From assembly GCA_964016885.1 (NCBI GenBank), contig CAXHJY010000684.1, forward strand, positions 21,308-85,307: a DNA stretch of 64,000 nt, read 5' to 3'. The translations under genes and the position numbers were made by a program. Below are positions 1 through 64,000 of this stretch, one piece after another. The first letter of the stretch is position 1, and each line of letters starts with the position of its first letter. The notes under the pieces were generated by a model. That model worked only from the letters and a program-made list of their open reading frames with translations. It made no database searches and was not told the DNA's origin. Source of the DNA: Eledone cirrhosa. Its lineage: Eukaryota.

Positions 1-965
1 TTTATTAATGGATATTTTACTGCATTTAAAAAAAAATATCCTAATTGACTTCATATTGTCTTGTTGTTGTTGACGGAGAAAAGACATTGAGACAAATGGC
101 AGTAAGAGAATTCACCAGCCAAATTATATATGCAAACGTGAACATTTTCCCTTGCATTGTGGACATTTTTCTCATTATCTATCAAATTGTAAACATTCTG
201 TGAGGAAATTTCTAGATCAATTTGTTTCCGCTAATACAAAATAATTTATATTGGGAAGTGATAGTAACCATGTTGATGGTTATGATGACTTTAATAGAGT
301 TTGTTTTGTTAGAGGAGGATAGTGGCAATTATTGTGAAGTAGATGATGATGATGATGATGATGATGATTGCTATCACTAAGGTTGTCAATATAACCACTG
401 CCGTTATCTTTTATAATCAACATCATCGCTCTTATATCCAAGTACATCATAATCATCGTCATCATCACCACCTTCATCACTAACATCCTACTCATTCTCA
501 TCATTATCATTATCATCATCATCATCATCTTCATCATCAACAAGATCATCATCATCATTCTCAATAAAAACAACAGCAACAACGTCATCGTCATCATTTC
601 TAACTGATATTTTCAAGCAATATTGACAAAGTAACATTTGAAAGAAAAGGATTTTTTTAGAATGTACATACTACTATAAAATATTCATAATTTCCATTGA
701 TGAGCCCCTTTCAAGTTCTTTTTGATTCTTCTCTTAAAATTTCTCACTTTTATCTCTTACTCTCTTGCACTCTCCCCCAATTTCACTGTCACACTGGCTT
801 TCTCTCCCCAAAGACTATCTTCTAAAGCAAACACATCTTACTACATGCACACAGCTGCAACAAGGACATAACACAACAGAGAAACCATCTTGAAAAAAAA
901 TCATGTAAATCTGAGGCAGATAAGCCATTTTACATGTTCATTGACACCCACAAGCATTAGTCAAC

Positions 966-1021
<56 letters not shown>

Positions 1022-1077
1022 ACATATATATTTATATATGTATATATATTTATATAATTATATATATATAAATATAT

Positions 1078-1112
<35 letters not shown>

Positions 1113-1960
1113 TGGTACATATATATATATATATATATATAAATATACATATATGGTACATATATATATATATATATATGCGTATATGCGTTTGTGTGTA
1201 AGTGTTTTTGTGTTTATGTATGACTTTGTTTGTACGCTTGGTTGAGCTGCTGGGTATGTAATTTCTGTCTTTTTTAAATATTTTTTTAAACTATTACCTC
1301 CTTATGTATCACAAGAAAATTATTTTTGTTTCAATGTCGATAACATTGCTGATAGTTATCAAAATATTTGAGAAGAAAGACCGACTGCATCGGCAGCCAT
1401 TTAAATCCCAGGTGACATCATTGCATACCTGAGAAATAATGGATTATTATAAGAAATACTTTATGTCTAGTTCTTGTCATTTTATTTCTATTTTTTATCT
1501 CATATATTGTTGTTGTTAATATTTGATTTTACTTCATCATCATCATCATCATCATCATTTTTTTGTTTTTGTTGTTGTTGTTGCTGTTGTCGTCGTCGTC
1601 GTCGTTGTTGTTGTTGTTGTTATCATCATCATCATCATCATCATTATTATTGCTATTTAGCAGATAGAAAGGAAAGTAAGGATGAAGTATAGGTTGGGGG
1701 AGATTGCGTCGTGGTTAAAATTATATATTCACAATATATTACTTGTACACTCATACATCATATTCGCGGGTAGCCGAAATCCTGTAGGGTGTATTGATAG
1801 GCCTTGTGTGACTGTATCCCTATTGATACCTAAAGAAACAATAGTTATATATTTATAATTTGCATTGGTTTTTCTCATTTCGCTTTCGTATTGGTTTATC
1901 CCTTTATGATACCCATATAGTTTATAAAGACATTGTTGTTATTATTGTTATTCTTCGAAA

Positions 1961-2224
1961 TTAACTTTGCCTTTCATCATTACGGTGTCGATAAAATAAA
2001 GTACCAGTAATGAACTGGAATAATTGCTGAGGGCAAGGGGGTGGATTGGCAGTATCGGTAGAGGGTCGGACGCCATGCTTTGCAGCAACGAGTTACGGCC
2101 CTTTATGGTCTGAGTTCAAATCCCGCCGAGGTTAACTTTGCCTTTCATCATTACAGGGTCGATAAAATAAAGTACCAGTAATACACTTGGTAATTGATGG
2201 CCTTGTGCCAAAAGTAGAAACAAT
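1961..2224 (+). mobile_element. SINE family A: partial copy (1961-2029) followed by a full copy (2039-2224)
   Basis: A-box-like TGGCAGTATCGG, B-box GAGTTCAAATCC, core ACTTTGCCTTTCATC..GGGTCGATAAAATAAAGTACCAGT, 3' end GGCCTTGTGCCAAAAGTAGAAACA plus (ATT)n tail; the same sequence recurs throughout the window. Confidence 0.9.
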
Positions 2225-2244
2225 TATTATTATTATTGTTATTT

Positions 2245-3138
2245 TTATTTTCTTTCATTATTGTTTCTGATAATAAATTTACAGTGTGCATTGGTAAGCC
2301 AGTTAATACAGCACATTGATTGTAATTAAAAAAAAAATAATAACATTATACATATATACACATGTGCATATGCATATGTAAATACAAGGAGGGATATCAA
2401 TCTTACAGAGATAGTGCTCTTCTCAATACGTGTGCAGTACCAGTCAAAACAATTCTTTGCACCTCGTGCAGAGAGAGTAAACCAGGAATCATTCGCAAAT
2501 ATTGTTCTGTTCCTTTCTTGATCATTCCCAGTCCTCCCACAATCACTGGTATTGTAACTGCCTGGAGGTGCCACATTTTCTCAATTTCAATAAGCAGATC
2601 TTTATATTTTCGTAGCTTGTCAAATTCTTTTGCCGCGATATTGTGTTCACATGGGATGCTCATATCTATCAATAAACAGACCTTGTTATGTTGATCGTTT
2701 ACAATGATGTCAGGTCTATTTGCTTTTATGGTCCTGTCAGTATGTACAGGAAAGTCCCAGAGAATTGTTACTTTTTCTCCTTCAGATACAGCCTCAGGGT
2801 GATGATTGTACCACTTGTCTTCAGCTTTGATTTTGAAATGCCGACATATTACCCAGTGTAGATATTGGCCAACTCTGTCATGTCTATATTTGTATTCTAC
2901 TCTCCGCCTTTAGCCCGGAACTGCGTAGCCACAGATGGGTGTGCTTTTGGTTAACATCAGCTTGTTTGCTACGGGCCACATATTTGTCATGCAGAGGTTT
3001 CTGCTCCCAATTTGATGCTAATTGTCCTTGCCCTTTTGCTTTTGCCAGTCATTTTATGTGCCTAACAGCATCAATTGAAACAGTTTGTTTAGTCTGTCCA
3101 GCCTGGGTATCAAGCTTGCGATCAGTAGCATATTTTTT
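2245..3138 (-). mobile_element. R4/Dong-like non-LTR retrotransposon 3' fragment (restriction-like endonuclease domain), internally deleted
   Basis: Minus strand reads WEQKPLHDKY...HLWLRSSGLKAE, frameshift, VEYKYRHDRVGQYLHW...ILWDFPVHTDRTIKANRPDIIV...LIDMSIP...KLRKYKDL...VIPVIVGGLG; stop at 2403; bounded by (TTA)n. Confidence 0.85.
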
Positions 3139-3179
3139 GTTATTATTATTGTTATTATTATTATTATTATTATTATTGT

Positions 3180-3640
3180 TCTTTGAGTCTCAGTCATTGA
3201 TGTTATTTAACTGGAAAGTTTGTTGAAATGAATATCAAGCCACTACCTGCAGCCTCAGATATTCAGGACGTATCGGAGGGTTCTTGCTGTTCCCAGCAAG
3301 CATGCCTTTTGAAGCGTTCCAAAAAGCGTGGCGGGGCCAATTTTCTTTAACCATCCCTGGAAACTTTTTGAGATAGTACCTAGTGCGCCTATGACAATCG
3401 GGACCACTTTGATTTCATGGCAGTTCCAAATCCTTTTTACTTCCCACTTTAAGTCCTGGTATCGGTTAATTTTCTCCCTCTCCTTCTCTTGCACTCTCGT
3501 GTCGAATGGGCAGGCCTCATCCACAATCAGGCACGATCTTTTTTCCTTGTCCAAAACCACCAGGTCAGGTCTATTGTGTTCCAGTTTCTTGTCCGTCTGT
3601 ATCCTAAAATCCCACAGCACCTTCACCTGATCGTTTTCTA
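3180..3640 (-). mobile_element. Second R4/Dong-like RLE retrotransposon 3' fragment (different subfamily)
   Basis: KVLWDFRIQTDKKLEHNRPDLVV...IVDEACPFD...EKINRYQDL...VVPIVIGALG (PD-(D/E)xK RLE motifs); (TTA)n on both sides. Confidence 0.88.
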
Positions 3641-3660
3641 TATTATTATTATTATTATTA

Positions 3661-3777
3661 TGATCTGAGTTCAAATCCCGCCGAGGTTAACTTTGCCTTT
3701 CATCCTTCCGGGGTCGATAGAATAAAGTACCAGTAATGCATTGGGTAATTGCTGGCCTTGTGCCAAAAGTAGAAACA

Positions 3778-3810
<33 letters not shown>
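3661..3810 (+). mobile_element. SINE family A, 5'-truncated
   Basis: B box, core and tail, then (ATT)n. Confidence 0.9.
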
Positions 3811-3813
<3 letters not shown>

Positions 3814-5237
3814 TACTGTTATTTTTGTTGTTGCTGTTGTTATACGTATCGGGCGTGCTTCGCCTTGTTCTCAGTAATGTGTTGAATTTTACCAAGTTTC
3901 ATTTAACTAAACAAATTTTCTATTGTGGAGTATTTACAAACAAGGGATTCTGGAGTTTTCGGACGTCAACCCCATTACCTTGGGGCGGACAAAAAGGTCT
4001 GTGTTTTAAGCATTTTTGAAATTTTATATATATACTTATTTGCAACATTTTCAAGATGGCCCCTTCGTCAGAAGTAGCGTTGAGAAGTAATTTCTATATA
4101 ATTAACTAACACAAATCTCGCCCATAAAATTATTGGAAAAGAAAAAAAATATGTTTGAAAGTTCTAAAAGTAAAAGCACAGACTAAAACAAGACAGCAAA
4201 GAAAAATGGTGACATTCAAACAAATAGATATGTTTACAAATATAAGCGTACGCAGTGATACTTTGAATACCTAGAGGAAAATATAAAGGAATACTTCTAA
4301 AATGTAGATACAGACCCTGCTTTTACAATTCTCATCCCCGTCGACAATAACAAAAACAGTTTTGTTTTAGTTTTATACACAAATAAATAAAAATCTCTAA
4401 ACATTGGTCGGATCGATTGAAATTTTAAGATTGAGAGAGATATTACAACATTTCCACCACTTTGTATCAAGATTTTATCGAAAATAAAGGGGTAAGGCGG
4501 AGTGTAACATACATCTGCTTCTCAAAAAACTTAGGAGCATTCACTGCACCATCATGGGCACACTAAAATTAAATTATTGTCATTGTCTGGGGTAATCTCG
4601 TTTCCTGAGTCCAAGGTACGACATAGGGGTGTGATTTTCTTGGTTTCGAAATCAAGGACGAGGTAAAGCATCAGGCTTAGTTGGTATACTTGCCTACATG
4701 CTCGTACCTTAAATATATGAATATATTGACGAAATTTAAACTAACGAGTAAACGAAGGAATCCATTTGTTATCGATGAATTAGTTAAAACTAGCAGAATG
4801 GCCCGGCGTTGTTCGGTATTTTCTCTAGGGTTCTTATATATTTGATATATATTTATCCTTCTCAAGCTTCGTGAAGTAAATACGTTTGTTTATATTTTGT
4901 TATTGAGTATGCAAAAATATCTGTACGCGAATATATATATAACAGTACAGAGAAGTACGGAATACCTTGGCCTCGGGTTGCTGTCTACATTTTGTGCTTA
5001 TAAAAAAAAATTCGTCGTACATTACCAGAGTTTTTTCCGTTCGAAGAAAATCAATAGTTTTTCGCGAAATAAATACTTTTGTTTATATGTGTATGCAAAA
5101 ATATCTGTACACGAATGTATAATTATAATTATATATATATATATTAAAATAACAGATTAAAGTTTAAGCAAAGAATCGCAGTTTTCACCCTTAACGGGAT
5201 CTTCTGAAACTAGAATAATAAATCTGTGATTTATTAT

Positions 5238-5274
<37 letters not shown>

Positions 5275-5329
5275 TCGTTTCTGAAATTGTTTAGCAAGAT
5301 TCTTTACCTGAAAACGTGCGTTGAAACCG

Positions 5330-5503
5330 ATATTGTTATGCTTTGGGAGGGTCATGTTTCCAATAAGAAACACACGCACCAGTTGCTTTCACGCCAATTT
5401 ATTATAAATTAAATTAATAAATTTAATTTATAATAAATTGGAGTGAAAGCATGGCGCGTGTGTTTCTTATTGGCAACATGACCCTCCCAAAGCATAACAA
5501 TAT
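5330..5503. repeat. Fold-back inverted repeat (arms 5330-5415 and 5420-5503) in a (TA)n-bounded island
   Basis: ATATTGTTATGCTTTGGGAGGGTCATG...AAATT is mirrored with few mismatches around a 4-nt spacer; the left part recurs without a long mirror arm at 27993-28130. Confidence 0.9.
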
Positions 5504-5601
5504 ATATATATATATATATATATACACTATACACACACACACACACACAGCGTCATAATGACGTAGTGCAGACAGCCAGGCATACAGACAGATATTATAA
5601 T

Positions 5602-5639
5602 TGTTTCTACTTTTGGCACAAGGCCAGCAATTACCCAAT
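5602..5639 (-). mobile_element. SINE family A, 38-bp tail-only insertion with 14-bp TSD
   Basis: TSD ACAGATATTATAAT at 5588-5601 and 5640-5653. Confidence 0.85.
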
Positions 5640-6285
5640 ACAGATATTATAATGGCGCAACGTTATATCTATGTATTTATCTAAAAAGAGAAAGACTAAG
5701 AATTATAGAGATAGATCGCTAAATCGCCTAATGCGATCCCTAGGTGATTGAACATTTGAAATCTTTTGAAATTGAATATTTGAAATTTTTTTGCTCAAAA
5801 CACTCACGGGACCATAAGTATTACATGTGTAAAGTTTGAAAAAACTCGGTTGGGTGGTTCTCGAGTTTTAGTGATTGGACAGACAGACAGACAAACAGAC
5901 ATTCTCTGTTTTAGTAATATAGATAATCGCACAAACGACCTTAAAAGAGAATGGTCATATTGGATAATCCTGCAGCTAATATACATTAACATTAAATAGG
6001 GTGGTCATGGTTTGAAAACCTTTGGTTGTAGGTATACTCAGCCAGGACTGATATATGGCTAAATATGATAAAGAACAACTACAACTGCATTTCCAAAATT
6101 GCCTGATGGAGAAATATCAGATGATACTGACAGAAACAAACGAATCCCAATATCCCTATAACGAAGTTTTAGATACACGAAGCCTGAATGAAATACTGGA
6201 TGGTCATAACTGGAACACGTTTGATCAAGACTTACTTGGAGCGAAACAACAATAACAACAATAAGTGATCTGAATATGACATCCA

Positions 6286-6374
6286 ATAATTGTTTCTACT
6301 CATGGCACAAGGCCAGAAATTACCCAGTGCATTACTGGTACTTTATTTTATCGACCCCGTAAGGATGAAAGGCA
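6286..6374 (-). mobile_element. SINE family A, core and tail fragment
   Basis: Reverse complement of the core and tail. Confidence 0.85.
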
Positions 6375-6523
6375 GTGAGCCAGTGTGTGAAACATAATGC
6401 AAATCTACTCCATTTTTTTGTAACACTTGCTAGAGAAACGGTTAATTCATAGGTGTGTGTAACGCATACGTATGGTGCATGCATATATGTGTACATAGGT
6501 GAATAGTATGTCTGTCTGCTTAC

Positions 6524-6805
6524 AAAGTCTAAAGTCTCTCTTAAGCCAGAGGCTCGTTAGGCCGGTGCTTATTCCGGTTTCATGGTGTGAAGTGACTGAG
6601 AGTACAATACCCACCTGTTCAGGACGCCAGTCCATCGTGGTGTTAAACACCCAGCTATTGCTGGTATTCGTTTTCAGCTGAGTATACTGGAGCAACGTGA
6701 AATGAAGTGTTTTGCTCAAGAACACAACACGCAACCCAGGAATCGAACCCATGACATTATGATCATAACTCCAACACCGTTACCACTAGGCCACGTGCCT
6801 TCACC
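6524..6805 (-). mobile_element. SINE family B (tRNA-derived head)
   Basis: Minus strand has A box TGGCCTAGTGG, B box GGTTCGATTCC, then TTGTGTTCTTGAGCAAAACACTT...GATGGACTGGCGTCC...GAAACCGGAATAAGCACCGGCC and a repeated AGACTTT tail; second copy at 49948-50197. Confidence 0.8.
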
Positions 6806-7025
6806 TACTTACATAATTGCTTCTAATTTAGGTACACGTTGACTAATTTGAAGAAAAGTTGAACATTATTTAAATTGACCACTGTTTAACTGGAATTTTA
6901 TTGTATCAACCACGGAGGATGGAAGGTAAATCTGAACTTGATGGGAGTTGCACTTAATCTAAAAGATGCAAAGCATTTTGTTCAACACATATTCTACTAA
7001 TCCACCGCCCATGCGTGTATATACT

Positions 7026-7158
7026 TAATTGTTTCTATTTTTGGCACAAGACCAGCAATTATATCAGTGCTTACTTTATTTTATCGACACCGTAAGGATG
7101 AAAGGCAAAGTTAACCTCGGCGGGATTCGAACTCAGAATGGCAAGAACCGTAACTCTA
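7026..7158 (-). mobile_element. SINE family A, 5'-truncated
   Basis: Reverse complement of B box, core and tail. Confidence 0.85.
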
Positions 7159-7630
7159 ATGTTCGTTGTAATCTTCTTTATAATGAATTGTTGCTATATT
7201 ATTATTATTAACATCTATATATATATATGTATATATTATTCAGCGAGAAGCGACATACACCAATATGTAAACAGTCTTCTAGCCATATCTGCTGATTCAA
7301 CTCTCATTTTGAAGCTCTTTTACTTTGCGAACATCATTTTATTTGTGCAAAGTAAGACGTAAACCATTTAACACCACATTCTTTCCCCGTCAAAGGATAT
7401 AAAAGCCAGTGGCTGAACAAAAGACCATCATATATCAGCTCGAAATATTGACACATTATGGATTCGAATTTGATATTTCTAGCTTTGAAATTCACTATTT
7501 CTACGAATTCCTATTCCACTGAAATTGATGCTCCTTTTCATCGATATAAACTGATAATATAAAGTACCAGGATTACTTACACATTCTACTATTCAAATAA
7601 CTTCCGAGTGACACTTCAACGGAGCTCATT

Positions 7631-7836
7631 CGGTGGATTGGCAGTAGGGCGGTGGATTGGCAGTATCGGTAGAGGGTCGGAAGCCATGCTTTCCAGCATA
7701 GTTACGTCCCTTTACGATTTGAGTTCAAATCCCGCCGAGGTTGACTTTGCCTTTCATCTTTACGGGGTCGATAAAATAAAGTACCAGTAATGCACTGGGT
7801 AATTGCTGGCCTTGTTCCTAAAGTAGAAACAATTAT
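7631..7836 (+). mobile_element. SINE family A, full length with duplicated first ~16 nt
   Basis: CGGTGGATTGGCAGTA directly repeated before the full head. Confidence 0.9.
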
Positions 7837-7904
7837 TACATTATCACTAAAGCAGAAATACAAGCGCGCAAAATTTCTTGCGGGCTTTTAAACATATATT
7901 TATT

Positions 7905-8050
7905 GTTTTATTTCAAATCCCCCTGGGGTCGAATTTTCCTTTTCATCCATTTGGAGTCGATACAAGGAAAACCAATCCACTACTAGTTTTAATTCAATCG
8001 ATTATACCCATTCCTTAAAATGACCTTGTGCCTATGTTAGAAATTATTAT
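7905..8050 (+). mobile_element. Older, longer SINE A-related subfamily copy
   Basis: Diverged B box and core plus an extra AATCGATT...CCC segment before the tail. Confidence 0.65.
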
Positions 8051-9776
8051 TATTATTATTATTATTGTTATCATCATCATCATCATCGTCGTCATCCTCA
8101 TCATCATCGTCATCATCATCATCATCATCATTGAAAATATTTCTACTACCAGAACATATCCTTCTCTCTTCCTCCTTTAGCTAAAACTATTCATGTATAT
8201 TTCAGCTTGTTTCTATTGATGCTTTCATTTGTGTTCTACTTTTAGACTAGAGAAGCTAAACTATTTCTGTCCTCACAATAGTTTTGAAAGCGATAAAGAC
8301 GTTTGTTTTGCTAGCCACGAAGACGTTTGTTTTGCTATATTTCCTTTGTTATATATTTAAAAGCATCTTTTTATTACTTCTTTTCCTTTATGCTGATGAT
8401 ATAGCAAAATATTTCAGGCTTCATAGCACGACACTTACTAAAATGTATTGTTGCTATATAAAAGAAATCATTATTTTGTTGAAATTCTACTTCTCTCATG
8501 GATAGTTTCTATGTGTTTATTGCGCCCTGGCTTCTGCGCATGCCAATGTGTGTTTGTATTTATTTTCTGTTTATGATTTCATAGTTTTATGTATTATCTT
8601 ATGAATATTATTTTCCTTAGAATGCTTACACATTCTGATGAATACTATATTTTATAGTTCATCTAAGGAGAGTGAACTACAGAGCCAACGATCGCTAACG
8701 TTTTCTTCATCCCAAGCCTTATATTACCAACGGTTTCTTCTTTGACAGCTTTCTATGCTTCTATCCTCTATATTTTCATTATCTTATTTCAGATCACCGT
8801 ACTATAAATGCTTTACAATAGCTTTTCACATTTTATATATACAATTTCTAACTCCTATACACTTCAGTGATTGAATTTTATCCTATAGTATATATTAATA
8901 ATATATTTCAAAGAATTACTATATTATTATTTATAACTACCACTAGTTTATACAGGAACTAAAATTGCTTCGGTTTGACTACCTCCGTGTTATACTCCGG
9001 AGATACTAGCAGCCATATTCATATAATTGATATAAATGCAAATATTCGTATTTAGTCTAAAATATGAAATGTTCACAAAGTGCTGGCGATTTTATGTTGC
9101 AGCCATTTCATTTCTCTTATACTATTAAGGATTTTGGCAATATATTAAGGTATATCTCACAAGCTATTCCTCTCTTAAAGACTTAAATTTAACAGTACGC
9201 ACGGTTATGTAATTTTTTATGTATTTTTCTATGGCTGCTGTTAACCTTTCCCTTTTAACATAAAGCACACAAAATGATTTCAGTATCTTTATGTAATTGG
9301 GTTTTCGAGTTATATAGGTTTATAAAGTACAACAGATAACTTACAGAAGCAGTGGAGATACAAGAGGATCAACTATATTTTTCATAGCTTTGGGCAGTGG
9401 AAAGATAGATTATACGTTGGGGACTATACAAGTAAAATTCATCCCTGCTACAAATTCTTCTAATGTATGATGCAATGAAGTAATGACCCATCCCGTGTTC
9501 TTCATCAAAGCGTCTTCGAATATTCGAACTCATAACATATCCATAATCTTGTGTAATCGAACCGATAAATAACAACACCACGAAGTGTGTGGTATGGTCC
9601 ATGCAATATTATGTATGTACCTTAGGGCTACTAAATCAGAACACTCCTGGAGATACACACTGCTTGAAAGAATAAAATTGCACCTATATTTTAAGTAAAG
9701 CATATTATTTTAAAAGTTTAAAAGCTTTTCAAAACAATTCCTTGAAACTCATTCTCAAACAACGGCATACAGATTT

Positions 9777-9828
9777 AATGCACTGGGTAATTGCTGGCCT
9801 TGTGCCTAAAGTAGAAACAGTTATTATT
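9777..9828 (+). mobile_element. SINE family A, tail-only fragment
   Basis: AATGCACTGGGTAATTGCTGGCCTTGTGCCTAAAGTAGAAACA. Confidence 0.8.
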
Positions 9829-10241
9829 TAGAGTATGATACTGATTATCATACATGTTGTAATAAAGTAATTGTGCGAATCATATTTGATAATATTAAGG
9901 AATACCTTATAGTAATGATTATATTATAGGTAATATTACATTTATAATACACATAATTGTCACCCAAGCAGCTTACAATTCTTTATATAAACATTGAACA
10001 CAAAACACAAACACACGCGCACACACAGACACATACAGACACACACGCACACACACACATATATATATGAGTTAAATGAAGAAATATATATATATATCTT
10101 TACACAAGTATTGATATACATATATATATATACAAAGAGGTCCAACCGATACTGAGTGTTGCTCTATGAAAGAATTAACAAAGATCAACCCATTCAGAGC
10201 TTAATATAATATTATCTGGGAGAAGCAAACAAGATATGATT

Positions 10242-10370
10242 TTACGTCCCTTTACGATCTGAGTTCAAATCCCGCCGAGGTTGACTTTGCCTTTCATCCT
10301 TACGGGGTCGATAAAATAAAGTACCAGTAATACACTGGGTAATTGCTGGCCTTGTGCCTAACGTAGAAAC

Positions 10371-10374
<4 letters not shown>
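10242..10374 (+). mobile_element. SINE family A, 5'-truncated, running into a ~200 bp (TA)n tract
   Basis: Near-consensus B box, core and tail. Confidence 0.9.
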
Positions 10375-10463
<89 letters not shown>

Positions 10464-10473
10464 TATACATATA

Positions 10474-10561
<88 letters not shown>

Positions 10562-10662
10562 TATATATATGTATGTAAAAGGTAAACAAAAATAACAAAC
10601 ACAATCGGTACAGTATATGGAAGGGATATATTAAGTTTTCGCTTGAAATAGTAGTAAGAGGG

Positions 10663-10698
10663 TTTTAACGTTTCGGACGCTAGTCCTTCATCAGAAGA
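10663..10698 (-). ncRNA. Minimal type-I hammerhead ribozyme motif
   Basis: Minus strand TT-CTGATGA-A-GGAC(TAGC)GTCC-GAAA-CG-TT-AA: intact core, 4-bp stem II, palindromic AACGTT in place of stem III; stem I weak; island bounded by (TA)n. Confidence 0.6.
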
Positions 10699-10881
10699 AA
10701 GAATGAGAAATTAGATAGATTGAACAAACAGGCGGGTTGGAATTGGAAAAAATGTCTTTAGATAAAAATAACCGGTCCATTCATGTTGACATTTCTTGAT
10801 ATATATATATATATATACATGTATAGATGCGCCTACGGACGCATTTACCTTGCAATCCTACAACTATGTCTATATATATAT

Positions 10882-11173
10882 AGTACATTATGAAGAGAGA
10901 AGAAACATTTAGATATAATTAGTGATAAGATGTATCATACCTAAACTGCTTCTAGATTCCTCGACTACGTAGTTTCGTGGCATAATCAAAAACAATACAT
11001 CATAGAGATATAGAGCCTTTGTGAGGTCTGCCGACTTATCAAGAGGATACCTCATTTTACTAGTTTCAAGAACACGTCTATAAGATGTAGTCGAGGAATC
11101 TAGAAGCAGTTTAGGTATGATACATCTTATTACTAATTATATCTAAATGTTTCTTCTCTCTTCATAATGTACT
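10882..11173. repeat. Inverted repeat, 87-bp arms (10882-10968 and 11087-11173)
   Basis: One mismatch seen between the arms; left arm begins at a (TA)n run. Confidence 0.92.
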
Positions 11174-12899
11174 TTTGGCTCTGATACTGGTTCAGTCTAA
11201 TCCATTCGGATTGGTTTGTCCCAGTTATTCATAGAGCAACATCGGTTAAGGTTGGCACCATTAACTCAAGGATGGATGTGGATATATTCATGTATATGTG
11301 TGTGTCCGCATGTATCTGTGTGTTTCTCAATATATTGTATATATATATATAGAGAGAGAGATAGAGAGAGAGAATATTTGACGTCTCCATCTAATGTCCT
11401 TTCGGATGTCATTGTTTTAGAGAATAAAAACTGTATTCAGTCATAAGCTTCTTTTTACCATATTTTATTTTGAGCAACTTTTTCAAAGACTTCTTGTTTG
11501 AAATTTATAATTGTTTCAGCCATTTTGCTTTCACGCGTTCAACTAATGAAACGTTTCCGGAAATTAAACGGCCAAGTTTCATTGATTAAGTTTCAAATAA
11601 TCAATTTCATTGTTCTGAGAGAACATTGCAACAATACAAGAATTAAATGCAGTTCGGAGTACCCAACCAGTTACTCAACCGTATCTTAATGCATTTAACT
11701 ATCCATCCACCGAGAAACACGGACACATCTTTGTAATCTTTATTTTCTCATTCTCTTTTTTTTTCTCTTCACTAAAATGTTCGATTTATACTGTCTCTAC
11801 AAAAAAATGTATATATATATATATATATATCCATCCATTTTCCATTTATCAATCTGACCGGTCAACCAACCAATTATATTAATTCATTAGGATATCCATC
11901 TTTTCCATCTATCCATTCAATCCTTTAACCATTGTTCTATCTATCCATCCGTCTATCCATTCATCTACCCACATATTATCCATCAAACCATCCACCCATC
12001 AGTCAATCGATCCATCCATTCATCAACAAGCAAGCCAATCAGCCATCTAGCCTGCTGATCATCAATCCGTTTCCAGAAATATCAACTTCCTCGACCCATG
12101 CATTATCAGTTCATTCATATTGTAAATAGCAACACATTTTCATTATTGATTTTTTCCCCCCAACAACGTTTATGGGGGGGGGGGGTACTGGAACAATAAA
12201 CAGGAAACTTCCATTCTATGTTTCAATCAATGTAGTCGCAGTTTCGATTTGATTTCATATGAATGTATCTCATTTATGTTTTCTACTACAAATAATGTTT
12301 AGCTTTAGTTCAAAGCCAGAATTAGGAGACCTATCATATTGTACCTACCACATAGCTGGTACATATTTCAACAATCCCAACAGTAAAATCGACATTATAC
12401 AAAAAAAAATGACGTTTGTGTGCAGAATGTTAGTGGGAATAGTTAGCTATTCTCCAAAATGTTTGTAAGCTGTTTTTCAGTATTGAGAGGTGATTGCGTA
12501 ACATTTATGGTGTGAGCGTTTAGTTAAATATTGGAAGGTCATTGTGTATAACTTTCGGCTATGAACAAATGCCTCAGAAAATGCTTGTGTACCTGAACAA
12601 ATATAATCTTGTCAGCTGGAACCAAAATCAAGTGGTTGTGGTGACAAATAGTAATTATTATCTTTCCAAACCTCACAGATATTAAACAAGAGAAGATTCA
12701 TTTCACGCCATCGTACAGTTAGGTTCTTTAAATATATCGATGACAGCCAACGAGCCTTCATATCATGTCGGCAACATGAATCGAATTTGTCATTACAAAA
12801 TACAAAGTAAAAATATTACTATTTACGGTGTGATGCACGTTTTCCTGTATTGTGTTGAGTGTGTAATATATGAGCTATGTTATTGTGTTACTATGATCT

Positions 12900-13560
12900 C
12901 TTCTTTACCGTCTAATCATCGTTCCCTGCATCTATTGGGCAGATTACAGTATCTGCTCTTACCCTTCTCTTGTAAGGGTCACGTTTTACTGACCAGAAGG
13001 TCAACCTGCTGCTAGTGCCACCTGTGTGGAATGCCCTGTATGCTGCGGCAGCTGATGCGTAGATATGCATTGGATCTCCATAATATGCAGAAATTTCTTG
13101 ATGGTGAGCCGGTCCAGAATCATTTTGTTGCAGCTCAGCTTTTCGACAATTCCAATTTTACCTCAAACGAAGATAAGTTTGTGGTTTGTGCGTCAATAGA
13201 TGGTATGGGTTGACAAAAACGATGGCATTTTCGAATGGATTCTAGTCACCGGCGAATATTAATTTAACATCTTATTCTCAAGTATTCTTACTACAGGTAT
13301 AATGCATAACTTTTCGAAATCCTTCGATTGCAGTGCCATAGGGGATATTATTGATCTTGAATTAAGTAAATAGCCATGCTAGGATCGTCAATGTCGAGGC
13401 TGCTCGAGATGAGTACAAAACGATGAAATCATTCTGTGTATTCGTTCAGTGTCCAAGCATTACTAGTTCGTAGAGTTCTTTATAGGACGGATTTGACTAC
13501 CAGTCGAGTGCATCATGAAAAGACGACATACTTTTGCAATCTGTGTTTTAGTAATGATCG
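12900..13560 (-). mobile_element. Possible highly decayed Tc1/mariner-like transposase remnant
   Basis: Broken minus-strand peptides QIAKVCRL..., FIVLYSSRAASTLT resemble the Tc1 N-terminal DNA-binding region; no intact DDE motif seen. Confidence 0.25.
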
Positions 13561-14271
13561 TTTATACATCGCGCTTGTGACTGTAAGCTGTTGTCCTTTT
13601 ACTCTTTTTACGCAGAAATTGGCATTAGGCACTATCCTCTTTCATTCTTTCCTTCTTTCTTTCTTTTTCTTTCTTCTTTCTTCTTCTTTTTCTTTTTCTT
13701 CTTGGTTGCTCCTCCCCCTCCTCCTCCTCCTCCTCCTCCTCCTCCTCCTTTTCATCACCGTCCTCCTCATCCTCCTCAACGGGATGATCACCACATCTAG
13801 CACCATTACCACACCACCATTGCTATCAGTACGATCATGATGATGATCATCATCATGGTCAAAACCATTATTATCATCATCATCATCATCATCGTCATCA
13901 TCATCATCAGCAGTAATGTTGATATTACAACAAAATCACACAATATTAATTTCATCTTCATAAAACAGATTCTACACAATTCCTTCACGTCTAGACGGCA
14001 ATATTTCCAATAATTAAATTCGCTTAAGGCCTAATTCCGAATGTAATATCTACTCTAGTTACTTTTAAAATAACAATCATTTCACAAACATGACGTGGCG
14101 TGTTTACGTGGTCATTACCTAATTCAGGATGACAAACACACACACACACACACATTTACACACATAGACACACACACACGCATACACACACACACACACA
14201 CACACACATAGACACACACACACACACACACACATATATATCTATATATATATATATGTATGTATGTGTAC

Positions 14272-14640
14272 GATAATGGCAATTGCAAAGGCAAGATGTA
14301 GAAAGTAGAAATTCATATGTCATTCTATTCAGAATTCACCATGATACGTATTTCTGTAGCAAGGCAGTCACCACTCAACCACCAACATCACTTCATCAGA
14401 CAGCACGTTAACTAATAAGGTTGTTATGTAACATTCCATTCCAATATAAACTATAATGAAATGTGTATGTTCTTTCGCAGCCTGTCTTTTTATTTATATC
14501 CCATGGTGTCATATGATGCCTTGTTGGTAGTTGCGTGATAATTCTACTATGTAACCATGAAAGCAACAGAAATATGTATTACGGTGGATTCTGAATAAAA
14601 TTGAGTTATGAATTTCTATATCTGGCCTTTGCAATTATCT
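14272..14640. repeat. Old diverged inverted repeat (arms ~14272-14405 and ~14503-14640) containing a decayed hammerhead-like motif
   Basis: AATTGCAAAGGC...TAGAAATTCAT...TATTCAGAAT mirrored by ATTCTGAATA...ATGAATTTCTA...GCCTTTGCAATT; left arm minus strand has CTGATGA...GAAA-TACGTA-TC. Confidence 0.7.
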
Positions 14641-15930
14641 TTATTTTACGTATACTCCGTCATTAACTACTAACTCGCATTTGATGAGGATGGTGATGAT
14701 GTTGATGATGATGATGATGATGAATGTCCAATAAAAAATATTCACTCATCGGTAGGAATGACCGCGTATATTAACTGAGGGTAAAAACCCATTACAAATC
14801 CGGGTTATTGAATATACCCTTTCCCTGTTTCTTTTCCTCCTGTCTTAAACAAGCCTTGTCTGGGTAGGTGTAATCAGCTTCGTCATTCTCGCCACTATCA
14901 CCCACTATTTGCGAAACACTTTAAATATTAGAACGACTCTCTCAACTCTCATTTTCCTCTTCAATTGGTACAAGAAGAAGTTAATGAGGTCTTGCTCTCA
15001 AACCTTTCACCCGTGATCAGCATACTACAACTTTTACTACAGCTGCTATGCAGAAAAAAAAAAATCTTGTCGCTCTTCCTTGTGTTTCAATTTTTTCTAT
15101 AGATTTGGCTAACATTCTGATGAGTCGACACGATTCCACGATATAATCGCCCAGAGTGCATCACGGAAAGATTCGGCCGTTCGCACTTCCGTGCCTATAG
15201 AGCATTTCTCAAACAAGGAAGCACCCCTATAGCAATGCCATACCAAGAACGTTTCCAAATTATCATTGTCTCCAACTTGAAAGTCCAAAAGTATCTGCTC
15301 AGGTTCTCTTATATAATGCCAAGATTAGTTACTAGGCCATCGTCTCTCACTCCCTCCCTCCCTCCCTCCCTCAAGAGAGAGAAGGATAGAGACGAGAAGA
15401 AGAAAGAAAGAACTAAAGAAAGAAAGAACGAACGACGAATGAATGAAATGTACAGAAAATAGAGTGAAAGAATAAGATTATTTTGCTTCTGTTATAGTCT
15501 TTTTTTTTTTACTAGTAATCATATGAAGTGATAAACCTATTCTTGTGTGCATATGTATGCATGAAAATGATTTTATCTTCGTAGTAGGAGAGAAAGAAAG
15601 AATTAATTAATGGAAGAAAAGAAAAATAAGTACCGAAAAGAGAGATTTATGTACATACTCGCGTGAATGTACAGATGCATAGATAGCACACAATATGTGA
15701 GATTTTCTACTTCTCCTTTCCAATTACATTATCTCCATCTCTATCTATTCCTCTCCTTTCCTCCTTTTCCTCTCGCCCCCATCTCTCTCTCTCTGCCTCT
15801 CTATATATATGTATATATATAGATATATATAGGTATATGTGTGTGTCTATATATATGTGTGTGGGTATATATATATATATAACCAAATGAAAAAGATATA
15901 TATATACACACACACATATATATACATGTA

Positions 15931-16055
<125 letters not shown>

Positions 16056-16120
16056 TCACACACAGATCTTTCTCTTTTTTCACTTTTTCTCCCACATTCT
16101 GTATCTAACTATCTATCTAT

Positions 16121-16181
16121 TACCCGCCGTCACGTCTTATAATGTCCCATTTTTGTACGCCCCTGTGGCGAATAAAGAAAT
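16121..16181 (+). mobile_element. Short 3'-terminal fragment related to the Tx1-like LINE at 35920-36869, in (TATC)n context
   Basis: TGTCCCATTTTTGTACGCCCCTGTGGCGAATAAAGAAAT resembles TGTCCCCTTCTTTTGTGCCCTTGTGACTAATAAAGAAAT; TATC repeats on both sides. Confidence 0.6.
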
Positions 16182-16540
16182 ATATCTATTAATATTTCCA
16201 TTTATCTTTCTATCTGCTCCTTTTCTCCTTTCTCTTTTACATTCGCCGTTTCTTTCACTCTTTCTATTACCATATCTATATTATAATCTGTCTATCCTAA
16301 TTTTGGTGTCCAACACTTACCTTCATTACCTTTCTCCTCGTCGTTTCTCTTTCCATCTCTCTCTCTCCTTCTCTCCCTCTCTCCCCCCTCTCTCTCTCCT
16401 TCTCTCCCTCTCTCCCCCTCTCTCTCTCTCCTTCTCTCCCTCTCTCCTCCTCTCTCTCTGTCTCTGTTTGTATATGTGTAAACCCCCCCACACACACATA
16501 TATATATATACATACATACATACATACATACATACATACA

Positions 16541-16574
<34 letters not shown>

Positions 16575-16875
16575 AATATATATATATAGCCAGTCTGATG
16601 CTTGGCCGAAATAAAGAATATGTTTTCCTCTACTGTGATATTAAGTATTCGCTCACGCAACCGTCATTTCTAATCGGATATACGTATATATATATATATA
16701 TATATGAAATATACAGAGAGTGAAATAGAGAACGAGATAGATAGATAGAGTGAGAGAGGGAGAGAGCGAGAGAGGGAGAGAGAGAGAGAGAGATGGATAT
16801 ATATATATATATATTCCTGTTTTAACGACATCACAACTTTCTCCGGCTTAGCCTGTTCCCCCCCTTTCGGAACTT

Positions 16876-16911
16876 TCCCCCGTTGATGGGCGTGAGCCCG
16901 AAATATTGGGA
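16876..16911 (+). ncRNA. Decayed minimal hammerhead motif
   Basis: TCCC-CCGTTGA-T-GGGC(GTGA)GCCC-GAAA-TA-TT-GGGA: stems I and II intact, two core substitutions relative to CTGANGA; island bounded by (TA)n. Confidence 0.5.
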
Positions 16912-17000
16912 TTAAATCTCCACTACGGTAACCCTTCTACCTTTGTTTTGTTTTCATCTTTGTCTCTCTCAATTTTCACTTTCTCCTATTTCTCCTATCT

Positions 17001-17085
<85 letters not shown>

Positions 17086-17889
17086 AGAGTTGTGTTTTTG
17101 TTTGGATTGATTTATAAAGTTTTATATACAAACAAACATCTACGAAAGAAAAGACTCAATATTAGTTAAATTCTTGATACCTATAAGTTTCACCTCTGGC
17201 GCCATATGCAACCAGTAATGAAAGTCCAGAATTTGTTAACATTCATTCAAGAATCCTTTTTCAATGGAACATTTCTGTGTAAGATAGTATTGGTAAATTT
17301 AGTTTAGATTTATAATAATTAATAGTGGGTTAAATTTAGAAATTAAACGCCTGCAATAAAGAAATCGACAGACATATTTCAGGACACATTATAGTACGTA
17401 AGTCTACTTACTCTATGTATGAAACATGACAGAATGGTAATGGTAAGTTATGCAGTTATGCATAAAAATGGCTACACTGCAACTCCACCACTACATCATC
17501 TCCCACTACGATTCATTTAAAATCAGTAGAACAACAACCGGTACACAACTATAAAATGAGATTTATGTGCCCAAAGAGATGGGTTAACAACTTTTTTGAT
17601 TGCTCGTCCTGTCTACTATTTGTGGTGCTAAATACCATTAGAAACAAATGAAGGTAATACAATCCCTCTCAAGCACTGATATTTATATTTAAGTAAGTCC
17701 TTGTCTACTTCTAATGAATCATCAAGAATATTCTTATTATGATTGATTTGCGTCAGCTATAAAAGGTTTTCGATCCCCAGGTGAAAACCACGTGACTACA
17801 TTTACGAGACTAGTGCTATCGATACAGATTTAGATGCCTCGGCACTTCATTTTAGTCATTCTATAACTAGTAAACATTAAATTATACTC

Positions 17890-18069
17890 GTGGATTGGCA
17901 GTATCGGTAGAGGGTCGGACGCCATGCTTTCCAGCATAGTTACGTCCCTTTACGATCTGAGTTCAAATCCCGCCGAGGTTGACTTTGCCTTTCATCCTTA
18001 CGGAGTCGATAAAATAAAGTACCAGTAATGCACTTGGTAATTGCTGGCCTTGTGCCTAAAGTAGAAACA
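17890..18069 (+). mobile_element. SINE family A, near full length with 14-bp TSD
   Basis: TSD ATTAAATTATACTC at 17876-17889 and 18070-18083. Confidence 0.93.
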
Positions 18070-19387
18070 ATTAAATTATACTCAAGTATGGAATTCAATG
18101 AGATGTTTTTGTTGTTATTGATTAGTTTCGTATTATACCTGATCATACAGGACTATGATCAAAGGCATACTTAGCTGCGTGGTCATTTTGAGCTGCCATA
18201 GGCAACGAGAAAGACAGTTTCCATAGAAGTGTTTGTAGCCTGAGAAAGATATTTATGTTTATTCAAGCTTAACAAGGTTCTCTTATGAAAAGCATTTGTC
18301 TTCAGGAATAACAAGGATATGAAGAGTTACTATAGTGCTTACAGTTAACAATAATCTTTTGGATAAACAAAACTCAACAAGGTCAAATTATTATTATTAT
18401 TCGATAGACCTATTTTTATTACACGTTTTAACTGCGCTATAGACCATAGCTCTGTACACGTTCGGCATGCGCACCATTTTGTTTTGGTTTTGCATTTTTA
18501 TTATGTCAAAATCAGTATAAATAATATGTGATCAATGCGTAGTAGTGTATTTCTAAGTAGGTTGTTTAATTTTGTAAGATGTTAGATGTATTTTCTATCT
18601 ATAAAATAAAATTTCCAGTTACAAGGCTAGTTTCTATGTTTAGTCACCATATTTCGTTTATCCTCATTTTCTGATATATATATATTTACATCATTTCTCC
18701 AGTTCATTTAGACATACTATCTAGAAATAATATTTTGATTAAGAGATATTTGATACCATGTTGGTCTTTTTCACAATTATATATTGTCGATTAACCTTGA
18801 CCTCTCTCTCTCTATATGTACTGAAATCTCCCAGAGTATGGTTGCTTTGTTATTCTCTGAAGCTTTTTCTAGTCTAAGTTTATACAATTTATTTTTGCCG
18901 GTATTATTTCATAATGCCGGCATAATTTCTAGTGTAAGAAAATGACAAGTATCACATACTTGTATTTACAGCTTATTTCGTTTTGATCTTTAAGTTATTA
19001 ATTAAAATCTTTCGATGGATGATGCGCTAAATTACAAACTATGGTGTAACATAATCCTATGTTCCTATCTCACAAATTTCTGGTCTTTTACTCAAATTGG
19101 AAATAATTTTTCCTTTTCATTATTAGCTATTGACACACATGGATATTATATTAGCTCGCTTCCATTAAATTGTATTTTATACAGTCTTACTGGATGAAAA
19201 ATATTTCCCTTTGGATTATTTTGCAAACAGTAAACTTCCATTTTAATATTTAATAAAAGGCCTGTTGTTATTCATATATTTATTCTTTTACATATCTTAA
19301 TGTATACATAAAGACTAAAATGTTAACATGAAGTACAACGAGAATTATGAACAAGAGAGGAAGTAGTATTCTGAAGCAATACTCGAT

Positions 19388-19573
19388 AACTGTTTCTACT
19401 TTAGGCACAAGGCCAGCAATCACCCAGTACATTACTGGTACTTTATTATCGACCCCGTAAGGATGAAAGGCAAAGCCAACCTCGGCGGGATTTGAACTCA
19501 GATCGTAAAGGGACGTAACTATGCTGGAAAGCATGGTGCCTGACCCTCTACCGATACTGCCAATCCACCGCCC
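19388..19573 (-). mobile_element. SINE family A, full length
   Basis: Complete reverse-complement copy; CTCGATAAC on both sides is a probable TSD. Confidence 0.92.
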
Positions 19574-19849
19574 TCGATAACAATATTGAAATGAGTTATA
19601 TAACGCTATATAGAAACAAACACTCGAAGACACCGATAATAAGAACCACAATTGTACGTTAAAAAAAGGGAATTTTCGTAACATAAATAACAGCGAGTAC
19701 AACAAAAACAATGCACATAGACACAAATATCTTTCACCAATATGTCATATTAAATATTTAGTTATGGTGAAATAAAAGCATGATAGACCAATGGTTACCT
19801 GGATTCTAAAGAATTGTCTCCTTACCCGATTAATATATCCAGAATCGAG

Positions 19850-20370
19850 CATGGAAGAAAGTGATTTACCTTTGTCTCACAAAAGGAAGAGGTGTTGTCT
19901 ACGCTTTCAAAAATGAATTTAATGTGACGCTATACGAGGTCTGGATGAAACATTTAAGCATTGAAAAGGGCAAGGTCTATGGAACCATGTGCTTAACTTT
20001 TTGGAGCCGCGAGGAAAGGAATATTTCCTGAACTCTCAGCTTATCTAAACATGGCGATGAGGTTTTTTTATGTCCACAAAAATGTAGTGGCTGCGAGTCC
20101 CCGCCAGTAAGTGGAACTATGTTTATCTCTTCGGCTTTATAAGTGAATGTGTCCCCTTCTTAACATCGAGGACGTAGCCAAATGGCAGGAGGAGTTGGTG
20201 CGCTTGCCTCTTGCACATATGTTCATGTTAGAATATATAGGACAACGCGATACTAGAGATATTGATAAAGATATTGATTCTTGGTGCGTCGCCATATTTG
20301 CTGTACAGAAAGAGCAGACAATGAACGTAGAGGGAACACGGGTCAATATGCGATCAAGTGAGTCTACATA
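19850..20370 (+). mobile_element. Possible decayed L1/Tx1-type ORF1 remnant
   Basis: Non-repetitive, coding-like composition with broken frames (KGKVYGTMCLTF, YVYLFGF, DIDSWCVAIF); assignment is by recollection only. Confidence 0.2.
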
Positions 20371-20394
20371 GACAAGGTTTGCGTCTACCTAGGA

Positions 20395-20700
20395 TCCGAC
20401 AAGGAGTGTTCCAGGTTTTCGAACAATGGAACAGCGTATTCCTGAAATTAACGTGCAAGTTGTGGAGCATTCCATAAACATCTGTACCATTAATGTATTT
20501 CTCAGGGTGATTTAGTGTGTCATTATATGTGACAAGAATAGCCTTTTGAATTACAGGTACAACTTATTTTTGTCAGTTAAGTGGGCTGAAGCAGCTTGAA
20601 ATAAAATGTCTTTTTCAAGGAAACAACGTGCCACCGAGTGCTGAACTCGCGACATTACGATCGTGAATCAAACAGCATAACCTCTATGACACGCGTGGTC
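20395..20700 (-). mobile_element. SINE family C, diverged
   Basis: tRNA-like head and TGCACGTTAATTTC...CTGGAACACTC tail, homologous to 26090-26320. Confidence 0.65.
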
Positions 20701-20867
20701 ATGGTGACCCTAGCTAAAAAACAAATACAAAACTAAAGTATGAAGAAAGGCCAATCGCTTTCCATGCGGCAGTAATAAATACTTGAAGGTATTCTGCCCC
20801 GAGGAATTCCAAAAGCAAGCAGAGACACAAAACAAACAAGATAACAGCATATGAAGCAACAACGAGA

Positions 20868-21449
<582 letters not shown>

Positions 21450-21634
21450 AATCAGGTGAAAGTGTTCGAGAGGGGGTGAATAAGCAATGGCTGTGGTCGT
21501 AAAAGTAGAAAACGTGCAATCTATTTGTTGTTGTCGTTGTTGTTTTGAATTGTTCGAATTTCTGTTCGTTGCAATTGTTGTTGTTTGTTTGTTTGTTTTC
21601 GTTGCTAGTGTTACTGTTAAGGATGTTGTTTTTG

Positions 21635-21901
21635 GTGATGGTGATGGTGATGGTGATGGTGATGGTGTTAATGTTGATATTGTTATTGTTGATAATGATG
21701 ATATATGATGATGGTAATGATGATAACGATGATGATGATGATGATGATCATGATGATGACGATGTTAAAAATCATGATGATGATGATGATGATGATAATG
21801 ATGATAACGATGATGATGATAATGATGATAACGATTACGATGATGATGATGATGACGATGATGATGAAGATGATGATGATGATGATGATGATGATGATAA
21901 C

Positions 21902-21959
<58 letters not shown>

Positions 21960-21975
21960 GTGATGGAGATGATGT
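21635..21975. repeat. (GAT)n microsatellite
   Basis: Directly visible. Confidence 0.95.
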
Positions 21976-22144
21976 AGATGACTATAGTGTTGTCATCTGA
22001 GCTGATGCTAATAACCACACATGCCTGAAGCGATCAGAGAATGAGCAATGAAGTTAAGGCGACTGAAGGAATGGGAGAAGAATATATGAAGAAGGACTGG
22101 TATAAATAAATAAACAAGAAAGTAGAATATAATGAGGGAGAAAG

Positions 22145-23810
<1,666 letters not shown>

Positions 23811-24127
23811 CGTATATGTTACTTTTGCAATAACTATATATATTGCTCATGTATAAATACGCGCGCGCACACACACAATATATTGTGTTCCCCTCTTTAT
23901 GCGCTTATATTGGTATACTAGTTCTACGTTACACACACACACACATACACACACACACACATACATACACACATACATACATGTACATTATATATATATA
24001 TTATGTATATGAATCTGAACAATATCGAATACACATTGCGTATTCAACACCACACCATCATCACCACCACCATCAACCAACACACCCGCCAGCACTATCC
24101 CTCACCCACAACAATAGTTTCTACTAG

Positions 24128-24168
<41 letters not shown>

Positions 24169-25934
24169 ACATTTCTATCTTTGCTGCTACTGCTGCAATC
24201 CATGTTTTATTCCTATCAACAATATCATTAACACAACCACCAACACTACTATTATATATCACCACCACCACCACCACCATCACCACCACCATCACCATCA
24301 CCACCATCTCCATGACCACCACCATGTCTATGACCAACAGTACCGAAGCTGTTTCTAAATCGTGTCTTCATCTGTCAAAAATCCCTGCAAAATGTCTCTC
24401 TATTCTCACTATACTTTCTTTTAAAAATATAGAAACCACAAGAACACATATGATAATATACCCCTAGATACATTATTTTAAAATGTGAAGAGTTGATCAC
24501 AGTTGAAAATAAATCTTTAATCAAATCTCTGCTGAATCAAATCTAACCTAGGGCTAAAATAACAACAACTATTGCATTTTAAATGTATAGAATAAAGTAA
24601 TGTAAAAATCATTCCTCTCAGAAACACACTAAAAGAAATAATTCTAGAGGACTTGAACTCTACACTTGATAACCAGCACCTCTGTCACTGATCTAATCGG
24701 TCATTCACCTCTTTATAGAATCTCTAAACATATTTACGCGTACTATTAAATAATTGGGTCAAAATATCCATGATAATATGATATAAACCAAGTTATTAAG
24801 TTAATATTTTCAATACATCATTTGGCTATGATATAACCTGAGATAGAGAGGGGGGGGGGGGAGTAGGGAGATAGAAAGAGGGAAACCGAGAACAAGAGAG
24901 GGACAGGGATGTAGAGAAACTATAAAAGAAGAACGTTTCTTACAATCAATATACGTTTATTTTACGGATATGACGTAAAGATAACCGGATATGACATTTT
25001 AAAGTAATTTGCAAAATATAATTACATCGCGTGTGTTGCTAATAATATTTTCATTGACCCATTCAGCTTCATTCATCAAATTGTTGCTTTCATTTTTGTC
25101 TGTCTGGCTGTCTAGATTTTCCCTTTCTTTTTCCTTCCTTTTTTTCTTTTTTTTTCCTCTTCTCTTTCGCTCTCATCCTTTTTTTCATTCTTTGTTTCCT
25201 TCTTTCTTCCCCACTTTCCTTTTGTAATTTGACGAAGCATCTATTGCTTTCAGATTTAGTGGTTTTAATGATTTGATTTCTTTCGCCTTCAGTGTGAGAT
25301 CGTAGATCAAATACACTTCGCCAACATATTGATTGGAAATCTTTATTTCTTATTTTAAATACGCTATATTTTCTAGCGTTGTATAAAGTAATGATATGAT
25401 GTAAATTTATATATGTTTCGATTCGTTTCTTTCAATTAGTTAATTGCAGTTGTGGCAATTTACTTATTTGTTAATGATGATTGAAGTCTCGATTTCATAT
25501 CTAAAATTATAGACATATTCATAATACAAGTAGATATTTATAGAATCTACATAAAGTTGTTTCTCTCTATATAGAGAGAAATCTAGTAATATATAAATAT
25601 CGGGATAAATATATGAATTTATTCTTAACTAAAAACGAAATATTGTTTTCATAGTTATAACTCTAAAAGAGAGTGATCTTAATATCAACGTGGTTCGGAT
25701 TCAGTTATATTTGGCGTAGCTAGAAACAAAGTCATGTTAAATGATGATTCACATCCAGAATAAAAATCCCGGTCGTTTACATCTGGCAAATATATGTAAA
25801 TTTATGTACAAAGTTTTTAAATATATTCACTGTAGAACATTTTATGACATAATATACCGGACGTAACTGAATATATGATATAAGGATTCGAACATGTGTA
25901 CAATTTATGTAAATATCTTTGACCTTTATTGATT

Positions 25935-26320
25935 CCAACAGCGAGTGTTCCAGTTGATACAATCAACGGAACAAACTGTTCTAAAATTAACAGGCAAGTG
26001 GCTGAGCATTCAGCAGAGATATATACCCTTTGCATAACAATTATAACGCATTTTTGCAATTTGTTGACTAGAGCAATGTGAAATTTTGCAAACCGCTTTC
26101 ACGTTGCTACCCTCCACTCGACTGGCAAAAAAAAAATGAGTTTTATCTGTAAATCGAAGGGCCAGCACTGTCATATTCTGTGTGACGCTGAATCTCCCTG
26201 AAAACTACGTTATGACTACACCTGTCTGTGGAATGCTCAGCCATTGGCACGTTAATTTCACGAGTAGGATGCTCCTTTGATTAGATCAACAGGAACACTC
26301 GTCATCGTTATAGAGGGTAT
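25935..26320. mobile_element. Two SINE family C fragments in opposite orientation (25935-26040 minus, 26090-26320 plus)
   Basis: GAATGCTCAGCCA...GTTAATTT...GGAACACTCG present on both strands. Confidence 0.65.
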
Positions 26321-26823
26321 AGTACACACGTATCATTTAAGATAAAACTTATACAAAAGTATCTTTTTTATCTATACGTCAGCAGAAAGGTTATTTTTGA
26401 GGTTTCACACCTTGTTTGCTCTCTGTTAGGTATGCTTATTGTCAGAATGTTTGAAGGTCATTTCTTGATTCAAGAAAGGGTTTTGAAACGACTCTCTGAC
26501 ATAAGTCCAGACTTCTCTTATGTGATTCTGGTTTGCGGAGGTCAATTCTGCTTCATATATTACCGATGGAATGTTGCACTGTTGGTCAAGGGGTCATTCT
26601 TCTGGTCTTTTGCACGAGGATCCGGAAAGTGGAAGGTTCTTGCGTCTATTGGTGATGTTTATTGGGATTTAATGGTGTTAGTACTTGAATACACTACTTT
26701 CACTGTGTTAGTGTTAAAATTGTGAATCTAAAAGTGCTAGGAATTTATGTATATATATGTGTGTGTGTGTGCGTGTGTGTGTGTGTATGTGTGTGTGTGA
26801 GTGTCTGTGTATGTATCTCTCTT

Positions 26824-26922
<99 letters not shown>

Positions 26923-26959
26923 TATAAAATTCCGTTATAACGGAATTTCACTATATATA

Positions 26960-27137
26960 TAGTGAAATTCCATTATGACGAAATTCATGGGGTATAAAAC
27001 AAAGTCGTTGTAACGAAACATTCTGTATAATGAGCTCGCCCTAATATATCGAGCTTGCGACTGGGTACTGACAAAAATTTCGTTATACTGAAAAATACGT
27101 TATAATGGTAGTCGTTATAACGGAATTTTACCTGTAT
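26960..27137. mobile_element. pogo/Tigger-like MITE in (TA)n
   Basis: Imperfect TIRs AGTGAAATTCCATTATGACG and CGTTATAACGGAATTTTACCTG, internal CGTTATA sub-repeats, TA flanks. Confidence 0.6.
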
Positions 27138-27155
27138 GGATATATATATATATAT

Positions 27156-27209
<54 letters not shown>

Positions 27210-27217
<8 letters not shown>

Positions 27218-27371
27218 CAATCACAGGGGATAATTTTTACAAGTGTGTAAGCACACACAGCTAGGTAGGTAACTAACTAAAGTTAACTAGAACTTCAAAA
27301 ATAGATACCTTATAATATGATTGTGTGTGCTTACACACTTGTAAAAATTATCCCCTGTGATTGTTTCATAT
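27210..27371. repeat. Perfect 50-bp inverted repeat (27210-27259 and 27322-27371) starting at a (TA)n edge
   Basis: ATATGAAACAATCACAGGGGATAATTTTTACAAGTGTGTAAGCACACACA and its exact reverse complement. Confidence 0.93.
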
Positions 27372-27529
27372 GTTTATTTATATGTTAATCAATTTCTAGT
27401 TGTTATAAAATGCTCGGACCTATTCATTAGAATCTTGGAGCTTATTTGACGGGTCATATGGTGCATGCCTTGTGGCATGACACCCATAATTTTGATTTAG
27501 ATTAAATTATTTTTGATTTACCTTAATTT

Positions 27530-27579
<50 letters not shown>

Positions 27580-27785
27580 TAGAGAGATGCGAGAGGGAAG
27601 CGAAGTGACATATAGACATTTTTAATATAGAGCCATATTCAGTCACAGCCAAGAATCCTTATAATTATCCTCTCTTATATAAAAAGGCGGGCAGTCTTCA
27701 CTCTACATTCCGATTGCTTATGATAGCAAAATCACTTCCTCTCCAGTATATCAGCCGCAGCACTGGCCTTACGTTATTATATACA

Positions 27786-27888
<103 letters not shown>

Positions 27889-27963
27889 TATATTTATATA
27901 TATATATCTATATAGGTAAGTTACATCCTAAAGTATGATACAGTTCTAGTCCTATAGAATCTC

Positions 27964-27994
<31 letters not shown>

Positions 27995-28208
27995 TTCGTT
28001 TCTGAATTTGTTTAGCAAGATTCTTTATCTGAAAAAGTGTGTTGAAACCGATATTGTTATACTTTGGGTGGGTCATGTTGCCAATGAGAAACACACGCAC
28101 CAGTTGCTTTCACTTCAATTTATTATAATAAATTTATAAATTTAGGAATTTATAAATTTCCGGTTGGTTGGTTGGTTGGTTCCACAACCAGATGGTTGTT
28201 TATATATT

Positions 28209-28251
28209 GTCAAAGTTCTTTCGTCACACATTCTGTGACCTCTTCAGTGAC
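28209..28251 (-). ncRNA. Minimal type-I hammerhead ribozyme motif (PLE-associated)
   Basis: GTCA-CTGAAGA-G-GTCACA(GAATG)TGTGAC-GAAA-GAAC-TT-TGAC: 4-bp stem I, 6-bp stem II, intact core; homologous to the decayed motif at 37293-37335. Confidence 0.7.
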
Positions 28252-28319
28252 TGGCGATTCTTTTCTTTGTTTTTTGTGCCTCTCCTTTGTTCTGTCCTAC
28301 GCCATCTTGTTTTATATAT

Positions 28320-28624
28320 ATGTAATCTGAGATTTTTGAATATTAATAATAACATTCGATTCGTTTGCATTTATGCAAACAAGCCTCAATTTGATAGCCA
28401 TGTCAGTAGAATGAACCCTTCATTCTTGCTCTTGTGTTGGCATGTGAACATATATATATATATATATATATATAATTCACACATATATATATATGTTCAC
28501 ATGCCAACACAAGAGCAAGAATGAAGGGTTCATTCAACTGACATGGCTATCAAATTGAGGCTTGTTTGCATAAATGCAAACGAATCGAATGTTATTATTA
28601 ATATTTGAAAAACTCAGATTACAT
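28320..28624. repeat. Inverted repeat, 131-bp arms (28320-28450 and 28494-28624) around a (TA)n spacer
   Basis: Near-identical arms; right arm bounded by (TA)n on both sides. Confidence 0.93.
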
Positions 28625-28645
28625 TTATATATATATATATATATA

Positions 28646-28780
<135 letters not shown>

Positions 28781-28819
28781 CATCAAACTTCCAACCTCCT
28801 CTTTCTCTTAACTTTACTC

Positions 28820-28855
28820 TTTCCTGATGAAGGAATAACGACCAAAACGTTGAAA
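28820..28855 (+). ncRNA. Decayed minimal hammerhead motif
   Basis: TTTC-CTGATGA-A-GG(AATAACGA)CC-AAAA-CG-TT-GAAA; GAAA mutated to AAAA; same layout as 10663-10698. Confidence 0.45.
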
Positions 28856-29315
28856 CATACCTTTTATTTTTCATCTTGAAACATATATATATTTGTGTGA
28901 GGAAATAGTGTGTATTCGGGGGAGGATATCCATGTGTGTATACATATGCATATACTATAATTAATTATATGTTTATATGCACATCTTTTTCTAAGATCGT
29001 GTATGTTAAGAGATCTGAAAAATCACTTGGAGCATATTGTCTGTATTGTATATAATAACGTAAGGCCAGTGCTGCGGCTCATATACTGGAGAGGAAGTGA
29101 TTTTGCTATCATAAGCAATCGGAATGTAGGCGTGTAGGCTGCCCGCCTTTCTATATAAGAGAGGATAATTATAAGGATTCTCGGCTGTGACTGCATATGG
29201 CTTTATATTGAAAATGTCTATATGTCACTTCGCTTCCCTCTCGCATCTCTCCTCCTCTCTTTCTCTCGCTCTCTCTTGCTCTCTCTCTCTCTCACTCTTT
29301 ATCCCTCTCTCTCTT

Positions 29316-29346
<31 letters not shown>

Positions 29347-29800
29347 ATATGTCTACTTAATACACAAACTCAGCTGACTATATTAACACACATATGTCGT
29401 ATGGAGAACACATTTTCAACTGGAATCACACGTAGTATCACGTAGTAGCATGTATGTATGTATGTATGTATGTATGTATGTATGTATGTATGTATGTATG
29501 TATGTATGTATGTATGTATGTATGTACGTTATACGTATGTATGCGGGCATGAATGTATGTATGTATGTATATGTTTGTATATATATATATATACACACAC
29601 GTATATATGTATACATATATATATATACGATAAACATTGACAGGACCCAAACAGTGGAATACATTTTAATGTTGAGTGTATTTAGAAACATTTAAAATAA
29701 ATTTGTATTTTCATATCCATGAATGCGTGTATGTGTGTGAGTACGCGCGCGTGCATGTGTGTGTGTGTGTGTGTAGAAATTTAAGTGTATGTTTTGAAAT

Positions 29801-29838
<38 letters not shown>

Positions 29839-30138
29839 TGTGTGGATCAGTTTGTAAATGTCTGCCTAATCTCGCATCCATCAATACACGCCCACACATA
29901 CAAAACTGTATACACCGAACCGCTCGTACGTAAAACCCGTGTGCGTGGAAACATACATATCTGAACACTCACACACGCTCGCATACATACACACATACAC
30001 ACGCACACGCATACACTCACACAGATTTAAGCACACACATACATAAGCACAGACTGAGGGGCACGTGCGCCTGTTATCATGTTGATGAGGAAAATTGGTG
30101 TAGTAAAGGAAATTATATGTCGCCTATACTTATGCGTA

Positions 30139-30176
<38 letters not shown>

Positions 30177-30313
30177 CGCGCGTATACATACAAACATACA
30201 TAGAGACGGACAGACGGAGAGCCATTCATACACATTTCTTGAGAGCAATCTCTCATGTTGATACATAAATACATTCAGACATAAACACACGCACACACTC
30301 ATACGCATAAGCG

Positions 30314-30411
<98 letters not shown>

Positions 30412-30444
30412 TAGATAGATATACATTACACTTTCCACATGTTA

Positions 30445-30484
<40 letters not shown>

Positions 30485-30588
30485 ATCGTAATGTATATAT
30501 ATATATAATATATATTTAATATAGATGTGTGGGCAGTCAGCCAGTGATTATGTGAGTAAAATAAAGAATTCTGGAAGATAAGAATGAG

Positions 30589-30681
<93 letters not shown>

Positions 30682-30706
30682 TGTGTTTTAAGTGTGTGAT
30701 TCTGTA

Positions 30707-30737
<31 letters not shown>

Positions 30738-31064
30738 GGGAGAGGAAAAGAGAGACCAAGGTGTGTATATAAGATGATACGGTGTTGAGGACGGTGGTGG
30801 TGTTGGTGGTGTTGGAGGTGGAGGTGGGAGGGCGTGTGGGAATAAAAATGATTTCAGGTTTCCGCGCCCCCTCGAGGCGATTCACTTCCAATGATATCTC
30901 TCGCCTCCGCTTTTGTCGTGTGTCTGGTTTGATCGTTGGCAGATGGATCTTTTGATGGCAAGGCGACAGCCATCACGGCAGCCAACACAAACAATTATTC
31001 TGAAAGTGTCTCCCTTTCGCCTAACGGGCGACTTGAAATGACATCTTTTACAGTCAACACACGC

Positions 31065-31510
<446 letters not shown>

Positions 31511-32067
31511 GAGCGATTGAATACGTTCTATGACATTATGCGCACACGCGCGGGCATGTGTGTATGTGTGTGTGCTGTAATACGAGTGTGTCAGTATCTA
31601 TGTGTCTTTGAGTGATTGTATATGTATGCGTTGCGTACTCGGAGGAGCATTACGTGGTGTGTGAAATTACGTGTGCGCGCGTGTGTGTGTCTGTGTGTGT
31701 GTGTTTATGTATATGAGCATCTATGTATGTGGATATATATCGTATATGTGCATATGTGTGTGCCCTGTTAGCGCATGTGTACGTCTGTTGTTTGTGAACT
31801 GGTGTCAGATTAAAGAAGAAAGGGATGTATTAAAAGGTATTGCAAGGTGAGAAAAAAAAAAAATGGAGTGGAGTGATGATGGTGATGGTGGGGAAGGGGA
31901 TGGGCGCAGAGAATGTGAGAGATAGAGAGAGAGATTGAGAGAGAGAGAGAGAGAATGGGGGAAGAGAGGGGGTTGAGAGAGAGAATGGAAACAAAGAAAA
32001 GAACATCATCAATAACAACAGTAACTTGAAGAAGAAGGAGGAGGAGGAGGAGGAGGAGGTGGAAGTG

Positions 32068-32136
<69 letters not shown>

Positions 32137-32411
32137 AAGACGAAGAAGAAGAAGAAGAAGAAATGAAACAGAAAGTTAAAGTGAAAGAAGAAGAAAGGGT
32201 GGGGGGGATGGGGTGAGAGAGAGACTAAAACAAGACAGGCAGAGGCGGAGAGAAAGTGAGTAAGAAAGAGAAAGACAAAGAAAGAGAGAGGGAGGAGGGA
32301 GAGCGAAACGGAGAGAGGCAAGTAGGGGTGGGGAAATAGATAAAGGGGTATAAAAGGGCTTTGGTGACAAAACAGGAAGTGGAATAAACAGGAAGAACAG
32401 AAGAAAGAGAG

Positions 32412-32990
32412 TTTGGTGGTGGTGGTGGTGGTGTTGTTGTAGTGGTGGTGGTGTTGCTGTAGTGGTGGTGGTGGTAGTGGTGCTGGTAGTGGTGCTGGTG
32501 GTGATGGTGATGGCGGTGTTGCTGTAGTGGTGAGGGTGGTTGCGAGGGTGGTGGTGTGTGAAGGTGGTAGTGGTGATGGCGGTGGTGATGGTGATAGTGG
32601 TGGTAGTGGTGAAGGTGGTGATGGTGATAGTGGTGTTGCTGTAGTGGTAGTGGTGGTGGTAGTGGTGGTGGTAGTGGTGATGGTGGTGATGGTGATGGTG
32701 GTGTTGCTGTAGTGGTAGTGGTGGTGGTGGTGTTGGTGGTGGTGGTAGTGGTGATGGTGGTGATGGTGATGGTGGTGTTGCTGTAGTGGTAGTGGTGGTG
32801 GTGGTGGTGGTGGTGGTGGTAGTGGTGATGGTGGTGATGGTGATCGTGGTGATGCTGTAGTGGTAGTGGTGGTGGTGGTGGTGGTGGTGGTGGTGGTAGT
32901 GGTGATGGTGGTGATGGTGATCGTGGTGATGCTGTAGTGGTGGTGGTAGTGGTGGTGGTAGTGGTGATGTTGGTGGGGTGGGGGGTGGGG
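32412..32990. repeat. G-rich minisatellite built from (GGT)n with a recurring TGCTGTAGTGGT anchor
   Basis: Anchor recurs with variable spacing of roughly 55-115 bp. Confidence 0.85.
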
Positions 32991-33125
32991 GTGAATGGGA
33001 GAAAGAAAGGGAAAGTGAATGAGGGATTGAAAAGAGGTTAAAGAATTGAAAGGGAGTAATGAATAAGTAGGGGTGAGTGTGAGAATGTAGGGATCTGCAA
33101 TGTAATGGCAATTGAAGAAACTAGA

Positions 33126-33182
<57 letters not shown>

Positions 33183-33239
33183 CATGGGTGGCGCTGATGC
33201 TGGTGTTGGTGTGTGTGTATGTGTTTGTATATGTATGTG

Positions 33240-33270
<31 letters not shown>

Positions 33271-33398
33271 CTATATATATATATATATGTATGGGTATGT
33301 GTGTGTGTGTACGTATGTGTATGTGTGTATGTGTACGTATATACATATACATATATATATATGTATATACATATACATATATATATATGTATATACAA

Positions 33399-33481
<83 letters not shown>

Positions 33482-33484
33482 CAA

Positions 33485-33543
<59 letters not shown>

Positions 33544-33546
33544 CAA

Positions 33547-33587
<41 letters not shown>

Positions 33588-33659
33588 AATATGATAATAA
33601 TGGAGCTGCGGCGTTGCAAATATATATATATATATATATACATGGGTGAGTGTATTCGC

Positions 33660-33789
<130 letters not shown>

Positions 33790-33919
33790 ACACAGAACAC
33801 CAGCATCGGCACCACACATGAAATATATCACTCACACACATGCACCCAACACCCACACACATATATGTGTGTGTGTGTGTTTGCGTTTGCTGTATATGTG
33901 TGTATCTGAATATATATAA

Positions 33920-33963
<44 letters not shown>

Positions 33964-33968
<5 letters not shown>

Positions 33969-34079
33969 AACAAGTAAGACCCCGACGGCTGAGCTCAAGC
34001 CGTTTCGACGGCTAACTCTGTACAGAATTAGCCGTCGAAACGGCTTCATCTCAGCCGTCGGGGTCTTACTTGTTCCTAT
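33964..34079. repeat. 116-bp spacerless GC-rich palindrome abutting (TA)n
   Basis: Centre TCTGT|ACAGA at 34021/34022; three mismatched pairs. Confidence 0.93.
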
Positions 34080-34156
34080 TACCCACTCTACTACCCTAAG
34101 TATTGAGTACTTTGGTGCGTTATGGTCCACCTGGTTCCTTACCACATATCCTTCGT

Positions 34157-34189
<33 letters not shown>

Positions 34190-34475
34190 TGTGTGTGTAT
34201 ATGCGTATACATAATGTATGATGAAGGTTGAGGGTTCGTATTTCACCACCGTGACAGACAGAGAAAGCGGTGTGTTAACTATCTCACAGCAGTTCTTTTG
34301 TTGTCATTTATATTTTTGTTTTTTCGGAAATGGCGATTATCTTCGGAGCATTAACTATCATTGTTGTGGTGTTATACGTGACAATAAAGATGGCGGTGTG
34401 ACTGGTGGAAGAACGGGGAGGAGTAGGAGGAAGGTAACGGTGATAGAAATGAAAATGGTGGTGGTAGGAATTGGG

Positions 34476-35220
<745 letters not shown>

Positions 35221-35298
35221 GTTGATGGCGATGATGGTGACAATAGACACGTTAGTCATAGTGATGGTGATATGGTTGAGGCTAGTGTAGGCTGCTTC

Positions 35299-35449
35299 AT
35301 TTCCAGCATAGTTACGTCCCTTTACGGTCTGAGTTCAAATCCTGCCGAGGTTAACTTTGCCTTTCATCCTTACGGGGTCGATAAAATAAAGTACCAGTAA
35401 TGTACTGGATAATTGCTGGCCTTGTGCCTAAAGTAGAAACAATTATTAT
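35299..35449 (+). mobile_element. SINE family A, 5'-truncated
   Basis: Near-consensus B box, core and tail. Confidence 0.9.
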
Positions 35450-35520
35450 AGCTCGTCGTATGTTGGTTGTAGTGGTGTCAGTAATAACAGATGTTATAGT
35501 AGTAGTAGTAGTAGTAGAAA

Positions 35521-35591
<71 letters not shown>

Positions 35592-35849
35592 ATAGTAGTA
35601 GTAGTTGTTTTGTAGTAATAATTTTAAGATGCACTGATGATAGTACAGTGTAGTAGTGAAGGTGTAGTGGTTATAGTGCAGGTTTGAAAGCCTTGGCATG
35701 TGTAAAAGTAAAAGTAGGTAAATAATACTGTGTGTTATCTTACGAGGACGAAGATAAAAATAGTTATTGTTGTTTAGTCCCAGGTCAACCCACGTGAATG
35801 ACGATGACAAAAGGCGTTTCAGCCAAGAGTATTCCGACATCTTACGTGA

Positions 35850-35914
<65 letters not shown>

Positions 35915-35919
35915 CATCT

Positions 35920-36869
35920 AAAATGGGCGACTGGCACAACGAATGTGCTCAGACGCTTACAGTCTTCTGGCAAACGGACTCGGCGATCAGTGGAGACTCC
36001 ACCTCGTCATTCTATAGAGGGTTGGTCCGCAGCAAGTGCGACGACGCGCTCGGAGGAACTCTCGGCGTAGAGGAGGACGAACTGGCCAGTCTGTTCGGTA
36101 GGTCCTTCCGCCTGGGACTGATGGACAACTTCCAAAAGTCCCTGGCCTGGAGCTCTACCAGTTCGAGACAAGCTCTACAGACACGGGCGCCCGGGTAGGG
36201 ACCCTTCGAAAAAGATCTGTCCGAGATGCGTGCGCGACGAGGAAACCGTCGCGCACGCATTTGTACACTGCCCGGGCGTTTCCGACCTGTGGGGCTATGT
36301 AGAACGACTATTGTCGCGGGAGGGACCAATCTAGTTGACCACCGAGTCCATTGTCATGATCAAACCGCCACCCTCCTTTAAAAACGAAGGAGAGGCGGTT
36401 TTCCTATGTGTTATGGCTATGGTGAAAGAGGTTATATGGTGGACGAGGTTAAAAGGGCTGAGGTCAGACACCTTTCTCTCCGGCGAACAACTGATTCGTT
36501 TTTTCAAATATCATTTTGGAAGAAGAATCAGGATGGAGAGAGACGCGCTGTACCCCAGCAAATTTGATAAAAGGTGGGTGAATGTTGCAAAGATGGCCCG
36601 AATGGTTGGGCCTTCTCTCTATATAAGCCTGTAGGCTGAGTAAAAAGAGGAAGAGAAGAAGGAAGTACTCACTCTTGGTGCTCCTGGAGTTGAGGGTTGT
36701 ACATTTTTTCGGGGTGTGTACAACCCCTGTGTAACGCCTCCCCCCCCTATTGGGGATTTCAATTGTTATTTGTTATTTTATTAATAGTTTTATTTTCATA
36801 TACCTGTATGTAAACTCCCCATTTGTATTTGTCCCCTTCTTTTGTGCCCTTGTGACTAATAAAGAAATT
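35920..36869 (+). mobile_element. Tx1/L1-clade LINE, 5'-truncated ORF2 C-terminus and 3' UTR
   Basis: FQKSLAW / ALPVRDKLYRHG / CPRCVRDEETVAHAFVHCPGVSDLW (CCHC zf-RVT) / MVKEVIWWTR...; stop at 36634; AATAAA at 36858; (TATC)n on both flanks; frameshifted. Confidence 0.82.
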
Positions 36870-37179
36870 TATCTAACTATCTACATATCTATCTACCTAT
36901 CTAGACTAGTTGACTATTCGTCCGTCTGTCTCTCTATCTTTCTATTTATCTATCAAACAGTCTATTTGTCTTTCCGTCGGTCTGATTGTCAGTGTATCTA
37001 CCTGCTTCACTATTCTTCTATATATCTATGTATCTATCTATAGATCGATCTGTATATCTATCAAATAATGCGATCACACTCTACACAACAGTATTGAATC
37101 CTCATTCAGTTAATATTTTTTAAATACAATGCCATTTTAAAACCATTCTGATCTCTCCTTCTCACGCTCACAGAGAGAG

Positions 37180-37252
<73 letters not shown>

Positions 37253-37282
37253 TATATTTCACTTTATCTTTATCACTAGTTA

Positions 37283-37877
37283 TTGGTTAGTTCGTCAATG
37301 TTCTTTTGTCACACATGCTGTGACATTCTCAATTACTATCTCTTCTCTGCCGTCCTTATCTTCTTTCTTGTCGTAATCTGTTACTCCATCTTGTATTGTC
37401 TTATGGTACATTTTGTTTGTGATTCGCGTATGTGTTTGCACTGGTGCCTTTTTCTGTGTGTGTGTGTCTTTGTGTTTGTCATGTCTATGTGGGTTTTATG
37501 GGGGGGGGGGTATATTTCACTGTTTATCTCTTTTTTCTCACTATTCTGTCTTCAGTCATTAAGTTACGGGCTGTTACTATTCCACTCGTGTTTTCTGTTC
37601 AGGCTCGGACTATCTTCTATTATGTATGCGGCCTCCGTAATATGTGTGAATGTGTGTCAGTTCTATGTGTGGACAGTAACTTTATTTCTCTATTATCTAT
37701 TGAGACCTTGTGTTTCAGTTTGGTGTGTTGTTATAACACTGATGAGCTTTTCTCGCCAGTGTTCCTTTAATCTCCCCCCTGTTATGTTTCTCCTATGTAT
37801 ATCCTTGTCTCGTTTCTGCACCATCCCTCTGTACATCTTAATCTATAGATTACATTTCTAGTGTTGTAGTTTAGCTG
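37283..37877 (-). mobile_element. Penelope-like element relic: GIY-YIG endonuclease, 3' region and decayed hammerhead
   Basis: Minus strand NTRNVIYRLRCTEGWCRNETRIYIGET*...RLKEHW...HITEAAYIIEDSPSLNRKHEW; decayed hammerhead GTCACA(GCATG)TGTGAC-AAAAGAAC at 37293-37335. Confidence 0.8.
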
Positions 37878-37918
37878 CCAAAAACACCAGAGTGTCATAT
37901 TCTTCGATGTTCCCCCTA

Positions 37919-38107
37919 CTAGCGCATCGTTTTAGAAGAGCATTAGACAAAATGAACCCAAGGATTAATTTTGTAGAAAAAGTAGGAGCTCCCATAAAAT
38001 CCCAGATCAGTAGGATATACCTTTTTTAAGAAAACCCCTTGTACGGATAGAAACTGTATATTCTGTGAGGTACCCCTGCAGCTAAACTTGAAAACTAGAA
38101 ATGTAAT
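37919..38107 (+). mobile_element. Inverted upstream segment of the same PLE (Cys-rich RT-to-endonuclease linker)
   Basis: LAHRFRRALDKMNPRINFVEKVGAPIKSQISR / FKKTPCTDRNCIFCE; 38079-38107 is a reverse-complement match to 37849-37877. Confidence 0.7.
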
Positions 38108-39530
38108 ACAAATCATTTCATAGCAAATTGCTGATTAGCAAAAAATGTAAATTTTGATATTCAATTTAAAAATAAAACACAACTGTAACTTGTTTATTTT
38201 TTATTTAACCTCTTTTTTTAGAAAATTTCTTCCGATTTCTATGTTTTAGGCATTGAAGATTGCGACTCGGCAAAATATAAAGCTAAGATTCAACTTTATG
38301 AATTCCTCCATCCATGTAGTATGTTTGTTCTAATTTACTTTGTCGATAATTTAATACACCCGATACGATTCTTACTTTACACAAATTTATTTAACTCTCA
38401 TTGTCATTAATTTCTTCCTAATTTCTTGTAATTATTTAACTTGTACTTCAATATTGCTTCGCTAAGTGTGTGATCTTAACGTCAAATATTTCGTTCAAAC
38501 TAAGCAACACCATTCTATTTGTTAGTTTAGTTTGCAGGTTACTCTTGAACATATTCTTTCAGTCGTGATATTGCTTCGTGGCACACTGTAAATAGCCAAT
38601 ACGCATTATGATAAATTAAATGCTAACAGTTTGTGTCAATAGTTCTCTACTTTTCCAATTTTAGATTGGTCAGCCAAAGCAAATAGGCGAACAGCAGAAA
38701 GACGAGGTGAAAAAAGAATTGGTTTTGAAGGATTTCAATATTTCTAGATTTGAAGGCTTTCTATATTTCCAGATTTTTTTTTTTTTTTGCACATCATTTG
38801 AAAACGAAATCCTAACCATTATTTTTTGCATATTAATATAGAGGTATGTGTTTTTTAGGGATGTTTCTGGCCAAACCGTTAGAGAAATCTTATTCAAAGT
38901 AGATTTTGTTTCCGTGGGAGGTACTATGATTCTATCTCTATGTTCATTGCAAACCTCTTGTAAAATGTAAAATTGTATAGTTTATCGAAGATTCTATGGA
39001 AATATTCTATTCTGTTTTGCGAAAATAAATTAACGTAGGTCTCATAAATGATAAGGTTCATTAATGGTACCTTAGTACACCGCATTTAATGCCCTTGCAC
39101 TATACGTGTTACTAGATTTATTTGAAAATGCACTTTTAATATACCGCACGAGCTAGGAATTATTTATACATTGTAACTTCTTGTAAACCATCTTGTGACA
39201 GAAAAAGAACACATTTTCAAAGGTTGGCTAGACTATATATATTTCCGTATATGATTCACTTTGTAGGGCAGATCCGTATATCATTGATAAGTTCCTTTTA
39301 ACACATAACCGATCCTCAAGAATATGGAAGCATGCTAAATAGAGAGAATGGAAAAAATGCATTTTAAGAGAATCAGGTTTGACAGCAAAAAAGAAAACTT
39401 TTTCACGATTTAGTGCATGTTAGCAATAGTTTTTCGAGCAGAAATTTACCGTAAAACTGAGCTACTAATTTGTAATTGTTTATTGTAACATGGACACATA
39501 GATGTTTTTCACTAGCATTATCATTATCAA

Positions 39531-39866
39531 GGGCGTGGATTGGCAGTGTCGGTAGTGCATTCTGAGTTCAAATCCCGCCGAGGTTAACTTTGCCTTTCAT
39601 CCTTACGGTGTCGAAAAAATAAAGTACCAGTAATACTGGCCTTGTGCCAAAAGTAGAAACAATTATCATTATCAAGGGCGCTGGATTGGCAGAATCGGTA
39701 GAGCACCGGACACCCTGCTTCGCAGCATAGAGTTACGTCCTTTTATGTTGTGAGTTCAAATCCCGCCGAGGTTAACTTTGCCATTCACCCTTATGAGGTC
39801 GAAAAAATAAAGTACCAGTAATGCACTGGGGTAAATGCTGGCCTTGTGCCAAAAGTAGAAACAATT
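39531..39866 (+). mobile_element. Tandem SINE A dimer (first copy internally deleted)
   Basis: Both copies are preceded by ATTATCATTATCAAGGGCG. Confidence 0.88.
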
Positions 39867-40160
39867 ATCATTTGACTCGTCAAAAGGGTAGTGGCTATTA
39901 TTTAAATTTAACTTGTTCTTTCAGTAAAGGGGGAGTAACAATATATGTGCAATGTTTAATGTTCTTTACAGTTTTAAATCGGTTACAATTGATGATGAAG
40001 GAATCCCTGCAATAATTATAATCAATACATCTGAATGATCGACTCTACGAATACTTGTACAGCAAGCAACACATTCTGCTAACTGTAGTACTAATTTTGT
40101 TGTTTCTTATACGGTACAACATTCGTAGTTCCATGGTTTAATACTTTAATTGATTCGGTT

Positions 40161-40206
<46 letters not shown>

Positions 40207-40745
40207 GTATATACATATAAATACTTATCATGAATCTGTATTTACTGATCTAATATATATATATATTAATTCGTTAATTTACAATTATGATTGAATCTGA
40301 AGAAAACAATGAAAACGAATTCCAGTGATCCTTCTCAAGAAAATGTCGTACAAACTTAAACCAGGGAGATATCAGGGGATGTATTTGATTAAAATACTAA
40401 ATGTTCCCCAATATTTAGGTATGATATAATAGATATTATGTGTGTAGGGAATGTAAGTAAGGGTCAAAGCAGCATATTCAAATAAGATTGGGCTTATCTA
40501 CATTTACATGGCAGGAAATATAAAAACACACAACATTTATTGATATGGTTTAATCAATAGTCTTTTATTCGTGGATCGTAGACAGACAAGAATTTTCGAG
40601 AAATTCTTCGGTATTTCCCTTCCATTTTCATGTTGCATATTTTTCTTTCAGTTCACATCATATACCTTAAATGATGACATTATATATTCCAACTTCACTT
40701 TGTTTTTGTTTTTTTTTAACTTCAGAAGTGTAAGAATAAAATAAT

Positions 40746-40927
40746 TGTATCTACTTTTGGCACAAGGCCAGTAATTACCCTAGTGTATTACTGGTACTTT
40801 ATTTTATCGACCCCGTAAGGATGAAAGGCAAAGTTAACCTCGGCGGGATTTGAACTCAGATCATAAAGGGCCGTAACTATGCTGGAAAGCATGGCGTCCG
40901 ACCCTCTACCGATAGTACCAATCCATC
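40746..40927 (-). mobile_element. SINE family A with 12-bp TSD
   Basis: TSD GAATAAAATAAT at 40734-40745 and 40928-40939. Confidence 0.92.
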
Positions 40928-43296
40928 GAATAAAATAATGATATGTAAACAAAAGCATCCAGAAATGTAAAAAACACCTACTCGAATAGCATATAAAGAA
41001 AACTTATATCGTCTATCAATCATCTGGATGTCAGCTTTTGACATCGAGTTGATTTCGTGTTATATAATAGTTAATGTTTGTTCAACAGAGCAGATGTGAC
41101 ATATATTTCTAGGATGGAATAGTTTTATATCTATATTCATATTAATACATTATTTAGTTGTGCAATCTAAGATATTTTAAGGTATGATAACAACGCACAT
41201 TAAATATAAACGCACACATGCACTAATACAAACAACCGCACACACACATTTACACACACTATTGATAATTCAAGTTGAATGCACAGGCTCCATTCCTTTT
41301 TTTTTAAATACCTCAAAACTGAAATCAAAATAGATCGACCGTAAACTATATTAGTGTTTTTTTCTAACAAAATGCGATAAGAAAACCTGGGGAATTCGCA
41401 TTTCTATTTCAATATCTAGGTTATTCTTTCAGATTTACGACAGTTTATATTAATTTTCAATTTGTAAATTACGAGACACATTTCTCAATCTCCAAACAAC
41501 AATTATAATCACAATTACCACCATTCTCATACTCATCCTCACCCTCCTCTTCATCATTATTATCACATGAATTTTTCTTTTCAATAATGCCATAGCAACA
41601 GGGAATAGAGGTCATTATCACCGCATTAATTATGACAAAACTTTTAACTAAATTAATCATAGTTTAAGTCGATATAACACATTTCCCTGACATTAGTTGC
41701 CGTGGTGGAATTGATTATAGGTGTCAGCTTCAAATGAAGCACAGATGAACTGGAGGTAACAGTGAGGTGGTGATGGAGCTGATGTGAGATCGAATTGTAG
41801 AAAGTAATTCATTTCTGTTTTTGCAGGCAGATGTCGTAACAGAGATGCTTAGAATGCTTTGCTAGTAAGTAGTATTGGTATTATTACTATTATTATTGGT
41901 AGTAGTATTCGTAGTAGTAGATTTAATAGTAATAATAATAATAACAATAATTATGATAATTGCTAAAGTTGTAATAATTAAAGCAAAAGTCGTGGATTAG
42001 TATTACTGGTATCACTAATACTAATACTAATATATCATTTATAATAGCAGAATTAACTGTAAAAATGTTAGGGATTGCATTCGAAGGCATAGGAATTATC
42101 TCCCTTGCTTGTTGCTTCTAGATTTTACATATTCCGAAAGGAAGTTTTTATCTACTAATTGCATGCAATATCTCAGTTACACAAATTTCTAGTATAGCCT
42201 TTGTGAGTCCCAACCGTATATGTATTTATTTCACCGAGCAATTCCCTGATGCATTTTACCTCAGCAATATTATTAATATTGTTTTTCTTTATAACAACAA
42301 TATTATTCCGCCATTTTCCAATTTAAACAGAATCAATTAAGCTTCGCTTTATCTCTCTTAGATAGAATCATCACAGGTAATTCTATTGTCTAATATACCA
42401 ACATTACTTGTTTTCCTTATATTCAGAAGACAATATCTTTTGTTATCAACATCTATTTTTCGTAAAGATGAAATTTTGAATTTATTTATTTTTCATTGCA
42501 ATCTCAATTGTTAAATGGCTTCTCTTTACTATAGCTATACAAAGTATCAACTTTCCAAAACAATATATTCTATATCTTTTATTGACCAATATATTCTTTA
42601 AAATTTTTCAACATTTTCTAAATATCGATTTGTTTTTCCTGTACATTAGAAGTTGTCGGAAGCCTTTTTTTTTTTATTCGCCTGTCTTTGTATCAGTATT
42701 TTCCCGAATACATCTGTCTACCTGTCTATCGCCACACTCGTCTCTCTCTCTTTATTCAGTCTGTCTGCTTATAAATTTTTCTCCTTATCACTTTAAAAAT
42801 TGAATATATTATGGTCGAAAATATTACTGTTCAATCAATTACAATTTAAAAGAAATATGCGTGTACAAATTTACAACGATTCAAGTAGTCCGTGTTGATG
42901 GGAGGATTTTATGTGTGTCGATGAGTGTGGAAGTATCCTTGGTACTGAGTAAAACATTAGAGGAGACACCTTTCTTAGACAAATAAGTAAAAATTGAAAT
43001 GTAGTGATGAATTTGTTTTGATATTGTAAAAATTAAAAAATGATTTCACGAAGATAATACTGGTGAAACTACTGCCGGATTATTACATCTTGTTTGAAAG
43101 TAATTAATGCTAAGGTTCCCTCGGAGTAGTGTAGGGGTATTTTGGAAGGTGAACAGGAGAGTAAATATAAATTACTGCCTGCTTCAACTTGAATACACTT
43201 AAACAAACACACAGACAGACAGAGAGACAGACTGATAGATAGACAGACAGACACATAAACACACACAAAAACACACACATACATACACACACAAAT

Positions 43297-43333
<37 letters not shown>

Positions 43334-44249
43334 CATATACATACACACATACATACATACAAACACACACATATATATATATATATACTAGTGTGCATGC
43401 GAATTATATATATATATATATATATACATATATATATGACGAACTATGTGAGTTTGCTTGTGCATTTTAAGGAATTTTCACGATATACCAATAAAATGGA
43501 GAAATGTAATAATATTTATAATCTTTTGTTCTTTTATTAGTTTAGTCATTAGAATGAAGCTATGCCGCGAAACCGCCTCGTATTGCATTACTTATTTTAC
43601 CGAACTCTTTTGGTCGAACCGCTAGTTTTCCGAGTATAAACAAACAGTAAAAGTAAACACACACATAGACACACATAGACAAACACATAGTCACAAACAC
43701 ACGCTCACATATACATATATGCAGGTTCCGTCGGCGGAGTGTCATTCACAAGGCATTATTCAAACTGGGGTTATAGTAGGAAACATTTACCCGAGGAGCC
43801 AAAACCCCATTTATGAAACCAACTCCTTAACCACACATCCTATGTTTCTGCCTATCTGTAGTATATTTCTTTAAAGAACTAATGAATGTATATCATGGCC
43901 AACACTAGAATTGTATTATACACACGTTTTCTTGTCAACATAACTAGAATAGATTTATGTGGGTTACATTTTCGTATAGATGGATGTCCGAACTGTAGAG
44001 TACCATATAGTATTGTATCGGGAGGTTGTCAGACCTAGGCTAGCTGACGTTGGAGACACATTATATCATAGTCTCCGTTTCCAAATTATATCATATACCT
44101 TTCCTCCTGCCTTTCCCTTCCTATGTAACATTATAGGAAAAGTATTTAACATGATTTTACATTTTGAAATTAAATCATCACTACCACCATCACTACCATC
44201 ACTATCACCCCACCACAATTTGGGGATGTCAAATTGGGATTGTACTTTG

Positions 44250-46270
44250 CATAAATTCGATTCTGTTCTGAGTTGTGTGAGTTGTTGCTGTTATAGTGTC
44301 GGATATTTATTATGTAAGGGTTTCATATTGGGTCTTATATAGTGTCTGCATTGTTATATTTGTTGGTGGTAATTTCCATTTGCATTGTATGTGATATGTC
44401 CAGAGAGTGACCTGTTTAAGTTATGCTATTGAGTTGAAAGTTTCTTGAGACAATTGCTGGCCGTGGTGGGCAGTGTAGAGATGTGAGCCTTGGTATGGTT
44501 TTTATGAATCTTTTCATGCCTATTGCTCAAATTACTATTGACACTGTTTCTATTTTCATATTCAACTTTCTATTCGTATCAATTTCCAGATCCTAGTATT
44601 TGACAGTATGTCCACTTCGTTTCAGTTAATGTTTTCATCAGAAGGGATTGAGATGTTTATCGAAGTAAAGATATTTTCATTTTAGCAATAGATAGTTATT
44701 ATGTCTGGATGGTTTTCCTTGCTTTATTTGTAATTTACCTGTCGCTAGAATGGTGCCACGTATCATATTTGATGCATGATTATAGTACTTATTCATCCTC
44801 ACATTGAACTGTCTATATATTACCTAGTTAACATAGCTGCCGATTCGATATGATGTGATCAGTCATTTCACCATTTTTATTGCATAGAATCCACTTACTA
44901 TAAGCATCTATTCTCTTTATTTTATTTTTGCAATTATTTGTATCTATGCAATGAATATAGACCGTTAAAATCAGTCCGCTTTCTGATTTTATCCAAACCG
45001 TTTTGACCCCTTGTTAACTTGCTTCCTGACTTACTTTCTGTTTGTGGAGTCTTGCTGGGTATTAGACATGAAGTTGTATTTCTTCTCCAGTTTTCCTTAA
45101 TTATAATGTATAATGTATTTCGTTTTATTCTAACAGTTTCAGTTCTTTTAAACTTCCATCGCTTTTTTGTATATAGAAGAACACTTTTTGTTTGTTTATT
45201 TGATTTTCCCATCAAACAAACAGTCTCACTTTGCATCTAAGTGATTATATACTATGACTATTGTTATATTTACGTCTTAGGTAGGTATATTCTATATAAC
45301 TGAAATGTGGAGTGATAGCTTCGCAATGTTGTCGAGAGTTTCCTGTTTTTTTCTGTCTAAACTCATAAATTCACTTAATTTTTAACTTATTACGTTCAAT
45401 TTGTAGTTTCTTACAAAATCTGGTGTATTTACACCTATTATAATATTTCTGAGATTTAGTTCAGCTTTTAGTATTATTTTAGTATTAGGCTACTTTTAGT
45501 ATTTCTGCTACGACTTTTCATTTCTCAGTCTCGTCTATTTCCAAGTATTTATATGGGTGTCCCTAGTCTAAGTCTCTCATTTCAACGCCTATGTATAAGT
45601 TAATAATTATTTCTACTTTTGGCACAAGGCCAGCAATTACCCCAGTGTATTACTAGTGCTTTATTTTATCGACCCCGTAAGGATGAAAGGCAAAGTTAAC
45701 CTCGACGGTATTTGAACTTAGATCAGAAAGGAGCATAACACTATGTTACAAAGCATGGCATCCGACCGTCTATCAATATTGCAAATCCACTGCAATAAGT
45801 TAATACTGTTAGCGAAATTGCCTCTTCATTTGGCACATTTGTCTAATTCCATACTCATTTATATGTCTTCATTGAATTTATTAGCAATGTTTTGTATGTT
45901 TTCTAATTAGGCGATGTCTTTTTTAAATACTTTCAATTCATCGTTTTACTGGAGATAGTGTATAGTTTGTCCGAACAACTGTAATAATTCGTGGCTTCCT
46001 CCAATAGATTTACTAATAAAGTCAGAAGAATGATGAATCAAACTCATAATGTTTCTCCCCCAAATATTCTTCTTCTTATAGGTAGAAAGTTGGTTTTAAG
46101 TTATCTTTTCTTTACATTTTAGTCATATAGTTGTTTTAACATGAACAGATATTGTATTTGAGCCTGTTCATTTGTATAGTGCCTACATTGTCCATGAGTG
46201 AGGTATACTGTCAATTGCTTTTCAGTAATTAATCTTAGACCATTGTAAAATGTGTTTAACTAAATTCGCT
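44250..46270 (-). mobile_element. Heavily decayed R4/Dong-like reverse transcriptase remnant, interrupted by a SINE
   Basis: Minus-strand motifs in the expected order: KFNEDI*MSMELDKCAK (~45830-45880), PYKYLG (~45540-45560), MKPLHNKY (~44300-44326); boundaries approximate. Confidence 0.55.
45606..45794 (-). mobile_element. SINE family A with 11-bp TSD
   Basis: TSD ATAAGTTAATA at 45595-45605 and 45795-45805. Confidence 0.9.
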
Positions 46271-46389
46271 CTCCTAAACAATGCAAGATCACTTTACATC
46301 CATACATCCATCTCACCTATCCTGTCTACTCACCCGGCAGTAACATAGTATTGCTCTCCGGGTGAGGAACCAAACCGTTGTTACCGTCA

Positions 46390-46700
46390 AAGTCAACTTT
46401 GCCTTTTATTGTAGCGGGATTGATAAATAATATAAAATACCAGTCAATTACTGGTATTGAATTAATCGACTTTCCACCGCCCTATAAAAAAAAATAGTGG
46501 CCATGTGCCTAAATTAGAAACCATCAACATCATAATCATCGTCGGTAGAATGTTAAATTCTGATTTCGAATCCAACCAAGGTTCACATTGCCTGTCATCC
46601 TTCTGGGGTTAATAAAATCAAGTACGAGTTAAGTACTGGTGTCAATATAATCGATTTTCCCTTCCCTCAAATAGCTGGTCATGTGCCAAAGTTTAAAAAA
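46390..46700 (+). mobile_element. Two old SINE A-related copies (long subfamily)
   Basis: Diverged cores with an extra AATCGA..TTCC segment before the GGCCATGTGCC-type tail. Confidence 0.65.
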
Positions 46701-46979
46701 GATCATTACTATCATAGTCTTATTTTTAGTACATTATCATCACTGCATTACCGAACTCAGCTCAGTGCGTATTGGGTATGCGCAGTGTTGTTTTTTTGGT
46801 GTTGATATTTCTATTGTATTGTGAGTACTCTTCCTAATATGTTTGCAGTGCCTAGTAGTGTTATTTTTTGTATGATGTATATGTTTGTATGTCCTGTGTA
46901 TGTTTTGGTTATATATCTGTGTGTGTTTTTTTTATCATTCTGAAAGGATTGTTTTTGTATTCATCATCTATATTTAGGG

Positions 46980-47031
<52 letters not shown>

Positions 47032-47086
47032 ACATCATCATCAACATCATCATCATCATCATCACCATTATCATTATCATCACAAT

Positions 47087-47134
<48 letters not shown>

Positions 47135-47146
47135 TATCACCACCAC

Positions 47147-47184
<38 letters not shown>

Positions 47185-47189
47185 CAATC

Positions 47190-47239
<50 letters not shown>

Positions 47240-47250
47240 TATCATCGTCA
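46980..47250. repeat. (CAT)n microsatellite
   Basis: Directly visible. Confidence 0.95.
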
Positions 47251-47854
47251 TTTCTATCTACTACTAAAATAATTAAATTTTCTATACAAGCAAATAAAGA
47301 TTTAAAAAATAAATAAATGAATAAATAAATAAATAAGAATAAAAATTTGATTACAAGTCTGAAGAACACCTTGTTATTAATATACAATTATTTTATTAAA
47401 CTAAAAAAAAAAAAAAAAAATGGGGAAAATAGAAATTAGTTATGTTACTTCAGAAGCGATAATTAAACCAACTTATCAATGGAAAAAAAAAAAATGCTAT
47501 TTACCTAACGATAGTGTTGATCATGATGATGATGATGGTGGTTAAACAGTCATCATTAGTACTTCTAACAATTAGTATTTTTTTAATTATTTTTATAATT
47601 TTTTTTAAATTGTCGTTTTCCCTTTTAATACTGTTGTTATTATCATAGTTGATGTTGTTTTAATTGTTGTTTTTATTGTTGTTGTTATTGTTATTGTTGT
47701 TATTATTATTATTATTATGATTATTATTATTATTATTGATGTTGTTGTTGTTTCTGTTGTTGTTGTTGTTACTTTCATTATCATCTGAAACGCATTTGAC
47801 AGTATACCGCACGTTTTCATAATGTAGGCACAATAAAAAATGAACTTTGTGGTA

Positions 47855-47991
47855 TAGAGTTACGTCCCTTTGCGTTTAAATCCCGCTAAGGTTAGATTTG
47901 CCATTCATCCTTACGAGGTAGATAAAATAATGCACTAGTAATACACTAGTAATCGACTTGGCCTTGTGCCTAAATCAGAAAACATTATGAA

Positions 47992-48077
<86 letters not shown>

Positions 48078-48180
48078 CTTCTTCTTCTTCTTCTTCTTCT
48101 TCTTCTTCTTCTTCTTCTTCTTCTTCTTCTTCTTCTTCTTCTTCTTCTTCTTCTTCTTCTTCTTCTTCTTCTTCTTCTTT
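47855..48180 (+). mobile_element. Diverged SINE A fragment followed by (TAC)n and (TTC)n tracts
   Basis: Core and tail similarity, then pure triplet repeats. Confidence 0.7.
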
Positions 48181-48483
48181 ATTTGATTATCGACAAGACA
48201 GTCTTGGGATATTGTAAAAAAAAAACGACCACACATGTCTATGGGTTGGATTGACTTTTAGAAAGCATATCAAATGGTGTCTTATACTTGGATTATTGAA
48301 TGCCTGCAGATGTTTGTTATTGCTGACATGTTGCCCGACGTTCTACTGATATTGCCAATTAATAATAATATTATTATTATTATTCTGCTTAGAGATATTG
48401 TTATCAATATTAATATCATTGTAATTATCTAAAAAAATCTTTATGAAGACACCGCATGAAATGAAATTAAAAATTAAACTGAG

Positions 48484-48817
<334 letters not shown>

Positions 48818-49947
48818 TGTGTGTGTCTATCTATGTGTTTGGATGTACGTGTGGATTCGGGTCGTCTATGTGGTATGTGTTTGTTGTATTGTATAAAAGA
48901 AAGATGGATAGAAAGTTTATGCGTAATACATCAATATATATCGTCCCGTTGACATATTCATGCATATTTTGGAGGATATATAAGAGCATCATCTTCAATG
49001 TTGAACACTCTTCCCTCCCTTAAATATACTGATATTTATTTTGTCGTGGTTCCTGCTGACAGATTTAAGGATATTGTGTCATGTGAACTGAAAAGTTATT
49101 CAAACTATATCTTTATAAATCAACCATAGGTCCTTCTATTGAGTAGTGTTGACACATCTGATCTGGTGCTTCTGTCGTGAATCTTGAGAATCTAGATATG
49201 CTCTAAAGAACAATTACCAGCATTATTTGTCATGACATACCATGTCAGCTTCAATTACTATGCAACCATCGAAATGTTGCATCTTTTTGTCTCATTTTTA
49301 TAAATATTTTCATGGGACTTGTTTTGATGAGCTTTCCTATTTGTTGCCTCGTCATCGGAGCGCTAGATTACTAGATCTAATCCCTTTACAGTTGAAGTTT
49401 ATAAATGCAATATAAATTCTATTCTAATAGTTTTGCAATCAGACTGGATCTTTGGCTTTGAGAATACATTTCTCTCACCCACCACTTTCAGCTTCCCTGT
49501 ATAATATCAAGAACACTGCACGTCATTCACTTTCATAACAGTAGAAAAATGTCATAGTGGATTTTCTCCTAGTAACTGTTTTAATGAATCTTCGAAAACC
49601 ACAACATAATTCTATAATCTTTAAGTGAATGCTGTTTTGTTGACTATCCTTAATTTCAGACATTCTGTTTATTTTGTATACATAATCAAACTAACATGAT
49701 TAATACAACGACCAACGATCTTCCCATAAAATCACACTGCTATTGTGAGATCATTTGTTACACACACAACAGAACAAGTATCCAGTTTTGATTTGTATAT
49801 TTGTAGAAATAATAATGGATTATTTAAGAAACAAATTACTGATTGGCTGATTGACTGAAAATTTATAAATCTATCTAGATTAATCATGAGTACATTTAAA
49901 TATATACATGTATACAAGTATATATATATATATATATATATATATCT

Positions 49948-50197
49948 AAGTCTAAAGTCTGTCCCAAGCCCGGAGGCTAATGAGGCCGGTGCTTATCCCG
50001 GTATCCATGGCGTTAAGTGACTGAGAGTGCAATACTCCCCCCCCCCCCCCCTGGGCAGAGCACCAGTCCATCGCAGGGTTAACCTCCCAGCTATTACTGG
50101 TACTCATTTTCAGTTGATTATACTGCAGGAACGTGAAATAAAGTGTTTTGCTCAAGAACGCAACACACAATACCGTCTAGGAATTGAACCCACGACG
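49948..50197 (-). mobile_element. SINE family B, 5'-truncated
   Basis: Homologous to 6524-6805. Confidence 0.8.
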
Positions 50198-50354
50198 TTA
50201 TATATATATATATATATATATGTAGAAGTTATATTTAATTTGTTGGAATTCCGACAAACATAAATGTTTATAACTGATATAGAGCATTCAACAGTTTACT
50301 GGAGTAAATGTTCAATATATTAATAAATGGAAACTATATTTATAAAACCATATT

Positions 50355-50419
50355 TATTTTATTATATATATTTCAAGGGCGACCAAGCTCATCTTGGTGC
50401 GCTTTCATCAGATAAAATA
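50355..50419 (-). ncRNA. Type-I hammerhead ribozyme motif
   Basis: TATTTTAT-CTGATGA-AAGCGCACCAAG(ATGAG)CTTGGTCGCCCTT-GAAA-TATATA-TA-ATAAAATA: 8-bp stem I, long stem II, palindromic stem III. Confidence 0.7.
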
Positions 50420-50532
50420 CAAAATTTGTTTTATAGATAATGACATACCCATGGAAATCAACCTATCCAGCGAATTTCCGACCGTTAAGGTTGATTTCCA
50501 TGGGTATGTCGTTTTTTATAAAACAAATTTTG

Positions 50533-50597
50533 TATTTTATCTGATGAACGCGCACCAAGATTGGCTTGGTGGCCCTTGAAATTTATATAATAAAATA
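50533..50597 (+). ncRNA. Type-I hammerhead ribozyme motif (mirror copy)
   Basis: TATTTTAT-CTGATGA-ACGCGCACCAAG(ATTGG)CTTGGTGGCCCTT-GAAA-TTTATA-TA-ATAAAATA. Confidence 0.62.
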
Positions 50598-50762
50598 AAT
50601 ATGGTTTTATAAATATAGTTTCCATTTATTAATATCTTGGTATATATATATACAAATTTTAGTACAGCATTAACGAAGCTTTAGGTTACGGCTAAGTTAA
50701 CGAATGCAAATCCTGTATATAGCACACGATAGGGAAATATATATATATATTTATATATTGTC

Positions 50763-50940
50763 GGATTGGCAGTATCGGTAGAGGGTCGGACGCCATGCTT
50801 TCCAGCATAGTTACGTCCCTTTACGATCTGAGTTCAAATCCCGCCGAGGTTGACTTTGTCTTTCATCCTTACGGGGTCGATAAAATAAAGTACCAGTAAT
50901 GTACTGGGTAATTGCTGGCCTTGTGCCTAAAGTAGAAACA
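50763..50940 (+). mobile_element. SINE family A, near full length
   Basis: Near-consensus copy; TATATTTATATA on both sides is a probable TSD. Confidence 0.92.
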
Positions 50941-51020
50941 TATATTTATATATAATAGATTTTTCCGTCGTATATGGAGGTATGAGGCTCCTCAGTTCAT
51001 CTTTCGTTTTATGCCTATGC

Positions 51021-51112
<92 letters not shown>

Positions 51113-51793
51113 CACACAGGAGAGAGAGAAAGAGAGTGAGAGAAAGAGAGAGAGAGAGAGCGGGAGGAGGCAGAGGTGTGAGAAGGGGAGAGATGAGATG
51201 AGAGACAAACAGAAAAATGAACACGAATATTACATTGAATGATAAATGTGTATCGCCTGAAATGAATAAGAGCTTTTTTTTTTTTTTACGATAAGGTTCA
51301 TGTTCACTTGTTTACGACGTAGTTTTGTTTTTATTAATGTAACTGTTTATGTATCACACTTAATGTTCACAAATGTTTTATATCCTAATGGTGGAGAATA
51401 ATCTGAGCTACAAAATAAGAAATTCATATCATGTTTGAAGAGAAACGAAATGAATCTCTGTAACAGTAGTCATTTAGTCATTTCATTTAAGAAATGATGC
51501 TGATTAATAAAAAGAAAATTTTGAAAATAAAACTCTATTCAAAATATATATATATATACATCTTAAGGAAAAAAAAAAATCTAAAACAAGTAAACAAGAA
51601 AGATCTATCGTCTGTCTCAGTGGAATTGATTTATTTCTGTCCTAATCAAACAACTAATCACTATAATCAACCACATAGTTAATCTACCAGACACATCACT
51701 AGATTTATCAAACTGTCAGTCTTTCAATCTATACTATCGTTTTATCTGTTTATATTCTATTCTTTTTTTGTTTGCTTCTCCTCTTTCTCTCTT

Positions 51794-51867
<74 letters not shown>

Positions 51868-52051
51868 ATATATATATATATATATATTAGAGGGAGTGAG
51901 AGAGAGAGAGAGAGAGAGGAGAAGCAAAAAAAAGAAGAAAGAATAGAATATAATATATGCATATATATGTATATATATAATATATATATATATTCAAGGT
52001 GAATATATATATATATATATATATTCATCTTGAATATATATATTTTCAAGG

Positions 52052-52107
<56 letters not shown>

Positions 52108-52220
52108 CACATACATACATATATATATACACATACATACATAGATGTTTCGGCGCTTAATACAGGACATCAAAAGCGATCTGCCGCGCGCCCAAGGGCT
52201 TGTGTTTGTGTGTGTGTGGT

Positions 52221-52253
<33 letters not shown>

Positions 52254-52295
52254 AAGGGAGAGAGAGAAAGAGAGAGAGAGAAAGAGAGAGACAGA

Positions 52296-52427
52296 GAGAG
52301 AGAGAGAATGAAACAGTTCTAGTCCTGTAGAAGTCATTTTTATGTATATATATATATATACATATACATACAAATGGCTTCTACAGGACTAGAACGGTTT
52401 CATTCTCTCTCTCTTTCTCTCTCCCTT

Positions 52428-52459
<32 letters not shown>

Positions 52460-52480
52460 ACTGTAGAAGCCATTTGTATA
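52296..52480. repeat. Triple alternating-orientation duplication around (TA)n
   Basis: GAATGAAACAGTTCTAGTCCTGTAGAAGTCATTT, then AAATGGCTTCTACAGGACTAGAACGGTTTCATTC, then CTGTAGAAGCCATTTGTA. Confidence 0.85.
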
Positions 52481-52499
52481 TATATATATATATACATAC

Positions 52500-52562
<63 letters not shown>

Positions 52563-52577
52563 CATATATATACATAC

Positions 52578-52642
<65 letters not shown>

Positions 52643-52657
52643 CATATATATACATAC

Positions 52658-52689
<32 letters not shown>

Positions 52690-52704
52690 TATGACAGTAA
52701 AACA

Positions 52705-52772
<68 letters not shown>

Positions 52773-52915
52773 GCTATGGTATTATATAGGTACAATAGTT
52801 TCTTTGGCCATTTCAATGTTATACAAGGTCATCAGCACATTACCTAATTAGTGTAAAAAATATTCATGTATTATTTTGGATATCCTTTGCCATATAGTTA
52901 TATATCTTGTTAAAT

Positions 52916-53033
52916 TTCTTCTTCTTCTTCTTCTTCTTCTTCTTCTTCTTCTTCTTCTTCTTCTTCTTCTTCTTCTTCTTCTTCTTCTTCTTCTTCTTCT
53001 TCTTCTTCTTCTTCTTCTTCTTCTTCTTCTTCT
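52916..53033. repeat. (CTT)n microsatellite
   Basis: Directly visible. Confidence 0.97.
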
Positions 53034-56000
53034 ACCTCACATATATCAGCCCTTATCATACGCCTTAGCTCTTCTTTACAATAAAAACAGACACACATGT
53101 AAAGGCGAAACCAATTATTGTGGCCATTTCAGGAAGAAGCCTTTTCTATAGCAATAAGATTTTAACAAGAATAAGCAAACACTGAGTTTGTGAGGCAATG
53201 ATATTCATAAGAATAACTGAATAATAACTTTACCCATGATTGTAATAAGCAGCTACCTTTTTACATCCATTGTGTATGAAAAGTTACACTTTTAATCACA
53301 ACACTTTAATCACACAATTATTTTTTTTCTTGATAAACGATTAAATATGATGTTAAGACAAACAGACCGTTAGTCAGTCGTATAGAGACAGACAGTTTAT
53401 AAAGATATAAGGTAGACAGCTAGATAGTTAGACACATCAGTCAATCAGTCAGACAAACAGACAGACAGCTTAAGTTGCTCGCAATGACACGGCTCTTACA
53501 TGCAGCAGGAAGTTACCATGTTCTTCAATATATACTTATATCAATTTAAGTGCAAAATTGATTGAGTGGGAGGCAGCCGATTTAGTTGGTAGCAGTGACA
53601 GGTTGTGGCAGCGGCGGCGGTGGTGGTGGTGGTGGATGGTGGTGTAGGTAATGGTAATGGTGGTGATTGTAAGGGTGTTAGGGTCTGTGGTAGTGGTGGT
53701 AGTGGTGGTAGTAATGGGGTCAATGCTTACTGGTTGTAGTTGTAGTGGTGGTTTTAAAAATGGCGCTAATGGCGGTTGTGAGAGTGGTATAGGTTGTAAT
53801 GGTGTTGGTGGTTGTAGTAGTGCCAATGGTTGTAGTGGTGATTGTAATGGTAGATGTAGCGGTTGTTGTAATGGTTGTTGTGGTTGTAGTTGTTGCTGTT
53901 AGTTGTAGTGGTAGCGATGTTTTGTGAAATTAACGGCCTTTGCTAATGCTGTTTGAAGATAGTTATGGTAGTGGGGAATTTAGTTTTCTTCGTGACGCTG
54001 TTGTTGTTGATGTGGTAATGGTGTTTGTAGGGATGGTGATGTTGGTGATAGAGAATTAAAGATGTGTTTGCTATTAAAGTTATTGTATTTGTTGTTTTGT
54101 GTTAAGGGTGGTGGTTGTAGTAGGAATTAAGGTGCTGGTGGTGGGAAGTTAGGATGTGGGTTCTTGGGAATTTTATTGTTTGACTGATTCCATTGTTGTT
54201 GACGTGCTATTGGTGTTGATAGTGATGGTGTTAGGAAATTAAAGAAGTTGATTCTAGTGTTTGTTTTGTTTTATTGAGGTTGTTGGTGGCGTTGTGTTGG
54301 TCGTGTTGGTAATGGCTGCAGGTTGAAGGCGGCTTCTTTCATTTCTAGTAATCCCGTTCATTCTTTGTACTTGAGTATCACCTCATTCTTCCGTGCAATG
54401 ATGTGTTAGTTGAGACGGTGGTGGCGGCGATTGTAGTGGAGGTGGTGATGACGAACGGAAGCACTGAGTTGATGTTTCTTAAATGTTGTCTGGTTACTGA
54501 TGTTACTGTTGTTGTAAGTATGGTTGTTGTTGTTGACATCGTTATCGGTTCTAGTGATAGTGGTGGAGGTGATTAGAGTTAAGTCGTGTGATGATGTTGG
54601 TGATGTTAATGTTAGATTAACTATTTATAATTAAGGATAAGCACATGATTTACTTTACTTCATTTATATTGGGTAGGGCAAGAACATCCTAAATCTCATT
54701 TTACAATACATACATTTTGTCAGAAAGCATCTAACGTTCATTTTAGAGAAGAAATGCGATTAATTTATATACTTCCTTTTCTTAAGTACATTAGAGATTT
54801 AAGTGAAATGAAATGAAATGAAATGAGATGGCTGCAAACAGCAATAATAATTATTATAGTTCATACACTATACTCAACACATAAAATGTGTGTTAATGTA
54901 ATAATTTATTAAAATTGGTTTCCTTCAATAGGTACCGTGCATTCTCACTGGGTGGGAAGATCCTGCGAAATCCTATTTTTGTTAGCTGTGTATACTTATT
55001 CATTATTTATTTATTTATTGTGGGTGGTAGGATTGGAGGAAAGGATAGTTCTCGTAGTCATCATAGCCCCTCTTTCCTCCAAGACCCCCGTAAATTAATT
55101 GGAATTGTTCAAACGAAGAATCGAAACAGTATTGGAGGCTTGGATTGCCAGAAGATTAACTTTAGATTATGTTACCAATTGGTTATATTTTATTAGACAC
55201 AGGCAAATGTTTATATGCGACGGTATATTTGTGGTTCCTTTCTTATTAATCTTAATAAACTAATATCATTAAATGTAACCTTCAGGCTTTAATTGACAGG
55301 CATGGAAAAAATAATCACACTATTGCATTAATTAGAAATACAAAAGCAAAACTTGGAGTAGTATAAAGTAACAAAAAGAAAGAATGGTTTAAACGTTTAG
55401 CTTATATTTCATGATATTCGACTTTATGATTTCATTTTCAAAAGAAAAAAATGAAGTCTGGTGTTAACAGACAGACTCATATATATGATTATGAATGCGT
55501 GTATGTGCGCTTATATGTATATATCTATTATGTATACACACACACATGCACACACAAATACAAACATACACACATATACACACACACATATGCACATATA
55601 TATGTATATATATGCATATATACATATATATATGTGTGTGTATGAGTGTGTATGTGTGTGTATGCGCGTATGTTTGTATTTGTGTCTGTATGTGTGTGTA
55701 CATTATATATATATATACGAAGACGTACACTTTAGTGCACATGAATTTATAAATTTTAAAATCAAATTAACAATATAATATAATGATTAGTATATGAGCT
55801 GACTAATGGAACGTCTGTCTTGGCATGATTGAATAGAGTAATAGTAAAAATAAAAGATTATTGGTACGCCGTGAGGGGAAGACATATTTAACGTTCCAGC
55901 AGATTGCACTTTCAATTAAGAGGCGGTGCTTTAAAGGCAGGGGGTTCTCCTCGCTCCCGGTACACTAAAATACTTAGTTTCTTTTATTTTTACGCAATTA

Positions 56001-56209
56001 TCAAATATGCTTTAAGATACAAAAACATTGATGGCATATTCCAGGATTTGAGAAACATAATTTTACTGTTATACAATCACCAAGAAAGTATTACTTAGAA
56101 ACATTTATTTTAAACATGCATATTGACAAATACATATATGGGTATAAATATAATTGTCCCCTCTCTCTCTTTCTCTCTTTCTATCTATCTATCTATATCA
56201 ATATCTACT

Positions 56210-56305
<96 letters not shown>

Positions 56306-56717
56306 GGGGATTCGTGCGTAACATATAATTACTGATAGCTCACCAGTTTGAGTACTGAATGATAATATTCGGGTCCGGTTAAAGATGTTTGATATTTCAC
56401 GGTGGTCAGCATTCTTAAGAAGTAAAATTATAATTATAAAAGAATGATGAGCTATCGATTCCAAAGTTGGCGCGATCCCCACCGATCTAACATTGACCCC
56501 TGGTCGCTGGTCACTGTCTTCTGTGGCATTTTTGCTCATTACTGTCATTACGGCTGTTCCATCGATGATATACATATATATATATTGTTGTAAAAACCAA
56601 AATATCCATTGGGTAAGAAGACTCTGTCGGTGGAACAAGTTATGTACAATCGGCTATTTAACCATGGCATTTGGCAAATAGTCCAGTTTCGTTGAGCTTA
56701 TACCAGCTCATTATATC

Positions 56718-56905
56718 CGCTGGATTGGCAGTATCGGTAGAGAGTCGGACATCATGCTTTCCAGCATAGTTACGTCCCTTTACAGTATGAGTTCTAATCC
56801 CGTTGAGGTTAACTTTACCTTTCTTCCTTACGGGGTCGATAACATAAAGTACCAGTAATTCAGTGGGATAATTGCTGGCCTTATGCCAGAAGTAGAAACA
56901 ATTAT
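56718..56905 (+). mobile_element. SINE family A, diverged full-length copy
   Basis: Head, core and tail recognisable. Confidence 0.88.
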
Positions 56906-57015
56906 TTCATATTGTTAATTGGTATAAGTTAATTGGAATGTGTTTGTATAGGGCCATCGAAACTCGTGTATTTGCCTGATTGTGTGTGTGTTTCTATATC
57001 TATCTATATATATAC

Positions 57016-57098
<83 letters not shown>

Positions 57099-57361
57099 TA
57101 ATAATAAATTTAGAGACTTTGCTTAAACTTTAAACTGTTATTTTAATAATTATATATATACATATACAAACACACACACACACATACGCACACACACACA
57201 CATATATAATATTTGTATATATATATTGTCTTTAAAGCTTTGAAATATCCGAGACTCTTAGTAGGCAACTGATGAGGAACACCGGCCCCACCCCACGTTC
57301 TTGCTTTCTTCTCATTCTCATTCCTATTTTTAACTAGCAACTACATAGCCACCCTATACTC

Positions 57362-57416
<55 letters not shown>

Positions 57417-57696
57417 GTATATATTTGTGTATATATATTTATATATTTATATATATATATATACATATGTATATACATGCATACATACACACTCAAATGC
57501 ACACAAAGAAACAGAATATAACATTTTTAACTGGCAACTACACAACCACCTATTCTCCACACACACCCATATATATATATATATATATATATTGGATTAA
57601 ATGCTCTGAAATAGCGATATATATGTGAAGATAGACATAGAATATTCGAAAATATAAGTCTCTAGCTGTGTCATTCTCGATAAAAGCACTGGATAT

Positions 57697-57739
57697 GTAA
57701 TCCTGAAGATTTCTAATAAGAATGAAACGCGTAGGTTAC
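57697..57739 (+). ncRNA. Minimal type-I hammerhead ribozyme motif
   Basis: GTAATC-CTGAAGA-T-TTCT(AATA)AGAA-T-GAAA-CGCG-TA-GGTTAC: 6-bp stem I, palindromic CGCG; closed by an outer 15-bp helix 57674-57688/57746-57760; the base of stem II is a T-T mismatch. Confidence 0.68.
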
Positions 57740-58320
57740 TTCCCTTGCTTTTATCGAGAATCTAATTGTAATACGTGACGTATTCTATTCTATAGCGATT
57801 AGGTCTTCAAAATGTTTATTATAAACATACAGAATATTTTCGAATATTCTGTCTATCTTCACATATATATATATATATATATATACATATGTATATAGAC
57901 ATGCATACATACACACACAAATGCACACAAAGAAACAAAATAGAATATTTTTAATTTCTGTCCTACGTTCCCCTAAACAAGTAAAATAATACGACAAAGA
58001 GTTCAATTAAAAGGAAAAAAAACAAAACATCCCAATGAAGAATAAACAGTTTATTGTCATTAAATTATCTAATCACATTTGACCAATCTGACTTTTTCTC
58101 CGGTAATCAGAAAAGTAGCAAAACCGTCATGGCCGCCATTATTGTATAGATATTGTTTACTTTGAGAAAAACAAAAGAAATGAATGAATCAAGCATCGAA
58201 TACATTTGATATGCGTTTGCTACTGGATTACTGGAAGGAAGAAAATATAGACAGTGCATATATACATATATGTATATATGTATATATATCTATATATACA
58301 TACATATATACATATATGTA

Positions 58321-58452
<132 letters not shown>

Positions 58453-58616
58453 TGGTTGGGTATTATTCTTTTTGTAAATAGAGATATGGAGTGAAAGGAC
58501 ACAAAACACAAGAAATATAAATTTATGATTTATTTCAAAATATTTTGAATAGAAATAAATTTTAAAAAATTAGACCACAACAAATCAAATTTAGAAGAAC
58601 GGCGAAGAATTCAGTA

Positions 58617-58714
<98 letters not shown>

Positions 58715-58772
58715 TATATAAATACAAACGTTATCTCATTTATCTAACTTCCCATCTCTCTCTCTCTATCGG

Positions 58773-58854
<82 letters not shown>

Positions 58855-59257
58855 TTTATTATTACTACATATATATGTATATATTTATATATTTTTATAT
58901 ATATACATAATATTCTATATATATATATATATATATACATATATATATGTATATGTATGTATATGAATACATACATCTAATCACGTTTGCGTTACATCAT
59001 GCATGCCACGTCACAGCTGGAAATCTAACTTGAAATGATAAAATATAGACTTGGGTGACTTTACATTTATAACCTCATCAAAGTAAAATTAAAAATAAAC
59101 ATTCCAAAAACAATAATTATAATAAAAACAATAATAATAAATAACAACAACAACAGCGACAATAATAATAACAGCACCACCAAATGACAACAACAATAAG
59201 TGAGGATTTCAATGATAGCAGCAATGATGAAAATGATAATGAATTTGATGTAAGGAT

Positions 59258-59345
<88 letters not shown>

Positions 59346-59496
59346 GTAATAATAGTAATAATAATAATAACAACAACAACAACAACAGCAAGAACAACAA
59401 CAACAACAACGACAACAACAACGACAACAACAACAACAACAATAATGATAATAATGTAATTATAATAAAATAATATAATGATAATAATATTAATAA

Positions 59497-60200
59497 TAAT
59501 TGTTTCAACTTTTGGCACAAGGCCAACAATTATACAAGTGTATTACTGGTACTTTATTTTATCGACCCCGTAAGGATTAAAGGCAAAGTTAACCTCGGTA
59601 ATAATGTTAATAATTGTTTCTTCTTTCGGCACAAGGCCAGCAATTACCCAGTGCATTACTGGTACTTTATTTTATCGACCCTGTAAGGATGAAAGGCAAA
59701 GTTAACCTCGACGGGATTTGAACTCAGAATGGCAAGGGCCGTAACTCTATGCGTCAAAGCCTGGCGTCCGACCCTCTACCGATACTGCCAAGTCAATAAT
59801 AATTGTTTCTACTTTCGACACAAGGCCAGCAATTACCCCAGTTGATATTATATCGACCCCCCGTAGGGATGAAAAGCAAAGTTAACCTCGGCGGGAATTG
59901 AACTCAGAATGGCAAGGGCCGTAACTCTATGCTAAAAAAGAAGCATGGCGTCCGACCCTCTACCGATACTGCAGTCAATAACAATGCTATAGGATTGATG
60001 GTAGCAACTAGGGCGGTGGATTGGCAATATCGGTAGAGAGTCGGACACCATGCTTTGAAGCATAGAGTGACGTCCTTTTATGATCTGAGTTCAAATCCCG
60101 CCGAGGTTAACTTTGCCTTTCATCCTTACGGGGTCGATAAAATAAAGTACCAATAATGTACTGAGTAATTGCTGGCCTTGTGCCTAAAATAAAAACAATT
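59497..60200. mobile_element. SINE A cluster: three minus-strand copies (59497-59598, 59610-59793, 59799-59972) and one plus-strand copy (60011-60200)
   Basis: Each matches the family consensus; the last two are head-to-head. Confidence 0.9.
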
Positions 60201-60530
60201 GATGGTAACATTGAATAAAGAAAACTTTAAAGTAGGAAAAGAGGTTGATTACAATTCTTTACATGAGACAAACGAAATATTTTAAAAATAGAATATACAG
60301 ATCGTAGCAGACAAAAACAAGTTTTAAATAATTACAACAAAAACAACAACGACAATAATAATGATAATAACTGGAGGAGGAATAACAGTAGCGACAACAA
60401 CGTAGGTAATGATGTCGATAATGATATTGATGATTCTGATGATGGTAATGATGATTCTGATGATGATAGAAGTAACAATATGAGTAAGAACAACATCAAC
60501 AACAATAGTCGTTGTAGTAGTAGTAGTAGT

Positions 60531-60571
<41 letters not shown>

Positions 60572-60665
60572 TAGTGATAACAATGATACAACTTTTAATA
60601 ATAATGACACAGTGACAACAATAATAACAACAACAACAACAACAATAATAATAATGATAATAATG

Positions 60666-60698
<33 letters not shown>

Positions 60699-60988
60699 TA
60701 GATGTTGATAATATATGCAAATAATAACAAAAATGAATATAAAGAATCAATTTTACAAATGAAACCGAAATATAAATTTCCAAAAAATAATGATAATAAT
60801 AACAAGACGACAGCATCTAATAAACAAATCAATAAAAACATAAAGCATTCAAAACAAAATTCAAGATGAAGTAGAAGTAGCAGAAAATGAAGCTCAAGGG
60901 TAAAACTAGATCAAAGAAGGTGATAACATGTCATTTTTAAATAGTTAAACAATTTCCGAAGCTTCCAAAATCATGTCAGCGTATGCAC

Positions 60989-61119
<131 letters not shown>

Positions 61120-61120
61120 C

Positions 61121-61167
<47 letters not shown>

Positions 61168-61491
61168 CATACATGTACGTACATACATATGAATATACGT
61201 ATATATATTTATATAAATATATATTTGTCTGTCTGTATGTGCATGTGTTTTATGATCATGTCAATAGATATACATGCAGAATTCCAGAAATAAATTTATA
61301 CGCTCACTCATGCAAACATTTAAACGCACATACACACACATACTCACACACACACACACACACACACGCACACACACACATATATATATATATCCAGGGA
61401 GTGTAACTGAGTTACTCTAGGTTCACCGGGTCAGCACTCGATGTTTGGGTTCATTTCAGTGTCGAGGTGTAGAGCTAGACAGAGTGTAGTA

Positions 61492-62150
<659 letters not shown>

Positions 62151-62162
62151 TATATATATATA

Positions 62163-62375
62163 TTGGGAATCACTGCTTTAGATGGTGAAAATAACGAGGG
62201 TTTGTCTAAGAATACCCTTGAATGAATTTGAAAGAAAACAATGAAGAAATTAACCAATAAACAAAGAAGGAATGAAGAAATAATAAAGAAACAAGAGGGA
62301 GAAAATTTGTGAAATAAGCAAGACGGTCTAGAATTCCATTATAAAATTGTAAAGGGTTTCCACATAAATTCTCCA

Positions 62376-62422
<47 letters not shown>

Positions 62423-62666
62423 TATTGTGCATGTATACTTTATTGCGTCTGTTTGGAGAATTTATGTGGAAACCCTTTACAATTTTATAATGGAATTCTA
62501 GACCGTTTTGCTTATTTCACAAATTTTCTCCCTCTTGTTTCTTTATTATTTCTTCATTCCTTCTTTGTTTATTGGTTAATTTCTTCATTGTTTTCTTTCA
62601 AATTCATTCAAGGGTATTCTTAGACAAACCCTCGTTATTTTCACCATCTAAAGCAGTGATTCCCAA
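62163..62666. repeat. Inverted repeat, 217-bp arms (62163-62379 and 62450-62666)
   Basis: One mismatch seen; left arm bounded by (TA)n on both sides. Confidence 0.95.
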
Positions 62667-62837
62667 AGTGGATTCTGCAGAAGCCAAGGGTTCTGTAAAA
62701 CAGTGTCTGGTGTTCCGTGAAAAAAGGTGGTGGAGTATATTTATATTACGACCATATAACAGTATTAGACGTTGGGTTTCCCTCAAAAGATGCTAAACAT
62801 AAAAGAGTTCCGCGTTTGAAAAGGTTTGGGAAATCCG
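62654..62837. mobile_element. hAT/Charlie-like MITE
   Basis: Begins CAGTGATTCCCAAA and ends with decayed TTTGGGAAATCCG; internal GGTTCTG/GTTCCG sub-terminal motifs. Confidence 0.55.
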
Positions 62838-63119
62838 TCAGAAATATAGTACATAATACATCATATCGAGAAAAATATTGAATGATTACGACTAGAACTT
62901 ATAGTTTTAAATTTTTTTCTGTTAGTGGATGGTTGCCCCAAACATTTTAGGCCATCGAACCACTATAGGGTACCAATGAACCTTAAGCGACCCCAAGCAT
63001 CTACAATAGGTAAATAAATAAATCGATAAACAGAACATAAAATATATAGACCTTAATGATTAATTTCATATAAATCAGAAACCTGTATAAGTGAGTTGTA
63101 TTTTATTGTATTAGTTCTT

Positions 63120-63392
63120 TCTAGCCTTTTATCCTTACGGGGTCGATAAAATAAACCACCAGTAATGTACTGGAGTCGATTGAACTACTTTCCCCAACCT
63201 AAACAATTGCTGGCCTTGTGCCTATATAAAAGAAAACATTATTTCTTGTAGTATAGGCCATGCATTTTATGTTCTGAGTTCAAATCCCGCTGAGGTTAAC
63301 TTTGCCTATCATACTTACGTGGTCGAAAAACTAAAGTACCAGTAATGCACTGGAGTAATTGCTGGCCTTGTGCCAAAAGTTGAAACAATTAT
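63120..63392 (+). mobile_element. Two SINE A fragments (one long and one short subfamily)
   Basis: Core and tail at 63120-63242; B box, core and tail at 63265-63392. Confidence 0.82.
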
Positions 63393-63576
63393 TTCATGCA
63401 TTTCAATTTCTTATATAAACTTATATAAATGTCAGGCTTACACCAATATTCTTTCGACACTGTGGGTTATCCCATCGACTCCTGAGGATGATATAGACCA
63501 CATTGGAGACGTCTAGTTTAAGCAATCATCAGAAAACATCACATGATTAGCAATTCATTTTATAAAACTGCTCTCC

Positions 63577-63650
<74 letters not shown>

Positions 63651-63652
63651 TC

Positions 63653-63716
<64 letters not shown>

Positions 63717-64000
63717 CTCTCTCCTCTCTCTCTCTATTGTCATACTTTTACTCTTTTATTTTCAATATGATAATTGATTAAGAAAAAAACAAAACAAATT
63801 AATTTTAAATGTAAAAAAAAAAAAAAAATTTAAAACGGGAGAAAATTTTGATTGTAATATAATATTTAAGATATATGCTTTTCTTAACATATAGAATAAT
63901 ATGAAAAAGAAAAACAAGGCGATCATGATAACAGTAGATAATAATATTTAATATTGTTAAATAATAATGACATTTAAGATATGTGAATCACTTAAAAGGA

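What the first reader, a model, noticed from the sequence alone, without database searches (positions are those of the whole stretch)
62146..62837. 217-bp inverted copy that captures only the tip of a neighbouring MITE, giving the direction of copying
Seen: the right arm runs 13 bp into a hAT-like MITE (CAGTGATTCCCAA), which continues only on that side. The left arm is enclosed by (TA)n and stops at TTGGG, facing CCCAA of the RTE fragment across a short TA run (CCCAA-(TA)n-TTGGG). Inference: the TA-enclosed arm is the derived, recent copy (one mismatch), made after the MITE inserted and possibly resolved using the CCCAA microhomology.
Basis: partly seen in the sequence, partly recalled or inferred. 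Interest (0 to 1): 0.72.

Follow-up and report, generated by a model that had tools for sequence, protein, structure and literature searches.

The report
Foldback duplication at a TA microsatellite
A 217-base stretch was copied backwards into a neighbouring TA repeat, most likely as a DNA-repair or replication error, and about ten similar TA-anchored backward copies in the same 64-kb stretch suggest that TA repeats repeatedly create hairpin-shaped DNA in this animal genome.

Summary
The arms 62163-62379 and 62450-62666 match at 216 of 217 bases. A public run holds a contig of exactly this 217-bp arm, which argues against an assembly error. Two corrections apply. The RTE-type LINE ends at 62149, so the match across the TA run is TCCCA-(AT)7-TGGGA. 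It is an inverted match that needs snap-back synthesis to act as microhomology (0.3% in shuffled array flanks). The locus is also not unique: 12 of 15 low-copy local inverted repeats in the window end within 6 bp of a (TA)n array (1.9 expected), against 1, 0 and 0 for CA, GA and trinucleotide arrays. Best reading: a break or fork stall in a roughly (TA)28 array was repaired by foldback/template-switch synthesis (0.55). Rival: the copy formed while the young LINE's truncated 5' end was being joined (0.3), as described for L1 and R2. The mechanism class is known. The dense, TA-specific pattern in an assembled animal genome did not turn up in my searches.

The parts
61792..61978 (.). Long imperfect (AT)n array at the 3' end of the LINE fragment (tail and/or target site)
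   Evidence: other copies also have TA-rich 3' flanks (loose ends before 61978)
61979..62149 (-). 3' end of a 5'-truncated non-LTR retrotransposon (RTE-type): last 56 codons plus stop; young (2 majority differences in 171 bp in X1)
   Evidence: (match to residues 747-800 of an 801-aa RVT_1 protein)
62145..62168 (.). Perfect 24-bp junction palindrome TCCCA-(AT)7-TGGGA, the proposed snap-back scar
   Evidence: 5 bp or more across an array in 9 of 3046 shuffled flank pairs
62150..62163 (.). Outer (AT)7 cap of the derived arm; T62163 is shared with the arm (1-nt microhomology)
62163..62379 (.). Left arm: derived inverted copy, 217 bp, single-copy sequence plus the 13-bp MITE tip
62379..62421 (.). 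Inner alternating T/A run, 43 nt; with the outer cap about (TA)28 before the event
62422..62449 (.). 28-bp unique spacer skipped by the copy
62450..62666 (.). Right arm: template (original) sequence
   Evidence: 217-nt contig, record 8
62646..62653 (+). 8-bp left flank ATCTAAAG fitting the Buster-type nnnTAnnn target pattern; no matching right copy
   Evidence: pattern from PMC3517528 passages
62654..62832 (+). Old dispersed hAT-like MITE; left terminus intact, last ~6 bp of the right terminus lost; at least 17 majority differences from family reads
   Evidence: (depth up to 38,000 vs 0-13 on the unique part of the arm in X1; loose-end consensus starting CAGTGGTTCCCAAA)
5330..5503 (.). Sister event: foldback with (AT)12 cap on the right arm, 4-nt microhomology
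10871..11173 (.). Sister event: 86-bp arms, (TA)6 cap on the left arm, 118-bp spacer
27198..27383 (.). Sister event: 46-bp arms, (AT)28 cap
27582..29251 (.). Sister event: 212-bp copy enclosed by TA arrays on both sides, template about 1.2 kb away
28313..28631 (.). Sister event: 129-bp foldback across a TA array, with TA cap
33964..34079 (.). Sister event: 53-bp hairpin with (TA)19 cap
48480..48815 (.). Sister event with two snap-backs: a 44-bp copy from the left flank joined to a 17-bp copy from the right flank
50313..50652 (.). Sister event: 152-bp arms, (TA)6 cap
57617..57885 (.). Sister event: about 30-bp inverted copy with (AT)11 cap, beside a TA-linked direct duplication

Best explanation
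The 217-bp copy is a templated inverted insertion (foldback / template-switch mutation, order 1-4-3-2) into a pre-existing (TA)n array. Proposed history: (1) an hAT-like MITE inserted and aged (shown by divergence); (2) a young LINE 3' fragment came to lie in a TA array whose right part was about (TA)28 (lengths shown, order inferred); (3) that array broke or stalled replication as a hairpin/cruciform (inferred); (4) the right end primed synthesis on its own flank, skipped 28 bp and copied 217 bp up to the MITE tip, while the left end folded back over its (AT)7 and copied five of its own bases; this created TGGGA, which paired with TCCCA at the MITE tip and fixed where the copy ends (inferred, snap-back SD-MMEJ type). 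The mirror version, a nascent strand switching to the other template and back at a stalled fork, gives the same sequence. The product is a mutational scar with no shown function, and the same process explains the sister events.
For: 12 of 15 low-copy local inverted repeats end within 6 bp of a TA array (1.87 expected, P=5e-9; CA 1, GA 0, trinucleotide 0); keeping all 20 inverted rows gives 12 of 20, P=9e-7. In 5 of 9 capped junctions the template end matches the TA run over 3 or more bases (null 8%, P=3e-4). Snap-back across arrays recurs: 3 of 28 arrays with non-simple flanks have perfect palindromic flanks of 5 bp or more (null 0.3%), and 48480-48815 shows both ends snapping back. No other fragment of this LINE was found in the window, so the sister events did not need it. 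The summed array of 57 nt is above the (AT)23 fragility length given in PMC12972899. Precedents: yeast local foldback inversions of 10 to over 150 bp (PMC11724301), Pol-theta-dependent small duplications at TA-repeat breaks (PMC13645644), snap-back SD-MMEJ (PMC9303309).
Against: The copy sits exactly at a young LINE's 5' truncation point, and the LINE's age (2/171) cannot be separated from the arms' age (1 in 2x217; P=0.19). The inner junction has only 1 nt of microhomology. 217 bp is longer than the Pol-theta templated insertions described in PMC9303309 (templates within about 50 bp). Three caps are only 6-7 units, too short to be fragile, so the original array length is inferred. No empty allele was seen, and the 5-bp match was picked post hoc. 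The statistics come from one window.
Confidence: 0.55

Rival explanations
1. Co-formation with the LINE insertion. The cDNA (the + strand, 3' end at 62149) was extended over the TA target, snapped back 5 nt, and was joined to a foldback copy of the 5'-upstream target flank while the insertion was being resolved. One event, not two.
For: [quoted passage not shown] The free 3' end that the palindrome needs is the cDNA end. The LINE is young and its age overlaps the arms' age.
Against: Such junctions were 0.3% of L1 insertions (n=3) in that study. The sister events have no fragment of this LINE nearby, so a LINE-independent process is already active in this window.
Confidence: 0.3
2. The TA caps are not remnants of a broken array but were synthesised during repair, by slippage on a short TA/AT end, at breaks of another origin (TA-site DNA-transposon excision or retroelement endonuclease nicks). 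The process would then create microsatellites as well as hairpins.
For: Three caps are only 6-7 units (10871, 50641, 62150). Several template ends begin with ATAT or TATA seeds. The paralogue of the 5242 repeat has no array where the 5503 cap lies.
Against: Most caps are long (11-43 units). The paralogue comparison cannot tell new synthesis from deletion up to an old array. No excision footprint was identified.
Confidence: 0.08
3. Assembly or library artefact (chimeric foldback read at a TA run).
For: No junction-spanning contig was shown in any of 4 runs, only X1 showed the arm, and X1 may be the source sample. Its contig has the left-arm base at the only mismatch.
Against: The X1 contig starts and stops at exactly both arm ends. 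Sister events have 0-6% arm mismatch, which fits mutations of different ages rather than artefacts.
Confidence: 0.04
4. The 504-bp palindrome is itself a transposon (foldback element or MITE), or a product of hAT transposase acting on the MITE end.
For: Both outer ends read as an hAT terminus tip.
Against: The unique part of the arm has near single-copy depth (0-13 in X1 vs 38,000 on the MITE) and no long match elsewhere in the window. There is no target duplication, the break lies 13 bp inside the MITE rather than at its end, and the sister events do not end in this MITE.
Confidence: 0.03

Closest known systems
Four-point template-switch mutation, type 1-4-3-2 / 3-2-1-4 (bioRxiv 10.1101/038380; passages read)
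   Same: A short reverse-complement copy of nearby sequence, switch and return, creating an inverted repeat.
   Different: Here the switch points lie in (TA)n arrays and the copies reach 200+ bp; the word 'microsatellite' does not occur in that paper's main text.
Local foldback inversions at DSBs in yeast (PMC11724301; abstract and section 15 read)
   Same: One end folds back over a loop, synthesises an inverted copy (10 to over 150 bp) and is joined to the other end with 0-5 bp microhomology.
   Different: The yeast events use a 10-bp inverted microhomology and are mostly 5-34 bp; here inner priming homology is about 1 nt or the TA run itself.
Snap-back SD-MMEJ / Pol theta (PMC9303309; passages read) and MMEJ repair at TA-repeat breaks (PMC13645644; abstract and section 10 read)
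   Same: An inverted primer repeat generates new microhomology; TA repeats are break hotspots whose repair yields small templated duplications.
   Different: Those are induced breaks or cancer ecDNA; here the products are fixed in an assembled animal genome, are inverted, and exceed the ~50-bp template range.
Foldback inversion at L1 5' junctions (PMC10191854) and R2 Snapback junctions (PMC11204384); passages read
   Same: An inverted copy of upstream target DNA, 52-220 bp, at a non-LTR 5' junction; cDNA self-priming.
   Different: Rare (0.3%) there; here an (AT)7 spacer intervenes and LINE-free sister events exist.

Membership tests
Template-switch / foldback templated insertion | Insert is the reverse complement of nearby sequence | tested here: met
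   216/217 identity to 62450-62666
Template-switch / foldback templated insertion | Ancestral allele lacks the insert, fixing the four switch points | not testable with these tools
   No genome held; no junction or empty-site contig shown
Snap-back SD-MMEJ | Inverted primer repeat plus microhomology repeat at the junction | tested here: met
   (AT)7 hairpin flanked by TCCCA/TGGGA; null 9 of 3046
Snap-back SD-MMEJ | Pol theta dependence; template within about 50 bp of the break | tested here: inconclusive
   The 5-nt step fits and the 217-nt step does not; enzyme dependence cannot be tested
Non-LTR 5'-junction foldback (L1/R2 type) | Inverted copy of 5'-upstream target DNA at the 5' junction, 52-220 bp | tested here: met
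   LINE on - strand truncated at 62149; 217-bp copy of the upstream flank
Non-LTR 5'-junction foldback (L1/R2 type) | Formed at the same time as the insertion | tested here: inconclusive
   2/171 vs 1/434 substitutions, P=0.19
hAT (Buster-type) MITE, 62654-62832 | Dispersed, high-copy, short element with a defined terminus at 62654 | tested here: met
   Depth peak and loose-end consensus starting CAGTGGTTCCCAAA in 31 X3 contigs
hAT (Buster-type) MITE, 62654-62832 | Terminal inverted repeats at both ends | tested here: inconclusive
   8 bp match; the outermost ~6 bp of the right end are lost
hAT (Buster-type) MITE, 62654-62832 | 8-bp target duplication, nnnTAnnn | tested here: inconclusive
   Left 8-mer fits the pattern; right copy absent
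hAT (Buster-type) MITE, 62654-62832 | Autonomous hAT transposase partner with the same termini | not testable with these tools
   No genome held; the hAT label rests on a recalled terminus type plus the TSD pattern
RTE-clade LINE, 61979-62149 | C-terminus of a non-LTR reverse-transcriptase ORF | tested here: met
   (P0152, RVT_1 at residues 361-622, match at 747-800 of 801)
RTE-clade LINE, 61979-62149 | 5' truncation and simple-repeat 3' tail | tested here: met
   Family continues beyond 62149; TA/TAGA-rich 3' flanks
RTE-clade LINE, 61979-62149 | Placement in the RTE clade by RT phylogeny | not tested
   Label rests on the recalled C-terminal motif; no RT domain in the window
Foldback transposon / MITE (whole palindrome) | Dispersed copies with target duplications | tested here: not met
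   Near single-copy depth on the arm; no TSD

The most novel reading that the evidence does not exclude
In this microsatellite-rich animal genome, (TA)n arrays are a heritable, genome-wide factory of foldback duplications (about one per 6 kb in this window). They may be cut by the endonuclease of a very abundant TA-associated LINE and repaired by two-ended snap-back synthesis that also extends or seeds TA repeats. This self-reinforcing cycle would continually create long hairpins (raw material for new MITE-like elements and double-stranded RNA) and could help explain the genome's TA abundance.
Probability: 0.3. Interest if true: 0.7.

Novelty: new variant of a known kind. Interest (0 to 1): 0.45.

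Why it matters
The single locus is an ordinary repair scar. The pattern is what matters. In the papers I read, TA-repeat fragility and foldback repair come from yeast reporters and cancer cells. Here the products appear fixed in an animal genome at high density, specific to TA arrays, and with 0-6% arm divergence that dates them. If this holds genome-wide, it offers a very large natural sample of dated events for testing how TA breaks are repaired in a germline, whether repair creates or only consumes microsatellites, and how long hairpins arise. It also warns repeat annotators that such palindromes are not MITEs.

Tried and rejected
No whole genome is held, so genome-wide counts and family consensus building were impossible. 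The word-index protein search with the 56-aa LINE peptide found nothing at E<=0.001; the exhaustive search did. Two metagenome scans (LINE motif; SINE motif) gave 0 loci, so no independent genomic loci were obtained. Rfam found 0 matches in 60000-64000. No RNA holder was listed, which is no evidence on expression. Runs X2, X3 and X5 showed no arm contig and no run showed a junction contig; 62369-62430 was skipped as repeat, so these holes prove nothing. Earlier-finding look-ups returned nothing relevant. Across-array palindromes at two other short caps (10871, 50641) are only 1 bp perfect, so I do not count them. The organism was not established: an octopus-like origin is my recollection from the SINE and microsatellite content, and (one Octopus sinensis hit at 68% among 120 listed) does not settle it. 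Rejected: the palindrome as a transposon; hAT transposase cutting; a direct CCCAA microhomology.

Full report
Observation. The inverted repeat is real. The arms 62163-62379 and 62450-62666 align without gaps at 216 of 217 positions and fold with z = -55 against 100 shuffles. The 70-bp interval is a 43-nt alternating T/A run that shares its first base with the arm (62379-62421) plus 28 unique bases. The left arm is closed on the outside by a 14-nt run (62150-62163), which is the centre of a perfect 24-bp palindrome. No whole genome is held. I laid 4 of the 6 listed runs on 61976-62960. Run X1 has a contig exactly 217 nt long covering exactly 62450-62666, with the left-arm base at the one mismatch. 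Assembly graphs end contigs where paths branch (general knowledge), so ends at both arm boundaries indicate two contexts in the reads. Against this: X2 (same sample), X3 and X5 showed no such contig, no junction-spanning contig was among the 32 pieces displayed of about 15,000, the TA run was skipped, and X1 may be the source sample.

The neighbours. 61979-62149 on the minus strand encodes 56 residues and a stop. An exhaustive search gave 333 proteins at E<=0.001. One is an 801-aa protein with an RVT_1 domain, matched at residues 747-800, so this is the extreme 3' end of a non-LTR retrotransposon ORF; the label RTE is recalled from the motif, not tested by phylogeny. Family contigs continue beyond 62149 with a different sequence (87, 70 and 101 contigs in X1, X2, X3), so this copy is 5'-truncated at 62149 and A62150 belongs to the TA run; 7 and 10 contigs in X1 and X2 carry A there. 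In X1 only two positions of 171 (62090, 62105) differ from the majority among the rows shown (18 weaker rows hidden), so the copy is young. Over 62654-62832 depth rises to 38,000 against 0-13 on the unique part of the arm. 31 contigs of X3 give a loose-end consensus starting CAGTGGTTCCCAAA, and 17 positions differ from the majority in X1, at least 9%. The MITE is thus dispersed, begins at 62654 and is old. Its left flank ATCTAAAG fits the Buster nnnTAnnn target pattern (PMC3517528, passages). The last ~6 bp of its right terminus and the right target copy are missing.

Direction. An element at least 9% diverged predates arms 0.5% apart, and both arms carry the same variant tip, so the arm attached to the whole MITE is the template and the TA-enclosed arm is the copy (inference). 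The opposite order needs a longer duplication and then a deletion. The age is a lower bound because adjacent arms can be homogenised.

The locus is one of a series. A self-comparison of the microsatellite-masked window, keeping low-copy pairs within 3 kb, gave 25 rows, 20 inverted and 5 direct. I dropped 5 inverted rows: four are purine/pyrimidine or trinucleotide tracts, and one (52307-52404) was dropped with them but later proved to be a real palindrome around a TA run. Of the remaining 15, 12 have an arm end within 6 bp of a (TA)5+ array, against 1.87 expected (P=5e-9); for CA, GA and trinucleotide arrays the counts are 1, 0 and 0 against 0.63, 0.70 and 1.02. With all 20 rows it is 12 of 20, P=9e-7. 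Unmasked alignments show the array usually caps one arm only, while the other runs on into ordinary sequence, so masking does not explain it. Arm mismatch ranges from 0 to 6% in the 11 pairs measured. In 5 of the 9 capped junctions examined, the template end matches the TA run over 3-8 bases (null 8%, P=3e-4); the focal junction is among the four that do not (1 nt). Among the 28 of 159 arrays with non-simple flanks on both sides, 3 have perfectly complementary flanks of 5 bp or more (10, 12 and the focal 5 bp), against 9 of 3046 shuffled pairs. At 48480-48815 a 44-bp copy of the left flank is joined to a 17-bp copy of the right flank, the two-ended pattern proposed for the focal site.

Mechanism. 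Shown: the copy, its template, the two TA runs, the 5-bp inverted match and the TA specificity. Inferred: an array of about 28 units (14+43 nt) broke or stalled the fork; arrays of 23 units and more are structure-forming and nuclease-sensitive in yeast (PMC12972899, passages). The right end copied 217 nt of its own flank after skipping 28. The left end folded over (AT)7, copied five LINE bases and so made the homology that paired with the MITE tip. This is the logic of snap-back SD-MMEJ (PMC9303309, passages) and resembles yeast local foldback inversions (PMC11724301, abstract and section 15). In sequence terms it is a 1-4-3-2 template switch (bioRxiv 10.1101/038380, passages), so break repair and fork switching cannot be separated. 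TA-repeat breaks yielding small templated duplications are reported for cancer ecDNA (PMC13645644, abstract and section 10). Confidence 0.55.

Main rival. The copy lies exactly at the 5' junction of a young LINE, and the strand that must snap back is the cDNA strand. L1 insertions show foldback inversions of upstream target DNA of about 52-220 bp in 0.3% of cases (PMC10191854, passages), and R2 insertions show snap-back junctions (PMC11204384, passages). LINE and arm ages cannot be separated (P=0.19). No other fragment of this LINE was found in the window, so the sister events do not require it. Confidence 0.3. Lesser rivals: TA caps made de novo (0.08), artefact (0.04), transposon or transposase product (0.03).

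Novelty. The mechanism class is known. Six literature searches aimed at the pattern (judged from listings and abstract starts) showed no report of TA-anchored foldback duplications as a dense feature of an assembled animal genome. In two octopus repeat papers the term search found no discussion of it (PMC13282606, PMC12988792; passages). The library lacks most subscription papers and I read no supplements, so this is limited evidence. The organism is not established. The statistics rest on one 64-kb window. Verdict: a new variant of a known kind; the locus alone is ordinary and the recurrent pattern is worth a genome-wide test.

Noticed in passing
window 61484-61775: A ~290-bp palindromic element (arms ~145 bp, about 90% alike outside a gap) with an internal 10-bp tandem expansion (61580-61619), ending in a (CA)n array; MITE-like, not TA-capped.
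   Followed up: partly
window 26860-27192: A MITE-like element whose left end is replaced by a (TA)5 run and nested short foldbacks resembling its right terminus, inside TA arrays.
   Followed up: partly
window 52250-52520 and 51950-52100: Further nested palindromes and short repeated copies around TA runs (16-bp inverted copy near 52460; 15-bp imperfect snap-back across 52003-52024).
   Followed up: partly
window 4868-5144 and 57441-57954: Two of five local direct duplications also end at TA runs.
   Followed up: no
window 5242-5433 vs 27964-28155; 27932-27994 vs 52305-52365: Two small dispersed repeats that begin or end at a TA array; possibly TA-associated elements.
   Followed up: partly
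window, many copies, e.g. 7645-7838, 17890-18073, 50763-50946, 60009-60200, 63265-63392: An abundant ~190-bp SINE-like family; recalled as an octopus SINE, not tested.
   Followed up: no
window 59480-60200: Three partial SINE copies in tandem facing a fourth in inverted orientation.
   Followed up: no
window 2403-3048, 3255-3686, 44843-45100, 46814-46933: C-terminal fragments of another retroelement ORF with many metazoan relatives; recalled as R4/Dong-type with a restriction-like endonuclease, not tested.
   Followed up: partly
whole window: Extreme microsatellite density: 159 TA arrays of 5 or more units and 9.2 kb masked as perfect short repeats; no host gene was recognised in the ORF list.
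   Followed up: no
window 14262-14655, 25942-26301, 46166-47845: Older inverted pairs (78-82% alike); only the first is near a TA run.
   Followed up: partly
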